A stretch of DNA of 64,000 nucleotides from an uncultured Acidobacteriota bacterium (GCA_963809475.1 CAWEJS010000001.1:410125-474124), one strand, 5' to 3'. Counted from the first letter of the stretch, positions 1-64,000 are shown. Notes: generated from the letters alone by a model not told the origin. A program made the numbers and translations.

Positions 1-1
1 G

Positions 2-259
2 GCCGCGCGCGAACTGCTGTTCAACATGCCGTCGGTCGGCGCGCTGATCGCCGAAGGGAAGATCGGCCAGCTCCCGCTGGCGATCGACTCGGGCCGGAAG
101 TACGGGATGGTGCCGATGAACGACGTGCTGCTCGCCTTCGTGCAGAGCGGCGCCGTGGACCCCCGCGAGGCCTACCGCAAGGCGTACGACCGCGTCGCGT
201 TCCTCGATCTGCTGAAACGGGAAGGCATCGACACGTCGTTCGTCGAGCGCCTGGCGTAG
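2..259 (+). CDS. PilT/PilU-family pilus retraction ATPase, C-terminal fragment (5' end outside window)
   Basis: The ORF is open to the window edge. The tail (LIAEGKIGQLPLAIDSGRKYGMVPMNDVLLAFVQSGAVDPREA) resembles the conserved PilT C-terminus (REGK..Q...Q.G...GM.T). Confidence 0.55.
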   Translation, partial: AARELLFNMPSVGALIAEGKIGQLPLAIDSGRKYGMVPMNDVLLAFVQSGAVDPREAYRKAYDRVAFLDLLKREGIDTSFVERLA

Positions 260-263
260 CCGC

Positions 264-698
264 TCATCGCTCGATCAACTCCGCCATCGACTCCAGCAAC
301 GCCGCGAGCACCTGCTCGTCCGTGATCGCGTCAACGGGCGTGCCCTCGGCCACCGGCCGCTCGTCGGCGAGCACGCGGCGGCCGCGCTCGCGCCCCACCT
401 CGGCGACAACCTGGGGGACGGCGCCCGCCGTGTCGAGACGGATCTCGACGTACGTCCGGCCCGATCGATCGGACGTCATCCGCACCGCGCCGCCGGGGGT
501 CGTGACCCGGTACGGATAGCCCTCGGCCGACAGGCTCTGGGCCACGGCAGTGACCGTCGGCGTCGCGACGTTCGCCAGGAACGTCTCGTACGCGCGCCCG
601 GCGGCGTCGACCTTCTCGCGGCGGGCGGCGGCAGCGCGCTTGACGTCGGCCAGGCGCACCTGCACGCGGCGGCGGATCTGGACCAGTTCCAACGGCAT
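264..698 (-). CDS. hypothetical protein
   Basis: 144-aa ORF with coding-like composition, fitted between neighbouring genes. No motif recognised. Confidence 0.45.
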   Translation of the reverse strand: MPLELVQIRRRVQVRLADVKRAAAARREKVDAAGRAYETFLANVATPTVTAVAQSLSAEGYPYRVTTPGGAVRMTSDRSGRTYVEIRLDTAGAVPQVVAEVGRERGRRVLADERPVAEGTPVDAITDEQVLAALLESMAELIER

Positions 699-786
699 GG
701 GTTCTACTCCACTTGCCCGGGCGGCACACGGGCCGCCGCGGGACCGATCGCCTGCATCATCTCACGCGCGGCCGGTCTCGAGTTTG

Positions 787-1899
787 TCAGCCCCTCGCCG
801 GGCCCGAGGACGCATCGGCGCCGCCCAGCCCTCTGGCGATGGTCACGAGATCGGTCAGGAGCGCGTAGGCCGTCTGCAGCAATCCCCCGCTGAGCTGCTG
901 GATGCCGACGGGGCCGAGAAGGTCCGTGTTCAGCACGAGCTGGTTCTGCAGCCCGGTGAGGTTCGCGAGCGGGTCCGACCCGTCCAGTTCAACCGGCGCC
1001 ACCCGCCCGACGGCGCGCCCGTCGAGGCGCTCGGCGCTCGCCACGAGCCGGATCCGCTTGCCCCGCAGGACGGCATCGAGCACGTGCTCGCGCGTGACGT
1101 CCCGGATGCCGGTCCGGTCGATCGTATGCGGCGTGGCGGACCCCTTCATGAGTACGTTGACGAGGGCGGCGGTCTTCGCGGCGGCATCCCACCCGTCAAT
1201 GTCGAGCGACGGATCGGCCTCGGCGATGCCGGCGCTCTGCATCTCGGCCACGGCGTGCTCGAAACTGCGGCCCGCCTCCATCGCCGTCAGGACGAAGTTC
1301 GCCGTCGCGTTGATGACGCCGCGAAAGCCGAGGATATCGACGGCCGGCAGCGTCTCGCGCACGAGATTGAACACCGGGATGCCGTCCATGACGGCCCCTT
1401 CGAAGAGGAACCGCCGGCGGGCCATCTCGGCCGTCGAGAGGATCTCGCGGCACGCGAAGGCGACGGGACCCTTGTTGGCGGTGACGACGTGCGCGCCGCC
1501 GCGAAGCGCCGCGATGACGTGGTCCGTCGCCGGCTGCCCGCGCTCGATGTCGAGCACGGTCGTTTCCACGACGACCAGGTGCTGCATCCGGCGCGCCTTG
1601 GCCTCGGAGGTGGCGTGCTTGATGAGGTCGAGCCCGGTCGCATCGGGCGCGATGGTGCGTCCGCTCTCGGGCCCGATGAGCGCGCCGATCGGCGCGCCGG
1701 CCTCGGCCAGGCGGAGCGCCTTGACCACGTCGAGCCCCCGCGCGTCGTAGGCCGACCCGTGGCGCTTCGTCGCGATGCCCACCACGCGCCAGCTGAGGTC
1801 GTGCTCGCCCCGCAGGCGCACGGACTTCTCGTCCAGCAGCGCGGCGAAACGCCGGCCCACGTTGCCGAACCCGACGAGCAGCAGGTCGAGATAGACCAT
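787..1899 (-). CDS. hom: homoserine dehydrogenase
   Basis: N-terminal Rossmann motif (LLLVGFGNVGRRF). Central VTANKGP and FEGAVMDGIPV motifs are typical of homoserine dehydrogenase. Confidence 0.85.
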   Translation of the reverse strand: MVYLDLLLVGFGNVGRRFAALLDEKSVRLRGEHDLSWRVVGIATKRHGSAYDARGLDVVKALRLAEAGAPIGALIGPESGRTIAPDATGLDLIKHATSEAKARRMQHLVVVETTVLDIERGQPATDHVIAALRGGAHVVTANKGPVAFACREILSTAEMARRRFLFEGAVMDGIPVFNLVRETLPAVDILGFRGVINATANFVLTAMEAGRSFEHAVAEMQSAGIAEADPSLDIDGWDAAAKTAALVNVLMKGSATPHTIDRTGIRDVTREHVLDAVLRGKRIRLVASAERLDGRAVGRVAPVELDGSDPLANLTGLQNQLVLNTDLLGPVGIQQLSGGLLQTAYALLTDLVTIARGLGGADASSGPARG

Positions 1900-1916
1900 G
1901 GCTCAGCCCGGACCGC

Positions 1917-3062
1917 TCACGGGCGCGCCCTCGCGGCGCCCGGTATCGAACGGAGCAGGTCCGCCAGGCGATCGAGGCCATCGCGGAGGTACCGGGTCTC
2001 GCTGCCGAAGCCGATTCGCAGGTAGCCGTCCATGCCGAAGTGGTCGCCCGGCACGATCAGGACGCTCTTCTCGACGCGCAGGCGCTCCACGAGGTCGGTC
2101 GAGTTGACGGCGTCGCGGTAACGCACGTACACGATCGCGCCTGCCTCCGGCGGCGCGTAGCTGAAGCGGTCCTGGTGCGCGTCCAGCCAGCCCGTGATGA
2201 CGGGCAGGTTCGACAGAAGAATCCGCCGCGTCCGCGCGAGGATCTTCGCGCGCGTCGCGGGCTGGAGCGCGATGCACGCCAGGCGGTCGCTCAGAGTGCC
2301 CGGGGCGATGCTCGTGTAGTCGTGCCGCGACCACGTGGCCGCCACGAACTCCGGCGTACTCGCGATCCACCCGATGCGGAGCCCGGGCAGGCCGTAGGCC
2401 TTCGACAAGCCGCTCGTGATGACGGCGCGCTCATAGCGGCCCCAGACCGAGGGCGTCTCGATGCCGTCGAGTTCGGCGCCGCGGTAGATCTCGTCGGACA
2501 GCACCCAGGCGCCGACGCTCCCGGCGATCCGGCAGATGTCGTCGAGGTCGGTCGCGGGGATGCGCGCGCCGGTCGGGTTGTTCGGGTTGCACAGGATGAC
2601 GACGCGCGTCCTGGCCGTGACGAGGCGGCGCAGCTCGTCGAGGTCCGCGTGCCAGCGGCGGCCGTCCGCCGAGAGCCGCAGCGGCCAGGGCTTCAGGACG
2701 CCGCCGAAGCCCTCCGCGAGGCCCAGCGTCTGCCCGTAGTTCGGCACCATGCACACCACTTCGTCGTCCGGCTGGACGAGGTGCCACATCGACACGAAGT
2801 TCGCCTCGGAGCCGCCGTTCGTGACCTCTACGTGCTCCGCCGTCGCGCCCGGATACATGGCCGCGATGCGCTCGCGGAGCGCGACGGTGCCGTTCGACTG
2901 GTTATAGACGAGCTCCTGGCCGAGGAAGCCGTCCCGATCGGCCGCGCCGTCGAGCAGGTCCTCCACCCGCATCGGGTGCACGCCGCTTTCGGAGAGGTTG
3001 TAGTCCACGAGGTTCTCCCACGTGGACTGCATGCGTTCCATCGCAAACAGAGGGAGAAGCAT
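1917..3062 (-). CDS. PLP-dependent aminotransferase, class I/II
   Basis: 381 aa with NPNNPTG and SGLSKAYGLPGLRIGW (PLP-lysine region), both hallmarks of fold-type I aminotransferases. Confidence 0.8.
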   Translation of the reverse strand: MLLPLFAMERMQSTWENLVDYNLSESGVHPMRVEDLLDGAADRDGFLGQELVYNQSNGTVALRERIAAMYPGATAEHVEVTNGGSEANFVSMWHLVQPDDEVVCMVPNYGQTLGLAEGFGGVLKPWPLRLSADGRRWHADLDELRRLVTARTRVVILCNPNNPTGARIPATDLDDICRIAGSVGAWVLSDEIYRGAELDGIETPSVWGRYERAVITSGLSKAYGLPGLRIGWIASTPEFVAATWSRHDYTSIAPGTLSDRLACIALQPATRAKILARTRRILLSNLPVITGWLDAHQDRFSYAPPEAGAIVYVRYRDAVNSTDLVERLRVEKSVLIVPGDHFGMDGYLRIGFGSETRYLRDGLDRLADLLRSIPGAARARP

Positions 3063-3083
3063 GATGGAAGTGTACCCGATTAG

Positions 3084-3133
3084 CTCGGGACTCGGGGCTC
3101 GGGATTCGGGGATCGGGATTCGCGGTTCGGCGG
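3084..3133 (+). repeat. G-tract array (CTCGGGACTCGGGGCTCGGGATTCGGGGATCGGG...), G-quadruplex-type motif
   Basis: At least five G3-4 tracts separated by 3-4 nt in the divergent intergenic region. It starts with the same CTCGGGACTCGGG as the array at 6132. Confidence 0.7.
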
Positions 3134-3145
3134 TATCCTGCTGAC

Positions 3146-4315
3146 GTGCGTGAACTGCCTCCCCTGACCCGCGAAGAGCTCGCCCGTTACGCCCGGCACA
3201 TGACGCTGCCGGATGTCGGCCTCGAAGGCCAGCGGAGGCTGAAGGCGGCGCGCGTCCTGTGCGTGGGCGCCGGAGGCCTGGGCTCGCCGGCCAGCATGTA
3301 CCTGGCCGCCGCCGGCGTGGGCACGCTCGGCGTGGTGGATGGCGACGTGGTCGACGCGAGCAACCTGCAGCGGCAGATCCTGCACGACACGGCCCGCGTG
3401 GGCGATCGGAAGGTGGCGTCGGCGCGAGACCGCCTGAAGGCCCTCAACCCGAACGTGACCGTCGAGACGCACTTCATCCAGCTGTCGGCCGCGACTGCGC
3501 TCGACATCCTCGGACGCTACGACGTCGTCCTCGACGGGTCGGACAACTTCCCCACGCGCTACCTGGTGAACGACGCGTGCGTGATGTTGGGGAAGCCGGA
3601 CGCGTTCGGCGCCGTCTTCAGGTTCGAAGGGCAGGCGGCCGTGTTTGGCGTGAAGAACGGCCCGTGCTACCGGTGCGTGTTTCCCGAGCCGCCGCCGCCC
3701 GATCTCGTACCGTCCTGCGCCGAGGCCGGTGTGTTCGGCGTGCTGCCGGGCATCATCGGCACCATCCAGGCCACCGAGGTGATCAAGCTGGTCCTGGAGA
3801 TCGGCGAGCCTCTCGTGGGACGCATGGTGGTGTACGACGCCCTTGGCATGACGTTCCGGGAGTTGAAGATCCCGAAAGACCCGGACTGCGCCGTGTGCGG
3901 CACGCACCCGACCGTGCGGACCCTCATCGACTACAACGCCTTCTGCGGGCTCGGCACGACCAAGAACGGCGCTGCGCCTGTCGCGGCGGCGGACGCGGAT
4001 CCCGTGATGACCGTCGACGAGTTGAAGGCGAGGATCGACCGCGGCGATCGGCCTTTCCTGCTCGACGTCCGCGAGCCTCTCGAGCACGATCTCGTACGCC
4101 TCGAGGACGATCTCCTCATCCCGATGGGCGAACTGGCGGCCCGCCAGCACGAACTGGATCCCGACCGCGAGATCGTCGTGTATTGCCACCACGGGAACCG
4201 GAGCGGCAGGGCCACCGCGTTCCTCCAGCGTCAGGGGTTCCATCGCGCCCGCAATCTCCGCGGCGGCATCGAGGAATGGGCGGCGAAGATCGACCCGTCT
4301 CTCCCTCGATACTGA
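3146..4315 (+). CDS. moeB: molybdopterin-synthase/ThiS adenylyltransferase (MoeB/ThiF family) with C-terminal rhodanese domain
   Basis: Contains the GAGGLGS nucleotide loop, DxVDxSNLQRQ, CxxC pairs (CYRC, CAVC), and a C-terminal rhodanese active-site loop (CHHGNRS). Confidence 0.85.
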   Translation: MRELPPLTREELARYARHMTLPDVGLEGQRRLKAARVLCVGAGGLGSPASMYLAAAGVGTLGVVDGDVVDASNLQRQILHDTARVGDRKVASARDRLKALNPNVTVETHFIQLSAATALDILGRYDVVLDGSDNFPTRYLVNDACVMLGKPDAFGAVFRFEGQAAVFGVKNGPCYRCVFPEPPPPDLVPSCAEAGVFGVLPGIIGTIQATEVIKLVLEIGEPLVGRMVVYDALGMTFRELKIPKDPDCAVCGTHPTVRTLIDYNAFCGLGTTKNGAAPVAAADADPVMTVDELKARIDRGDRPFLLDVREPLEHDLVRLEDDLLIPMGELAARQHELDPDREIVVYCHHGNRSGRATAFLQRQGFHRARNLRGGIEEWAAKIDPSLPRY

Positions 4316-4371
4316 CGCCCTGCCCCTTACTCCTTGCCACTTGTCCCTAGCTTCCCTGCGGGAATGGCGAC

Positions 4372-4400
4372 TTGACCGGTCCTGGATTCAGAGCTAATAT
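4372..4400 (+). promoter_or_regulatory. sigma70-type promoter of the isc operon (TTGACC-N17-TAATAT)
   Basis: TTGACC at 4372..4377 and TAATAT at 4395..4400 with a 17-nt spacer, about 35 nt upstream of the iscR ATG. Confidence 0.6.
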
Positions 4401-4419
4401 AGGACTAGTGGGGTCGTAT
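4399..4419 (+). promoter_or_regulatory. palindromic operator candidate (ATAGGAC-N7-GTCGTAT), likely IscR/Rrf2 autoregulatory site
   Basis: Inverted repeat overlapping the -10 box and start site. It resembles the half-site architecture of IscR type-1 sites. Confidence 0.45.
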
Positions 4420-4433
4420 TTGGACGGTTACGT

Positions 4434-4901
4434 ATGTTGAGACTGTCGAAAAAGGCGGACTACGCGCTCATCGCTGTGGCTCACCTGGCCAAAAAGCCGG
4501 GGTCGGCAAGCGCCCGGGAGATCGCGGAGAAGTACGAGATCCCGACGGAACTGCTGGCCAAGGTGCTGCAGCGGCTGGTCCGGCGCGGCCTGCTATCGTC
4601 CCAGCAGGGCGCGCGCGGCGGCTACCAGCTGGCGCACGCGGCCGCCGGCATCTCGGTGGCCGACGTCATCCAGGCGATCGACGGGCCGGTCTCGGTGACG
4701 GCGTGCGCGGCGCACGGCGATCGGTGCAGCCAGTTCGCGAAGTGCAATGTGCGGGATCCGCTCTGGCGCATCTCCGACATCATCCTGTCGGCGCTCTCGA
4801 GGACGACCGTGTCGGAGCTGGCCAGGGACGTCGCGGTCCCGGCGCCGCACGCCGCCCACGGCAGGCACGTGCACGTCCTGCCGACTCCCGTTCGCGCGTA
4901 G
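4434..4901 (+). CDS. iscR: Rrf2-family transcriptional regulator IscR
   Basis: Rrf2 N-terminus ([15 protein letters not shown]...), a wHTH, and three clustered Cys (C-x6-C-x5-C) for an Fe-S cluster. It is the first gene of the isc operon. Confidence 0.85.
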
Positions 4902-4912
4902 ACGAGGCCGTC

Positions 4913-6131
4913 ATGCTGAAGTTCCCGATCTATTTCGACAATCAGGCGACGACGCCGGTGGACCCGCGGGTCCTCGAGGCGATGCTGCCGTACTTCACGG
5001 AGCGCTTCGGCAATGCCGCCAGCCGCAACCACAAGTACGGCTGGGAGGCGGAAGAGGCGGTCGAGCAGGGGCGCAAGCAGGTCGCGGACCTCATCGGCGC
5101 GAGCGCGAAGGAGATTGTCTTCACGAGCGGCGCCACCGAGTCCGACAATCTCGCAATCAAGGGCGCGGCATCGATGTATCGCGAGAAGGGCGACCACATC
5201 ATCACGGCGGTCACCGAGCACAAGGCAGTCATCGACACCTGCAAGCGCCTCGAGAAGGACGGCTTCCGGGTGACGTACCTGCCGGTGAAGAAGGACGGGC
5301 TCATCGACCTCGACCAGTTGCGCGCGGCGATCACCGACAAGACGATCCTCGTCACGATCATGGCGGCGAACAACGAGATCGGCGTGCTGCAGCCGATCGC
5401 GGAAATTGGGGCGATCGCAAAGGAGAAGGGGATCCTCTTCCACACGGACGCGGTCCAGGCGAGCGGGGAAGGTGCCCTTCGACGTGAACGCGGCGAACGT
5501 GCACATGGCGTCGCTCAGCGCGCACAAGCTGTACGGCCCGAAGGGCGTGGGCGCCCTCTACGTGCGGCGCCGCAATCCGCGGGTGCTGTTGACGCCGATC
5601 CTCGACGGCGGCGGCCACGAGCGGGGCATGCGCTCCGGCACCCTCAACGTCCCGGGCATCGTCGGGTTCGGCAAGGCGGCGGAACTGTGCCGCCTCGAGA
5701 TGGCGGCCGAGAGCGTCCGGGTCGGGGCCCTGCGCGACCGGCTGAACGACAAACTGCACGCGGGCCTCGACCAGCTCTACATCAACGGCTCGATGGAGCG
5801 CCGCCTGCCCGGCAATCTGAACATCAGCTTCGCCTACGTCGAGGGCGAGTCGCTGCTGATGGGCATCAACGACGTGGCGGTGTCGTCGGGCTCGGCGTGC
5901 ACCTCGGCGAGCCTGGAGCCGTCCTACGTGTTGAAGGCCCTCGGGACGGGCGACGAACTGGCGCACTCGTCGATCCGGTTCGGCCTCGGGCGCTTCAACA
6001 CGGAAGAGGAAGTGGATTACGTCGTGGCCAAACTCGTGAGCGTGGTGAGCAAGCTGCGCGAGATGTCGCCCCTCTACGAGATGGCCCGGGAAGGCGTGGA
6101 CCTGTCGAAGATGCAGTGGCAGGCGCACTAA
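4913..6131 (+). pseudogene. iscS: cysteine desulfurase IscS interrupted by a +1 frameshift in a GGGG run (5465..5468)
   Basis: The N-terminal 184 codons are in frame 2 ([24 protein letters not shown]...[10 protein letters not shown]). The rest is in frame 0 ([26 protein letters not shown]...[19 protein letters not shown]...). Deleting one G restores a continuous IscS with the PLP-Lys (SAHK) and the catalytic Cys loop (SSGSAC). Confidence 0.85.
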
Positions 6132-6173
6132 CTCGGGACTCGGGCCTCGGGCCTCGGGGTCCGGGGTCCGGGC
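6132..6173 (+). repeat. G-tract array (CTCGGGACTCGGGCCTCGGGCCTCGGGGTCCGGGGTCCGGG) in the iscS-iscU spacer
   Basis: Six G3-4 tracts with 3-4 nt loops on the sense strand, directly after the iscS stop codon. It shares its first 13 nt with the array at 3084. Confidence 0.7.
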
Positions 6174-6207
6174 CTGACGACTCGCGGATAGATACGGAGA
6201 TAGCGCG

Positions 6208-6606
6208 ATGGCGTATTCGGACAAGGTCGTGGATCACTTCAACAACCCGCGGAACGTGGGATCGCTGCCCAAGCAGGACCCGACGGTGGGCACGGGCCTG
6301 GTCGGCGCCCCCGAGTGCGGCGACGTGATGAAGCTGCAGGTCAAGGTCAACCCGGAGACGGGCGTGATTGACGAGGCCAGGTTCAAGACGTTCGGGTGCG
6401 GTTCGGCGATTGCCAGTTCGAGCTTGGCCACCGAGTGGCTGAAGGGCAAGACGGTGGATCAGGCGCTCGAGATCAAGAACACGGACATCGTGGCCGAATT
6501 GTCGCTGCCGCCGGTGAAGATCCACTGCTCCGTGCTGGCCGAGGACGCGATCAAGGCGGCGATCGCGGACTACAAGCAGAAGCAGCGGGCCGGGGGCCAG
6601 CTATGA
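6208..6606 (+). CDS. iscU: Fe-S cluster assembly scaffold IscU
   Basis: [43 protein letters not shown] and [13 protein letters not shown] are canonical IscU motifs with the three Cys ligands. Confidence 0.95.
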
Positions 6607-6929
6607 TCACCGTGACGGATCAGGCGTCGGCGCAGATCCGGAAGCTCATGGCCAAGCAGGGGCTCACCGAGGGCGGCCTGCGCGTGGGCATCAAGGGCGG
6701 CGGCTGCTCGGGCCTGAGCTACACCTTCAGCTGGGAGAAGGAAGCGCGCCTCGGCGACGAGGTCATCGACGGCCCGGGCGGCACGAGGATCTTCGTGGAC
6801 AAGAAGAGCCTTCTCTACCTGAATGGCACGACGCTGGACTACGACTCGGCGCTGATGGGAAAGGGGCTGCACTTTATCAACCCCAACGCCAAGGCCTCGT
6901 GCGGCTGCGGCAGTTCGTTCACGGTGTAA
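6603..6929 (+). CDS. iscA: iron-sulfur cluster insertion protein IscA (A-type carrier)
   Basis: ATGA overlap with the iscU stop. GGGCSG motif and C-terminal CGCGSSF. Confidence 0.9.
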   Translation: MITVTDQASAQIRKLMAKQGLTEGGLRVGIKGGGCSGLSYTFSWEKEARLGDEVIDGPGGTRIFVDKKSLLYLNGTTLDYDSALMGKGLHFINPNAKASCGCGSSFTV

Positions 6930-7013
6930 TGCGTCCACGCCGGCTGGTGAGCGCCGGCTCGCAGGTGTGCCCGGACCGGATCACCACGGCCCCCAAGCCG
7001 GCCCGGGCGCAGT

Positions 7014-7054
7014 GAAGCCCCGCCGGGGACACCCGGCGGGGCTTCCTCTTGTTT
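7014..7054 (+). terminator. intra-operon hairpin with T-rich tail (attenuator/partial terminator) between iscA and hscB
   Basis: Perfect 14-bp stem (GAAGCCCCGCCGGG, loop GACA, CCCGGCGGGGCTTC) followed by CTCTTGTTT. Confidence 0.6.
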
Positions 7055-7060
7055 CACGAT

Positions 7061-7767
7061 ATGCAGCCCGATACCAACGCCGTTCCCATCGACAAGTGCA
7101 AGCACTGCGGCACGGAAGCCCCGGTGGACGTCCACGTCTGCCCGCGCTGCGAGAAGATCCTGACCCTGGGCCGCCACGGAGACTACTTCACGTTCCTTGC
7201 GCTCCGGCGCCGGCTGCACCTGGATCTCAAGGACCTCGATCAGCGTTTCCGCGCGCTCAGCCGGCTGTTCCATCCGGACTACTTCCAGAACGCGTCGCCC
7301 ACGGAGCGCCTGGCCAGCCTGGAGCGGTCCTCGTATCTCAACGACGCCTTCCGCACGCTGCGCGACCCGGTGACGCGCCTCGAGTACCTCCTGAAACTCG
7401 AAGGGTTCCTGCCGAAGGAGTCGCGTGACGCGACGAACGCTGTGCCCCAAGGGCTGCTCGAGAGGGTCTTCGCGCTGAATGAAGAGCTGGAGGCCATCCA
7501 GGAGATGCGGCAGGAGGGCGCCGCGCCCGAGGCGGTGGCCGAACGCCTCGACGCGGCGCGCGTGCCCATCGAGGCGCACCTGGCGGATCACGAGCGCCGG
7601 CTCGCGGAGCTGGCCGGAGTCCACGACGCACAACTTGAGGCCGGCGACGTGGCTGGCCGCCGCGAGACGCTGGCCTCGCTTCGGACGCTGCTCCTCGAGC
7701 GGACGTACCTCGCGAACCTCCTGGCGACCGTCAGGCGCGAGATGAACGGCGGCGAGGCGGCCCGGCT

Positions 7768-7771
<4 letters not shown>
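7061..7771 (+). CDS. hscB: co-chaperone HscB with N-terminal CxxC...CxxC zinc-ribbon
   Basis: J-domain ([29 protein letters not shown]), preceded by CKHCG...CPRCE. An ATG at 7061 is preferred over the TTG at 7049, which lies inside the terminator tail. Confidence 0.8.
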
Positions 7772-9636
<1,865 letters not shown>

Positions 9637-10065
9637 ATGCCGAGAGTCACCTTCATCGTGGACGGCGAGGAGCGGATCCTGCACGTGGACCTGGCGTCGC
9701 TGCCGTACTCCCATCACGGCCTGCGGGGATCGCTGCTCGACATCGCCAAGAACCTCGACATCCCCCTGGAGCACGCCTGCGGCGGGAACTGCGCCTGCAC
9801 GACCTGCCACGTCATCGTGCGCGAAGGCGCGCAGCACCTGAGCGACATGCAGGACGACGAGACGGATCGCCTGGACTCCGCGTGGGACGTGACCCCGCAG
9901 TCCCGCCTCGGGTGCCAGGCCGTCGTGAGCGGCGACGTGGTGTGCGAGATCCCGGCATATACCCGCAACTACGTCCAGGAGGGTGGCGCGATCCAGTTGG
10001 GGAAGGGCGCCAGACCGCGTCCGGGACCGCGGGACGCGGCGGCGAGGCAGGAGGTGCGGCCGTGA
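9637..10065 (+). CDS. fdx: ISC-type [2Fe-2S] ferredoxin
   Basis: ACGGNCACTTCHV...RLGCQ cluster-ligand pattern, located after hscA. It has a roughly 30-aa basic/Pro-rich C-terminal extension. Confidence 0.9.
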   Translation: MPRVTFIVDGEERILHVDLASLPYSHHGLRGSLLDIAKNLDIPLEHACGGNCACTTCHVIVREGAQHLSDMQDDETDRLDSAWDVTPQSRLGCQAVVSGDVVCEIPAYTRNYVQEGGAIQLGKGARPRPGPRDAAARQEVRP

Positions 10066-10271
10066 GATGGACCGATTCCGAGGACATCGGCATCGCGCTG
10101 GACGAGAAGTTCCCGGACGAGGATCCCCTGACGCTCCGGTTCACTGACCTGCGCCGGCGCGTGCTCGACCTCGACGGTTTTGCCGACGATCCCCATGCCT
10201 CGAACGAACCGAAACTCGAGGCGATCCAGATGGCGTGGTTCGAGGAACGAAAAGCCCGCCTGGGGGAGTAG
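10062..10271 (+). CDS. iscX: Fe-S assembly protein IscX (YfhJ)
   Basis: GTG start in a GTGA overlap with the fdx stop. VRWTDSEDIGIALDEKFPDEDPLTLRFTDL...DDPHASNEPKLEAIQMAW matches the IscX signature (KWTDS..IG..L....P..DP..VRFTD...DDP.ASNE..LEAI). Confidence 0.75.
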   Translation: MRWTDSEDIGIALDEKFPDEDPLTLRFTDLRRRVLDLDGFADDPHASNEPKLEAIQMAWFEERKARLGE

Positions 10272-10341
10272 AATCACGGGCGGGTCTGGCTCGGGGCCGT
10301 CCACATCCGGCCAGCCGGACCCGGGAGGCGTCAGAAGCGAT

Positions 10342-10890
10342 ATGCGGCCCGCGGCGGCGTGCGCGTTTGCCCTTCTCCTGGGCCTGTATCCGGCGATCGT
10401 CGGCGCGCAGAGCACGCCCGCCGGCGCCCCGGCTTCCACGCCCCCGTCTCCAGGCGTATCGGCCGACCAGGTCCGATCCGCGGCGGCCGCCGCGGCGACG
10501 GTCGTCTCGCTCGACCGGATCAAGCGCGGCCTCAGGCAGTCGGCGCCCTCGACCGTCAAGACACCCCTGAGGCTCGAGTACTACGTGGAGGTCCTGGGCG
10601 TGGCGCCGCCCATCTCGCTCTTCGAGATGGACGACCTCAGCTCCGGCCGCCTGCCGTACAACGCGCCCAGCTACGCGGACATGCGCAACGTGATGACGCC
10701 CGCCGAGTTCAGGGCCCCGGTCGTGTCCTTCAGCAACATCGCCAGGGGCGGTGCCAGGACGATCCTCGACCGGTCGGCCCAGCGCGCGCGCGCGCGGCGG
10801 CTGGAGGATGCGCGGCGGAAGGCGCTCGAGACGGAGCACGAGCGCCAGCAGAAACTCAGGGAAACCGTCGTCGTCGCTCCTCCGAAGTAG
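10342..10890 (+). CDS. hypothetical secreted protein
   Basis: The ATG at 10342 gives a signal-peptide-like start (MRPAAACAFALLLGLYPAIVGAQ). The C-terminus is charged and coiled. No family recognised. Confidence 0.5.
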   Translation: MRPAAACAFALLLGLYPAIVGAQSTPAGAPASTPPSPGVSADQVRSAAAAAATVVSLDRIKRGLRQSAPSTVKTPLRLEYYVEVLGVAPPISLFEMDDLSSGRLPYNAPSYADMRNVMTPAEFRAPVVSFSNIARGGARTILDRSAQRARARRLEDARRKALETEHERQQKLRETVVVAPPK

Positions 10891-11857
10891 CGGGGTGCAG
10901 CGCCCGAGCGAAGGCGCGGGCGGTCTGCGCGACCCTCGGCCCCGGCACGACCAACTCGCCGCCATAGAGCAGGTGCACGCGGCCGTTCTTCACCGCGGGT
11001 ACGGCTGGCAGCTGGTTCCACGCCTGGCGCTCGCGGGCCTCCTCACCGGACGCCGCCCGTTCCAGATAGTGCAGCTCGATGATGGCCTCCGGCCTGCGCG
11101 CGAGGATCGTCTCGGTTGACGCCACCGCCGACTCGCGTGTCACGTCGCCGAACACGTTGTCGCCCCCGGCCAGTTCGAGCAGGTCGTGCAGGAACCCCAC
11201 GCCGCCGCTCACGTTGACGGCGCGCAGTGACTGCGGCTCCCGGCCGATCACCAAAGCCGTTCTGGGCCGGGGAAGACCCGCGACACTGGCCCGGACGCGT
11301 TCCAGGTCGCGTTCGAGAGAGGAGGCGGCCGCCTCGGCTTCCGCGGTCAGGCCCAGCCTGGCCCCGAGACTGCGCATGCCCGCCGTGATGTCGGCGAGCG
11401 AGCCGTGCTTGTAGACATAGAGCGGAATTCCCGCGCGATCGAGCTGGGCGCGCAGGTCCGTCTGGCTGGCATACGCCACCACGAGGTCCGGGCGGAGCGA
11501 CAGGATCCGCTCCACGTCGGGGTCGACGAGCGCGCCGACGCGTGCCAGCCCTTCGACCTCGGGCGGAAAGTGGTCGAAGCTGCTCACCGCCACCACGCGC
11601 GGCCCCGCTCCGATGGCGAACAGCACCTCGGTCGCCGACGGGACGAGGGAGATGACGCGCGCGGGCACATGGCCGGGCTGCTCGACCCGGCCACCCGGGG
11701 GCTCCCCTCGACTTCGCTCGGGGCCAGGAAGCCCCCGGGCTACGACGACCTGCGTGGCGGGCGATACACCCGTGAGCAGAATAAGGGTCAGGAGAAGCGT
11801 GGCGGTTGGCGTGACAGCCCCAGTCCCGAGCCCCGAGCCCCGAGGCCCAATCCTCAT
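10856..11857 (-). CDS. ABC transporter periplasmic binding protein, cobalamin/Fe-siderophore type (BtuF-like)
   Basis: RVISLVPSATEVLFAIG...VVAVS...LRPDLVV pattern of PBP class 8. ATGA start/stop overlap with the upstream permease. Confidence 0.8.
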   Translation of the reverse strand: MRIGPRGSGLGTGAVTPTATLLLTLILLTGVSPATQVVVARGLPGPERSRGEPPGGRVEQPGHVPARVISLVPSATEVLFAIGAGPRVVAVSSFDHFPPEVEGLARVGALVDPDVERILSLRPDLVVAYASQTDLRAQLDRAGIPLYVYKHGSLADITAGMRSLGARLGLTAEAEAAASSLERDLERVRASVAGLPRPRTALVIGREPQSLRAVNVSGGVGFLHDLLELAGGDNVFGDVTRESAVASTETILARRPEAIIELHYLERAASGEEARERQAWNQLPAVPAVKNGRVHLLYGGELVVPGPRVAQTARAFARALHPATSEERRRRFP

Positions 11858-12858
11858 CGCTGCCTCACCAGCAGCCACAGGAAGAACGGCCCCCCGACGA
11901 GCGCGGTGATGATGCCGACCGGCAGCTCGATGGGCGCCATCACCGTGCGCGCGACGACGTCGGCGGCGACGAGAAACGCGGCCCCGAAGAGGGCCGACGC
12001 CGGAAGCGTCACGCGATGGTCTGCTCCCACCATCAGCCGCACGAGATGCGGAACGATGATGCCGATGAACCCGATGGGCCCGCCGAGTGATACCGCCGCG
12101 CCGGTGGCCATCGACGCGCTGAAGAACGCGACGCGCTGCACGCGCAGCACGTTCACGCCGCGCGAGGCGGCGGCGTCGGTGTCCAGGCTCAGCAGGTTCA
12201 GCGCCCTGGGCAGCCAGGCGAACGCGACGAAGGCGGCCGCGCAGAGCGGCAGGGCGGCCAGGATCGGCGCGTAGCCGGCGACGTCGAGGTCGCCCATCAG
12301 CCAGCGCACCGTGCGCAGCGCCTCCGCCGAGTCGGCGACGTACTGCACGAACAGAATCAGCGCCGAGAAGAACGCGTTCAGCGTCACGCCCGCGAGCAGC
12401 AGGACGTTCGTCGAGAAGCCGCTGTGGCGGGCGCGGGCCATGCCGTAGACGATGCCCACGGCGCCGAGGGAGCCGGCGAAACTCGCGGCGGTGACCGCCG
12501 ACACGCCCCAGAACGACAGGTGCAGCCGCAGCGTGATGGCCAGCATCGCCCCCAGGGCCGAGCCGGCGGACACGCCGAGGGTGAATGGCGTCGCGAGGGG
12601 ATTGCGGAGCAGCGCCTGGAAGACCACGCCTGCCGCGGCCAGCGTGGCGCCGACCAGCGCGCCTGCCAGGGCGCGCGGCAGTCTCGCGATGAAGAAGATC
12701 TGGGCGTCGACGTTGTCGGCGAAGGGAATCGAGCGGTCGAACGCGCGGCCCAGTCGGATCGGCGTCGTGCCGATGAGCGGCGCGGCCATCACGGCGGCGA
12801 ACGCCAGGCCTCCGAACACGAGCATCGACACGGCGAGGCGGCGGCGGACGTCAGTCAC
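11854..12858 (-). CDS. FecCD/BtuC-family ABC permease
   Basis: 334 aa, multi-TM, with a conserved C-terminus (GPIGFIGIIVPHLVR...ELPVGIITALVGGPFFLWLL). Confidence 0.85.
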   Translation of the reverse strand: MTDVRRRLAVSMLVFGGLAFAAVMAAPLIGTTPIRLGRAFDRSIPFADNVDAQIFFIARLPRALAGALVGATLAAAGVVFQALLRNPLATPFTLGVSAGSALGAMLAITLRLHLSFWGVSAVTAASFAGSLGAVGIVYGMARARHSGFSTNVLLLAGVTLNAFFSALILFVQYVADSAEALRTVRWLMGDLDVAGYAPILAALPLCAAAFVAFAWLPRALNLLSLDTDAAASRGVNVLRVQRVAFFSASMATGAAVSLGGPIGFIGIIVPHLVRLMVGADHRVTLPASALFGAAFLVAADVVARTVMAPIELPVGIITALVGGPFFLWLLVRQR

Positions 12859-13696
12859 GGCCGAGCCTGCGAAGCGGGACGACCGTCAGGTGCCCGGCGG
12901 CGTGGTGCGGATACACGTCGGCGACGACGCCGTAGAGCGCCTGGATGGAGAGGCTCGTCAGCGTGTCGCCGGTGGGCCCCGACGCCACGACGCGCCCGTC
13001 CGAGAGCATCACCAGCGAGCCGCACAGCGCGGCGGCGAAGTTCAGGTCGTGCGTGGCGACGACGATCGTCAGGGCGCGGTCTCGGTTGAGCCGGGCGAGG
13101 AGCGCCGCGATGTCGAACTGGGCGCCGATGTCGAGCGACGCGGTCGGCTCGTCGAGCAGCAGGATCTCGGCCTGCTGCGCGAGGGCGCTCGCGATCACGA
13201 CGCGCTGCTTCTCACCGCCGGAGAGCGTGGCGAAGCGGCGGCGCTCCAGCGCGGCGGTGCCCGTCGCGGCGAGGGCCTCCCGCGCGAGCGCCACGTCGCG
13301 CGGCCCTTCGAGCTGAAAGGTGCCGAGATGCGGGTAGCGGCCCATGAGGGCGATCTCGAGCACCGAGTAGTCGAACGCCAGGTGGGTTTCCTGCGGCACG
13401 ACCGCCATCGAGCGCGCCAGCAGGCCGCGCGGGATCGACGCCAGGGTCACCCCTTCGAGCGTGACCGCCCCGGATTCGGGCGTCAGCATGCCGGCCAGCA
13501 GGCGCAGCAGCGTGGTCTTGCCGGACCCGTTGGGCCCGAGAATGCCGACGATCCGGCCGCGCTCGATCGCGACGCTGACACCCTGCACGCCCGGCAGCGC
13601 GGGCCCGGCCCATCCCGGCGCCACGCCGGGCGCAGGGCGGTGCGCGGCTCCGGCGCCTCGGTCGTGGACATACGTGACGTCAGCGGCCCGCAGCAA
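12851..13696 (-). CDS. ABC transporter ATP-binding protein (BtuD/FecE-like)
   Basis: Walker A (GPNGSGKTTLL), signature (LSGGEKQR) and Walker B (LLLDEP). The 424-aa track ORF is trimmed to a TTG at 13696 because its upstream part overlaps the receptor gene, so the start is uncertain. Confidence 0.8.
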   Translation of the reverse strand: MLRAADVTYVHDRGAGAAHRPAPGVAPGWAGPALPGVQGVSVAIERGRIVGILGPNGSGKTTLLRLLAGMLTPESGAVTLEGVTLASIPRGLLARSMAVVPQETHLAFDYSVLEIALMGRYPHLGTFQLEGPRDVALAREALAATGTAALERRRFATLSGGEKQRVVIASALAQQAEILLLDEPTASLDIGAQFDIAALLARLNRDRALTIVVATHDLNFAAALCGSLVMLSDGRVVASGPTGDTLTSLSIQALYGVVADVYPHHAAGHLTVVPLRRLGRD

Positions 13697-15950
13697 GGCG
13701 CACTCCGACGGAGAACGCGCGGCGGGGCGCGGGGTAGCCGAAGGCCGATTCGTACCGCCGATCGAACAGGTTGTCGACCCGGGCCACCACGTCGGCCTGC
13801 CTGTTGAGATGGATGGCCGCGCCCGCGTCGGCCACAGCAAAGCCGGGCGAGTGGAAGAGGCCGCCCGACGCGCCCCAGTTGGGCTCGACGTCGAGGACGC
13901 GAGACCGCCCGCCCGCGCGCACATACAGCGTGGCGCGGGGGTGCCGCCAGAGGACATCGGCGCTCGCCTGATGGCGCGGCCGCCGGATGAGCCGGTCGCC
14001 GACTGCGAAGGGGGCCGGGGCGGCGCCGGACGACCGGTCCACCGCGAGGATGGCGGTGTCGAGGACGGAATACGTCGCGTGGGCCTCGATACCGCCCCGC
14101 GTGCGGACCGCGAGGGTCGTCTCAACGCCGCGCGCCCGCGCGTTGGAGATGTTGTCCGTGCGATAGCGGCTGTAGTCCTGGAGCGCGCGCCCGACGGCCA
14201 CGATCAGATCGTCGTACCGGTTGTCGAAGCACGTCGCGTCGACGGTGACGCGGCCGCCGGCGAGCGCCTGTTCGAACCCCAGGTCCACGCTCCGGCTGCG
14301 TTCCGGCGCAAGGCGCGGATTGTCGGTGAACGCGATCTCGAACGCGTCCGGCGGGCGGATGCCCGTCCCGGCGCTGGCGTGCGCCCGGCTCCAGTTGCCG
14401 CTGCTGCCGTCGGACGTCCTCAGGTAGTAGCTCACGGCGGCGCGCGGGTTGAGAGACACCACGCGGTCCGCGGCCATGGCCGGCCGGGGTTCCCACGCCA
14501 GAGGATCCGCCTCGAGGGCGCCGCGCACGATGTGCTCGGCGCGCAGGCCCGCCGTCGCGAAGAGGCGCGACATCGACCGCCACCGCAGCTCGCCGAAGTA
14601 GCCCTCCACGCGCCGCTCGACCGGGATCCGCTGCGCGGCCGATCCCGTGATGTACGTGCTGTCCGCGCGCTCGAGTTCGAGCGCCGCGCCGGCCGATCCG
14701 CCGAGCGCCCTCGTGAACGCGCGATCCACCTGCCCGCGTGCCGTGTAGCGCCGGGTCCGCGACGCCGAATCGCCCCACGGGCTCACGAACGTCGACCGTT
14801 CGTCGGCCGCGCTCGACTGCAGCCGCACCGCGGTCGCCGCTCCCCACTCGCGCGTGAACTCGAGCGAGCCCACGCGGAAGTCGTTCGTGCCCCGCGAGAC
14901 GCGGTCGATGCCGGCGTACGCGCCGAGCGGATCCGATCCGAACGGACCCGGGTTGCCGCGTTCGTTCGAGCCGTAGCGGGCGGCCGCGCGGAGGGTCGAC
15001 CGTGCCCCCGCGCGCCAGGCGGCCGAGAGCGACACCGTCGAGGCGCGGTAATCGTCGTTCGTGACAGTGCCTGCCGTGGGGTTCGGCGCCTCGCCGGTCC
15101 ATCCGTCGCTCGCCGCCCGCTCGGCGCTGACGCCCCAGTCGATCGGGCCGCGCGACCCGGTCCAGCCGACGGCCGCGCGGGTCGTTCCGTACGATCCGGC
15201 CTCGAGCAGGCTCGACCAGGCCGGCGGCCCGCCGACCTTCGACCGCAGCTGGATCACGCCCCCGATGGCGTCGGCGCCGAACACCGCGCTCTGCGGCCCG
15301 CGGACGATTTCGACCTGGCCGAGGCCGAAGGTCGTGAGGTGGCCGAAGTCGAACCCGCCGCCGAAGCTGTTCAGCTTGACGCCGTCGACGAGAACCAGGG
15401 TGAAGTCCGACTCGCCCCCGCGCGGAAACACGGCCGTCACGCTTCCGAGGCCGCCCGACGGCGCCACCGTCGTGCCCGGCACCAGGCGCAGCGCCTCGGC
15501 CACCGTCGTCAACTGGCGGTCGTCGAGATCGCGCCGCGTGAGCACCGACACGCCCGCGGTCGTTTCCGATCGCGGCACCTCGACGAAGGAGGCCGACACG
15601 ACGACCGTGTCCGTCAGCGCGGCGATTCGCAGGGTGATCTCCACGCGAAGGGCGTCGGCGGGCGCGATGACGGCGCGCACGGGATCGGCGGCGAAGCCGT
15701 CTGCCGTTGCAATCAACTCATAGGTGCCGGGAGGCAGCGCAGCGAACGAGAAGGTGCCGTCCGCGAGGCTGGCGGCGCGGCGGACGGTGCCGGGTCCCGA
15801 GCGCAGGCTCAGGACCGCGCCGGCAACCGGCTGGCCCGACGGATCGAGCACGCGCCCGTGGATGGAGGCCGGGTCCGCGAAGGCGGGTGGCGCCATCGCG
15901 AGGAGCAGACTCGTGGCGAGGATGAGTGGGACAACGAAGATCGGACGCAT
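13680..15950 (-). CDS. TonB-dependent outer-membrane receptor with N-terminal CarboxypepD_reg domain (BtuB-like by context)
   Basis: Signal peptide, then a carboxypeptidase-regulatory-like fold (GRVLDPSGQPVAGAVLSL...DGTFSFAALPPGTYEL), then plug (VVVSA...) and barrel. It sits directly downstream of a cobalamin riboswitch. Confidence 0.85.
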   Translation of the reverse strand: MRPIFVVPLILATSLLLAMAPPAFADPASIHGRVLDPSGQPVAGAVLSLRSGPGTVRRAASLADGTFSFAALPPGTYELIATADGFAADPVRAVIAPADALRVEITLRIAALTDTVVVSASFVEVPRSETTAGVSVLTRRDLDDRQLTTVAEALRLVPGTTVAPSGGLGSVTAVFPRGGESDFTLVLVDGVKLNSFGGGFDFGHLTTFGLGQVEIVRGPQSAVFGADAIGGVIQLRSKVGGPPAWSSLLEAGSYGTTRAAVGWTGSRGPIDWGVSAERAASDGWTGEAPNPTAGTVTNDDYRASTVSLSAAWRAGARSTLRAAARYGSNERGNPGPFGSDPLGAYAGIDRVSRGTNDFRVGSLEFTREWGAATAVRLQSSAADERSTFVSPWGDSASRTRRYTARGQVDRAFTRALGGSAGAALELERADSTYITGSAAQRIPVERRVEGYFGELRWRSMSRLFATAGLRAEHIVRGALEADPLAWEPRPAMAADRVVSLNPRAAVSYYLRTSDGSSGNWSRAHASAGTGIRPPDAFEIAFTDNPRLAPERSRSVDLGFEQALAGGRVTVDATCFDNRYDDLIVAVGRALQDYSRYRTDNISNARARGVETTLAVRTRGGIEAHATYSVLDTAILAVDRSSGAAPAPFAVGDRLIRRPRHQASADVLWRHPRATLYVRAGGRSRVLDVEPNWGASGGLFHSPGFAVADAGAAIHLNRQADVVARVDNLFDRRYESAFGYPAPRRAFSVGVRLAAGR

Positions 15951-15994
15951 TCGACCTCCGATCGGTGTGACCGCGCACCGATGGATCTACCGTG

Positions 15995-16172
15995 CTGGTC
16001 GGATCGCCAGGTGTCCTGACTCGCGGATCCTCACGCGCGCGTTTCGTCTTCCAGCGCCTCGAGGCGCCGTGACGGGCAGCCGATGTGCGGCTGCCGCAAC
16101 TGCGCACGCTCCCCGCTTACAGTGGCGGGACCGTGTGGGTTTCTCACCCAACTTCCCTGGCCGACCGACCGG
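15995..16172 (-). promoter_or_regulatory. cobalamin (B12) riboswitch
   Basis: The minus strand reads GGTCGGCCAGGGAAGTTGGGTGAGAAACCCACACGGTCCCGCCACTGTAAGCGGGGAGC ... GAGTCAGGACACCTGGCGATCCGACC. This covers the conserved core (AGGGAA..GGTG.GAA.CC...CCCGCCACTGT), the B12 box (AGTCAGGACACCTGGC) and P1 closure (GGTCGG/CCGACC). A hairpin (ATCGGTG/CACCGAT) abuts the GGAGG RBS. Confidence 0.8.
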
Positions 16173-16190
16173 GATGTGTTGCCAGTTGCG

Positions 16191-16196
16191 AGTATA
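16191..16196 (-). promoter_or_regulatory. candidate -10 box (TATACT) for the riboswitch transcript
   Basis: TATACT lies about 20 nt upstream of riboswitch P1, with CTGACC about 17 nt further upstream inside the repeat. Weak evidence. Confidence 0.3.
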
Positions 16197-16209
16197 GCAC
16201 TCGCGGCCT

Positions 16210-16271
16210 GTGGGGTCAGACTCGACCGCCCGACGAGCCGGTGGGGTCAGACTCGACCGCCCGACGAGCCA
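16210..16271. repeat. 31-bp tandem direct repeat, 2 copies (GTGGGGTCAGACTCGACCGCCCGACGAGCC + 1 nt)
   Basis: Copies at 16210..16240 and 16241..16271 are identical over 30 nt. Confidence 0.9.
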
Positions 16272-16295
16272 AGCGGTCGAGTCTGACCCCACCGG
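16238..16295 (-). terminator. 23-bp perfect hairpin immediately after the stop of the Gfo/Idh/MocA gene
   Basis: CCGGTGGGGTCAGACTCGACCGC (16238..16260) pairs with GCGGTCGAGTCTGACCCCACCGG (16273..16295) around a 12-nt loop. It begins 2 nt after the stop codon. There is no clear U tract. Confidence 0.55.
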
Positions 16296-16296
16296 C

Positions 16297-17652
16297 TCAG
16301 ATCTCGACCTTCCTCGTCGTCCTGTTCCACCGCACGGGCTTGCCGGCCTTGTGCGACAGGTTGCACATGTGGCCGACCAGGGCCGCGTGGTGGCCGAAGC
16401 GCACGTCCTCGACCGGCTTGCCGCCGGTTCGGATGGCTTCGATCCAGTTCCGCATGTGCGCCCGGGTGGAATCCTCGTCGTTCGGCGACTTGTACTCGAC
16501 CGGTTCAGCCGCGTCCGGTCCGTCGAGGGCGGAGAGCCTGTCGTTGAGGCCCATCAGTTCCTTGAACCGGGCCGTCGTGGCTTTCGGCCACGAATGGGTC
16601 GAGTAGCCGAAGCTGTCCGATCGGGGCTCGTGGAAGAACTTGAACGAGTCGCCGTTGTACTCCATCGTCCCGGCGGTGCCGTAGAAGGTGAGGATCGGGC
16701 CCGGGTGGCTGTTGACGGCCGTGGCCGTGAGGCGAAGCACGAACCCGTCCGGATACTTCACCAACGACGTCATCTGGTCCGGCACCTCGCGGTAGTCCTT
16801 CCAGTTGTAGATGTCGGCGAACGTGAAGACGCTCTCGGGCTCCTGCACGCCCATGAGTTGGTGCGTGGCCGTGATGAGGTGGACGAACAGGTCCGTGGGC
16901 AGGCCGCCGGAGTAGTCCCAGAAGAGCCGCCACTGGAAGAAGCGGCGGAGGTCGAAGTCGTGCGGCGGCGCGGCGCCGAGGAACCGCTTGAAGTCCACGG
17001 TGGCCGGGGACGCGTCCGGCGGAATCGGGTAGTACCACGCGCCGGTGGCGGAGTTGCGGTGGATCTTGCCCTCGACGAGCGTGACCTGCCCCAGCCTGCC
17101 GCTCTTGATGAACTCGGCTGCGCGCTTCGCGCATCCCATGCTCATGTACTGGCTGCCGGCCTGCAGGACCTTGCCGCTCTTCTCGGCCGCGGCGATGAAC
17201 GCCTCGCCTTCCTCCCACGAGTGTGTCATCGGCTTCTCGACGTAGACGTGCTTCCCGGCGGCCAGCGCCTCCTGCGTCATCTTCAGGTGCCAGTGATCCG
17301 GGACCGCAATGGCGACGGCGTCGATGTCGGCGCGGGAGAGGATCTCCGTGTAGTCGCCGGTCACGGCCGGGACCGGCGAGATGAGCTCCTGCGCCCTGTC
17401 GAGGTGGCCCTTGTAGCAGTCGGCAACGGCGACGATCTGGGCGCCGGCGATTCCCGACGCCGCTTCCATCAACAGCGTGCCGCGGATGCCCACGCCGACG
17501 AACCCCAGGCGAACCGGTTTGAGCGTCATCCCCGCGGAGTTGTTGGTCTGCGCTGCGCTCCTTCGAGGCGCGCCGACCGCGGAGGCGGCAGCCGCCGCCA
17601 ACGCCGACTTCTGAAGGAACTGCCTGCGATTCATCGAGTTCTGGGCCGCCAT
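16297..17652 (-). CDS. Gfo/Idh/MocA-family oxidoreductase with twin-arginine signal
   Basis: TAT motif (NRRQFLQKSALAAAAA), Rossmann motif (LGFVGVGIRG) and the family motif AVPDHWH...GKHVYVEKP. Confidence 0.85.
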   Translation of the reverse strand: MAAQNSMNRRQFLQKSALAAAAASAVGAPRRSAAQTNNSAGMTLKPVRLGFVGVGIRGTLLMEAASGIAGAQIVAVADCYKGHLDRAQELISPVPAVTGDYTEILSRADIDAVAIAVPDHWHLKMTQEALAAGKHVYVEKPMTHSWEEGEAFIAAAEKSGKVLQAGSQYMSMGCAKRAAEFIKSGRLGQVTLVEGKIHRNSATGAWYYPIPPDASPATVDFKRFLGAAPPHDFDLRRFFQWRLFWDYSGGLPTDLFVHLITATHQLMGVQEPESVFTFADIYNWKDYREVPDQMTSLVKYPDGFVLRLTATAVNSHPGPILTFYGTAGTMEYNGDSFKFFHEPRSDSFGYSTHSWPKATTARFKELMGLNDRLSALDGPDAAEPVEYKSPNDEDSTRAHMRNWIEAIRTGGKPVEDVRFGHHAALVGHMCNLSHKAGKPVRWNRTTRKVEI

Positions 17653-17896
17653 CTCGAACCTCCCTGCGGGCCCGGGCCGATGGCCCGTCCCGTCGGCGCA
17701 TGCTACGCGTCCCGGGAAACGGGTGTCAACGACCGTCCGGACGATCCCCGGTTTCCCCGCGACGGCACCGTGTCACCAAACCGCCCGGACCTGCGTCCTA
17801 TGAAAGGGGATTCATCCGGTCCTATTTGCCGGATCCCTGCCAAAACCGAAGAACCGCACGCTCAACCGAAGGCTTTCTGTAAGGAGGAAGACCGAC

Positions 17897-18499
<603 letters not shown>

Positions 18500-18522
18500 C
18501 GCTTCGCTCTCCAGACAATTAG

Positions 18523-18550
18523 TCAGTAGACAGTAGTCAGTATTCAGTAG
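18523..18550. repeat. AT-rich heptamer array TCAGTAG ACAGTAG TCAGTAT TCAGTAG
   Basis: Four tandem 7-mers in the sod/prx convergent spacer. An inverted partner array lies at 18591..18611. Confidence 0.85.
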
Positions 18551-18590
18551 AAAAGCCGGGGACCCGCGGCCACGCCGTCCCGTCCACCTT

Positions 18591-18611
18591 CTACTGGCTA
18601 CTGGCTACTGA
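18591..18611. repeat. inverted heptamer array CTACTGG CTACTGG CTACTGA (reverse complement of the 18523 array)
   Basis: Three 7-mers. The array overlaps the last codons and stop of the peroxiredoxin-like gene. Together with 18523..18550 it can form a stem of about 21 bp around a GC-rich loop. Confidence 0.85.
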
Positions 18612-19092
18612 TCCGCTTCAGTTCCCCCACGATGACGTCGTGTTCCGGAAACTCGGTCTGCCGGTCCGCCACGAACGCGTAGCGGACGATCCCGTCGCGG
18701 TCGATGAGGAAGAGGGCCGGGCGCGCGATGTTCCATGCGTCGAACCCGATCTGGTGCCACACGCCGTAGGCCTTCACCGTCTCGCGCGTGTCGTCGATCA
18801 GAATCTCGAGGGGCAGTCCCGTGTCCTCGAGGTAGCGCTTCACCTTTTCGGAGCGCTGCGCCACGACGGCCATCACCGTCGCGCCGAGATCCCGATACTG
18901 CTGCGAGTTGAGCGCCAGGTCGCCGAACCGGCGACGGCAGTTGGGTCACCACGTGCCCCGGTGGAACCCCAGCAGCACCGGACTTCGCGCCAGCGCCGCT
19001 TCCAGCGACACGGGCTCGCCCTTCTGGTTCGGCAGCGTGAAGAGCGGCGCCCGGTCGCCGGCCTTGAGAGTCGTGCTCTCGTCACGTGACAT
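18598..19092 (-). CDS. peroxiredoxin-like (AhpC/TSA/redoxin family) protein with in-frame TGA at the active-site position; candidate selenoprotein (U-x-x-C)
   Basis: The ATG at 19092 is preceded by GAGGAG. The reading frame gives MSRDESTTLKAGDRAPLFTLPNQKGEPVSLEAALARSPVLLGFHRGTW-TGA(18946..18948)-PNCRRRFGDLALNSQQYRDLGATV, then continues into the track ORF 18598..18876 in the same frame. The TGA replaces the first Cys of the redoxin W-C-P-x-C motif. Confidence 0.7.
18914..18938 (-). other. putative bacterial SECIS hairpin
   Basis: The core stem GUCGCCG / CGGCGAC starts 10 nt after the UGA and has an apical GUU (G and U in the loop, as in the fdhF SECIS). It is extended by GCC/GGC with a CU bulge. 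Confidence 0.5.
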
Positions 19093-19182
19093 TGCCCGGT
19101 TTCTCTCCTCGAGGCTCTCCAACCCGCCAACAGAATTGTTAGCGCCGCGTGGCCCGTTGCGAAAATAGACCCGACCCCTTTG

Positions 19183-20406
19183 TCAGAAGAGCGTGACGGC
19201 GACCGGTTCGCCCTTCTCGACCACGTCGACCTGCGACGGGATCTCGATGTAGCCGTCCGCCTGCGACATGCTGGTGATGTCCCCGGAGGCCTTGAACGCC
19301 GGCATCGCCAGGCCGCCAACAAGACGCACCGTATAGAACTGATGCCGCCCCGTCGTCGAGACCACGCGCTGGCCGAGCGGCACGCGTGCAACGCGCGGCG
19401 CCCACTCCGGCAGACGGGCCATGCGGCGGATTGGCCCGACGAGCAGCATGTAGGCGTTCGAGAGGCACGAGGTGGGATAGCCGGGCATGCCGAACACCGG
19501 CTTGCCGCCGACCGTGCCGAAGAGCGTCGGTTTGCCCGGCTTGACGGCGATGCCGTGGAACAGCACCTCGCCCATTCGTTCCACCACGTCAAGGATCAAG
19601 TCGCGCTCGCCGACCGAACTGCCGCCGGAGAAGAGGACGACGTCCTCGGCGAGGCAGGCGTTGATTGCGCGCTCGAGGTCGGGCACGTGGTCCGGCGCCG
19701 TCGGGTACGGGACCGGCACGGCGCCATGTTCGCGCAGGATCGCGCTCAAGGTGAACTTGTTGATGTCGTAGATGTGACCGGGCTTCAGCGCCTGACCCGG
19801 GTCCGCCACCTCGTTGCCCGTCGAGAGGATCGCCACGCGGGGCTGCGCGTACACCTCGACCTCGAGCACGCCCAGGGCGGCGATCGCGCCGATGCGGCTC
19901 GGGTTGAGCAGGTCTCCGGGTGCAAGCACCGTCTGGCCCGCGCGGATGTCCGCGCCCTGCTTCGTCACGTTCTGGCCGGGATAGACGGGGCTGAACACGC
20001 GCACGGCTCCGCCCGGGTCCTTCTCCGTCTCTTCGACCATGACGACGCTGTCGGCGCCTTCCGGGACTGGAGCGCCCGTCGCGATTTCGGTGCACTGCGC
20101 CGGCCCCACGCGTCGCGCCGGCACCTGCCCGGTGAAGACCGTTTCCACCCAGGCCAGCGTCCGCGGGTCGTGCGTCGACGCGCCGACGGTGTCGGCGGCG
20201 CGGACGGCATAGCCGTCCATGGCGGCGCGCGTGAACGGAGGCACGTCCGCCAGGGCCTCGACGGCGCGCGCGACAACGCGCCCGCTCGCGAGATCGACGC
20301 GGATGCGCTCCGTCCTGCCGACGGGGGCGATCGCGCGATCGATGATCTCGCGCGCCGCCTCCAGCGTGATCGTCTCGCGGATTGGCCGCATGCGGCTGCC
20401 GCTCAC
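19183..20406 (-). CDS. moeA: molybdopterin molybdenumtransferase MoeA
   Basis: FTRAAMDGYAV, GAPVPEGADSVV and STGNE...SGGSSVGERD are MoeA domain motifs. Confidence 0.9.
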   Translation of the reverse strand: MSGSRMRPIRETITLEAAREIIDRAIAPVGRTERIRVDLASGRVVARAVEALADVPPFTRAAMDGYAVRAADTVGASTHDPRTLAWVETVFTGQVPARRVGPAQCTEIATGAPVPEGADSVVMVEETEKDPGGAVRVFSPVYPGQNVTKQGADIRAGQTVLAPGDLLNPSRIGAIAALGVLEVEVYAQPRVAILSTGNEVADPGQALKPGHIYDINKFTLSAILREHGAVPVPYPTAPDHVPDLERAINACLAEDVVLFSGGSSVGERDLILDVVERMGEVLFHGIAVKPGKPTLFGTVGGKPVFGMPGYPTSCLSNAYMLLVGPIRRMARLPEWAPRVARVPLGQRVVSTTGRHQFYTVRLVGGLAMPAFKASGDITSMSQADGYIEIPSQVDVVEKGEPVAVTLF

Positions 20407-20906
20407 CGCCCCGCCTCCCTCACCAGGTGCCCGAGTTCGGGCAGAATCAGCTTCGTCATGGCCAGCCGGACGGCGGCTTCCGAGCCGGGGAGCGACAGCA
20501 CCACCTTGCCCTGCGCGAGACCGCCCACCGCGCGGCTCAGCATCGCGGCCGAGCCGATCTCCTGGTAGCTCAGCATCCGGAAGAGCTCGCCGAAGCCGTC
20601 GAGCCTCTTGTCGAGAAGCGCCGAGACGGCCTCGTAGGTCGTGTCGCGCGACGTGATGCCGGTGCCGCCCGAGGTGATGATGACCTGCACGTCGGCGTTC
20701 GCGAGCTGCAATTCGATCGCCTCGCGCACCTCGCCAGGCTCGTCGCGGACGATCTTCCGCCCCGTCACCTGGTGGCCCTCCGCCCAGAGCAGGTCGCAGA
20801 TGGCGCGCCCGCTCGAGTCGGTGGCCAGCGTGCGCGTGTCGCTGATGGTCAGGATGTAGCAGTGAGCGACGGCGGGGGAGAGCTGCTTGTGCTCGGTGTG
20901 GCTCAT
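20403..20906 (-). CDS. moaB: molybdenum cofactor biosynthesis protein MoaB (MogA/MoaB family)
   Basis: The start is set at ATG 20906 (MSHTEHK). Motifs: TSGGTGITSRD, GFGELFRMLSYQEIG and PGSEAAV. 4-nt overlap with moeA. Confidence 0.85.
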   Translation of the reverse strand: MSHTEHKQLSPAVAHCYILTISDTRTLATDSSGRAICDLLWAEGHQVTGRKIVRDEPGEVREAIELQLANADVQVIITSGGTGITSRDTTYEAVSALLDKRLDGFGELFRMLSYQEIGSAAMLSRAVGGLAQGKVVLSLPGSEAAVRLAMTKLILPELGHLVREAGR

Positions 20907-21073
20907 GGGGGGATTATGGATCGGGGGCCGGGGACCAGGCGCGGGGCCTCTGTCGGGTTGGACGCCGGGCCCCACGCGCCGGGCGGAGGTGACGCCCGGC
21001 TGTCGGGATGTTATCCTTTGCATGGTAAAGTCATTTACGTCGAGCGACGGCCTGCTCGAGGAGCGTGTGACGC

Positions 21074-22642
21074 GTGAGAATCCCGATCCTCTCCCGGGTA
21101 TTCGGGTCTGTGCCGGACGATCCCTTCTACCAGCCGCGCCGCCCGTTGTGGATGCCGCCGGACATGATCGAACCGCCCGTATGGCCCCGGTCGGGCGGCC
21201 CGGCCCGCCGCGAACCTCGGAGTGCGCTGCTCCTGAATCCCTTCTATCCGAAGGACCCGCACGGCAGTTTCGGCAAACACGTGCTGACGCCGTCCCTGGC
21301 GCTGACGAGCATCGCCGCGGCCACCCCCCCGCAGTGGCGCGTCAAGTACTGGGACGAGAATCTGCTTCAGGGCGTGCCCCGCCTCGACGTCCTCCCGGAA
21401 GTGGTCGGCATCACCGTTCACCTGACGTTCGCCGAGCGCGCCTACGAACTGGCCCGGTACTTCCGCGACCGCGGCTGCACCGTGGTGCTCGGTGGCCTGC
21501 ACGTCCAGTCGTGCCCGGACGAGGTGGTGCCGCACGCCGACGCGATCGCGCTCGGCGACGGCGTCCGGGTCTGGCCGGAGATCCTCGGGGACATCGAGCG
21601 CGGCACGCTCCGGCCACGCTACGAGGCACCCTATGACCGTGATTTCGATCTCGACCCTCCGCCGCGCCGCGCTCTCGTCCCCCGCTCGAGCTTCCTGACG
21701 ACGGCCAGCGTCATCGCCACGCGCGGGTGCCGGAATCGTTGCGGGTTCTGCTACCTCTCGAGCGCCGGTCTCCGGATCCCCTATGGCGCGCGGAGTGTGG
21801 GCGCGGTCCGCCGGGAGATCGACGGCAGTGGCGAGCGCTTTGCGGTCTTCATCGACAACAACCTGGGCGCCAGGCGGGAGTACCTGTCCGAGTTGTGCCG
21901 CGCACTGACCGGGTCGCGCACCGTCTGGAGCGCGGCCGTGACGCTGGACGTGACGGACGATCCGCGCCTGGTTCGCCGGATGGCGCTCGCGGGCTGTACC
22001 GCCGTCTTCATCGGGTTCGAGTCGCTCTCGGACGACAACCTCGCCGCCCAGCGCAAGCGCGGCCCGCGCGCCGAGGAATACGCCAGGCGCGTGCGGATGC
22101 TGCACGAGTGCGGCATCGCGGTGAACGGCAGCTTTGTCCTCGGCTTCGACGAGGACCGTGCGGACGTGTTCCAGCAGATCGCGGATTGGGTCGACGCAAA
22201 CCGGCTCGAGTGCGCCACGTTCCACGTGCTGACGCCGTACCCGGGCACGCCCTTGTTCCGCCAGTTCGAAGCGGAGGGACGGCTGCTCCATCGCGACTGG
22301 TCGAAGTACGACACGGCACATGTCGTGTTCCGCCCCAGGCACATGACGGCCGAGCAGTTGGCGCTTGGGTACGACTGGCTCTACCGGCGGCTGTTCTCCG
22401 CTGAATCGGTGTGGCGCCGGCGCCCGCAGGAGGCGCCGGCGGTACTGCCCTATCTGGCCATGTCCTTCCTCTACAAGCGCTCGAACCGCGTCTGGCGCTT
22501 CCTGATCAAACGGAGGCTCGTGCACGCCGTCTGGGGTCCGTTCGTGCAATGGGCGCGGCTCCGACGCTTCCTGCTGAGCCGGACGCTCGCTGCGCGCACG
22601 CGCGCCTTCGACCTCGAGGTCGGGAATCGCAGCTGCGATTGA
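21074..22642 (+). CDS. B12-binding domain-containing radical SAM protein
   Basis: N-terminal cobalamin-binding-like Rossmann region (VVGITVHLTF...VVLGGLH), then the radical SAM motif CRNRCGFC. Confidence 0.85.
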   Translation: MRIPILSRVFGSVPDDPFYQPRRPLWMPPDMIEPPVWPRSGGPARREPRSALLLNPFYPKDPHGSFGKHVLTPSLALTSIAAATPPQWRVKYWDENLLQGVPRLDVLPEVVGITVHLTFAERAYELARYFRDRGCTVVLGGLHVQSCPDEVVPHADAIALGDGVRVWPEILGDIERGTLRPRYEAPYDRDFDLDPPPRRALVPRSSFLTTASVIATRGCRNRCGFCYLSSAGLRIPYGARSVGAVRREIDGSGERFAVFIDNNLGARREYLSELCRALTGSRTVWSAAVTLDVTDDPRLVRRMALAGCTAVFIGFESLSDDNLAAQRKRGPRAEEYARRVRMLHECGIAVNGSFVLGFDEDRADVFQQIADWVDANRLECATFHVLTPYPGTPLFRQFEAEGRLLHRDWSKYDTAHVVFRPRHMTAEQLALGYDWLYRRLFSAESVWRRRPQEAPAVLPYLAMSFLYKRSNRVWRFLIKRRLVHAVWGPFVQWARLRRFLLSRTLAARTRAFDLEVGNRSCD

Positions 22643-22679
22643 TGGTACGATCTGGGTCCGTGCAGGACAGGGGGGACTC

Positions 22680-24548
22680 ATGCAGCGGTTGGCGGCGGTG
22701 ACAGGCATCATGCTCATGGCCGGCGTGCTGGCAACTGCCGCGGGTCAGGCCTCCCAGGACACGGGCAATCCCTCCAGACAGGCGAGGCTCGAGCAGCGGG
22801 CGGCCGAGAAGCGGCAGAAGGACGCCGCGCGCTGGGTCGAGCGGACGATGAAGGCGATGACGCTGGACGAGAAGATCGGCCAGTTGATCTTTTCGTCCAT
22901 CAACGCGGCCTACACGAGCACCGACAGCGACGAGTACGAGCGGCTGCGGCACCTGGTCCGCGACATCAAGGTGGGCGGGTTCCACGTGTTCGGCACCGCC
23001 GAGGCGCTGCCGCAGGTGATGCTCAACCCCGTCTGGGGCGGCGGCAGCGCGTCGCGCAAGGGCGATCCCTACGCGGCGGCCGTGCTGCTCAACCGGCTTC
23101 AGTCCGAGTCGGCGATCCCCCTGCTCACGTCCGGTGATTTCGAGGGAGGCGCGGCCTACATCCTGAACGGCGCCACGCGCCTGCCCCGCGCGATGGCAAT
23201 CGCGGCAACGGGCGACGAGCAACTCGCCTTCAAAGCCGGCGTCGTCGGCGGCACGGAGGCGCGGGCCGTCGGCGTCAACATCGACTTCTACCCCGTCGTC
23301 GACGTCAACAACAACCCGCGAAACCCGATCATCAACCTGCGCTCGTTCGGCGAGGACCCGGCCCTGGTCTCGAAGATGGCCGTCGCCTACATCAAGGGCA
23401 TCCAGTCGACCGGCGCCTTGGCTACAGCGAAGCACTTCCCCGGCCACGGCGACACGTCGGTCGATACGCACCTCGGTCTCGCCGTTATCAACCACCCGCG
23501 CGAGCGCCTCGACAAGGTGGAGCTCGTGCCGTTCAAGGCCGCCATCGCCGCCGGCGTCGGCACGGTGATGTCCACGCACATCATCCTGCCGGCCCTCGAC
23601 CCGACGCCCGGCATCCCGGCGACGCTCAGCCGGCCGATCCTCACGGGCCTGCTCCGGAACGAGCTGAAGTTCGGCGGCCTCATCTTCACCGACTCGATGA
23701 CGATGGACGCCATTTCGAAGATGTTCCCGCCCGACAAGGCCGCCGCGATGGCGGTGAAGGCGGGCGTGGACTTCGTCCTGCACTCGCCGGATGACGATGC
23801 CGCGTTCAGGGGCATCAAGGCGGCGGTGGAGGCGGGCGAGATCAGCGAGGCGCAGATCAACGCGTCCGTGGAGCGGATCCTCCGCGCGAAGGCGAGGCTG
23901 GGCTTGAACGTGAGCCGCACGACCGACGTGGCGTCAATTGCCACGACGTTCGGCACCCGCGCCAATGCGGCGGTCGCGCAGGAGATCAACGATCGCGGGC
24001 TGACGCTCATCAAGGACGAACGCAGCCAGGTGCCGATCGCCGCCGGGCGCGATGCGAACGTTCTCTATCTGTCGGTGCTCGACTACGCATCGGGTTGGCG
24101 CGAAGCGGTGCCGAGCCGCACCATGGTCCCCGAGTTGAAGAAGCGGTGGCCGAACCTCACGTCAATCGAGGTGACGGATCGCACGACGCCGTCGGAGTAC
24201 GAGCTCATCCGCGCGTTGACGAAGCGCGCGGACGTCGTGATCGCAGGCGTGTTCGTCCGCATCGCGTCGTACAGCGGGCGGATGGACCTGAGCCCGGCCC
24301 AGATCGCGCTGCTCGACTCGATCGCCGAACAGCAAAAGCCGTTCGTGACGGTGTGTTTCGGGAACCCCTACACCGCCACGTTCCTGCCGAAGCTCCCCGT
24401 GGTCCTGCTCGGGTACGAGTTCTCGGACTTCACCGAACGGGCGGCGGTGAAGGGGCTGGCGGGGGAGATCCCGGTCGGCGGCAGGCTGCCGATCTCGCTG
24501 CCGGGTATGTTCCCGATCGGGCACGGGCTGACCCGGGCTGCGAGGTAG
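22680..24548 (+). CDS. glycoside hydrolase family 3 (NagZ-like beta-N-acetylhexosaminidase) with extra C-terminal domain, secreted
   Basis: Signal peptide, then KHFPGHGDTSVDTHL and FTDSMTM GH3 motifs. Confidence 0.85.
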   Translation: MQRLAAVTGIMLMAGVLATAAGQASQDTGNPSRQARLEQRAAEKRQKDAARWVERTMKAMTLDEKIGQLIFSSINAAYTSTDSDEYERLRHLVRDIKVGGFHVFGTAEALPQVMLNPVWGGGSASRKGDPYAAAVLLNRLQSESAIPLLTSGDFEGGAAYILNGATRLPRAMAIAATGDEQLAFKAGVVGGTEARAVGVNIDFYPVVDVNNNPRNPIINLRSFGEDPALVSKMAVAYIKGIQSTGALATAKHFPGHGDTSVDTHLGLAVINHPRERLDKVELVPFKAAIAAGVGTVMSTHIILPALDPTPGIPATLSRPILTGLLRNELKFGGLIFTDSMTMDAISKMFPPDKAAAMAVKAGVDFVLHSPDDDAAFRGIKAAVEAGEISEAQINASVERILRAKARLGLNVSRTTDVASIATTFGTRANAAVAQEINDRGLTLIKDERSQVPIAAGRDANVLYLSVLDYASGWREAVPSRTMVPELKKRWPNLTSIEVTDRTTPSEYELIRALTKRADVVIAGVFVRIASYSGRMDLSPAQIALLDSIAEQQKPFVTVCFGNPYTATFLPKLPVVLLGYEFSDFTERAAVKGLAGEIPVGGRLPISLPGMFPIGHGLTRAAR

Positions 24549-24612
24549 CCCGCGCGCATGGTATGATCCATGTTTCCGGCGGCCGCTTCGGCGGTCCCGG
24601 GGCACGCCGCGT

Positions 24613-24689
<77 letters not shown>

Positions 24690-24943
24690 CAAATCCCCGC
24701 GGAAGCTGGCCCGGTTTCTCGAGATCGCGAGGTCTCTCTTCGGAACCACTCGGTACTACGACGCACAGCAAGACCTCCAGTAGCCTCGCCAATTGCGGAG
24801 CGTCTCGGGAGCAGCTGACAACACCGCAGTACCTCCATTCTCCGATTCAATTCCGGACGGCGCCTCCAGTCTTCCCACGCGGGGCTCCTTCGTGGCGGGC
24901 ACCGGGACGCCGACACGCCCAACCGGGAAAGACGACAACCAGC

Positions 24944-25957
24944 TCACTTGGTGAAGATGCTATCGAGAAAGCGCAGGACGGTTTCTTGGTACAGCTCTGG
25001 GGCGGTGTCGTAGGTGGTGTCGTGGAAAGCGTCGGGGATGGTGACCAGACTTCTTCGATTGCCCCGCAGGGCCGCGAGGATTCTGCGGGCGTCTTCCGTC
25101 GGGACGATCCAGTCCCGCTCGCCCGAGATGAGCAGTACGGGGCACGCGATCCGCGACGCGGCCGGGAGAACGGACACAAAACCCGGTCCAACGTACACGC
25201 CGGTTCGCACGTAGTAGACGAGCACAATCGCACGCACCACTCCGGGGAAAGACGCGGTGGCAAACAAGCCTCGCACTAGTCGATTCGTGCCGGGGTCGTG
25301 CAGATAGTGGCGGCTGACGTTGCGGAACACGTCCGCGCCTGTGGGGAAAGCGCCGTCACTGACGACGGCTCGAATCTCCGGAGACTCGGCGGCGGCAAGC
25401 AGGCACGCGACCGCGCCGTAGGAGACCCCCAAGAGGGCCAGGGGGCCGCGCTCTCCACGAGAGCGGACGTACTGGACCGCGCCGAGGAGATCGCGCCTTT
25501 CCACGAGTCCGGGCGAGACGAACTGTCCGCCGCTCTCACCGTGTCCGCGGAGGTCGACGGCCAGCACGTTGTACCCGCCACGAACGAGAAAGGCGGCGCG
25601 GGGCAGCATGACCTGGCGCGTGTGATCGATGCCATGGGCGATGACCACGGTAGCCCGCGGCGTCCCTTGCGCGGGCAACCACCAAGCCTTCAGGGGAATC
25701 CCGTCCAGCGATCGGAACGAGACAACCTCCCCTTGCAGGCCGAATTCCCGAGGGCCACGGTTCATCCCGCGCCAGCGAGGCTGTTCACCGATCATCAGGC
25801 CGCTGCCCCAATACCCGACGCCTCCGTAGAACAACGCCAGCAAGCCAACCGGAATTGCCAGCCAGCGCCATCGTCGAACAGGTTGCTGGCGAGGAATGAG
25901 CGGACTGGCGCTCCGCGGCGAGCTCGTACGCGGTTGTTCGGGTTGGATGGGATTCAT
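24944..25957 (-). CDS. alpha/beta hydrolase, membrane-anchored
   Basis: N-terminal TM segment, HG oxyanion region (VVIAHGIDH), nucleophile elbow (GVSYG) and a C-terminal D...H. Confidence 0.8.
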   Translation of the reverse strand: MNPIQPEQPRTSSPRSASPLIPRQQPVRRWRWLAIPVGLLALFYGGVGYWGSGLMIGEQPRWRGMNRGPREFGLQGEVVSFRSLDGIPLKAWWLPAQGTPRATVVIAHGIDHTRQVMLPRAAFLVRGGYNVLAVDLRGHGESGGQFVSPGLVERRDLLGAVQYVRSRGERGPLALLGVSYGAVACLLAAAESPEIRAVVSDGAFPTGADVFRNVSRHYLHDPGTNRLVRGLFATASFPGVVRAIVLVYYVRTGVYVGPGFVSVLPAASRIACPVLLISGERDWIVPTEDARRILAALRGNRRSLVTIPDAFHDTTYDTAPELYQETVLRFLDSIFTK

Positions 25958-26070
25958 ACCGTCGACTTGCCCTCCGCAATACGGGTACGGACACCGGCCG
26001 ATAGTGTGTCATGAACGCAAGAGCCCCGCACGCGCCGCCCGCAGGAGGACCGACCGCTGCAAGATAGGGG

Positions 26071-26529
26071 TTAGTACCACCTGGGTGGAGGGCGACGAAA
26101 CAGCATGCAGGTGCCGACGTCCGCGCGCGCGTGTCCAGGCTCAATCTGACGCGGGAACTGGAGCACGAGTTCACACGGCTCCATCCAGCGCCGATAGGTC
26201 TCGACGCTCCTGCCAATCGTGACGCCGCCATTCTCGACGTCTATGTCGCCGTTCCGGAACGAGGCGTCCGTTTCTTCGGTGAGCAGCACGAACCCCTTCG
26301 CAACCAGCCGTTTGATGTCGGCCAGAACCGCTTGCGCCTCCGCGTCATGCAGATGCTGCAGCACCGTGAAGGTCATCATGAAGTCAAACGATGCCGGTGG
26401 TTTCGGCAAGTCGGCCAATGACGCCACCTTGACGAATTCGATGGCGGGCAGGAACCGGCTGGCCTCCGCCAAATCGAGTAGTCGGGCGCCGCGGGTGCCG
26501 ATCCTAGGCGCTGAACCCCGCGACAACAA
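26071..26529 (-). CDS. class I SAM-dependent methyltransferase, apparently 5'-truncated or frameshifted
   Basis: Post-motif-I MTase core (FDFMMTFTVLQHL...LKRLVAKGFVLL). Motif I is absent from this frame, and a GC-G-like motif (PFGCCRG) appears upstream in another frame (26376..26570). Confidence 0.4.
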   Translation of the reverse strand: MLSRGSAPRIGTRGARLLDLAEASRFLPAIEFVKVASLADLPKPPASFDFMMTFTVLQHLHDAEAQAVLADIKRLVAKGFVLLTEETDASFRNGDIDVENGGVTIGRSVETYRRWMEPCELVLQFPRQIEPGHARADVGTCMLFRRPPPRWY

Positions 26530-26928
26530 CCGAATGGGGCAGGCGAGATGCTACGATCGGGCAGGCACATCCCCTCAGCTTCGCGTGCCGGGTTTTCCTC
26601 TAGCGGACTTGTAGGGAATTCGGCGCTCCGGGGAGGTGCGTGTGCCGCAGGTGGGGAACGCCGCTCGAGCTGGTGCCGGTCAAGAAAGACTCCCCAGGGC
26701 GCGACCGGCAGACAAAAGCCATCCTTCCCGGCGTCTTTCCGGCCAGCATCTGTGCACTTTCGGGCAGTTTCCGAAGGCCCTCATGGGAGTGGATCTTGCA
26801 AACGTCACGTTGACTTGTGTTAGACGGTCCGGTTGGGGTTTCTCACCCGTAGTCGGGCGGCGCCGTCGCGGGCAAGCGGCGGGGTCGATCTTGGGGAGAG
26901 GCGGCCGGGTTTCTGGAAGGGGGGCGAG

Positions 26929-27594
26929 ATGCTGAGTCGGCTCAAGATGGTTCTCGTAGTGGCCGCCGTGCTGTGCCTGGTGGCGAGCGCGCCGGCTCAG
27001 GCCACGGACTTCACGTTCAGTGGCAACTTCACCTATGACAACGACGTCGTCCTGCTGGCGTTCTCGGTGGCGGCACCGAGCACCGTCACGGTCTTCTCGT
27101 CGTCGTGGCTGTACGGCGATCCTCCGGCTGGTTCCGGTCCCGGTGGCTTTGACATGATGCTGGGTATCTGGAACGGGGCAGGCAACCTAATCAATTTTCA
27201 GGACGATGGCGGAAATACTGGAAGCACGCTGTCCGGTGGCACGCTGTACAATCATGGCACCTGGGACAGCTACTACACCGTCGTCCTAGCGGCGGGTAGC
27301 TACACCGCCTCGGTCACCCAGTACAACAACTTTAACAGCGGGTCCAATCTCTCCGCCGGCTTCAACTACGACGGAAACCCCAACTTCACGTTCGACAATG
27401 GTTGGGGGCCCCAAGCGCTATTCAACGGCGTCTGGGATATTCCCAACGATCCCCGCACCAGCTACTGGCAGTTCCACCTGAATAATGTCGACACCGCGTC
27501 GCAGGTGCCTGCCGTGCCGGAACCTGCCTCGCTACTGCTGGTCGGCACGGGCCTCGTCGGCCTGGGCCGCGCGTGGAGGAAGCGGCGGCAGTAG
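26929..27594 (+). CDS. PEP-CTERM sorting-domain protein
   Basis: Signal peptide (MLSRLKMVLVVAAVLCLVASAPAQA) and a C-terminal VPEPASLLLVGTGLVGLGRAWRKRRQ (PEP motif, TM segment, basic tail). Confidence 0.8.
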   Translation: MLSRLKMVLVVAAVLCLVASAPAQATDFTFSGNFTYDNDVVLLAFSVAAPSTVTVFSSSWLYGDPPAGSGPGGFDMMLGIWNGAGNLINFQDDGGNTGSTLSGGTLYNHGTWDSYYTVVLAAGSYTASVTQYNNFNSGSNLSAGFNYDGNPNFTFDNGWGPQALFNGVWDIPNDPRTSYWQFHLNNVDTASQVPAVPEPASLLLVGTGLVGLGRAWRKRRQ

Positions 27595-28214
27595 GCGGCC
27601 TAAGCAAGCGCATTGATGGACGAGGGCCACCGCAGCGGTGGCCCTCGCCGTGTACGGCGGAACAGTTCAGGCCCGTCGCTGCGGCCAGGTAAACCACCTC
27701 GTTATCTGGCAGGCCACCCCTTACAGTACCCTCCGGTGTCTTGACTCCGATCGGGGCCGGCGGTAGCGTCCGCCCTCAGCGGGCCGTGCGCCAGAGAGGA
27801 CCTGGCATGAGCAACGACCCCTCGGGCCGGCAGAGCAGGTACCACTACGCGAAGAACGCGGACCTGGCGGAGACGTGGCTCCTGCCGGGTGTGAAGGGTA
27901 AGACGAAGCTCGGGCTCGTGGATGCGCTACGGCCGCTCTGCGACAAGGGGCCGCAACCGGATCCTCGGCACCAGCCGGATGAGTGAGATCAAGCTGGAGC
28001 GCGCGGGCTGGACGCCGGACCTCTTCGTGTGACCGTCCGGCCGGACGGTTGGCATCGCGACACCGGCGGCGCTCTGGCTGCAAGCTGTCGATCATGGACG
28101 CGATCCGTCGCAAGAGCCTGCTCTACAAGAGCGGCTTGGGCTTCTGGTGGTTGAATCACGTCCAGGGACGCGCGCTTTGAACGTGCTACTCTTTTCGGCG
28201 CCAGAGGTGACCGG

Positions 28215-31163
28215 ATGACAACACGAGCGTTGCTGTGGTTGGCCGGTGTTGCGGCCGCCCAGTTGGCCGTGGGCGCGCAACAACCGCAGACCCCGGTCTA
28301 CCGGTCCGGAGTGGACGTCATCGCGGTGGATGTCCACGTGGTCGACCGCGCCGGTCATCCCGTCGTCGGCCTGCGCCCGGACGAGTTCTCCGTCTCGGTC
28401 GACGGCAAGCCGCGGGCGGTGGAATCAGTCGACTTCGTGTCGTACGTGGGGGATTCCAGCCTCGTGGCATCCGACGCCACCAACCTGCGCCCGCTCTTCT
28501 CCACGAACCTGACGCCGACCCGCACGATTCCCCCCCGGACCGTCATGCTCGTCGTGGATGAAGACAACATCCGCGCCGGCGCGGCGCGGTGGGCCGCGAT
28601 CGCCGCGGAGCGCTTCCTCGACCGCGCGCAACCGACCGACCTTATCGGCTTCGTGACGATTCCAGCCGGGAAGACCGGCATCGACCCGACGACGGACCGC
28701 GCCCCGGTGCGAAGCGCGCTGCAGCGCATAATCGGCCACCTGACACCGGCGGACGTATTGGGCACCCATTCCACCCACGCGCTCGCTGTCTCCGAGGCCT
28801 TCGCCTACCTCCACGACCGCGAAAGACCGGACAGCGCGTGGCGCCAGGTGCTGCGCCGCGAGTGCAGTCCAATTGCCTCGCAGATCCTCCTCAAGTGCCC
28901 CGAGGAGATGGCCGGCTACGCGCAGGAGGTGATCGCCGACGTGCGCCAACGTGCAACGGGCACGATTCGGGCGTTGTCCGGGCTCCTCGATGGCCTCGCG
29001 TCAGTGCCGGGACCGAAGACCTTCATCCTCATTTCACAGGAACTGCCCGTATCGGCGTACCCGTCCGAGCAGCATGCCTTCTTCTCCGAGGCTGCCCCGA
29101 TTACGGCCGCCGCGGCCAGAGCGCAGGCAACCGTCTATGTGCTCCACCTTGACGCTCCACTCGTCGATGTGGCGACACAGACGGCGTCGCCGAACGGTCC
29201 CGCCGACGCGGACATGCGTGCCTATGGTCTCGAGACGGTCACGAGCCTGACGGGCGGCCGGCGATGGATGGTGTCCGGCAGCGCCGAGCCGGCGTTCGAG
29301 CGCATCGCGCTGGAGATCTCCGGCTACTACCTGATTGGCCTGCGCGCCGAGCCCGGCGACCGGGACGGCCGGCCCCATGCGATCAAGGTGGAGGTGAAGC
29401 GCCAGGGTGTCGAAGTCCGGGCACGAAAGGCCTTTTCGTTCTCCAGCCCTGCCGGCGAGAGCGCCGCGAAGAACGCGAGCGACGTCGTGAAAGACCTGCT
29501 GCGAACGGCGGACGCCGCGACGGCCCTTCCGATCTCGGTCGCGACCTACACGCTGCCCGCGGCGCCGGACGCCGCTTCGGCCTCAGCGAATCGGGCTCGT
29601 GCTGGCGTGCTGATCACCGCCGAGATCGACCGGGGCCGGACGGCTCCCGCCGACGTCACGGTCGGCTACGCGCTCATCGACGACGCGGGGCGCAATGCCG
29701 GAGCGTCGGTCGAGGCGTTGACGCTCCGTCCCGCAATCGAGCATCCCGATGGGCCGCTCTGCTACCTCGGTGTTGCGCTGGTTCCGCCGGGAGACTACAC
29801 GCTGCGGCTTGCTGCGGCTGACGCCGGCCTGCGATCCGGAAGCGTCGCCCATCGCGTCGCCGCCAGGCCCCTTGAGGCGGGCGGGTATTCCCTGGGCGAC
29901 CTCATCGTCCTCGACCCTCATCGAGCTGAGGCCGATAAGCCTCGCCCGAGCACGACCGGAGTCGTCGCTACGCCGTTCGAGGCCTACTTCGAAGCACGCG
30001 CGTCGGCGGCCGATCTTCCACCGCTGGTTGCGCGCCTCGAGATCGGCAAGAGCCAGGACGCGCCGCCGTTGGTGTCGAGCGAGATGCACGCGCAGCCGTC
30101 AGGCGAGCGGGTTCTCGTGAACGGCATGTTGTCCCTTGCCGGTGTGCCCGAAGGCGATTACCTGGCGCGCGCGGTCGTGTCGGCGGGCGGCGAGGTCCTC
30201 GCACGCCTGGCGCGGCCGGTACGCATCGTGAAAGAAACGGCGGCAAAGCCGCCGGCACCGCGGCTCTCCTCGGCGGTACCGAGCACCGCTGAGCCGCCGG
30301 CGTCGAACGCCGACGAACTCGTCGAACGGGCACGGGGTTGGCTGCTTCGGTATGCAGAGGAGCTGTCCATCGTCATCGGCGTCGAGCGCTACGCGCAGTA
30401 CATGGGCGGCGAGGGGTTCAGCCGTGCCTATGGCCGGCAGTTCGTCTCCGAGTTCGCGCTGGTGCGGACCAAGGACGACTGGCTCGGGTTTCGTGACGTG
30501 TTCGAGATCGACGGCAAGCCCGTCCCCGACCGGCAGGATCGCCTGAGGAGGCTGTTCCTCGACGCCCCGGACTCAGCCGTGGTGCAGGCCCGGAGGATCT
30601 CGGACGAGAGCGCCCGCTACAACCTGGGTGCCATCCAGCGCAACTTCAACGTACCGACGATGGCCCTGTTCTTCCTGCACCCGACCAACGCCGGCCGATT
30701 CCAGTTCCGCAAGGTTGGGGAAGAGAGGATCGACGGTCACCACGTGTGGAAGGTCCGCTACCAGGAAACCCGCGCGCCGACGATCATCAGGACGTCCGCC
30801 GGTAAGGACATGCCGGTCGCGGGCGAGTTCTGGATCGACGCGAACTCGGGGGCAGTGCTCAAGACGCACATGCAGCTCGAGGTCGAAGCGGCCATGGGGG
30901 GGACCAGGGCCCCGAGTTCCCCCTGGGATATGGACAGCGGGACACCCGTCCGGAGGGTGCGAAGTTCAGCGAGCGTGACCGTCACCTACAAGGAAGATGG
31001 GAAGCTCGGTCTGCTGGTCCCGGACAGGATGCTGGAAACCTACGAGGGGCCGTCGGTGAACCGGTTCACCGGGAACGAGGAGATCTCGAAGGTGAACTGC
31101 TCCGCGACGTACTCCGGATTCCGGCGGTTCGAGACTTCCGGCCGTGTGGTCGTGCCCAAGTGA
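28215..31163 (+). CDS. large secreted VWFA-related protein (acidobacterial TIGR03436-like N-terminus) with long uncharacterised C-terminal half
   Basis: Signal peptide, then YRSGVDVIAVDVHVVDRAGHPVVGLRPDEFSVSVDGKPRAVESVDFV (typical TIGR03436 start), then a VWA-like region (VMLVVDEDN...). 982 aa in total. Confidence 0.7.
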   Translation: MTTRALLWLAGVAAAQLAVGAQQPQTPVYRSGVDVIAVDVHVVDRAGHPVVGLRPDEFSVSVDGKPRAVESVDFVSYVGDSSLVASDATNLRPLFSTNLTPTRTIPPRTVMLVVDEDNIRAGAARWAAIAAERFLDRAQPTDLIGFVTIPAGKTGIDPTTDRAPVRSALQRIIGHLTPADVLGTHSTHALAVSEAFAYLHDRERPDSAWRQVLRRECSPIASQILLKCPEEMAGYAQEVIADVRQRATGTIRALSGLLDGLASVPGPKTFILISQELPVSAYPSEQHAFFSEAAPITAAAARAQATVYVLHLDAPLVDVATQTASPNGPADADMRAYGLETVTSLTGGRRWMVSGSAEPAFERIALEISGYYLIGLRAEPGDRDGRPHAIKVEVKRQGVEVRARKAFSFSSPAGESAAKNASDVVKDLLRTADAATALPISVATYTLPAAPDAASASANRARAGVLITAEIDRGRTAPADVTVGYALIDDAGRNAGASVEALTLRPAIEHPDGPLCYLGVALVPPGDYTLRLAAADAGLRSGSVAHRVAARPLEAGGYSLGDLIVLDPHRAEADKPRPSTTGVVATPFEAYFEARASAADLPPLVARLEIGKSQDAPPLVSSEMHAQPSGERVLVNGMLSLAGVPEGDYLARAVVSAGGEVLARLARPVRIVKETAAKPPAPRLSSAVPSTAEPPASNADELVERARGWLLRYAEELSIVIGVERYAQYMGGEGFSRAYGRQFVSEFALVRTKDDWLGFRDVFEIDGKPVPDRQDRLRRLFLDAPDSAVVQARRISDESARYNLGAIQRNFNVPTMALFFLHPTNAGRFQFRKVGEERIDGHHVWKVRYQETRAPTIIRTSAGKDMPVAGEFWIDANSGAVLKTHMQLEVEAAMGGTRAPSSPWDMDSGTPVRRVRSSASVTVTYKEDGKLGLLVPDRMLETYEGPSVNRFTGNEEISKVNCSATYSGFRRFETSGRVVVPK

Positions 31164-31173
31164 AGACGACAAC

Positions 31174-31205
31174 GGGGTGGCCAGGACCTGCGTCCCGGCC
31201 ACCCC
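31174..31205. terminator. hairpin between convergent genes (GGGGTGGCCAGGAC...GTCCCGGCCACCCC)
   Basis: Imperfect stem of about 13 bp between the VWFA stop and the cytochrome stop. No U tract. Confidence 0.4.
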
Positions 31206-31234
31206 GGCGTGTCTGGTCACTCAGCGCGGCGGCG

Positions 31235-31633
31235 TCACGTGCTCTTGACGGTGTGGCACCCCGTGCAGGTCGTCGGCGCCTTCTTGCCGGCGGCCGCTTC
31301 CTTGATGTGGCAGTCCGGGCACGTGCCCTTCTTCGCCATCGCGTCGTGGAAGGCCGCCTTGGCGGCGGTCTTCATCGGTGCCGCCACGGCCTTCGTGTGG
31401 CAGTCCTGGCAGTTCTCCTGCTTCGCCTTCAGGGCCTTCTCGGGCTTCGAGGCGTGGTGGCAGGTTTCGCACTTGTCACCGACGAGCTTCTGATGCTTGG
31501 CGTGATCGAAGTTCACGCCGCCCATCGGGTTGCCCTTGAGGACGACCTTACCGGGTGCCGTCTGCGCCCACGCCGGGCCGGCAACGAGCGCCACCGCCGC
31601 GATCAGGGCGAATACCATAAGGACTTTCTTCAT
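31235..31633 (-). CDS. tetraheme c-type cytochrome (c3/c7-like), periplasmic
   Basis: ATG at 31633 preceded by GGAGGAGG. Signal peptide (MKKVLMVFALIAAVALVAGPAWA). Four CxxCH motifs (CETCH, CQDCH, CPDCH, CTGCH) in about 105 mature residues. Confidence 0.8.
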   Translation of the reverse strand: MKKVLMVFALIAAVALVAGPAWAQTAPGKVVLKGNPMGGVNFDHAKHQKLVGDKCETCHHASKPEKALKAKQENCQDCHTKAVAAPMKTAAKAAFHDAMAKKGTCPDCHIKEAAAGKKAPTTCTGCHTVKST

Positions 31634-31831
31634 GCTGCCTCCTCCACTGTGCGCCTGCCGGTGGGCACACGGCCTTGGCAGCCCGGCCCATCGCCGCGCC
31701 GCGTAGCAGGCGGCCGCCATCCTATCACCGGGGACGGCCGGTCGCCAACTACCGTGGCGCTCGCGTATGGCCATTGCAGGAACGATGCCAGCAGCACTGG
31801 CAAGAACCCGGCCGAATCGCGCGCCGCATGA

Positions 31832-32368
<537 letters not shown>

Positions 32369-32386
32369 TAAGAGTTTGGCCCAAGG

Positions 32387-32477
32387 GGAGAGGTACCGAA
32401 GTGGTCGTAACGGGGGCGCCTCGAAAGCGTCTTGTCGCGTAAGCGGCACGGGGGTTCGAATCCCCCCCTCTCCGCCA
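32387..32477 (+). tRNA. tRNA-Ser (anticodon CGA)
   Basis: Acceptor GGAGAGG/CCTCTCC, anticodon loop CTCGAAA, long variable arm, T arm GGGGG-TTCGAAT-CCCCC, encoded CCA. Confidence 0.9.
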
Positions 32478-32618
32478 ACCCAACTCTGCAAAGCCCGGTA
32501 GGAAGACGCCCAAGCCGTCGAGGATGTCCGCGCAGCGCCTGCGCGGCTTGAGCCGCGCCACGCTGGAACAGGACACCGCCTTCGCGGTCGACCTGACGTG
32601 GAAAGGACTGATGCAGCG

Positions 32619-34082
32619 ATGAGCAACAAGTGGGCGACGGCCTTCGTGGTGGCGTCGGCGCTCGCTCTGTCGGCCGGACCAGCCCTGGGGCAGGGGCCCG
32701 GGGGCGAGCCGCAGTTCCCGCGGGAGGGCGGACAGCCGCTCCCGGGGGCGTCGGCCGGACCGGCCGCCGGGCAGAGCCTCTTCATGGGTGGGGTGCCAAC
32801 CGGCCCCGTGACCGCGGGAGTCCTCCGGTTGTCGCTCGCCGACGCGCTGGCGCGTGGTCTGGAGCACAACCTGGGCGTCATCATCAGCGGGCAGGCCGCC
32901 CGGGCGGCCGAAGGGACCCGCTGGCAGGCTCTCAGCGGCGTGCTGCCGACGGCGTCTCTGCACGTCGGACAATCACGCGCGGAGATCAACCTCGAGGAGT
33001 ACGGCTTTCCGGTCTCGCCCGGGGCGTCGCCCATCATCGGCCCGTTCAACGTGTCGGCGATGCACGTGACGGCATCCGCCCCGGTGTTCGACTACGCGGC
33101 GATCGAGCGGGCGCGGGCCGGCGGGCAGGCCGCCTCGGCGGCGGAGCACTCGTCGAGGGACGCGCGCGACCTGGTCGTGTTCATGGTCGCCAATCTGTAC
33201 CTGCAGACCGCCACCGGGGCGAGCCGGATCGACGCGTCCAAGGCGCAGCTCGCGACGGCGCAGGCGTTGTACAACCGGGCGGTGGACCAGAAGCAGGCCG
33301 GGGTCGTGGCGGGGATCGAGGTGCTGCGGGCGCAGGTGCAGTTGCAGGCGCAGCAGCAACGGGTCATCTTCTACGAGAATGAGTTCGCCAAGCAGAAGCT
33401 CGCGCTGCAGCGCGCCGTCGGCATTCCGCTCGGGCAGCAGGTGGATCTCACCGACCGGGTGGCCTACGCGCCGCTCGCGGGGCTCACCGTCGACGAGTGC
33501 GTCGCGCAGGCGTACGCGTCGCGCGAGGATCTCCAGAGCGCGGCGTCTCTCATCCGCGCGGCCGAGTCGGGCAGGCAGGCGGCGGTTGGCGAGGGGCTGC
33601 CGTCGGCCATGGTGAGCGCCGACTACGGAAGGAGCTCGAGCCGCTGGGACACGCTGCACGGCACGTACTCCGTGGCGGCGGCCGTTCGCGTGCCCCTCTT
33701 CCAAGGCGGCCGCGTGAGGGGCCGGGTCCTGCAGGCCGACGCTCAGATCGCGCAGCAGCGGGCGCAGGCCGACGACCTGAAGGCGCGCATCGAACTCGAA
33801 GTGCGATCGGCGCTGCTCGACGTGGGGGCCGCCGACCAGCGCGTGCAGGTGGCCCGCAGCGCCGCGGATCTCGCCGGCCAGCAGCTGACGCAGGCGCAGG
33901 ACAGGTTCTCCGCCGGGGTGAGCAGCAACATCGAGGTGGTCCAGGCGCAGGAATCGGTGGCGACAGCGACTGACAACTACCTGGCGGCGCTCTATGCGCA
34001 CAACTTCGCGAAGATCTCGCTGGCCCGGGCCGTCGGCCAGTCCGCCGAGCGCGTCCAGCCGTATCTGGGAGGCACGAGGTAA
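32619..34082 (+). CDS. TolC-family outer-membrane efflux protein
   Basis: Signal peptide and two OEP repeats (LSLADALARGLEHNL..., ...YLAALYAHNFAKISLARAVG). Confidence 0.85.
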   Translation: MSNKWATAFVVASALALSAGPALGQGPGGEPQFPREGGQPLPGASAGPAAGQSLFMGGVPTGPVTAGVLRLSLADALARGLEHNLGVIISGQAARAAEGTRWQALSGVLPTASLHVGQSRAEINLEEYGFPVSPGASPIIGPFNVSAMHVTASAPVFDYAAIERARAGGQAASAAEHSSRDARDLVVFMVANLYLQTATGASRIDASKAQLATAQALYNRAVDQKQAGVVAGIEVLRAQVQLQAQQQRVIFYENEFAKQKLALQRAVGIPLGQQVDLTDRVAYAPLAGLTVDECVAQAYASREDLQSAASLIRAAESGRQAAVGEGLPSAMVSADYGRSSSRWDTLHGTYSVAAAVRVPLFQGGRVRGRVLQADAQIAQQRAQADDLKARIELEVRSALLDVGAADQRVQVARSAADLAGQQLTQAQDRFSAGVSSNIEVVQAQESVATATDNYLAALYAHNFAKISLARAVGQSAERVQPYLGGTR

Positions 34083-35392
34083 TGGCGAGCACACTCGACG
34101 CAGATCGTCAGACTCCCGCCGTCGAACCCCCGGGCGCGGCGCCCTCGACGTCGCGTGCCGGATCCGGTGGGCGACGTCGTCTCATGGCCGACCGCCCCAA
34201 CGCCAGACGCGCCCTCATCGCGGCCGGCGTCGTGGCCGTCGTCGGGATCCTGGGGGCGTGGTGGCATTTCGCCGGGCAGGAATCGACCGACGACGCGCAG
34301 GTGGACGGGCACATCGTACCGATCGCGGCGCGCGTCGGCGGCACGGTGCAAGCGGTGAAGGTGGAGGACAACCAGGTCGTCGACGCCGGCGCCGTCCTCG
34401 TCGAAATCGACCCGAAGGACTACCGCATCGCGCTGGCGCGGGCCGAGGCCGACTACGCGGACGCGCAGGCGGCGCTCGCCGCCGCACAGGCCGGGGTGCC
34501 GATCACCACGACGACCACGGCCAGCCAGATGAGCGCCGCGACGGCCAACGTCGGCCGCGCCAACGCGGGGCTGACGGCGAGCGATCGGGACATCGACGCC
34601 GCGCGGGCGCGGCTCGCGGCCGCCGGGGCGCGCCTCAAGGAGGCGACGGCGAACGCCACCCGCACCTCCCGCGACCTCGAGCGCATGAAGCAGTTGATCG
34701 CCAAGGACGAGATTTCCCAGCAGCAATACGACGCCGCTGAGGCCGCGTCCGACGCGGCCAGGGCGACGGTCGAATCGGCACAGGCCGCGGTGACCGAGGC
34801 GACACAGGGCATCGCGGTCGCCGAGAGCCGGCGCGTCCAGGCCGCCGGCGCGCTGGAACAGACGCAAGCCGATCTCCGTTCCGCGCGCACGGCCCCCGAG
34901 CAGGTGGCCGTGACGAAGGCGCGGGCGCAGTCCGCAGCGGCCCGCGTGCAGCAGGCGAAGGCCGCTCTCGACATGGCTCGGCTCAACCTCGAGTACACGA
35001 CGGTCAAAGCGCCGTCGGCCGGCCGTGTGAGCAAGAAGAGCGTCGAGCCGGGGCAGGTGACGCAGCCGGGCCAGCCGCTGCTCGCGATCGTGCCGGTCGA
35101 GGACGTCTGGATCACGGCGAATTTCAAGGAAACCCAACTGCACCGCGTGCGCCAGGGACAGCCGGTCTCGGTGTCCGTCGATGCCTTCGGCCGCTCGTTC
35201 ACTGGCCGCGTCGAGAGCGTCGCCGCGGCGACCGGCGCGCGGTTCAGCCTGTTGCCGCCCGAGAACGCCAGCGGCAACTATGTGAAGGTCGTCCAGCGGA
35301 TCCCGGTCAAGATCGTGCTCGACCGCGGGCAGGACCCGGAGCACCTGCTGCGTCTCGGCATGTCGGTCGTGCCGACGGTCTACACGAGGTAG
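34082..35392 (+). CDS. HlyD/EmrA-family membrane fusion protein
   Basis: TAATG overlap with the tolC-like gene. N-terminal TM segment, TDDAQVDGHIVPIAARVGG, long coiled coil, beta-barrel (GMSVVPTV). Confidence 0.85.
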   Translation: MASTLDADRQTPAVEPPGAAPSTSRAGSGGRRRLMADRPNARRALIAAGVVAVVGILGAWWHFAGQESTDDAQVDGHIVPIAARVGGTVQAVKVEDNQVVDAGAVLVEIDPKDYRIALARAEADYADAQAALAAAQAGVPITTTTTASQMSAATANVGRANAGLTASDRDIDAARARLAAAGARLKEATANATRTSRDLERMKQLIAKDEISQQQYDAAEAASDAARATVESAQAAVTEATQGIAVAESRRVQAAGALEQTQADLRSARTAPEQVAVTKARAQSAAARVQQAKAALDMARLNLEYTTVKAPSAGRVSKKSVEPGQVTQPGQPLLAIVPVEDVWITANFKETQLHRVRQGQPVSVSVDAFGRSFTGRVESVAAATGARFSLLPPENASGNYVKVVQRIPVKIVLDRGQDPEHLLRLGMSVVPTVYTR

Positions 35393-35459
35393 TCCCATCG
35401 AACAGACGCTTGCGGCTCGCTCGGGCGGCCAGCCTCACCCCTGGCGCATCGCGATCTCG

Positions 35460-36974
35460 GTGGTGTTCGGCACGTTCATGGTCGTGCTCGACACGACGGT
35501 GGTGAACGTCTCGCTGCCGCACATCGCGGGCAGCCTGTCGGCCAGCATCGAGGAATCGACGTGGGCGCTCACCATGTACCTGGCCGCCAACGCGATCATC
35601 CTCCCGATCACGGGATGGCTGGCGAACCAGTTCGGCCGGCGCCGCCTGCTGCTGCTCTCGGTGGCCGGCTTCACGGTCGCCTCGCTCATGTGCGGGCTGT
35701 CGTTCTCCCTGCCGTTCCTGGTGGTCTGGCGCGTCATCCAGGGCGCGACGGGCGGTGTGATGCAGCCGCTGTCGCAGGCGATCATGCTCGAAGCCTTCGA
35801 GCCGCGCGAGCGCGGGAAGGCGATGGCGCTGTTCGGGATCGTGGTCGTCGTGGCGCCAATCATGGGGCCGGTCGTCGGCGGGTGGCTGACCGACAGCTAC
35901 TCGTGGCGGTGGGTGTTCTACATCAACCTCCCGATCGGCGTCCTCGCCTTCATGATGCTGCGCCGGAACATCTTCGATCCGCCATATATCCGGCGGGGGA
36001 CGGCGGGCATCGACTACTGGGGGATCGGGCTGCTGGCCGTCGGCATCGCCGCGCTGCAGATCGGCCTCGACCAGGGTCAGCAGAAGGACTGGTTCGAGTC
36101 GTCGCTGATCACGACGCTGCTCGCGCTAGCCGCGATCGCGCTCGTCGCGTTCCTCGTGCACGCCCTGCGCTCGAAGGCGCCGGTCGTGAATCTCAGGCTG
36201 TTCCGCGACCGGACCTACGCCGCCGGCGTCGCGCTGATTACCGCGCAGAGCGTCGGGCTCTACGGCAGCCTCGTCCTGATGCCGGTGCTGCTCCAGACCC
36301 TCATGGGCTACCCCGCACTCGAGGCCGGCTACGCGATGGCGCCCCGCGGGCTCGGTTCGCTCGTCGTCACCCCGATCGCGGGCCTGCTGGTGAACCGGGT
36401 GGATCCCAGGCGCCTGCTCGCCGTGGGATTCGTCGCGAGCGCGTTCTCGCTGTACTGGATGTCGTGGCTGAATCTCCAGGCCGGCTTCTGGGACGTGTTC
36501 TGGCCCCAGTTCCTCCAGGGCGCGGGCATGGGGCTGTTGTTCGTCCCGCTGACGACGGTCGCCATGGATCGGATCAGCCTGAAGGACATGGGGCAGGCCA
36601 CCAGCATCTTCAATCTGCTCCGGAACATCGGAGGAGCGGTGGGCATCGCGATGGTGCAGACCGTGCTGGCGCGGGATCGCCAGGAGCACTTCAACGTGCT
36701 CGGCGCGCACGTCCAGCCGTACGGCTTCGCGACACAGACGATGTTCGCGAACCTGAAGGCGACATTCATCGCGCGCGGATCGGACGTGACCACCGCGACC
36801 AGCCAGGCCTACGCTGCCCTCTTCGGCATAGTTCAGAAACAGGCGGCCATGGTCGCGTTCCTCGACACGTTCAGGCTCCTGGCGGTCGTGTTCCTGCTGA
36901 TGCTGCCGCTCCTGTTCCTCATGAAGAAGCCGCGGCACCAAGACGAGCCGACGATCGTGGTCGCTGAGTCGTGA
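35460..36974 (+). CDS. MFS DHA2-family (EmrB/QacA) efflux transporter
   Basis: FMVVLDTTVVNVSLPHIAG and LANQFGRRRLLL motifs, 14-TM-like length. In-frame similarity (HPWRIAIS) extends upstream of the GTG at 35460 without a canonical start, so the 5' end is uncertain. Confidence 0.8.
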   Translation: MVFGTFMVVLDTTVVNVSLPHIAGSLSASIEESTWALTMYLAANAIILPITGWLANQFGRRRLLLLSVAGFTVASLMCGLSFSLPFLVVWRVIQGATGGVMQPLSQAIMLEAFEPRERGKAMALFGIVVVVAPIMGPVVGGWLTDSYSWRWVFYINLPIGVLAFMMLRRNIFDPPYIRRGTAGIDYWGIGLLAVGIAALQIGLDQGQQKDWFESSLITTLLALAAIALVAFLVHALRSKAPVVNLRLFRDRTYAAGVALITAQSVGLYGSLVLMPVLLQTLMGYPALEAGYAMAPRGLGSLVVTPIAGLLVNRVDPRRLLAVGFVASAFSLYWMSWLNLQAGFWDVFWPQFLQGAGMGLLFVPLTTVAMDRISLKDMGQATSIFNLLRNIGGAVGIAMVQTVLARDRQEHFNVLGAHVQPYGFATQTMFANLKATFIARGSDVTTATSQAYAALFGIVQKQAAMVAFLDTFRLLAVVFLLMLPLLFLMKKPRHQDEPTIVVAES

Positions 36975-36990
36975 CGGGCTGAGGTGGCCC

Positions 36991-38085
36991 TCACCTGAAC
37001 AGCGCGGCTTCGACGGCCAGGCCAGGGCCGAACGCGAGCGCCAGGCACGGTCTCGGGGCGCCGCGCCGCCGGAGGCGTTCGAGGATGAACAGGATCGTTG
37101 GCGACGACATGTTGCCGAACTCCCCGAGCACCTCCTGCGACACCGCATAGTCCTCGCGGGTGATGCCCGTGGTCTGCGCAACGGACTCGAGGATACGCGG
37201 CCCCCCGGGGTGCACGGCCCAGGATGCGATGCGGTCCACGGACAGGCCGTTGTGCGCGAGCCAGCTGTCGAGCCACGGCCGCAGTTCGCGTTCGATCACG
37301 CCCGGCACTCGGGCCGACAACGACATCTCGAACCCGTGATTGCCGATCCGCCACGTCATCAGCTCGGCAGAATCCGTGAGCAGGGACGACCCGCTCCGGG
37401 CGAGCTCCCAGGCATCGCCTGACGCGGGCTTTCGTCCGCCCCCGACCAGTGCGGCCGCGCCGTCCGCGAAGATCGCGTTCGACACGATCCAGTCGCCGTG
37501 CCAGCCGTACTGGTAGTGGAGGCTGCAGAGTTCGACCGCGCAGACGAGCACACACGCGTCCGGATCGCTGCCGGCGTAGGCGCCCGCCACCCGCAGCCCG
37601 TTCAGCGCGCCGTGGCACCCCATGAATCCCACGTGCGTGCGGGCCACGGTCACCGGCAGCCCGAGATCCCCCACGAGCCGCATGTCGAAATTCGGCGCGG
37701 CAAATCCGGTACAGGACACCGTGACCAGGTGGGTCACGGTGAGCGGCGACACGCCGGCGTCCTCCAGCGCGGCTCTAGCCGCTCGCACGCCGAGGCCCGG
37801 CGCGTGGGTCTCGTACTGCGCCATGCGCTCGGCCGTGGATGGTCCGCAATCACCGGCGTCGCGCACGGGCGGGAAGAACGAATGACGGACGGTGCCGGGC
37901 TCGTCGCCCTCGTCGAGCACGACGCTGTGGCGCTTCTTCACCCGCGTCAGGCGGTAGATGGCCTTCAGCTGACGCTGCTGCTCGTCGGACGAGCCGCCAT
38001 ACTGCCGCGCGACCTCGACGGCCTGCTCCTGCGAGATCGCGTGCGGCGGCGAGGCGACGCCGATGCCGTACACATAGAGGGCCAT
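36991..38085 (-). CDS. type III polyketide synthase (chalcone synthase superfamily)
   Basis: The start is set at ATG 38085 (MALYVYGIG). Catalytic Cys (VSCTGFAAP), His (WAVHPGGPRIL) and Asn (FGNMSSPTILF). Confidence 0.9.
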   Translation of the reverse strand: MALYVYGIGVASPPHAISQEQAVEVARQYGGSSDEQQRQLKAIYRLTRVKKRHSVVLDEGDEPGTVRHSFFPPVRDAGDCGPSTAERMAQYETHAPGLGVRAARAALEDAGVSPLTVTHLVTVSCTGFAAPNFDMRLVGDLGLPVTVARTHVGFMGCHGALNGLRVAGAYAGSDPDACVLVCAVELCSLHYQYGWHGDWIVSNAIFADGAAALVGGGRKPASGDAWELARSGSSLLTDSAELMTWRIGNHGFEMSLSARVPGVIERELRPWLDSWLAHNGLSVDRIASWAVHPGGPRILESVAQTTGITREDYAVSQEVLGEFGNMSSPTILFILERLRRRGAPRPCLALAFGPGLAVEAALFR

Positions 38086-39287
38086 TACACGGTCCTTCCG
38101 ATCGCGCCGGGATGGCGCGGCGCCAGATGAGCCAGAACGGGCCTGGCGAGGCCCGGGTGTCGCCGAAGCAACAGGACGAGGGGCGTGACGATCGCGGGCA
38201 TCCTGAGCACACGCGCCACCACGCGGCACCACCGCTGCTCGCGGCGGATGCCGCCGGCGTACGCGCCGATCCACTCGCGCTCGAGCCGGCGCTCGTGGGA
38301 CTGCGTGGCCCGTATCACGAACGGCACCACGGCTTCCGCCCCGGCAAACGCCCACGCCATCCCCTCGCCGGTGAACGGCTCGACGTACCCGGCTGCATCA
38401 CCGATGACGAAGATCCCGCGCGCGGCCGGGCGGGACAGACCACGGGTCAGCGGGATCGTGCCCATCCATTCGACCTCATCCAGACCGGATCCGGTGCTCT
38501 GTCCGGCTTCCGCGAGGAGGACCCCGATCGCACGGGAAGCGGTGGCGTGGGCCTTGAGAAAGCCCGGATCGATGGCCGCCGCAATGTTCACGCGTCCGCC
38601 CTCGACCTCCACGGCACCGACGTAACCGTGCCGGCCGATGGCCATCGTGATCGACCCGGGGACGATCTCGACCGCGCCGCGTTCGGCCTCGCCACCCACG
38701 CCCACGCGCGCCGTCGGGGACACGCGGCCGTGAAAGGACGTGCACTCCCGCAGGGAACTGCGGGAAAGCCCGTCGGCCACGAGGACCGCCTTGCCTTCAG
38801 CGGACGCGCCCGGCCCGTGGGGCTGCTGCAGCAAGACGCGCCGCCAGCCCTCCCGCCACGGCTGGTTGCTCTCAGCCACGACCACTGCCGTCGTCCCAGG
38901 CAGGAATGCGCAACCGGCCTCAACCGCCGCTGACACCAGCTCCGCATCGAAGGCGCGCCGCGACACGGCCAACCCCGGCGCGATCTCGATCGCCACGCTC
39001 CGGCCGCGCTGGCGCAGATGAAGCACGTGGACGGGCGCGGCACCAAGGCCTCGAACCCGCTCGACGAGGCCGGCACGGGCGAGGGCCGCGATCGCCTGCG
39101 TGTTCAGGCATCCGCCGCATACCTTCGGACGCGGAAAGCGCCTGCGCTCGACCAGGAGGACCCGGAGCCGTGCGCGCGCCAGGAGACACGCGGACAAGGC
39201 GCCGGCGGGGCCGGCGCCGATGACAATCGCATCCCACGGCTGGAGTGCCGCGCGCGCGGCATCGATGGTCGGGGCGATGTCCGTCAT
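38085..39287 (-). CDS. FAD-dependent oxidoreductase/hydroxylase (geranylgeranyl-reductase-like fold)
   Basis: DAIVIGAGPAG dinucleotide motif, CGGCL, and a C-terminal GDAAGYVEPFTGEG. 1-nt overlap (TAATG) with the PKS start. Confidence 0.8.
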   Translation of the reverse strand: MTDIAPTIDAARAALQPWDAIVIGAGPAGALSACLLARARLRVLLVERRRFPRPKVCGGCLNTQAIAALARAGLVERVRGLGAAPVHVLHLRQRGRSVAIEIAPGLAVSRRAFDAELVSAAVEAGCAFLPGTTAVVVAESNQPWREGWRRVLLQQPHGPGASAEGKAVLVADGLSRSSLRECTSFHGRVSPTARVGVGGEAERGAVEIVPGSITMAIGRHGYVGAVEVEGGRVNIAAAIDPGFLKAHATASRAIGVLLAEAGQSTGSGLDEVEWMGTIPLTRGLSRPAARGIFVIGDAAGYVEPFTGEGMAWAFAGAEAVVPFVIRATQSHERRLEREWIGAYAGGIRREQRWCRVVARVLRMPAIVTPLVLLLRRHPGLARPVLAHLAPRHPGAIGRTV

Positions 39288-39311
39288 ACACGGGACTCCA
39301 TGCCCGATCCG

Positions 39312-40004
39312 TCACACCGGTCTTCGCCAGACCAGCAGCCATCGCTGCGGCCAGACCTCGTCGACTTCAGCGCCCGACAGGCACGCGCGCCGGGCCAGGG
39401 CGCGCGCCTCGCGGCTTGTGAGCGCGGCCGCAACCGAGCGCGCCCCGTCCACCCGGAACACGCGCGAACGGGACAGCAGGCGGCAGCCAACCCACGTGTA
39501 GAGACGGCCCAAAGGCGTCCGGCGCAGATCGGACACGACGACCGCGCGCGCCGCCGCGTCCCGCATGCGGCCCAGGAGGGCCACCGCGTCCGCGTCGGTC
39601 ACGTGGTGCAGGAACAGCGTGGAGACGACGACGTCCACGCCGGCGGGCATCGGGTCGCGCAACGCGTCGGCCCGCTCGAACCACACCCCTTTGACGCGTG
39701 ACCGATCGGCCAGGGTGCTCGCGTAGTCAACGGCGACGCGGCTCGTGTCCCAGCCGGTCCACTCGACATCGACCCCCTCGGCGGCGGCGCGCCGGGCCAG
39801 AGCCACGAGGACGTGGCCTCCGCCGCAGGCGACATCGAGGACGCGCAGTCGGCGTCCCGCGGCGTCGCGCGCCGCTTCCCGTATGACTGGCCAGATGGCG
39901 GCGGCCGTGCGGCTGACCGAATTGGCCAGACCCAGCGCGTCGAGCGCGCGGACGTGCTGCCGGACATCCAGGCCGGGCTGGTCCATCATCTCCGGCACGA
40001 TCAC
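39312..40004 (-). CDS. class I SAM-dependent methyltransferase
   Basis: Motif I (VLDVACGGGH) and the post-I acidic residue, 230 aa. Confidence 0.8.
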   Translation of the reverse strand: MIVPEMMDQPGLDVRQHVRALDALGLANSVSRTAAAIWPVIREAARDAAGRRLRVLDVACGGGHVLVALARRAAAEGVDVEWTGWDTSRVAVDYASTLADRSRVKGVWFERADALRDPMPAGVDVVVSTLFLHHVTDADAVALLGRMRDAAARAVVVSDLRRTPLGRLYTWVGCRLLSRSRVFRVDGARSVAAALTSREARALARRACLSGAEVDEVWPQRWLLVWRRPV

Positions 40005-40045
40005 GCGGGGGCTGCGGATCAGGAGCGTTCCTCCTCAGCTACGGA

Positions 40046-41443
40046 CTACTCGCTCAAGCCCGCGAGACGGTACTTGGCGAGGTAATGGCTCAAGGCGCGC
40101 TGGCTGATCCCCATGAGTTCGGCGGCGTCCTTCTTGACTCCGCCGGCCGCGTCGAGGGCCCGCCGGATGGTCTCGCGCTCGACCCACTCGAGGTTCTGAT
40201 GCAGGCGCATCGACGGCACTCCGGGCACGGCGGCCGGCGTGGCGCGCAGCCCCGAGATCGCGTCAGCCCCGAGAACCTCGTCGTGCGACAGGACGACCGC
40301 GCGTTCAATGGTGTTCTCGAGCTCGCGCGCGTTGCCCGGCCAGTCATACCGCTCGAGGATCGCCATCGCCGACTCGTGCAGGCGCTGCGCGGGCCTCCCG
40401 ATGCGATGCGCGTGCTTGCGGAGAAAGTGCACCGCAAGGACGGCGATATCCTCCCGGCGTTCACGAAGCGGGGGGATCCGGATCGGGATGACGTTGAGGC
40501 GGTAGAAGAGGTCCTCCTGGAAGCTCCCGTCGGCGACCATCTGCACGAGATCGCGGTTCGTCGCGGCGATGACGCGGACGTCGACCTTCTCGGCCCGTTC
40601 CGATCCCAGCGGCTCGAACTCGCGCTCCTGCAGCACGCGAAGGAGCTTCGCCTGGAGCGGCTGGCCCAGCATCGCGATCTCGTCGAGGAGGATCGACCCG
40701 CCGTGGGCGAGCGCGAACTTGCCCTTCTTGTTGGCCGTGGCCCCGGTGAAGGCGCCGCGCACGTGCCCGAACAGCTCCGACTCGAGCAGCGTCTCCGGGA
40801 TGGCCGCGCAGTTCACCTTGATGAGCGGCATCTCGCGCTGGGCGCTGCGATCGTGGATGGCCCGCGCGACGAGCTCCTTGCCCGTGCCGGTCTCGCCGGT
40901 GATGAGGACGGTGCTCTTCGTTTCCGCCACGCGCTCGAGCGTCCGGATGACGTCCTGGATGGCGCGGCTGCCGCCGACGATGCCGTAGTGGCCGAACTCC
41001 TCGTCGCGCTCGCTCAGCAGGTAGCGGTGCTGGTTGCGCAGGCGCTGAAGGTCGATCGCGCGGCGCACCACGACCAGCAATTCGTCGATCTCGAACGGCT
41101 TCTGGAGGTAGTCGAGCGCCCCGAGTTTCATGGCCTCGATGGCGCTGTCGACCGTGGCGTGCGCGGTCATCAGCACGATCTGGGGCCGCTCGCCGGACGG
41201 CGTATGCTGGACGAGGTCGCGGATGAGATCCAGCCCGGTGAGGTCGGGCATGATGTTGTCGACGACCGCGACGTCGAAGACCTGCTCGGTGAGGAGGCGC
41301 TGCGCCGCCCGGCCGCTGGACGTCTCCACGACGTCGTGGCCCTCTTCCCGCAGCGCGCGGCCCAGTGCCCGCAGGATGCGTTCCTCGTCGTCCGCAACCA
41401 GGATGCTCCCGGTGGCCAACCTGTCGTCCGTTCGCGATGTCAT
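40046..41443 (-). CDS. sigma54-dependent response regulator (NtrC family)
   Basis: The start is set at ATG 41443 (MTSRTDD...). REC domain (ILVADDE...D...K), AAA+ Walker A (GETGTGKE), the sigma54-contact GAFTGA motif, and a C-terminal Fis-type HTH. The track ORF of 859 aa is an artefactual upstream extension. Confidence 0.9.
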   Translation of the reverse strand: MTSRTDDRLATGSILVADDEERILRALGRALREEGHDVVETSSGRAAQRLLTEQVFDVAVVDNIMPDLTGLDLIRDLVQHTPSGERPQIVLMTAHATVDSAIEAMKLGALDYLQKPFEIDELLVVVRRAIDLQRLRNQHRYLLSERDEEFGHYGIVGGSRAIQDVIRTLERVAETKSTVLITGETGTGKELVARAIHDRSAQREMPLIKVNCAAIPETLLESELFGHVRGAFTGATANKKGKFALAHGGSILLDEIAMLGQPLQAKLLRVLQEREFEPLGSERAEKVDVRVIAATNRDLVQMVADGSFQEDLFYRLNVIPIRIPPLRERREDIAVLAVHFLRKHAHRIGRPAQRLHESAMAILERYDWPGNARELENTIERAVVLSHDEVLGADAISGLRATPAAVPGVPSMRLHQNLEWVERETIRRALDAAGGVKKDAAELMGISQRALSHYLAKYRLAGLSE

Positions 41444-43263
41444 GAGGTCCCCTCGCCCGCTCTGCCGGGCGGCGGTGCGGCCGGCAGCTCGATGCGCACG
41501 TTCGTGCCGGAGGGCGTCCCGCTGGCGATGGCGATGACACCACCGAGGCTCTCGATGATGTTCCGCGAGATCGCCAGGCCGAGTCCCGTCCCGCCCCGGC
41601 GCGTGGTGAAGAACGGCTCGAACAGCCGCGCCGCGACGGCAGGATCGACGCCGGGGCCGTCGTCGTGAACGACGACGACGGCCCCGCCCTGCTCGCGCGC
41701 GACGGCGCGGATCTCGATTCGCGCGTGCCCGGGTTCGGCGCCGTCCGCCGCGCTCCCCGGGACGGCGCGAACCGCCTGGGCGGCATTCTGCAGGATGTTG
41801 ACCAGGACGGTGCGCACGCGCTCGGGGTCGGTGCGAATCGCAGGAAGCCCGGGCGCAGGGACGACGCCGATGGCCACGCCTCCGTCTGCGGCCTGGACGG
41901 CCTGCGCCGCCTCCTGACAGAGGGCGTTGACGTCGGCGTCCCGCCACGTGAACGTGATGGGCTTCGCATAATCGAGCACTTCGCTGACGATCCGGTTGAG
42001 GCGGATCACCTCCTGGTCGATGTCCTGGATCGCCTCCGCGCGGACGTCCGGCCCGGCGTCGGCCTGGCGCAGCGTCCGCGTCGCCGACTTGATGATCATC
42101 AGCGGGTTGCGAATCTCGTGGGCGATCACGCTCGACAGGCGGCCCAGCGAGGACAGGCGCTCGCGCTGGGCGGCTTCCTTCTCGAAGCCCGCGATGGAAT
42201 CGGTGAGCGTGTTGAACGTCGACGCCAGCAGACGCGCGTCCTCGTCGTCCCAGGACCCCGGCTGCACCGGGATCTTGCGGGTGAGGTCGCCGGTCGCAGC
42301 CACGTCGCGCATGACGTCGGTGATGGAGGCCAGGGGCCGCGTGACCGTTCTTGCGACGGCATAACTCAGCACCGTCGCGAGGAGGATCGTGGCGAGGGCC
42401 GCGGCGCCAATCACGGTCTGGATGTGGCCCACGAACCGCAGCTGTTCGCTCCTCGAGCGGACGACCATGACGAAGGGCGAGCCCTCGACCGCAACGGGAT
42501 CGCGCCCTCCCGCCCGGGCACCCGGAGCCCTCATGAATGGTGCCGACAGGAGCACGTAGTCGTCCTCTCCCGCCGACACCCGGGCCATGCGCCCCGGCAC
42601 GCCCGCAGCGTCGAAGGCCGCCCACGTGGGCCGCTGGAGCGTGGACGCCCGGGTTCGGCCGTCAAGGCCGAAGGACACGTCGCTGCCCGTCAACTGCTTG
42701 AAGTCGGCCGCGACCGCCCCGTCGAGCAGGAACCCGACGCTGAGGGTGCCGGCGATGCCCGCAGGATCGCCCCCGATCGTGATCGGCACGCTCAGCACCT
42801 GGAGGAGGCCGTCCGGGTGGGCCCGGAAGGACGAGGCCGTCGTGCCGCGCAACGCGGCTCGAATTGACGGTAGCGTGGACGAGACCCCCGGGTCCAGGAC
42901 GAGGGGGCCGGCCATCGCCAGCACGCGGGCGTCACGATCGGTGACCACCACCAGGCTCGATCGAGCGAGCATCTGCTGGTAATCGGCCGCCAGCGGCTGG
43001 ACCGTGGGCGGATCGCCGGTCGCGACGGCGGCCTTGAGCTTCGGCAGGTCGGCGATCAACCGGGCAAGCATCGAGATGGTCTCGACCAGCGCTTCCCCCT
43101 GGCGCCCGACGACGGCGCCCGACTCCACGAGCCCGCGCTGGAGGTCCGACTCGGCCTGCGCGGTGACGCGCGAGCTCACGAAGAACGCCGTGAACCCCGT
43201 GGCGAGCACGACGAGCAGCGCCGCCGCGAGGAAGATCCGGTTCGTGAGCGATGCCAGCAGCAT
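41440..43263 (-). CDS. sensor histidine kinase (TM - periplasmic domain - TM - HAMP - HisKA - HATPase)
   Basis: H-box (VIAHEIRNPL), N box, and G boxes (DDGPGV, GGTGLGLAIS). 4-nt overlap with the regulator gene. Start at 43263 (MLLASLTNRIF) by alignment with the paralog; 43293 is also possible. Confidence 0.85.
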   Translation of the reverse strand: MLLASLTNRIFLAAALLVVLATGFTAFFVSSRVTAQAESDLQRGLVESGAVVGRQGEALVETISMLARLIADLPKLKAAVATGDPPTVQPLAADYQQMLARSSLVVVTDRDARVLAMAGPLVLDPGVSSTLPSIRAALRGTTASSFRAHPDGLLQVLSVPITIGGDPAGIAGTLSVGFLLDGAVAADFKQLTGSDVSFGLDGRTRASTLQRPTWAAFDAAGVPGRMARVSAGEDDYVLLSAPFMRAPGARAGGRDPVAVEGSPFVMVVRSRSEQLRFVGHIQTVIGAAALATILLATVLSYAVARTVTRPLASITDVMRDVAATGDLTRKIPVQPGSWDDEDARLLASTFNTLTDSIAGFEKEAAQRERLSSLGRLSSVIAHEIRNPLMIIKSATRTLRQADAGPDVRAEAIQDIDQEVIRLNRIVSEVLDYAKPITFTWRDADVNALCQEAAQAVQAADGGVAIGVVPAPGLPAIRTDPERVRTVLVNILQNAAQAVRAVPGSAADGAEPGHARIEIRAVAREQGGAVVVVHDDGPGVDPAVAARLFEPFFTTRRGGTGLGLAISRNIIESLGGVIAIASGTPSGTNVRIELPAAPPPGRAGEGTS

Positions 43264-43400
43264 GGTCGCGGTTCTCACCGGATGCCACACCATCTGTCGA
43301 CTACGCCGTCGTCCGGCACGGCCACGATGCGCGTCTCGCGGACCGCGCCTTCATGCCACACGGCGAGGGTGTACAGACCCCGGCGGGACGCCGGCCCGGG
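42191..43400 (-). repeat. segmental duplication, copy B (relic of the upstream gene's 3' end plus the sensor/HAMP module of the kinase)
   Basis: Collinear nucleotide and protein similarity to 44520..45735 with an offset of about 2330 bp. Similarity stops right after the HAMP segment (...STFNTLTDSIA). Confidence 0.8.
43275..43400 (-). pseudogene. relic copy of the last ~41 codons of the cupredoxin-like gene (no start codon)
   Basis: Translates to PGPASRRGLYTLAVWHEGAVRETRIVAVPDDGVVDRWCGIR*, compared with PPGSYTLAVWYEGEVRERRTVVVPDDGVVESAFVIR* at the end of 45607..46296. It begins 2 nt after the PP2C gene stop. Confidence 0.7.
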
Positions 43401-43402
43401 AC

Positions 43403-45592
43403 TCACGCGGGTGAGCCACGCTTGCACACCACCACGGTGATGTCGTCCTGTTGTGGGGCGGCGCCGACGAAGTCGTGCACGGTTCGACAGAGGCGCTGCA
43501 CGAGTTGCTCGGCGGGTTCGTGGCGGTGCGCTCGGATCACGCGCAACGCGTTCTCTGCTCCGAAGACGCCGCCGGTGCTGTCCTCAGCCTCGGAGATCCC
43601 GTCGGTGAACAGGACCACGAGGTCTCCCGGCTCGAGCGCGAGGTCTTCGTAGCACCCGTACTCCTGGCTCGGGAACATCCCCAGCGGTACGCCGGTGCTG
43701 CTCAGGGCGGTCTTCATCCCGCCCTCCCGATCAAGGTGGTAGCCGGACACGTGGCCCGCATTCACACAGCTGAAGCGGTTCGAGCGGGCATCGAGCCTGA
43801 CCAACACCATCGCCACATAGTGGTTGGATTCCAGGTCGGCAAAGAGCGCGTCGTTGATGATCGCGAAGGTCTGCCCCGGGCTGGAACACGATTTCGAGAG
43901 GAACCGCAGGTACGAACGCGTCGCCGCCATGATCAGCGCCGGCCCGAGCCCGTGCCCGCACACGTCGCCGATCACCAGGTCCAGGCCGTGATCGGCCAGC
44001 GGCACGTAGTCGAAATAGTCTCCGCAGGTGGCCTGGGCCGGGAACACCGCACCAGCGATGTCATACCCCTCCACATGCGGCGCGGCTGCGGGGTAGAGCT
44101 TCTGCTGGATCTGAGACGCGTACTGCATCTCGATGTCCTGCGCCTGGCGTTTGAACCGGTCCGTCATGTCCTTGACGACCGCCACGAAGTGGATGATATG
44201 TCCGTCCGACGCTTTCACCGGCGTGATCGTCTGCTCGGCGTGGTAGAGTTCGCCGCTCTTCTTGCGATTGAGGGTGTTGGATCGGAAGGTCGACCCGGCC
44301 AGGATGGTGCTCCACAGTTCCGCGTAATACTGCGGACCGGCCTGTCCCGATTTCAGGATGCGCGGGGTCTGGCCGATTGCCTCTTCGCGGGAGAAGCCCG
44401 TGGTCGTCTCGAAGGCGGGGTTGACGTACTCGATCACGCCCTCGCGATTCGTGATGAAGACCGTGTCGGCGGTCTGCTCCACGGCACTCGAGAGGCGCAA
44501 CCGCTCCCCCTCGGTCCGGGCGATCGAGTCGGTCAGGGTGTTGAACGTCGACGCCAGGAGACGCGCGTCCTCGTCCTGCCAGGACCGCGAGCGCAACGGG
44601 ATCTTGCGCGTCAAGTCCCCGGTCGCGGCGACCTCGCGCATCACGCTGGTGATGGCAGCGAGCGGACTGGTCACGGTCCGCGCGACGGCGTAGCTCAACA
44701 CCGTGGCGAGCAGCATCGTGATGATCACGGTCACGGCAATGCCGGTCTGAATCGGACCGAGGAACCGCAGTTGCTCGGTCCGTGACCGCACGACGACGAC
44801 AAAGGGCGATCCGCCCACGACCGCTGGCGCGTGGCTCCTTGCCCCGGCGACCGACATCGGCACGAGCGGTCCCGACAACAACACGTACTCATCCGGGCCG
44901 GACGTCACCCGCGACATCCGGTCGGGCCGCCGTGCGTTGTCCAGGAGCGGCCAGAGCGGTTCCGGGAGCGTCGCGGCCACGATCCGTCCATCGAGGCCAA
45001 ACGCGATCTCGCTCCCTGTCAGTTGCTTGAGGTCGGACGCCGCCGCATCGTCGAGCAGGAACCCGACGCTGAGTGTGCCTGCCAGGCTCGCGGGTTCCCC
45101 ACCCACCGTGATCGGCACAGACAGCACCTCGAGGATGCCCGCGGGGTGGCGGCGAAACGACGAGGCCGGAGAGCCTGCCAGCGCGGCCCGCACGGACGGC
45201 AGGGCCTCGCCCAGCGCCGGATCCAGCGCGGCCGGGCCGGCTGATGCCAGCACCCGACCGTCCCGGCCGGTCACCACCACGAGGCTCGAGCCGGCGAGCA
45301 TTTGCTGATAGTCGGCGACAAGGGGTTGAACGGTGGGAGGGTCGCCGGTGGCCACGGCTGCCTTGAGCTTCGGCAGATCGGCCATCAGGCGCGCCAACAC
45401 CGCGAAGGTCTCGACGAGCGCCGCACCCTGGCGTCCAACGACAGCGCCGGATTCCAGCAGCCCGCGCTGCAGCTCCGCCTCGGCTTCGGCGGTCACCCGC
45501 GAATTGACGAACACCGCCGTGACGCCAACCGCCAGCACCACCAGCAGCGCGGCTGCGAGGAAGATCCGGTTCGTGAGCGAGGCCAGCCGCAT
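43403..45592 (-). CDS. sensor protein: TM - periplasmic domain - TM - HAMP - PAS - PP2C/SpoIIE phosphatase
   Basis: The N-terminal ~330 aa are paralogous to the adjacent kinase. PAS region (VFITNREGVIEYVNPAFETTTGFSREEAIG). PP2C motifs (GDYFDY, GDVCGHG, TDGISEA, DDITVV). Confidence 0.85.
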   Translation of the reverse strand: MRLASLTNRIFLAAALLVVLAVGVTAVFVNSRVTAEAEAELQRGLLESGAVVGRQGAALVETFAVLARLMADLPKLKAAVATGDPPTVQPLVADYQQMLAGSSLVVVTGRDGRVLASAGPAALDPALGEALPSVRAALAGSPASSFRRHPAGILEVLSVPITVGGEPASLAGTLSVGFLLDDAAASDLKQLTGSEIAFGLDGRIVAATLPEPLWPLLDNARRPDRMSRVTSGPDEYVLLSGPLVPMSVAGARSHAPAVVGGSPFVVVVRSRTEQLRFLGPIQTGIAVTVIITMLLATVLSYAVARTVTSPLAAITSVMREVAATGDLTRKIPLRSRSWQDEDARLLASTFNTLTDSIARTEGERLRLSSAVEQTADTVFITNREGVIEYVNPAFETTTGFSREEAIGQTPRILKSGQAGPQYYAELWSTILAGSTFRSNTLNRKKSGELYHAEQTITPVKASDGHIIHFVAVVKDMTDRFKRQAQDIEMQYASQIQQKLYPAAAPHVEGYDIAGAVFPAQATCGDYFDYVPLADHGLDLVIGDVCGHGLGPALIMAATRSYLRFLSKSCSSPGQTFAIINDALFADLESNHYVAMVLVRLDARSNRFSCVNAGHVSGYHLDREGGMKTALSSTGVPLGMFPSQEYGCYEDLALEPGDLVVLFTDGISEAEDSTGGVFGAENALRVIRAHRHEPAEQLVQRLCRTVHDFVGAAPQQDDITVVVCKRGSPA

Positions 45593-45735
45593 GGTCACGG
45601 ATCCCCTCACCGAATCACAAACGCGCTCTCGACGACGCCGTCGTCCGGTACGACCACCGTGCGCCTCTCGCGGACCTCGCCTTCATACCAGACAGCGAGG
45701 GTGTACGAACCCGGCGGGATGCCGGTGAACGTGTA
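44520..45735 (-). repeat. segmental duplication, copy A (3' end of the cupredoxin-like gene plus the sensor/HAMP module of the PP2C protein)
   Basis: See copy B. By eye, roughly 70 percent of amino acids are identical across the sensor module. Confidence 0.8.
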
Positions 45736-46296
45736 GCGTCCGGACACATCGGTCACCGCGAAGAACCGGTGGGCGAACACGAGGATGTAGGCGCTCATGT
45801 GCGAATGGATGTCGCAGAACACCTGCACGACGCCGGGGCGGTCGAACCGCACGGACTTCGACTTGCCGCGCGAGTAGCGGCCCAGGTCGAAGGCCTTGGT
45901 CTTCGACAGCGAGAACACGTTGTGGAACGTGATATCGCGGTTCGGGAAGTCCACCGTCGTGCCGACCGCGATCGCCAGCACGTGCGGCACGAACGTCTGG
46001 TCCCGCTGATTCATCGTGGCGCGCGCGGACTCGTCGAGTTCGAACGCGCCGCGAGGCGCGGTGTCCAGGTAGACGACGGCCGGCCGGAGCTCGGCCGGCC
46101 GGCGAGGCGGCGCGCCCAGCGCGGCGGACGCCGGCCTGGCTTCGGTGGCAAGTTGGCTGCGGCGTATGTCGACGACGCCGCGGATCGTGCCGTTGGCGCC
46201 CGACGCGACGACTCCCTGGCGGGCCGCCGCCGCGAGGGCGAGCATGACGATCGCGAGGATGGCGACGGCACGCGGACTGACGCTGTGGCTTTTCAT
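45607..46296 (-). CDS. periplasmic cupredoxin-like protein flanked by CarboxypepD_reg-like segments
   Basis: ATG 46296 with a signal peptide. TVDFPNRDITFHNVFS...VFCDIHSHMSAYI gives a type-1-copper-like H...C-x2-H-x2-M pattern. The C-terminus (GRYTFTGIPPGSYTLAVW) resembles a carboxypeptidase-regulatory fold. Confidence 0.6.
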   Translation of the reverse strand: MKSHSVSPRAVAILAIVMLALAAAARQGVVASGANGTIRGVVDIRRSQLATEARPASAALGAPPRRPAELRPAVVYLDTAPRGAFELDESARATMNQRDQTFVPHVLAIAVGTTVDFPNRDITFHNVFSLSKTKAFDLGRYSRGKSKSVRFDRPGVVQVFCDIHSHMSAYILVFAHRFFAVTDVSGRYTFTGIPPGSYTLAVWYEGEVRERRTVVVPDDGVVESAFVIR

Positions 46297-46301
46297 CGGC
46301 G

Positions 46302-47528
46302 TCAGAACCAGAGGAGCGCCTGGACGGCCGCCAGGCGACTTCGGCGGACGCCGCCGCCGTCGCGCCAGTTGTCCATGACGGAGGCCTTCACGAGCAGGCC
46401 CCGCCTGATTGTGTATCCCACGCCAAGCTCGACTCGGGACACATTCGCGTCCCACGTGCGGAAGCCGGCAGAGCCGCGAAGGGCCGAGAAGGTCATGCGA
46501 TCACCCCGGGCCGCGACGTAGAAACCCGGGCGCAGGCGTACCTTGGTTTCGAGATACCAGGCCCGGGATCCGAGCGGGTCGATGATGCGCGGCTCGTCCA
46601 GGGCCGGCAGCGCCCACGAACTCGCCACGAACTCGCCGCGAAGCAGCCAGCGGCCCCACGACGTCTCGGCATCGATCCCGACGGCTTGCTGATTGTAGGG
46701 CCGGTCCGGAATGCCGGGACGCGCTGCGCGGACCACGTCACTGACGAACGCGCCCCGAGCGGCGGACACGCCGATGGCGAACGCGGGAACGGGCCGCCAG
46801 CCCAGGTGGCCGGCCACCTGGCCGCCTCCGTTGTCGTTCTTCACCAGCGGGGACGACAGCGATCCCACGGTCAGCGCCACCGCGCCTTCCAGCGTCGGCC
46901 GCCCCACGCGAACCTCGATTCCTGTGTCCCACCGGCCAGCCGCAATCATCGGCACGCCGGCTCCCGCGTACGCATCGCCCACCGGGTAGGAAGCCCGCCA
47001 TCCCCGGCCGCGCATCCGCAGCAGGTCGTCGGCCGTCGCCGGCACGGCGTCCGGGCGCAGCGACGTCAGGTACTGGTACCCGAGCGGATCGCCGATGAGC
47101 GGATTGTCTTGCGGATAGCTTCGCCGCGCGTATGTTCCGAACACGGGCGGGATCCGCCCGGCCTGGATGTCAACGAGGCCGCTGTCAAACGGTGTCAGGC
47201 GCATGTACCACGCATACGGCCTGACGCCGGTTCCTGTTTCGGCCCGGATCTCCGTCAGGAAGGTCAATCGCCGCGACACGCGGAGCTCGACGGTCAGGCC
47301 GGCGCGGATCCGTCGAAGCGCACTGGTCTCATAGTCCGTGTACGTGAACCAGCCCGGGTCATCGCTGCCATAGGTCGCCGACGCGTCGCCTGCCAGAAGG
47401 AGGCGGCCGCCGGCAAGGGCTACCGGCTCGCTCGGCCAATGCTGAGCGTCAGCCAGGGGTGGCTGGAGTGGCCCGACGCAGGCAACGAACGTTGCAACGG
47501 CGATCCGCCGCGAGATACTCGCACACAT
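46302..47528 (-). CDS. putative outer-membrane beta-barrel protein
   Basis: The start is set at ATG 47528 with a signal-like peptide (MCASISRRIAVATFVACVG...ADAQ). Alternating beta-strand pattern, Gly/aromatic-rich, C-terminal ...ALLWF. The rest of the 729-aa track ORF is discarded. Confidence 0.5.
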   Translation of the reverse strand: MCASISRRIAVATFVACVGPLQPPLADAQHWPSEPVALAGGRLLLAGDASATYGSDDPGWFTYTDYETSALRRIRAGLTVELRVSRRLTFLTEIRAETGTGVRPYAWYMRLTPFDSGLVDIQAGRIPPVFGTYARRSYPQDNPLIGDPLGYQYLTSLRPDAVPATADDLLRMRGRGWRASYPVGDAYAGAGVPMIAAGRWDTGIEVRVGRPTLEGAVALTVGSLSSPLVKNDNGGGQVAGHLGWRPVPAFAIGVSAARGAFVSDVVRAARPGIPDRPYNQQAVGIDAETSWGRWLLRGEFVASSWALPALDEPRIIDPLGSRAWYLETKVRLRPGFYVAARGDRMTFSALRGSAGFRTWDANVSRVELGVGYTIRRGLLVKASVMDNWRDGGGVRRSRLAAVQALLWF

Positions 47529-47605
47529 TCTTGAGTGCCGACTCCATTCTATGCACATTCGCTGCCCGGCCGGAGAGCGGTTCGGGCACGGTGCCCGCCC
47601 GCCGG

Positions 47606-48562
47606 CTAGCGCAACCGATACGTCGCGAGCGCGCGGAGGTTGAAAAGGCCGTCGTTCCGCGCCGGCGCACCCGGGCCTCGCCTGACCGAGAGCGGGGAAT
47701 AGAAGGCATCCACGCTCAGAGACAGCCGGGTCGTCAGCGGGTAGCTGATCCCGCCGCTGGCGGACGCTGTCACGCCGTGCGAGGTGTACCTGGTGTGATC
47801 GATCATGTCGAAGGTCAGCGCGTCGACCTGGAACGCCACGTTCATATAGGTGAGCCCGACCGCGGCATGCGGTGAGAGCCTGTGCGGGACGCCCGGCCGA
47901 TACGCGATGCTGGCTTCCCCGCCCGCATAGCGCAAGACCGCTGTGTCTGATGACGCCGCCTGGCAGCCGTCGATGTTGCCGGGGGAGCCCGGCTCGAACG
48001 CCAGGATCGTCTCCGGGCACGTGTAAGACCCCTTCACCCGGCCGACCTGCCCGTAGCCGCGCAGGCCCACAGCCCACGAGGTTGTTTCGTAGACTGGCCG
48101 CTCGATTGCGATCGCCAGCAGCGCCGGCGTGATCCCGAACATCCGGACGGGAGGCACCACCGCGACGATGAGCGACAGGCGGGCCGGCAGCGCGATGGTG
48201 ACACGGGGCCTCAGGAACATCGGCGCCTTGTTGAGATCCTGTGCCTCCGTTCCGTCGTATCCGACGAGCTGCTGCGCGTCGCTGAGCGGAGGCAGCCATC
48301 CGACTTCCAGTCCGAGTGACACGGCGCCCGGCTTCCGGGTGCGGGGCGTCTCGAGGCCGCTGAGCAGAGAGGCCGACGCGAAGTGCTTGAGCGCCCACGA
48401 TTCCGGCCGGTCGAAGGAAAGGTGGTCGACGCTGTTCATGACCATCTGGGCGGCTGAGGGCGACGGGATGCCGACGAGACACGCGGCGCAAGCGGCCAGG
48501 CAGACCACCGTCCTCGAGACCCCGACACGACGTCGCACGTTACCGAGCAGTTCCGGTGTCAC
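47606..48562 (-). CDS. putative outer-membrane beta-barrel protein
   Basis: Signal peptide (VVCLAACAACLVGIPSPSAAQ), alternating-hydrophobic strands, and an aromatic-containing terminal strand (LRALATYRLR). Confidence 0.45.
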   Translation of the reverse strand: MTPELLGNVRRRVGVSRTVVCLAACAACLVGIPSPSAAQMVMNSVDHLSFDRPESWALKHFASASLLSGLETPRTRKPGAVSLGLEVGWLPPLSDAQQLVGYDGTEAQDLNKAPMFLRPRVTIALPARLSLIVAVVPPVRMFGITPALLAIAIERPVYETTSWAVGLRGYGQVGRVKGSYTCPETILAFEPGSPGNIDGCQAASSDTAVLRYAGGEASIAYRPGVPHRLSPHAAVGLTYMNVAFQVDALTFDMIDHTRYTSHGVTASASGGISYPLTTRLSLSVDAFYSPLSVRRGPGAPARNDGLFNLRALATYRLR

Positions 48563-49196
48563 TTGAAGTCCTCGCTCTCAGCACGAACTGAATGTCGATC
48601 TCGTCTCTGACACGCACCGTGCCACCTCCCGCGGTCACGGGCACCATGCCGAACTCGGACTGCTTCAGCGAGCATGACCCGCGAGCCGTGAGGCGGCCCC
48701 CAGCGTCGATGGTTGCGGTGGCGCGGACGGCCAACGGGCGCGTCGTGCCGTGCAATGTCAGATCGCCCTCGATCAGGAGGTCCGCGGCGGCGGCGGTCCG
48801 CGCCGACACCGAGACCCGCCGCGACCGGTAGCCAATCGTCGGGAATCGTTCGACGTCCAGCACCCGGCCGCCCAGCATCACCCGCTGAACCTCGCCCACG
48901 TCCGCGGGCGGTTCGTTCCTGCCGGTCACGCGCAGGGCGGCCGCTGCGAATTCGAGCGAGACACTGGCGCGCGACAGGTCCACCGGATCGAACACCACCT
49001 GGCCATGGACGTCCGCCGCGGCCACCTCGTGCGCGTGTCCGGCAAAGCCGAACAAACCGGCTTTCCCGACCTGAATCAGGACCTGACTGTCCGCAGCATC
49101 GACGGTCATCACCGTCGGGCTGCTGCCGGCCGACGCCGCGGCCTGGGCGAACAGACACGCCGCGATCGGGAAGCGCCACCGTGAACCGTGCAACAT
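48540..49196 (-). CDS. YceI-family periplasmic lipid/polyisoprenoid-binding protein
   Basis: Signal peptide, then the YceI pattern (S.V.F...K....F.G.......G.V.FD), LDVERFPTI and GDLTLHGTTRP. Confidence 0.75.
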   Translation of the reverse strand: MLHGSRWRFPIAACLFAQAAASAGSSPTVMTVDAADSQVLIQVGKAGLFGFAGHAHEVAAADVHGQVVFDPVDLSRASVSLEFAAAALRVTGRNEPPADVGEVQRVMLGGRVLDVERFPTIGYRSRRVSVSARTAAAADLLIEGDLTLHGTTRPLAVRATATIDAGGRLTARGSCSLKQSEFGMVPVTAGGGTVRVRDEIDIQFVLRARTSSDTGTAR

Positions 49197-49246
49197 GACT
49201 CACCTCGGTTGTCGATCCTGCCACTGGACACGCTGTCCGACACGAC

Positions 49247-49262
49247 TGCAAGGCGCGTGCCC
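49247..49262 (-). promoter_or_regulatory. sigma54 (-24/-12) promoter GGGCACG-N4-TTGCA upstream of yceI
   Basis: The minus strand reads CCAGGGGCACGCGCCTTGCAGTCG. The GG-N10-GC spacing is exact, and 15 of 16 positions match TGGCACG-N4-TTGCA. It lies about 50 nt upstream of the yceI ATG, with a GAGGTGA RBS in between. Confidence 0.6.
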
Positions 49263-49365
49263 CTGGAGGGCGCCGCATGATCCCGCGGTTCTTGGCCTGT
49301 CCGCGGTCGAGATCCGCTGTGTATCCGGGCCGCCGGCGTGATGCCGGCTTACGGGCGCCGTAGAT

Positions 49366-49384
49366 GCTTACGTCGCAGGTAAGC
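49366..49384. promoter_or_regulatory. palindrome GCTTAC-N7-GTAAGC (candidate enhancer-binding-protein site), with an extra GCTTAC at 49347
   Basis: Inverted repeat about 105-135 bp upstream of the sigma54 promoter, a typical UAS distance. Confidence 0.3.
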
Positions 49385-49505
49385 GCTCACCGGTGCGATC
49401 GCCCGAATATCGTGATGTTGGCGCTCCGGACGTCGGTATCGAACTTGCACTGGCGTACGTCGGGTATGGAAAGGAGGGGCCGAACCGGTCCCAGGAGGAT
49501 AGATC

Positions 49506-49928
49506 ATGAACTCGCGATTGACGCTCACGATCGGCGGCGTACTTCTCATTGCGGCGACGGCGGCAGGCTGTGGCGGCGGCGGCATGGGCAGCAGCTACGG
49601 CAGTCCGGCGGCGCCGACCCCGACGAGCCCCGCGCCGACTCAAGGGCCCGTGACGGCGGCGGACGTCACAATCACCATCGTCGGCATGAACGGCAGCAAC
49701 TCGTACTCGCCGAACCCGGTGACGGTGAAGGTCGGCCAGACGGTGGCGTGGCGCAACGCCGACTCGTTGATCCACACCGCGACTGCAGACGCGGGGGGCT
49801 TCGACACGGGCAATATCGCCGCCGGTGCGACGAGCTCCGCGATTGCCATGAATACCGCAGGGAGCTTTCCCTACCACTGTGCGATCCATGGCTTCACCAT
49901 GACCGGGACCTTGACGGTCACGCAGTAG
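49506..49928 (+). CDS. plastocyanin/azurin-family cupredoxin lipoprotein
   Basis: Lipobox (LIAATAAGC). Type-1 copper ligands: H (SLIHTAT) and YHCAIHGFTMTG (C-x2-H-x4-M). Confidence 0.8.
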   Translation: MNSRLTLTIGGVLLIAATAAGCGGGGMGSSYGSPAAPTPTSPAPTQGPVTAADVTITIVGMNGSNSYSPNPVTVKVGQTVAWRNADSLIHTATADAGGFDTGNIAAGATSSAIAMNTAGSFPYHCAIHGFTMTGTLTVTQ

Positions 49929-50032
49929 GCCTCGATAGCGCGTGTCTGGCCGCAGCAGGGATCGAACCGTTTCATGCGGCCAGACGACGCTCTGACACCT
50001 TCCTCGGCGAGCTTCGGCCAGGCAAGCCAGTC

Positions 50033-51094
50033 TCACACCTTGTGCGCGTGCGCGGCGTCGATCGCCACGCGGATGTTGTCCCACGGTACGTCGCTCGAAA
50101 GCGTGCAGTCGGCGCCGAGCATGAACGGGCGGGACGCCTCGTTCAACGCGTCGGTCACCGCGCGGCCGATCTCCGCCTGCCCGCCCGACCAGAACCGGCC
50201 ATGACGGTCCATGCCGCCCATGCACGGCCGGCCGAAGATGCGCGCGACCTCGGCCCAGGGCAGCCTGCTGCCCTTGAGTTGCGGGTTGCAGTTCACCACG
50301 TGGCCCGGGTAATCGACGAACGGCGCCAGGTCCGTATACGGCCCGTTGTAGTCGCAAACGTGCAGGATGTTGAACAGGCACGAGCGCTTCATCTCGTCCA
50401 TCAGCACCAGGTCGAACGGTTTCACGTGCCTGGTGAAGGTGCCGGGATCGCGGAACCTGCCCGCCTCTCCCCCTTGCGTTGACGCATAGAAGCCGTCGAC
50501 GCCCAGCCGCACGCACTCCTTGACGAAACGCATGAGGCTCTCGGTGATCGCGTCGAGCCCCTTTCGCACCGCGTCGGGGTTCTCCTCGAGGTGCGCCGTG
50601 AGGAGCGCGAAGCTGGCCGTGTGGCCGGCGCACATGAACGGCGAGTAGAGCGTCATGAGGACCAGCGCCTCGTGCTTCGCCGCCTTCACCAGGCCCTGCA
50701 CGGCCGACAGGACCGGATCGTAGAACTCGAGCGGATACGAGGGCATGGTCGCCCAGTCCGCCGGCCGCCTGATGGCAGGAACCGGCGGGAACGTCCGCTC
50801 GTACTGGATCTTCACGAGGTCCATGTTCGTATGGCGGAAGTACTCGAGGTGCTTCTTCACCGCAGCGGGGCCGAAATGGAACGCCGGATCGAAGTGGATG
50901 AAGAAGGCGGCAGGAATGTACGGCTGTCGCCCGTCCCGCTCGAGCAGCGCGAGCAAGGCATCGCGCTTGTTGACGGCGGCCGCCGTCTTTTCCTCCGCGG
51001 CGATCTTGTCCAGGGGGGCGGTCACGGCAGCCGCTGCCGCAGCGGCGCCGACCGCCGAGCGCAGGAACTTGCGACGAGACGTCGAGTTGCTCAT
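50033..51094 (-). CDS. uroporphyrinogen-decarboxylase (URO-D)-like family protein with twin-arginine signal
   Basis: ATG 51094 preceded by GAGGAG. TAT motif (SRRKFLRSAVGAAAAAAA). URO-D-like TIM-barrel motifs (NILHVCDYNG, MLGADCTL...WDNIRVAIDA). The family call is by eye only. Confidence 0.6.
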   Translation of the reverse strand: MSNSTSRRKFLRSAVGAAAAAAAVTAPLDKIAAEEKTAAAVNKRDALLALLERDGRQPYIPAAFFIHFDPAFHFGPAAVKKHLEYFRHTNMDLVKIQYERTFPPVPAIRRPADWATMPSYPLEFYDPVLSAVQGLVKAAKHEALVLMTLYSPFMCAGHTASFALLTAHLEENPDAVRKGLDAITESLMRFVKECVRLGVDGFYASTQGGEAGRFRDPGTFTRHVKPFDLVLMDEMKRSCLFNILHVCDYNGPYTDLAPFVDYPGHVVNCNPQLKGSRLPWAEVARIFGRPCMGGMDRHGRFWSGGQAEIGRAVTDALNEASRPFMLGADCTLSSDVPWDNIRVAIDAAHAHKV

Positions 51095-51165
51095 GAGCAG
51101 ACTCCTCTTCGGTCGGATCCGACCACACCGCATCCGGAGCGGGATCCGGGCCCGTGCCGGCGCGG

Positions 51166-53772
51166 CTACACCCGCGCCAGCCGCCTGATCTCGCGGACGT
51201 CGATCGCGCCCGACCTGACGTCGACGAACGGCTGGCCTCCCTTCACGCCCACCGTGCCGTAGCCGGTGGCCGTGGCGAGAAAACAACGGAAATCCCCGGT
51301 CGCCGGCGGATCGAGATACAGCACCCTCTCCACCGCGTCGTACCGCGCGCCGCTCAGGCTCTGAAGCAGAGCGTAGCTCGACATGGCCCGCGCGTACCAG
51401 TGGCCGCACTCATACTCGTTGAAGGGATTGCGCACGCGGCCGTCGTAGCGATCGCGGCACGCGCGGACGATGTCCAGGCCTTCCGTGACGCGGCCCATGA
51501 GTATCAGATGCGAGGCGACCTGGTACTCGATCCCGGTCCAGACCTCGTCGGAGTAGACGAAGGGCAGCGAGAGCTTGCCGCCTTTGGGCCACGAGCAGAG
51601 CAGCAGTCCGCCCTCGGCGCCGCACGCGAAGCTCGGCCGCTGCGGATTCGCATGGGCAGAGAGGTCGCGCTCGAGGTTGTGCCGGTGGACGGCCTGAAGG
51701 TGGCTGGTGACCTTGGCCGCGTCGAGCACCTCGCCGACGCCGCACACCAGCGCAAGCCAGGAGCCGAGTACCCCGTCCGACAGACAGCCGCTGCCGTACT
51801 GGTATTTCGGCCCCTCGCGCTTCATCACGTCCAGCGCCTCGGGCGAGTAGCTGCCGCCGAAGCTCTGGACCTGGGTCGGGTCCTTGGCGCGCAGGCCCGA
51901 CCACTGGATCTTCTGGATGAAGAACTCGCCGTCGAACAACTCGGCCTCGGTGCGCTGCGTCCCCTTTTCCAGCAGCGCCGCATACTCGGCCACATCGTCG
52001 CCGAGGGCGGCGCCCATCGCGACCGCGGCCTTGAGCGCGCCCAGGTAGAAGCTCGTGCACATGCCGTCCGGGCCCCAGAACTCGATGTCGTAGGTGTTGT
52101 GATGGGGCTCCTCGACCCACCCCTTGCGCTCGGGGTCCCACAGGTCGATGCAGTAGCTGAGGCTGGTCCTGACCTTGGGCCAGAGGGTCTTCAGCCACGC
52201 CGTGTCGCCGCTGACGCGCCACTCGCGAAACACCTTCATGATGCCGCCGAGCTGGCCGTCGGCCGCGGCGTGGAAGTCGTGCGCAACGGGGCGGATGGGC
52301 AGCGCGCTCCGGAACTGCTGGTGCCCGCGTACGTCCTGCGAGGGGCCGAACTCCGTTTCCCGCAACGTGCGTTCGAGCGACGGGAAGAGGTGCGGAATGG
52401 ACTGCGCGTAGTTCCAGACGTGCGTGCACGAGCCGTGGCAGCAACCCGAGTTGTCGCTGCAGCCTTCCCACGCCCACAGCCGGCCGTCAGCCTGGCGCAT
52501 TACCGTCGGCGACTTCAGGATCGTGAGGTTCGCGGCCACCGCTTCAATCGCTTCCGGGGGCAGCGTGGTGTCGTAGAAGCAGTCGCTGAACCGTTGCGTT
52601 CTGGCGCGCAGGTCGTCGTAGTAATCCCGCCAGTACGCGCTGACAGCGTCAATCCCGGTGAACCGTCCCGCATACCATGGCTTGTAGGTGCCCGGCACCG
52701 ATTCGACGCCCGGCCCGGCCTCCAGGTCCTTTCCGAGACGCAGGTTCGTCTGGCCCACGAACCAGGCGAGCCGCAATACGATGGTCTTGGACGCCAGCGG
52801 GGCGACCGTGAACGGCACAGAGAGCGTCGCCCCGGGCGACGGCTCCCCATCGTCGATCGGCGGGCGGTCATGGCAGGCGCCCTGGGCGACGTCGTTCCAC
52901 GCGATCGTCAGCGGATCCCACCAGCCGCCGCGGAACCAGGCGTGATTGACGTGGACCGCCGAATCGCTGACGGCGGCGGAGAACGCGCCGTCCTCCCAGT
53001 CGCGGTCCTTTGCGCCCGCACCGGACAGGACGAAGCCGCCGGGCGTGGATGTCACCCCCTGCGGATTCTCACCGATGGCCATGAAGTTCTTCGCGCTCCA
53101 GGAGAACACCGCCTCGATCGGGCGGCCGGTCGGATTACTGAAGCGATACTCGAGGGCCGCGACGGGCAGACTGGAGTCGTCCGCGTCACCGGGCTCGAAC
53201 GGGCTCCAGCCGGTAATGAGGACCTTGAGCGGCACATCCGGATCCGCGAGCATGACGGCGCCGAAAGGAAAGCGCGCGCGAAACGTCGCCCGGCGAAACC
53301 GCGGCAGTCCGAACGACGTGCCGGAGGCGCCATTGCCCGTGCCCGGCGCGCCGAACTTCTTCCAGTTCGGCACCGGCCCTTCCAGTACCCGCGCGGTGTT
53401 TGTCCTGCCCTTCACGCAGAGCGCGGCGAACGTCAGCGGTTCGTTGAACACCTCCGGCCTGTGGCGCAGGGACACGTGCGACAGGGCGCCGGTGCCTTCG
53501 AGGCAGATCATGCCCGCGCCCAGGCCGCCCATCGGAAAGGCGACCCGGTTCAGCCGCTCGCCGGCGTACACGCCGTTGTACCTGGACGTACCGCCCGGCC
53601 GGGGCGAGGTCGTCGACCGCCCCCCGGCGGCAGGTCCCGCAGCGGACTGCCGGCCCGCGGCCTCTACCGCCGGAACCACGCTGGACGTACCGATGGCGCC
53701 GACGGTGGCCGCGGACATCTTGAGGAAGTCCCGCCGGGGGACGGGTGAGGGATGCTTGCGGTTACGCGGCAT
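51166..53772 (-). CDS. GH116-family (GBA2-type) beta-glucosidase/glucosylceramidase-like hydrolase, TAT signal
   Basis: ATG 53772 preceded by AGGAGAAG. TAT motif (RRDFLKMSAATVG). GBA2 N-terminal motif (RVAFPMGGLGAGMICLEGTG). Catalytic-domain motifs (HVWNYAQ, EVWTGIEYQVASHLI). Confidence 0.8.
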   Translation of the reverse strand: MPRNRKHPSPVPRRDFLKMSAATVGAIGTSSVVPAVEAAGRQSAAGPAAGGRSTTSPRPGGTSRYNGVYAGERLNRVAFPMGGLGAGMICLEGTGALSHVSLRHRPEVFNEPLTFAALCVKGRTNTARVLEGPVPNWKKFGAPGTGNGASGTSFGLPRFRRATFRARFPFGAVMLADPDVPLKVLITGWSPFEPGDADDSSLPVAALEYRFSNPTGRPIEAVFSWSAKNFMAIGENPQGVTSTPGGFVLSGAGAKDRDWEDGAFSAAVSDSAVHVNHAWFRGGWWDPLTIAWNDVAQGACHDRPPIDDGEPSPGATLSVPFTVAPLASKTIVLRLAWFVGQTNLRLGKDLEAGPGVESVPGTYKPWYAGRFTGIDAVSAYWRDYYDDLRARTQRFSDCFYDTTLPPEAIEAVAANLTILKSPTVMRQADGRLWAWEGCSDNSGCCHGSCTHVWNYAQSIPHLFPSLERTLRETEFGPSQDVRGHQQFRSALPIRPVAHDFHAAADGQLGGIMKVFREWRVSGDTAWLKTLWPKVRTSLSYCIDLWDPERKGWVEEPHHNTYDIEFWGPDGMCTSFYLGALKAAVAMGAALGDDVAEYAALLEKGTQRTEAELFDGEFFIQKIQWSGLRAKDPTQVQSFGGSYSPEALDVMKREGPKYQYGSGCLSDGVLGSWLALVCGVGEVLDAAKVTSHLQAVHRHNLERDLSAHANPQRPSFACGAEGGLLLCSWPKGGKLSLPFVYSDEVWTGIEYQVASHLILMGRVTEGLDIVRACRDRYDGRVRNPFNEYECGHWYARAMSSYALLQSLSGARYDAVERVLYLDPPATGDFRCFLATATGYGTVGVKGGQPFVDVRSGAIDVREIRRLARV

Positions 53773-53993
53773 GATCGACTTCTCCTGCGGGTTGGCTTGC
53801 GAGGACATTACATGGCAGGATTCTGCTCTCCACTCCGGCCGCAAGGCAAGACTTGTCACTTGCGCAGCGGCGGGGGCACCGCGATGCGACCAGGCATGTC
53901 GTCTTCGACGCCACGCGGATGGGCGAGCTTACCGCCGAGCCCGTTCGGCGGTACGATTGGCGGGTCCGTGAACGAGGAGCAGATGTGAGGCAC

Positions 53994-55457
53994 ATGGTCA
54001 CCCGTCGCGACTTCCTGATGAAGACCGCTGCCGGCGGTCTCTCGGTCTACGGTGCCCTCGCCAGGCCTGCCTGGGCCGGCCCGATCGGGGCCAACGACGC
54101 CGTCCGGATGGCGGTGGTCGGCGTGAGAAGCAAGGGCCGCCACCACATCGAGATGTTCAAGGCGGTCCCGGGCGTGCGCCTGGTCGCGCTCTGTGATGTC
54201 GACGAGACGATCCTGGGCCAGCGTGCCGGGGAACTCGCCTCCGAGGGCATCCAGGTGACCAGAGACGTGGACGTCCGCCGGTTGCTGGAACGCCAGGACG
54301 TGGACGCGATTTCCATCGCCACGCCCAACCACTGGCACTCGCTGATAGCCGTCTGGGCCTGCCAGGCGGGCAAGGACGTCTACGTCGAGAAGCCCATCTC
54401 CCACAATGTCTGGGAGGGCCGCAAGGTCGTCGAGGCGGCGGCCAAGTACGGCCGGATCGTCCAGGCAGGCACCCAGTCGCGGTCCGACGAGGCACTCATC
54501 GAGATGGCCGCCTTCCTGCGCAGCGGCCAACTCGGGAAGATCCTGCGCGCCCGAGGCTTCTGCTACAAGCGCCGCGAGACCATCGGCAAGGTCGACGGCC
54601 CGCAACCCATCCCGGCCGGCGTGCACTACGACCTGTTCTGCGGGCCCGCGCCGCTCGAGCCCCTGCGGCGGAGGGAGCTGCACTACGACTGGCACTGGGT
54701 CTGGCCGACCGGCAACGGCGACATCGGCAACCAGGGCATCCACGAAGTGGACATGTGCCGGTGGATGCTCGGCGAGGAGACACTGCCGCGCCGCGTGTTC
54801 AGCATCGGCGGACGGTACGGCTACGTCGACGACGCGGAAACCCCCAACACTCAAATCGCGGTCTTCGACTACCCGTCGGCGCCGATCATCTTCGAGGTCC
54901 GGGGGCTTCCGCAGCAGGCGGGCGCCAACTACATGGATCAGTACCGCGGCGTGCGGATCGGGATCGTCATCGAGTGTGAGCACGGCTACTTTGCGGGCGG
55001 CGCCGGAGGCGGCGCGATCTACGATTCGGCCGGAAAGCGGGTCAGAGGGCTTCCGAGTTCCGGAGGCGGCGCACACGTGGAGAACTTCATCGCGGCGGTC
55101 CGAAGCCGGAAGCCGCAGGACCTGCGGGCGCCGATTGAAGGGGGCCACTGCTCCTCGGCGCTGTGTCACCTCGCCAACGTCTCGTACCGTCTGGGGACGC
55201 AGGTCCCCACGCCCGAGCTGAAGGCGCAGGCGGGATCACGAGCCGACGTGGCGGAGACCGTGGATCGCTTCGCCAGCCACCTGGCGGCCAACGGCGTCGA
55301 TCCGGCCCGGATCGCGTCGACCCTGGGGCCTGTCCTGGACATCCTGCCGGAAGAAGAGCGGTTCGCGAGTCGCTCGGAGTACGACATCGGCGCCTGGGCC
55401 AACCGGCTCCTCCGAGACGACTACCGGCCGCCGTTCGTCGTCCCCGAGCAGGTCTAG
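53994..55457 (+). CDS. Gfo/Idh/MocA-family oxidoreductase with TAT signal
   Basis: MVTRRDFLMKTAAGG, MAVVGVRSKG, ATPNHWH and GKDVYVEKP. Confidence 0.85.
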   Translation: MVTRRDFLMKTAAGGLSVYGALARPAWAGPIGANDAVRMAVVGVRSKGRHHIEMFKAVPGVRLVALCDVDETILGQRAGELASEGIQVTRDVDVRRLLERQDVDAISIATPNHWHSLIAVWACQAGKDVYVEKPISHNVWEGRKVVEAAAKYGRIVQAGTQSRSDEALIEMAAFLRSGQLGKILRARGFCYKRRETIGKVDGPQPIPAGVHYDLFCGPAPLEPLRRRELHYDWHWVWPTGNGDIGNQGIHEVDMCRWMLGEETLPRRVFSIGGRYGYVDDAETPNTQIAVFDYPSAPIIFEVRGLPQQAGANYMDQYRGVRIGIVIECEHGYFAGGAGGGAIYDSAGKRVRGLPSSGGGAHVENFIAAVRSRKPQDLRAPIEGGHCSSALCHLANVSYRLGTQVPTPELKAQAGSRADVAETVDRFASHLAANGVDPARIASTLGPVLDILPEEERFASRSEYDIGAWANRLLRDDYRPPFVVPEQV

Positions 55458-55543
55458 CGGAGGGCAGGGACGCCGGCGGTCAACGACGCACGTGTTCGGC
55501 CGGATTGGCGCGTATGCCAGGACTATTGGAAAGGACGGGAGTC

Positions 55544-56869
55544 ATGGAACAGGTAACCCGCAGGGATTTCGTGAAGACCGCCGCTGCGGCGACGGTCCTG
55601 CTCGGCACATCCAGAACCGCCTGGGCCGGCGCCAACGATCGCGTCCGTGTCGCCCAGATGGGCCTCAACGGGCGGGGTCAGTCGCACCTGAAAGGCTACG
55701 GCGCGCTCGCCGATGTCGAGGTTGCCACGCTGTGCGATCCCGATTCCCGCCTGTTCGCGCCGCGCACCAAGACGTTCTTCACCGACCAGGGCAAACCCGC
55801 ACCGAAGGTCGAGCAGGACATCCGGCGGGTCCTCGACGACAAGAGCATCGACGCGATCTCGATCGCCACGCCCAACCACTGGCACGCGCTGGCCACGATC
55901 TGGGCCTGCCAGGCCGGCAAGGACGTGTACGTCGAGAAGCCGATGACGCACAACATCTTCGAAGGCCAGCGGCTCGTCGAAGCGGCCGGGAAGTACAAGC
56001 GGATCGTCCAGTACGGCACGCAGCTCCGCAGCAACCCCGGGTTCCAGGAAGGCATCAAGCTGCTGCACGACGGCGCCATCGGCAAGGTCTACATGGCCCG
56101 CTGCGTGTGCTACAAGTGGCGCCCCGACATCGGCAAAGCGCACGCCGGACAGCCGCCCAAGGAGCTCGACTGGAACGTCTGGCAGGGCCCCGCACAGGAA
56201 GAGCCCTTCATGCTCAACGCCAAGGACGAGGGCCTGTTCGTCCACTACAACTGGCATTGGCACTGGGCCTACGGCAACGGCGACATCGGCAACCAGGGCG
56301 TGCACCAGCTGGACGCGGCCCGCTGGGGGCTCGGCGTCGGCCTGCCGTACCGCGTGACATCCATGGGCGGCCTGCTGCTCTGGGACGATGCCAAGCAGAT
56401 CTTCGACGTGTCGTCCACGTCGTATATGTTCCGCGGCAAGGACGGCAAGGACAAGATGATGACCCTCGAAGTGCGCCCCTGGTGCACGAACGACGAGGCC
56501 GGCGGCACCTCGTTCGGGGTCATCTTCTACGGGGAGAAGGGCTGGATGACCTTCCCGAACTACGACGGCTACAAGATGTACGAAGGCCGCGGGAACAAGC
56601 TGGTCGGGGAGAAAGAAGACGGCACGGACCTGAACCACTACCGGAACTTCATCGAGTGCATCCGCAGCCGCAACGCCGGCACCGTCAACGCGCCGCCGCT
56701 CGAAGGGCACTGGTCTTCAGCGCTCTCGCACTACGCCCTCACGGGCGCCCGGGTCAACCGGGTTCTGGAGATCGATCCGGCAACCGAGCTCGTCAAGCAC
56801 GACGACGAAGCCAACACGTTCCTGACGCGGGCATACCGGGCGCCGTTCACGGTGCCCAAGGCCGTCTGA
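55544..56869 (+). CDS. Gfo/Idh/MocA-family oxidoreductase with TAT signal (paralog of 53994..55457)
   Basis: MEQVTRRDFVKTAAAA, VAQMGLNGRG, ATPNHWH and GKDVYVEKP. It shares the WHW..GNGDIGNQG.H motif with its neighbour. Confidence 0.85.
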   Translation: MEQVTRRDFVKTAAAATVLLGTSRTAWAGANDRVRVAQMGLNGRGQSHLKGYGALADVEVATLCDPDSRLFAPRTKTFFTDQGKPAPKVEQDIRRVLDDKSIDAISIATPNHWHALATIWACQAGKDVYVEKPMTHNIFEGQRLVEAAGKYKRIVQYGTQLRSNPGFQEGIKLLHDGAIGKVYMARCVCYKWRPDIGKAHAGQPPKELDWNVWQGPAQEEPFMLNAKDEGLFVHYNWHWHWAYGNGDIGNQGVHQLDAARWGLGVGLPYRVTSMGGLLLWDDAKQIFDVSSTSYMFRGKDGKDKMMTLEVRPWCTNDEAGGTSFGVIFYGEKGWMTFPNYDGYKMYEGRGNKLVGEKEDGTDLNHYRNFIECIRSRNAGTVNAPPLEGHWSSALSHYALTGARVNRVLEIDPATELVKHDDEANTFLTRAYRAPFTVPKAV

Positions 56870-56888
56870 CCTGCGGCCGGGCGGTTCC

Positions 56889-57824
56889 TCAGAGCGGCGG
56901 CACGATCGCCGTCTGGGCACAGGCCGCCGGCGGTTGACTCGCCGACGTCGATTGGATCGCGGCCAGGAACGCTTCGGCGATGAACGCGTACCCGCGGTCG
57001 TTCGGATGGAAGCCGTCCGAGGAGTAGTTACCGGCGTCGTACGCGCGCGCGTCGCAGAGCAGGTCGACCACCGAGACGTTTTGTGCAGTGAGCGCGTTGA
57101 TGGCCTCGCGCGAGAGGCCAACCGAGATGCGCTGCAGGACCTGGCGGCGCAGGAGCGAGTAGGACTGGCTGAACGGCAGTCCGGCGAAGTTCGGCAGGTT
57201 CGCGACGACAATCCTGGTGCCGGCCGCCCGCTGGCGGATGCCGCGAACGAGCGTGTCGAGGCTCGTCCGGAACTGGGCGACCTGCCCGTCGATGTAGACG
57301 CCGACATCGGCCGTCCCGGCCGCCCCGCCGTCGACGGCCGCTCCAATCGCGTTGGTGTCGTTGCCGCCTGCGAACACGGTCACCAGCGTCGTGTTGGCGG
57401 GCACGAGCGGCAGTTCGGCCTGGATGAAGTTCGCCGGAATGACCCGCCCGTAGCGAGTGCCGAGTTCCTGGATCTCGGGGCTCAACACGGCGGCCGGGAT
57501 GCCCAGGTTCGTCGTGGTCACCGTCTTCGCCTCTCCCAGCCGTCGCGAGATGACCGGAACGTAGCCCGTGCCGTCCGGACAAGGCGCAAAGAGCACACAC
57601 GGCACGGTGGCGCCAACGCCGACGGCGTCGCTCGCACCCAGCGCCGTGTAGAACACGGCTTCCTTGGACGCGGAGGACGGCTGCGTCGGCGATCCAGCGC
57701 TCTTGCTGCACCCTGTCAGCAAACCGGCCATCGCGCAAAAGGCGACGGCTCCCGCCACCGCGGGTCGGCTGCCCGCGGTGTGCAGCGCCCGGTGCGCTCG
57801 AGACGATCCCCAACCGAAGACCAT
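56889..57824 (-). CDS. SGNH/GDSL-family hydrolase lipoprotein
   Basis: Lipobox (LLTGC). Block I (ALGASD), block III (GGND), block V (DGFHPN). Confidence 0.75.
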   Translation of the reverse strand: MVFGWGSSRAHRALHTAGSRPAVAGAVAFCAMAGLLTGCSKSAGSPTQPSSASKEAVFYTALGASDAVGVGATVPCVLFAPCPDGTGYVPVISRRLGEAKTVTTTNLGIPAAVLSPEIQELGTRYGRVIPANFIQAELPLVPANTTLVTVFAGGNDTNAIGAAVDGGAAGTADVGVYIDGQVAQFRTSLDTLVRGIRQRAAGTRIVVANLPNFAGLPFSQSYSLLRRQVLQRISVGLSREAINALTAQNVSVVDLLCDARAYDAGNYSSDGFHPNDRGYAFIAEAFLAAIQSTSASQPPAACAQTAIVPPL

Positions 57825-58040
57825 TTCTGGCGTCGCAGTCTAGGATAGCGCCGCTTGGTGGCCCGCGCTGCTTTTTCTCGCTGTCGCGTGCGCGGCTGCG
57901 CAGCCCGCGCTGGGGCCGAGGACCGGCTGGCCTCCAGCGGCGGAGGGCGCACGTCAGGATTGTGAGGTGACCGGCGGTTGAGTTCGCAGGGGCGCGCCAG
58001 GGCAGTGCTAGGATGGTCCTCCCGGATTGTGGAGGGGACA

Positions 58041-58931
58041 ATGCCGACGAACGATGCCTCAGAACCGACCGCACCTGTCCCCGCGACCCTGCAGGTGTCG
58101 TGCGTCCAGTTGCACTGGGCGAAGCCCCTGCCGTTCAACCTCCAGCGGACGCTGCACTTCGTGGCGGCCGCGGCGGACGCGGGCAGCCGGGTGGTGCTGT
58201 TCCCGGAAGCGTCGCTCACCAGCTATTACTTTCCCTATGCGATTGGCCTCGACCCGGCCGAGGTGTCGGCCGGGCTCGATGCGGTCCGGGGCGCGGCACG
58301 CGAGCATGACATCTGGGTCATCGTCGGCACCGTCAAGAAGACGCACGACCGGTTCCTGAACCTCGCTCACGTCGTCGACCCCCGGGGCGTCATCGTCCAC
58401 GAGTACGCCAAGGTCCATATGGCCGGCCGCGACGAGCAGCGATACTGCCGGGGCGGCAACAAGCTGTCGCTGTTCGAAATTGATGGCGTGCGATGCACGC
58501 TGGTCATCTGCCGGGACGGGCGGCACCCGGAGCTGTACCGCCTCCCGGCGATGGCAGGGGCGCAGATCCTGTTCCACCCGTCGAACAGCACCGACGAAAT
58601 TGAGGCGGTCTGCTGGAAGCGCACCTCCGGCCGAGCCCAGCAGCCTGCCGGGCCCAACTCGAAGATCTTCCATTGCGTGGCCAACACCGTCGGCGAGGCG
58701 CCCGACGGGAAACAGACGTCCAGCGGATCGTCGTTCATCCGCGAGCCGAACGGGATTCCGCTCGCCGAGGCGGGCTTCTACCAAGAGGAGATGATCACCG
58801 CGGTCCTCGACCTGGCGCGTGCGGACAGGTCGTACGTCCGCGACAGCCTCGAGCACCCGCCGTTCCTCGCCGGCTACTGGCAGCAGATGATTGCCGCCGT
58901 CGAGACGCGCAAGGATCTGCCGCCGGAATAG
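58041..58931 (+). CDS. carbon-nitrogen hydrolase (nitrilase superfamily)
   Basis: ATG 58041 after GGAGGGG. Glu (LFPEAS), Lys (YAKVHM) and Cys (LVICRDGRHPE) triad context. Confidence 0.8.
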   Translation: MPTNDASEPTAPVPATLQVSCVQLHWAKPLPFNLQRTLHFVAAAADAGSRVVLFPEASLTSYYFPYAIGLDPAEVSAGLDAVRGAAREHDIWVIVGTVKKTHDRFLNLAHVVDPRGVIVHEYAKVHMAGRDEQRYCRGGNKLSLFEIDGVRCTLVICRDGRHPELYRLPAMAGAQILFHPSNSTDEIEAVCWKRTSGRAQQPAGPNSKIFHCVANTVGEAPDGKQTSSGSSFIREPNGIPLAEAGFYQEEMITAVLDLARADRSYVRDSLEHPPFLAGYWQQMIAAVETRKDLPPE

Positions 58932-59006
58932 ACGGTCCGGCTGGTCCCGCTCGATTACGATTTCGTGCCCGCCGAGGGCAGCGATGCGTAAACCGACCCG
59001 ACCCCT

Positions 59007-60362
59007 TCAGGTACCGGGGCTGAGCGCCTCGAGAACGCTGTTCACGAGCGCCCGCGCGTCCGCCTCGGTGGCAGCTTCGGCCGAAATGCGAATCACGGGC
59101 TCGGTGGCCGAAGGACGGGCCAGGAGCCAGCGGTCCGGCCACATGACCTTCACGCCGTCGGTCAGGTCGATCTGTTCACCGCGGAAGCTGTTTCTGATGA
59201 AGCGCAGCGAGGGCGCGACATCGCGCGCCGAGCAGAGGAGGCGCTCCTCGACCATCGCGTAGTGCGGCACCTGCGCGTACAAGGGGCTCAGCGGCCGATG
59301 CGAGACGGCCATCGACTCGAGAATGACCGCCATCGCGACGAAACTGTCCCGGCAGGGATTGACGGGCAGAACAATCGCCCCGCCGTTGCCCTCGCCGCCC
59401 ACCTCGGCGCCGTGCTCCTTCATCGCCTCGATCACGTTGGCTTCGCCGACGCGGGAGCGGTGCACCTTGCACCCGAAACGGGCCGCGACATCGTCCACCG
59501 TGCGGCTCGTCGCCACGTTGACCACGACGGGCCCCGCCCTCCTCTCGAGCCAGCGCTGGACGACTAGGACCACGGCCGCATCCGCGCCGAGCGGCGCGCC
59601 CTGCTCATCGACGATCGCCAGTCGATCACCGTCCACGTCCTGGGCGAAGCCGACGTCCGCCTCCGAGCGGCGCACGAGATCGCTCAGGTCCTCCAGGTCC
59701 GCCTCGTCCGGCTGAGGGTGCGCGAGGGACGGCGTCCCGGCACCGGCGCCGACGGCGATCACCTGACAGCCGAGGGACTCGAGCAGCCGGCGCGTGGGAA
59801 CGGATGCGGCGCCGCCCTTGGGGTCGATGGCGACCGTGAACGCCCGCCCGCGAATGCGCTCGACATCGACCGCCCGCGCGACGGCATCGAGGTGCCGGGC
59901 CGTGGACGTCGTGTCGGAGCGGACGTCGGACATCTCGAGGGCCCGTACCCGGGGGTACACACCCTGATGGTAGAGGTCGGTCAGCTCGGCAGCCTGATTG
60001 ACCCGGAGGGCCAGCCCTTCGGCGTCGATGAACCGGAGCGCGTTCCACTCGGGCGAGCCGTGACTTCCGCTCACGGAGATGGCACCGAAGGCGCCGACCG
60101 CGCGCACGTGAAACATCAGCGCGGGGACGGGAACGATGCCCACGTCGACGGGGGTGCAGCCGACGCTGAGCAGGCCCGCGATCGCGGCCTGCTTCACCAT
60201 CTCGCCGGACGGCCGCGTGTCGGTCCCGATGAGAATCGGGCCCGTGCCGCAGTAGGTGCCGAAGGCGGCCGCGAAGCTCGTGACGAGTTGCGGCGTCAGG
60301 GACTCGCCGACGACTCCGCGTACGCCCGATGGCCCGATCTTCAGCGACAAGGGCTGCGGCAT
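59007..60362 (-). CDS. alpha-D-phosphohexomutase-family protein (paralog 2; atypical active-site loop SGSHGSPEWN)
   Basis: The start is set at ATG 60362 (MPQPLSLKIGPSGVRG). Phospho-Ser loop (SGSHG), metal loop (DVDGDR), sugar loop (GEGNGG), phosphate loop (RPSATEP). Confidence 0.8.
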   Translation of the reverse strand: MPQPLSLKIGPSGVRGVVGESLTPQLVTSFAAAFGTYCGTGPILIGTDTRPSGEMVKQAAIAGLLSVGCTPVDVGIVPVPALMFHVRAVGAFGAISVSGSHGSPEWNALRFIDAEGLALRVNQAAELTDLYHQGVYPRVRALEMSDVRSDTTSTARHLDAVARAVDVERIRGRAFTVAIDPKGGAASVPTRRLLESLGCQVIAVGAGAGTPSLAHPQPDEADLEDLSDLVRRSEADVGFAQDVDGDRLAIVDEQGAPLGADAAVVLVVQRWLERRAGPVVVNVATSRTVDDVAARFGCKVHRSRVGEANVIEAMKEHGAEVGGEGNGGAIVLPVNPCRDSFVAMAVILESMAVSHRPLSPLYAQVPHYAMVEERLLCSARDVAPSLRFIRNSFRGEQIDLTDGVKVMWPDRWLLARPSATEPVIRISAEAATEADARALVNSVLEALSPGT

Positions 60363-60367
60363 GGACC

Positions 60368-61738
60368 TCAGCTCCCTTCGTGCCCGGAGGCGGCCCGCCG
60401 GGCGAAGACCGCGGCCTCGTCGACGAGAGTCTCGGCCCGCGCCCGCTCCGGCGCCTCGGCGATGATGCGCAGGAGAGGTTCGGTGCCCGAGGCGCGCACG
60501 TGCAGCCACTCGTCGTCCCGCGAGAGGCGCACGCCGTCGGTGCAGTCGGGCGTCTCGTCCGCGTGGTGGCGCCGGAAGCGCTCGATCACCTTGTAGACCA
60601 GGTTCGGCGGGCACGGCAGCTCCCGCTTGCTCATGAAGAGGCTCGGGAGACCCGCGGCCAGCTCGGCCACGCTCCGGCCGCTCGTCGCCATCTCCTCGAG
60701 GACGAGGCCGAGGGCCAGCAGTCCGTCGTACGCCACGTCCAGCGGCATCACCGCGACGCCGCCGCTGCCCTCTCCCGCGAGCACCGCTCCCTCGGCGAGC
60801 CCCAGGTCCACGATCTGGCTCTCGCCGACCGGCCCTCGGATCACGCGCTGGCCGTGGGCGCGGGCGAGCGCCTCGACCATGCCCGACGTCGAGTAACTCG
60901 TCACGACCGGACCGGGCCTGCGGCGCAGGCGGGGCATGGCCACGAGGGGCAGGGAGTACTCCTCGGAGAGGGCGGTGCCCTCACCCGTGACGAAGCCGAC
61001 CCGGTCGCCGTCCACGTTGAGGGCCGCTCCCAGGTCGGCGCCGAAGGAGCGGGCCAGCGCCGCGACCTGCTGCATGTTCGCAGCGGTGGGCGCGGGCGGG
61101 TGCGCGAATTCACCCGTGGGCTCCGCGTTCACGGGAAGCAGCGTGCAGTGCAGCGACTCCAGGAAGCGGGAGGCGACGGCGCCGCAGGCGCCGTGGCTGA
61201 AGTCGACCGCGACCCGGAAGCGGCGGGCGCGGATCGGGTCGACGTCGATGGCGCTGGCGAGGTGGGCGAGGTAGCGGTCCTCGACGCCGGACGCCGTGTC
61301 CACCGGCTGCAACCGGTCCCAGGCCGCGAACGCGAAGGCCGCGCCGTGGTAGATGTCGAGCAGTTCCTCGTTCTTCGCCGCGTTGAGGAGGGCGCCGTCC
61401 GGCCCGAAGAACTTGAGCGCGTTCCAGTCGGCGTCGTTGTGGCTGCCCGTGACGGCAATCCCGCCTGAGGCCCCGAGCTCGCGGATCGCGAACGAGACCA
61501 GCGGGCTCGCACCGACGCCGAGGTCGATCACCCGGCAGCCCGTCGACAGGAGTCCGGAGACGACCGCCGCGCGGAAGGCCGTGCTCGACCGGCGCGTATC
61601 GCGCCCGATCACAACGGGACCGGCGCCGCACCACGTCCCGAAGGCGCAGGTGAAGTTCACGATCAGCTCGGGCGTCAGGGCGTCGCCCACCACGCCGCGA
61701 ACACCCGACGCGCCGATCTTGAGCTCGCGGACAGCCAT
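60368..61738 (-). CDS. alpha-D-phosphohexomutase-family protein (paralog 1; active-site loop TGSHNDADWN, metal loop NVDGDR)
   Basis: ATG 61738 (MAVRELKIGASGVRG). TGSHN, NVDGDR, GEGSGG and RASGTEP. Confidence 0.8.
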   Translation of the reverse strand: MAVRELKIGASGVRGVVGDALTPELIVNFTCAFGTWCGAGPVVIGRDTRRSSTAFRAAVVSGLLSTGCRVIDLGVGASPLVSFAIRELGASGGIAVTGSHNDADWNALKFFGPDGALLNAAKNEELLDIYHGAAFAFAAWDRLQPVDTASGVEDRYLAHLASAIDVDPIRARRFRVAVDFSHGACGAVASRFLESLHCTLLPVNAEPTGEFAHPPAPTAANMQQVAALARSFGADLGAALNVDGDRVGFVTGEGTALSEEYSLPLVAMPRLRRRPGPVVTSYSTSGMVEALARAHGQRVIRGPVGESQIVDLGLAEGAVLAGEGSGGVAVMPLDVAYDGLLALGLVLEEMATSGRSVAELAAGLPSLFMSKRELPCPPNLVYKVIERFRRHHADETPDCTDGVRLSRDDEWLHVRASGTEPLLRIIAEAPERARAETLVDEAAVFARRAASGHEGS

Positions 61739-61740
61739 GG

Positions 61741-63093
61741 TCACCTCTCCGCGCGCAGAGCTTCGATGAACCGCCTCGATTCGTCGGCGCACTCGCGGAA
61801 CCTGAGGAAGAGCGTGAGCTGCACCATGGCCCGCGTGCGGTTGAGGTCCGGGGCGTCGGCGGGGCCGAGCTTGAAGTAGCTGTCGCCGCGCAGATAGTCG
61901 GTGAGGAACCTGAGACCCAGTTCCAGAGCGATGATCCCGGCGGCGTCGACCATGAGGCCGACTTCGGCAGGCGTCACTTCCGTCGCCGTCGACAGGAACC
62001 CCCGCGCCACGGCGCGGAACACATCCATGTCGACGCGCACCCGCGAGGGGTCGCGCTCCTTCTCCCCGGTGACGTTGACGAGCGACCGCACCATGTCGCC
62101 CCAGTCGGCGAGCCAGCTGTGCGGCATGATCGTGTCGAGATCGACGAGCGCCTTGACCCGTCCCGTGCGGGTGGAGAACAGAAAGTTGTCGAGCTTGGTG
62201 TCGCCGTGGATGGCGAGGCGGCGGATCCGCGCCGACTCCATCCCCTCGAGGAGCGTGATACCGAACGCCTCTTCCGCCAGCACAAGGTCGATGTAGGGCC
62301 TGAACTCCGGGTCGCCGACGCGCCGGCGGTACTCGGCCTCGGAGAGGTGCACCAGGAAGTGCTCCTCAGTGCTCTGACGGACCGTCGGGTCGGCGGGGAG
62401 GAGCCCGGCAGCCTCTTCGGGCGTCCGGTACCCGGCAAGGACCGAGCGGAGCTGGTTGTAGTACAGGCGGGTGTCCCGGTAGCCAGGCAGCGGGTTCTCG
62501 AGGCCGTCCGTGCGCATGCGGCAGGTGAAATCGCTGTAGATCGCGAGTCCGCGGCCCGCTTCTCCGGCCACCCGCAGCCGCTCGGAGGGATCGGCGATCT
62601 CGCCGAGGCTCTTGTAGGTGCGGGACTCGGGGATCTTGACCATCAGGCGCCAGCAGCTGCAGCCCCTGTGGTTCTCGACGTCCAGGAACGGCAGACCGTC
62701 GTGCGTGTCGATGAGGGTGATCGCCTCCCACTCGTCGCCGGGCGCGAGGCGCCCGGCGGCCACCGAGGCCCGCTGCGCGTCAATCGACGCGATCATGGCG
62801 CGCATCACGGACCGGGGCCGCGTGAACACCCGCTCGTTGATGCGCTGCAGGAGATACTCCCGCGGCTGCGGCGTCCCGGCCAGGACGACGAAGGTGTGCT
62901 GGTTGATGTTCCCCTTTTCGGGGAAGTCGAGCGCCTCCACCGGATGCGCGAGACGGAAGCGCGAGGCGAGCCGGCTCGCCTGGGCGAGCGGGTACTCCTC
63001 GCTGTGCGTGAGCACTCGCGTGACCCGTCTGAGTGCCGCCGCGCCGCCGCCCCGCGCAGACCCACCGGGGTTGCCGTCGACATGGTCGCTCAT
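61741..63093 (-). CDS. APH-fold kinase, NahK/AmgK-like putative anomeric sugar kinase
   Basis: Nucleotide-lobe GNINQHTF, catalytic loop IHGDTKLDNFLF, and metal-binding DLDT...DWGDMVRS. It is followed by two phosphohexomutase genes with a 2-nt gap. Confidence 0.6.
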   Translation of the reverse strand: MSDHVDGNPGGSARGGGAAALRRVTRVLTHSEEYPLAQASRLASRFRLAHPVEALDFPEKGNINQHTFVVLAGTPQPREYLLQRINERVFTRPRSVMRAMIASIDAQRASVAAGRLAPGDEWEAITLIDTHDGLPFLDVENHRGCSCWRLMVKIPESRTYKSLGEIADPSERLRVAGEAGRGLAIYSDFTCRMRTDGLENPLPGYRDTRLYYNQLRSVLAGYRTPEEAAGLLPADPTVRQSTEEHFLVHLSEAEYRRRVGDPEFRPYIDLVLAEEAFGITLLEGMESARIRRLAIHGDTKLDNFLFSTRTGRVKALVDLDTIMPHSWLADWGDMVRSLVNVTGEKERDPSRVRVDMDVFRAVARGFLSTATEVTPAEVGLMVDAAGIIALELGLRFLTDYLRGDSYFKLGPADAPDLNRTRAMVQLTLFLRFRECADESRRFIEALRAER

Positions 63094-63322
63094 CGCGCTC
63101 GCTGGACCTCCCGCAGCCGCTGCTCAGTCTAGCAGCCTGTGGTGCCGATGCGGAACGCCGGACTCCCGGCCGCCCGTCCCGTGCCGGAGTTCACCGCAGC
63201 CGCAGGCAGCCCAATCGGTCCATAATCCCCTGGGACTCGGCGGCGAACGGGAGACGCACCAGAACGCGCGGCGGCATCAAGCCCGCAGGGCCATGCGGCC
63301 AGAAAGGACGATCGACGGTGAC

Positions 63323-64000
63323 ATGAGACAAAGTCTGCTGGCGTGCTGGCTGGTTGCGCTCGCCGGGGCGGCGGCGGCGGCGCAGCCCGCCGCCAGACCG
63401 AACATCATCTTCATCCTCGCCGACGACCTCGGGTACGGCGACCTCGGCAGCTACGGGCAGGCGATCATCCAGACGCCGAGCATCGATCGGATCGCGGCCG
63501 AGGGCGTGCGGTTCACGCAGTTCTACGCCGGGTCCACCGTCTGCGCGCCGTCGCGCAGCGTGCTCATGACCGGCCGGCACCTCGGGCACACGCGGGTGCG
63601 CGGCAACGCCGGCGCGGGGGGCTACGACGCCCAGACGCTCACCGCCGCCGACGTGACCGTCGCGCGCGTCCTGCAGAAGGCCGGCTACGTCACGGCGCTC
63701 ATCGGCAAGTGGGGCCTCGGCGAAATCGGTTCCGAGGGCGAGCCGACTCGTCACGGGTTCGACGAGTTCTACGGCGTCGTCAACCAGACGCACGCGCACA
63801 ACCACTACCCCGACTTCCTCTGGCGGAACACCGGGAAGATCGCGCTGCCCAACGTCGTGACGCAGGTGGGCTCCGTGCCGGGCGCCGGCTACGCGACGCG
63901 GCGCGTGCAGTACGCCAACGACCTGTTCTTCGACGAGGCGGGCCGCTTCATCGAGCGGAGCAAGGATCGGCCGTTCTTCCTCGAACTGGCGCTCACCGTG
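63323..64000 (+). CDS. formylglycine-dependent sulfatase, N-terminal part (3' end outside window)
   Basis: Signal peptide, PNIIFILADDLGYGDL, the CAPSR formylglycine motif, and GKWGLG. The frame is open to the window end and is not in the ORF track because no stop is reached. Confidence 0.85.
   Translation, partial: MRQSLLACWLVALAGAAAAAQPAARPNIIFILADDLGYGDLGSYGQAIIQTPSIDRIAAEGVRFTQFYAGSTVCAPSRSVLMTGRHLGHTRVRGNAGAGGYDAQTLTAADVTVARVLQKAGYVTALIGKWGLGEIGSEGEPTRHGFDEFYGVVNQTHAHNHYPDFLWRNTGKIALPNVVTQVGSVPGAGYATRRVQYANDLFFDEAGRFIERSKDRPFFLELALTV

What the first reader, a model, noticed from the sequence alone, without database searches (positions are those of the whole stretch)
41440..45735. One sensor module duplicated in tandem and wired to two different outputs
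The first ~330 residues of the PP2C protein and of the His kinase (TM, ~260-aa periplasmic domain, TM, HAMP) are collinear. By eye they are about 70 percent identical, for example LTNRIFLAAALLVVLA, DLPKLKAAVATGDPPTVQPL, GTLSVGFLLD and DEDARLLASTFNTLTDSIA. Similarity ends abruptly after the HAMP segment. One protein continues with PAS and PP2C, the other with HisKA and HATPase. The same periplasmic cue would thus feed a phosphorelay to a sigma54 activator and, in parallel, a Ser/Thr phosphatase whose partner is not in the window. The periplasmic domain itself has no motif I can assign.
Basis: seen in the sequence. Interest (0 to 1): 0.6.

Follow-up and report, generated by a model that had tools for sequence, protein, structure and literature searches.

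The report
Twin membrane sensors, phosphatase and kinase outputs
Two neighbouring genes of a soil Acidobacteriota (probably Vicinamibacterales) bacterium share one periplasmic sensor but end in a protein phosphatase and a histidine kinase; this is a real, recent domain-shuffling event, but today's kinase neighbour is a later swapped-in copy, not the direct twin.

Summary
Two adjacent minus-strand genes share a collinear N-terminal ~360 residues (TM, periplasmic domain, TM, HAMP). They are 72% identical in protein and 74% over 1,213 nt. Similarity stops about three residues after HAMP. One gene continues as PAS plus a SpoIIE-type PP2C phosphatase, the other as HisKA/HATPase followed by a sigma-54 response regulator.

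The DNA repeat starts ~115 nt upstream of both start codons. This leaves a relic of the upstream gene's 3' end between the two genes, which is a duplication footprint.

The periplasmic domain models as a dCache fold. No STAS or RsbW partner lies in the window.

The interpretation needs three corrections.
- The phosphatase's sensor is 91% identical to a kinase in a sister contig. It forms an exclusive clade with that kinase (100% bootstrap). The window's own kinase belongs to another clade (98-99%).
- Against that sister contig the flanks are 91-95% identical but the whole kinase gene is ~73%. The kinase gene was therefore replaced by recombination.
- A third lineage carries the phosphatase fusion with no kinase or regulator next to it.

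Among 1.84 billion cluster representatives, only one cluster has this fusion. I classify it as a recent, narrow variant of known sensor phosphatases (Chlamydia RsbU, SiaA). Whether both proteins sense the same cue is untested.

The parts
49247..49261 (-). Sigma-54-type promoter-like site (GGCACGCGCCTTGCA), ~50 nt upstream of the yceI-like ATG. Candidate promoter of the whole minus-strand gene string.
   Evidence: It has one mismatch to TGGCAC-N5-TTGCW and is conserved at the same place in L001 and L003. Window-wide, matches are not enriched over shuffles, so position and conservation are the only support.
48540..49196 (-). YceI-like periplasmic protein, first gene of the string.
   Evidence: Pfam YceI, E 4.6e-18.
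47606..48562 (-). 318-aa protein with no family assignment.
   Evidence: No Pfam or NCBIfam hit. No BLASTP match (best E 1.6) to the DUF5777 protein of the one canonical locus compared, L005.
46302..47501 (-). 399-aa protein with no family assignment, conserved partner of the sensor locus. Its C-terminus ends in ...LLWF, which looks like an outer-membrane protein (inference).
   Evidence: 71% identical to the 408-aa protein of canonical locus L005. Present in canonical loci, the window and L013.
45607..46296 (-). 'Cup': a 229-aa secreted blue-copper (cupredoxin) domain plus a CarboxypepD_reg-like beta-sandwich. Its stop overlaps the alternative GTG start of the PP2C gene (GTGA).
   Evidence: Pfam CarboxypepD_reg and Copper-bind, both just below threshold. 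H125/C161/H164/M167 are invariant in 31 homologues. The AF2 model hits plastocyanin, pseudoazurin and amicyanin by Foldseek.
44520..45725 (-). Repeat copy 1: the last ~115 nt of Cup plus TM1, dCache, TM2 and HAMP of the PP2C gene.
   Evidence: blastn 74.2% over 1,213 nt against copy 2.
43403..45592 (-). Sensor phosphatase gene (729 aa). Layout: TM1 aa 6-30, dCache ~31-278, TM2 279-300, HAMP 303-358 (nt 44686..44519), PAS 366-478 (44497..44159), SpoIIE-type PP2C 534-725 (43993..43418).
   Evidence: The motifs CGDYFD, GDVCGHG, TDGISE and QDDIT are read directly from the sequence.
44507..44518 (-). Fusion junction: ...NTLTDSIAR | TEGE RLRLSSAVEQ. Homology to kinases ends here and homology to the last PAS of multi-PAS SpoIIE phosphatases begins.
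43284..43400 (-). Relic of the Cup 3' end (about the last 38 codons plus its stop), lying between the PP2C stop and the kinase start. This is the duplication footprint.
   Evidence: The relic starts at the same place (about 3 nt after the PP2C stop) in L004. It is deleted, with the same 118-nt deletion bounded by GTGAG, in L001 and L003.
42191..43394 (-). Repeat copy 2: the Cup relic plus TM1, dCache, TM2 and HAMP of the kinase.
41440..43263 (-). Histidine kinase (607 aa). Same sensor plus HAMP, then HisKA aa 373-434 (42147..41962) and HATPase_c aa 479-596 (41829..41476). AtoS/ZraS-like core.
41420..43300 (-). Recombinant patch covering the last ~15 nt of the relic, the whole kinase gene and the first ~8 codons of the regulator. 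It is ~73% identical to L004, while both flanks are 91-95%.
   Evidence: Clade incongruence is shown.
40046..41443 (-). Sigma-54-dependent response regulator (REC, AAA+ and Fis-type HTH), AtoC/NtrC-like. Its start overlaps the kinase stop.

Best explanation
What it is. This is a lineage-specific rewiring of a conserved Acidobacteriota sensing module. The probable order is Vicinamibacterales, based only on NCBI's label on one Cup homologue.

Ancestral locus (shown). It reads: 408-aa protein, periplasmic blue-copper protein (Cup), dCache-HAMP histidine kinase, sigma-54 response regulator.

The fusion event. In one small clade, a ~1.2-kb segment was copied. The segment comprised the last ~115 nt of Cup plus the kinase's TM-dCache-TM-HAMP part. 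The copy was joined in frame, three residues after HAMP, to the last PAS domain and SpoIIE-type PP2C domain of a multi-PAS phosphatase. The junctions and their single origin are shown; the mechanism is inferred. The result is Cup, sensor-PAS-PP2C, Cup relic, sensor-kinase, regulator.

Later events. In sister contig L004 the kinase still carries the phosphatase-type sensor. In the window lineage the entire kinase gene was later replaced by a divergent allele from another ortholog clade, through homologous recombination. The mosaic is shown; its direction is inferred. That replacement explains the 72% identity. Another lineage, L013, keeps only 408-aa protein, Cup and fusion.

How it works (inferred). 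Both proteins are inner-membrane dimers. Their dCache domains read a periplasmic signal, probably together with the co-conserved blue-copper protein and the 399-aa protein. HAMP passes the signal on.
- In the kinase, this sets phosphorylation of the regulator and sigma-54 transcription. A likely target is the promoter-like site upstream of yceI, which would make the string autoregulated and place the phosphatase gene under kinase control.
- In the fusion, HAMP and PAS set a Ser/Thr phosphatase. It would act on a phosphoprotein encoded elsewhere, of the STAS/RsbV or SiaC type.
For: Collinearity and junctions.

Domains. The dCache fold is supported.

Canonical locus without PP2C: four contigs, L002, L005, L011 and L012.

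Narrow distribution of the fusion:
- The next PAS-SpoIIE homologues are at most 59% identical and lack this sensor.
- Only one of 1.84e9 cluster representatives matches end to end.
- None is found among GTDB species representatives.

Single origin: the relic starts at the same place, about 3 nt after the PP2C stop, in the window and in L004. The two relics also share derived bases.

Kinase replacement:
- Sliding identity against L004 is 91-93% (PP2C), ~73% (the kinase gene) and 91-95% (regulator). The patch boundaries lie at ~43300 and ~41420.
- {window PP2C sensor, P0240 sensor, P0001 kinase sensor} form an exclusive clade in 100% of bootstraps.
- The window kinase groups with clade B in 98% (sensor) and 99% (kinase core) of bootstraps.
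- The window regulator is closer to clade A (87-88%) than to clade B (84-85%).
- dS between the window PP2C sensor and the L004 kinase sensor is 0.17, no greater than ortholog dS of 0.23-0.26.

The fusion is functional:
- omega is 0.07-0.25.
- It keeps 107 of 110 family-conserved sensor positions.
- All four PP2C metal motifs are present in the sequence.
- It is retained alone in L013.

Promoter. Blue-copper Cup.
Against: - No ligand, phosphatase substrate or transcript was observed. All mechanism steps after the anatomy are inferred.
- No STAS, RsbW or SiaC-like gene lies in the window or beside related PAS-SpoIIE genes. The output is therefore unknown.
- The donor of the replaced kinase is not sampled closely; the best clade-B relative is ~74-78% identical. 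A paralogous locus in the same genome could be the source instead of another species.
- L013 ends its homology exactly 3 nt after the PP2C stop. This fits a 'stand-alone fusion first, joined to a kinase locus later' history about as well as in-situ tandem duplication.
- L001 and L003 each carry a 1-nt insertion in the fusion's sensor. These may be long-read assembly errors or real decay.
- The sigma-54 site is a single consensus match, and such matches are not enriched window-wide.
- Trees are NJ on ~360 and ~230 columns, not ML.
Confidence: 0.6

Rival explanations
1. Old in-situ tandem duplication. The two window sensors are the direct duplicates and have simply diverged to 72% under purifying selection. 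The L004 kinase sensor looks like the PP2C sensor because of gene conversion in that lineage.
For: The relic and the tandem layout. Omega of 0.21 between the copies, with dS ~0.9.
Against: Conversion from the PP2C copy can only cover the shared 1.2 kb. Yet the L004 kinase core also differs from the window's (64% aa) and belongs to another clade (99% bootstrap), while both flanks are 91-95% identical. Dozens of kinases from other organisms fall between the two window sensors in the tree.
Confidence: 0.1
2. Stand-alone fusion first. A copy of the 408-aa, Cup, kinase module lost its kinase core to a PAS-PP2C gene, giving the L013-like state. Later a Cup-3'-end, kinase, regulator segment was joined right after the PP2C stop. 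On this view the window pair was never a local tandem duplication.
For: L013 carries 399-aa protein, Cup and fusion in an unrelated context. Its homology ends 3 nt after the PP2C stop and it has no relic. The window locus itself is not in the canonical dxr-rseP context.
Against: This history needs two illegitimate joins instead of one complex event. The tandem state occurs in at least two of the three deep sub-lineages: window/L001/L003 and L004. The sequence downstream of the stop in L013 shows no link to neighbourhoods of PAS-SpoIIE homologues.
Confidence: 0.2
3. The fusion is a non-functional or decaying by-product of recombination, and only the kinase-regulator pair matters.
For: Independent 1-nt insertions in the sensor part of the fusion in L001 and L003. 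No partner gene is nearby. The distribution is very narrow.
Against: Omega is 0.07 (sensor) and 0.15 (PAS-PP2C) against L003, and 0.20-0.25 against L004. The fusion keeps 107 of 110 conserved positions. Intact 729-aa ORFs occur in the window and in P0240. It is retained without the kinase in L013. Both frameshifted contigs also have other fragmented genes, which suggests assembly errors.
Confidence: 0.07
4. The two sensors no longer see the same cue, or they interact physically. In the second case a fusion/kinase heterodimer would act as a modulator or decoy, so the pair would be one circuit rather than two parallel outputs.
For: The TM1, stalk helix and HAMP regions, which I take to be the dimer-forming parts (own knowledge, not tested here), are 84-85% identical. 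The proximal Cache module (51%) and TM2 (59%) have diverged. Heteromers of freshly duplicated homomers are common (PMC6711710).
Against: There is no direct evidence. All family-invariant sensor positions are kept in both copies. The fusion persists without any adjacent kinase in L013.
Confidence: 0.15

Closest known systems
Chlamydia trachomatis RsbU (periplasmic sensor domain, TM and PP2C; Rsb partner-switching)
   Same: A membrane protein with a periplasmic dCache-type domain wired to a SpoIIE/RsbU-type PP2C phosphatase. PDB 6mab is among the Foldseek hits of the sensor model. [quoted passage not shown]
   Different: Here a PAS domain sits between HAMP and PP2C. The sensor is borrowed from a sigma-54 two-component kinase family. 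No RsbV or RsbW genes are nearby. Sequence identity to 6mab is ~11%.
Pseudomonas aeruginosa SiaA (two TM segments, HAMP and PP2C; SiaABCD)
   Same: TM-HAMP-PP2C architecture. SiaA acts on a small phosphoprotein partner rather than on a response regulator (PMC7647112). There is a weak NCBIfam SiaA match, E 6e-11, far below its cut-off.
   Different: No siaB/C/D-like genes lie adjacent, the sensor domain differs, and a PAS domain is inserted. The protein is not a member by NCBIfam's threshold (41.5 bits against 700).
Multi-PAS SpoIIE phosphatases of Acidobacteriota (RsbP/RsbU-like 'PAS domain S-box' proteins)
   Same: This family is the source of the output half. Identity is 50-59% from 'RLSSAVEQTAD' to the C-terminus, that is, their last PAS plus SpoIIE.
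   Different: They carry 2-3 PAS domains and neither this dCache sensor nor HAMP. The fusion took only the last PAS plus the phosphatase.
DctB-DctD, AtoS-AtoC and ZraS-ZraR (sensor kinases with NtrC-family sigma-54 regulators)
   Same: The kinase branch is a periplasmic double-Cache kinase. The DctB sensor domain is a top structural hit. The core is AtoS/ZraS-like and the regulator is AtoC/NtrC-like.
   Different: Scores are below every equivalog cut-off. The ligand is unknown. The kinase is coupled to a blue-copper protein and a 399-aa protein, not to transport or metabolic genes.
LuxP-LuxQ and TorT-TorS (sensor kinases that read a periplasmic partner protein)
   Same: The LuxQ periplasmic domain is among the structural hits. 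A secreted protein gene (Cup) is translationally coupled to the sensor gene and travels with it in every locus type.
   Different: This is purely an analogy. Cup is a cupredoxin, not a periplasmic binding protein, and no interaction was tested.

Membership tests
SpoIIE/RsbU-type PP2C phosphatases (PF07228) | Domain match above Pfam's gathering score | tested here: met
   161.4 bits against a cut-off of 25, aa 534-725, covering the full-length profile.
SpoIIE/RsbU-type PP2C phosphatases (PF07228) | Metal-binding aspartate motifs | tested here: met
   CGDYFD, GDVCGHG, TDGISE and QDDIT are present in the translation. Assigning them to metal binding rests on my own knowledge of the family.
SpoIIE/RsbU-type PP2C phosphatases (PF07228) | Mn/Mg-dependent phospho-Ser/Thr phosphatase activity | not testable with these tools
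   Needs an enzyme assay.
Rsb-type partner-switching module (RsbU-RsbV-RsbW) | STAS anti-sigma antagonist and RsbW-type kinase/anti-sigma encoded with the phosphatase | tested here: not met
   No STAS or HATPase_c_2-only protein among ~50 window ORFs, nor next to homologues P0141 and P0128. The rest of the genome was not available.
SiaA (NF038263) | Equivalog score and siaBCD neighbours | tested here: not met
   41.5 bits against a cut-off of 700. There are no SiaB/C/D-like neighbours.
dCache (double Cache) extracytoplasmic sensors | Long N-terminal stalk helix plus two PAS-like alpha/beta modules between two TM helices | tested here: met
   The AF2 model has pLDDT 84, with helix 6-71 and two beta-rich modules. 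Foldseek against PDB hits DctB, LuxQ, KinD, vpHK1S-Z8, TlpA and RsbU at E 1e-8 to 1e-5.
dCache (double Cache) extracytoplasmic sensors | Sequence-profile match (PF14827 dCache_3 or similar) | tested here: inconclusive
   My hmmscan found only sub-threshold sCache_3_2 and CHASE4 matches. PF14827 is precomputed on many homologues and is weak on P0240.
HAMP | Two amphipathic helices after TM2, and a Pfam match | tested here: met
   27.1 bits (kinase copy, above the cut-off of 25) and 21.7 bits (PP2C copy, below it). Model helices 279-324 and 341-359. The two copies are 84.5% identical here.
NtrB/AtoS-type kinase plus NtrC-type sigma-54 regulator | HisKA plus HATPase_c in the kinase; REC, Sigma54_activat and HTH_8 in the adjacent regulator | tested here: met
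   No equivalog cut-off is reached, so no named system is assigned.
Segmental (tandem) duplication | Collinear DNA homology that extends beyond the coding module into flanking sequence, in direct orientation | tested here: met
   74.2% over 1,213 nt, including ~115 nt of the upstream gene's 3' end.
Segmental (tandem) duplication | The two copies are each other's closest relatives | tested here: not met
   The PP2C sensor clusters with the L004 kinase P0001 and with P0240 (100% bootstrap). The window kinase clusters with clade B (98-99%). A later replacement of the kinase gene explains this.
Type-1 blue copper proteins (for the upstream Cup protein) | Cupredoxin fold with a His/Cys/His/Met ligand set | tested here: met
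   H125, C161, H164 and M167 are invariant in 31 sequences. Foldseek hits plastocyanin, amicyanin and pseudoazurin with TM 0.55-0.63 on the target. Copper binding itself was not tested.

The most novel reading that the evidence does not exclude
The contigs capture a natural series of signalling rewiring in one small clade:
1. Kinase only.
2. A fresh twin with near-identical sensors on kinase and phosphatase (L004).
3. A twin whose kinase gene was swapped for a 72%-identical allele (the window).
4. Phosphatase only (L013).

The most novel reading is that freshly duplicated dimeric sensors interfere with each other by forming heterodimers. On this reading, whole-gene allele replacement by recombination, or loss of one partner, is how the conflict was resolved. 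That would be a route to paralog insulation different from point-mutation divergence.
Probability: 0.2. Interest if true: 0.7.

Novelty: new variant of a known kind. Interest (0 to 1): 0.5.

Why it matters
Sensor phosphatases and domain shuffling in bacterial signalling are both well known, so the architecture alone is not surprising.

The unusual part is how recently and cleanly the event is preserved. Both junctions are readable to within a few bases. A relic of the upstream gene marks the copied segment. The fusion occupies a single 50%-identity cluster among 1.84 billion representatives.

Related contigs also show the state before the event, two different states after it, and a whole-gene replacement of the kinase. 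That gives a concrete system for asking how a new output is grafted onto an existing sensor. It also allows a test of how twin dimeric sensors are kept from interfering with each other.

The work also ties a very widespread Acidobacteriota module to a testable idea. The module is a 408-aa protein, a blue-copper protein, a dCache kinase and a sigma-54 regulator. The idea is that it senses periplasmic redox or copper state.

Tried and rejected
- Sequence-profile search of the sensor against PDB found only kinase cores such as ZraS. Nothing matched the periplasmic domain. The fold had to come from AF2 plus Foldseek.
- Pfam on ~50 window ORFs found no STAS, RsbW or anti-sigma partner. The neighbourhoods of two PAS-SpoIIE homologues gave no conserved partner either.
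- The genome-contig scan gave only two loci, and both matched the sensor half only.
- I looked for gene conversion between the two window copies. The longest identical run is 26 nt, so recent conversion is rejected.
- I tested whether the 318-aa, YceI or 141-aa cupredoxin genes of the window correspond to the DUF5777, cupredoxin_1, 151-aa, 143-aa or Haem_bd genes of canonical locus L005. No BLASTP match was better than E 0.046. Only the 399/408-aa protein is shared.
- The terminator and sigma-70 promoter scan found nothing informative in the 139-nt spacer.
- The sigma-54 consensus scan is not enriched window-wide. Only the positionally conserved sites were kept.
- I considered that the relic is read through in frame after the PP2C TGA stop. 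The frames differ, so this is rejected.
- A first tree script with Biopython distance bootstraps timed out. It was redone with a faster implementation.
- YN00 dN/dS failed on the saturated comparisons, so NG86 values are reported.

Full report
**1. What is at the coordinates**

All genes of the region lie on the minus strand. In order they are:
- a YceI-like gene (49196..48540);
- a 318-aa ORF (48562..47606);
- a 399-aa ORF (47501..46302);
- a 229-aa secreted protein here called Cup (46296..45607);
- the PP2C protein (45592..43403, 729 aa);
- a 139-nt spacer;
- the histidine kinase (43263..41440, 607 aa);
- a sigma-54 response regulator (41443..40046).

A methyltransferase, an FAD oxidoreductase and a type III polyketide synthase follow. 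The window has 64-73% G+C. ORFs were chosen by their codon-position G+C pattern.

**2.

- BLASTP of the two proteins gives 72% identity over 374 columns, E 6e-159. It covers residues 1-369 against 1-372, and nothing else aligns.
- At the DNA level, 45725..44520 matches 43394..42191 at 74.2% over 1,213 nt.
- Pfam finds PAS plus SpoIIE on the first protein and HisKA plus HATPase_c on the second. HAMP is found on both. The next gene has REC, Sigma54_activat and HTH_8.
- Similarity ends at ...NTLTDSIAR. The kinase continues FEKEAAQRERLSS (DHp). The phosphatase continues TEGERLRLSSAVEQTAD, which is the N-cap of the last PAS domain of multi-PAS SpoIIE phosphatases.

**3.

The repeat starts ~115 nt before the start codons. 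The spacer 43400..43284 is therefore a relic of the last ~38 codons of Cup, including its stop.

The copied unit was thus the Cup 3' end plus TM, periplasmic domain, TM and HAMP. About 3 nt after the PP2C stop codon comes the relic. The relic starts at the same place in contig L004, and the two relics share derived bases. The junction therefore arose once.

The window's two closest relatives, L001 and L003, share one 118-nt deletion of the relic. The deletion is bounded by the short repeat GTGAG.

**4. The sensor fold**

An AF2 model of residues 1-360, built on a 59-sequence alignment, has mean pLDDT 84. It shows a long helix (6-71), two alpha/beta modules, TM2 and a two-helix HAMP.

Foldseek against PDB returns double-Cache sensors at E 1e-8 to 1e-5. 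They include DctB, LuxQ, KinD, vpHK1S-Z8, TlpA and the periplasmic domain of Chlamydia RsbU. By sequence profile only the kinase core finds solved relatives, with ZraS best.

**5. Who else has it**

The sensor half finds more than 4,000 proteins, and nearly all of the best 120 are ~607-aa kinases.

Four contigs show the canonical locus, with no phosphatase. These are L002, L005, L011 and L012. The locus reads dxr, rseP, Haem_bd (opposite strand), 408-aa protein, Cup, kinase, sigma-54 regulator and cupredoxin_1, with a DUF5777 gene further downstream except in L002.

The output half finds close relatives only at 85-96% identity. After that it finds multi-PAS SpoIIE proteins at 59% or less, and these lack the sensor.

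An exhaustive phmmer search of 1.84 billion 50%-cluster representatives finds a single end-to-end match, P0240 (89% identity). Every other hit covers only one half of the query, apart from P0352 (38% identity, query residues 135-729), which has its own unrelated N-terminal region.

GTDB species representatives gave only two sensor-only hits, both Acidobacteriota MAGs. A Cup homologue is labelled Vicinamibacterales by NCBI. The fusion is therefore very young and narrow.

**6. The 72% identity is not the age of the duplication**

The phosphatase's sensor is 91% identical to kinase P0001, but only 72% identical to its own neighbour. P0001 lies on L004 directly downstream of a PAS-SpoIIE gene and a relic.

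Sliding identity between the window and L004 is:
- 91-93% across the PP2C half;
- 61-82% (about 73%) from the end of the relic through the whole kinase gene;
- 91-95% from about codon 9 of the regulator onward.

The boundaries lie at ~43300 and ~41420.

In NJ bootstraps (300 replicates):
- the two phosphatase sensors plus P0001 form an exclusive clade in 100%;
- the window kinase groups with 'clade B' kinases, excluding that group, in 98% (sensor) and 99% (kinase core).

The window regulator and 399-aa protein are closer to clade A loci, as are L004's kinase and regulator. L004 is therefore internally congruent and the window is not. The simplest reading is that the window lineage replaced its whole kinase gene with a divergent allele by homologous recombination. 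The relic and the regulator 5' end would have served as flanking homology.

Two further results agree with this.
- dS between the window phosphatase sensor and the L004 kinase sensor is 0.17. Ortholog dS for the regulator (0.26) and the PP2C half (0.23) is higher.
- The 104 nt of the L004 fusion's HAMP that survive on the contig are ~95% identical to L004's own kinase HAMP.

A second mosaic boundary falls at the same spacer in L001, where PP2C dS is 0.06 but kinase and regulator dS are 0.26-0.28. No conversion tract links the two window copies; the longest identical run is 26 nt.

**7. A stand-alone form**

P0240 lies on L013. There the 418-aa protein, Cup and the fusion sit in an unrelated context. 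No kinase, regulator or relic is present. Homology to the window (47568..43400, 89%) stops 3 nt after the PP2C stop.

This can be read in two ways. Either L013 lost the kinase half, or the stand-alone fusion came first and was later joined to a kinase locus. I cannot decide between these with the available contigs.

Two conclusions follow either way. The fusion is kept without a twin. And the conserved core across all locus types is the 399/408-aa protein, Cup and the sensor.

**8. Is the fusion functional?**

- omega is 0.21 between the window copies.
- omega is 0.25 against the L004 kinase sensor and 0.20 for the PP2C half against L004.
- omega is 0.07 (sensor) and 0.15 (PAS-PP2C) against L003.
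- The fusion keeps 107 of 110 positions that are at least 90% conserved in the kinase family. The kinase itself keeps 104.
- The PP2C motifs CGDYFD, GDVCGHG, TDGISE and QDDIT are intact (the motif assignment is my own knowledge).

L001 and L003 each have a different 1-nt insertion in the sensor. Both contigs also carry other fragmented genes. Given the low omega, I take these insertions to be assembly errors, but this is unverified.

**9. How it probably works**

The anatomy is shown; the rest is inferred.

Both proteins should be membrane dimers whose dCache domains face the periplasm.

The kinase branch is a standard AtoS/ZraS-like kinase with an AtoC/NtrC-like regulator. A sigma-54-type site, GGCACGCGCCTTGCA, lies ~50 nt upstream of the yceI ATG and is conserved in L001 and L003. 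Similar sites precede cupredoxin_1 in L005 and Haem_bd in L011. If the site is real, the whole string is autoregulated, including the phosphatase gene.

The phosphatase branch resembles Chlamydia RsbU and P. aeruginosa SiaA in layout. Its substrate is not in the window, nor is it beside homologues. The intervening PAS domain is NifL/LOV-like but lacks the LOV cysteine (sequence). It may add a cytoplasmic input.

The cue is unknown. Three observations suggest a periplasmic redox or copper signal, possibly relayed by Cup in the way LuxP relays to LuxQ:
- Cup is a cupredoxin with an invariant His/Cys/His/Met set.
- Cup is translationally coupled to the sensor gene.
- Cupredoxin, haem-binding and cytochrome genes lie nearby.

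This part is speculative.

**10. Comparison and verdict**

Membrane sensor phosphatases and the reuse of one sensor type with many outputs are established. The protein is a SpoIIE-type PP2C by Pfam's threshold. It does not qualify as SiaA, and it cannot be filed under an Rsb partner-switching module because no partners were found.

What is new is this particular graft, and the preserved evolutionary series around it. The graft joins a Vicinamibacterales-type dCache-HAMP kinase sensor to PAS-PP2C.

Novelty: a new variant of a known kind. Interest is moderate (0.5).

Noticed in passing
window 36991..40004 (minus strand): Directly downstream of the sigma-54 regulator lie a SAM methyltransferase, an FAD-dependent oxidoreductase and a type III polyketide synthase (chalcone-synthase-like). 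The trio resembles Srs/Ars-type phenolic-lipid clusters (own knowledge). A chalcone-synthase-like gene is also called downstream of the regulator in L001 and L003, but not in canonical loci.
   Followed up: partly
window 31775..31789 (minus strand); L003 17079..17093: A second sigma-54-like site (TGGCATCGTTCCTGCA) lies just upstream of a cytochrome c3/c7-like gene. It is conserved in L003. It may mark a regulon member of the regulator.
   Followed up: partly
L001 ~10000 and L003 ~8500 (PP2C sensor region): Each close relative has a different single-base insertion that breaks the fusion ORF. Both contigs also have other split genes. Whether these are assembly errors or real frameshifts was not resolved.
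   Followed up: partly
L001 11731..19052 against window 43274..36000: Against the window, L001 is 96.7% identical up to the PP2C stop but only 92.2% from the kinase onward (dS 0.06 against 0.26-0.28). This is a second recombination boundary at the same spacer.
   Followed up: partly
window 45607..46296 and 49503..49928: Cup carries an invariant amicyanin-like C-x2-H-x2-M copper site fused to a CarboxypepD_reg-like beta-sandwich. The family has more than 7,500 members in metagenomes, and JGI mostly names them 'plastocyanin'. A second small cupredoxin is transcribed divergently from the operon.
   Followed up: partly
window 4398..10065 (plus strand): An isc-type Fe-S cluster operon: Rrf2/IscR, a cysteine desulfurase fragment call, IscU, an HscB-like J-protein, a 665-aa ORF in the HscA position (not scanned) and a 2Fe-2S ferredoxin. 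Fe/Mn superoxide dismutase and a peroxiredoxin follow at 17804..18945.
   Followed up: no
window 28155..31163 (plus strand): A 1,002-aa ORF with gene-like codon bias and no Pfam match at E<=0.001.
   Followed up: no
window 24500..28100: A stretch with lower G+C (0.64-0.66) and no ORF reaching the G+C3 filter. It holds an alpha/beta hydrolase and a PEP-CTERM protein.
   Followed up: no
window 11854..15986 (minus strand): A TonB-dependent receptor with an N-terminal CarboxypepD_reg domain, followed by an ABC ATPase and a FecCD permease. This looks like an iron or siderophore-type uptake set.
   Followed up: no
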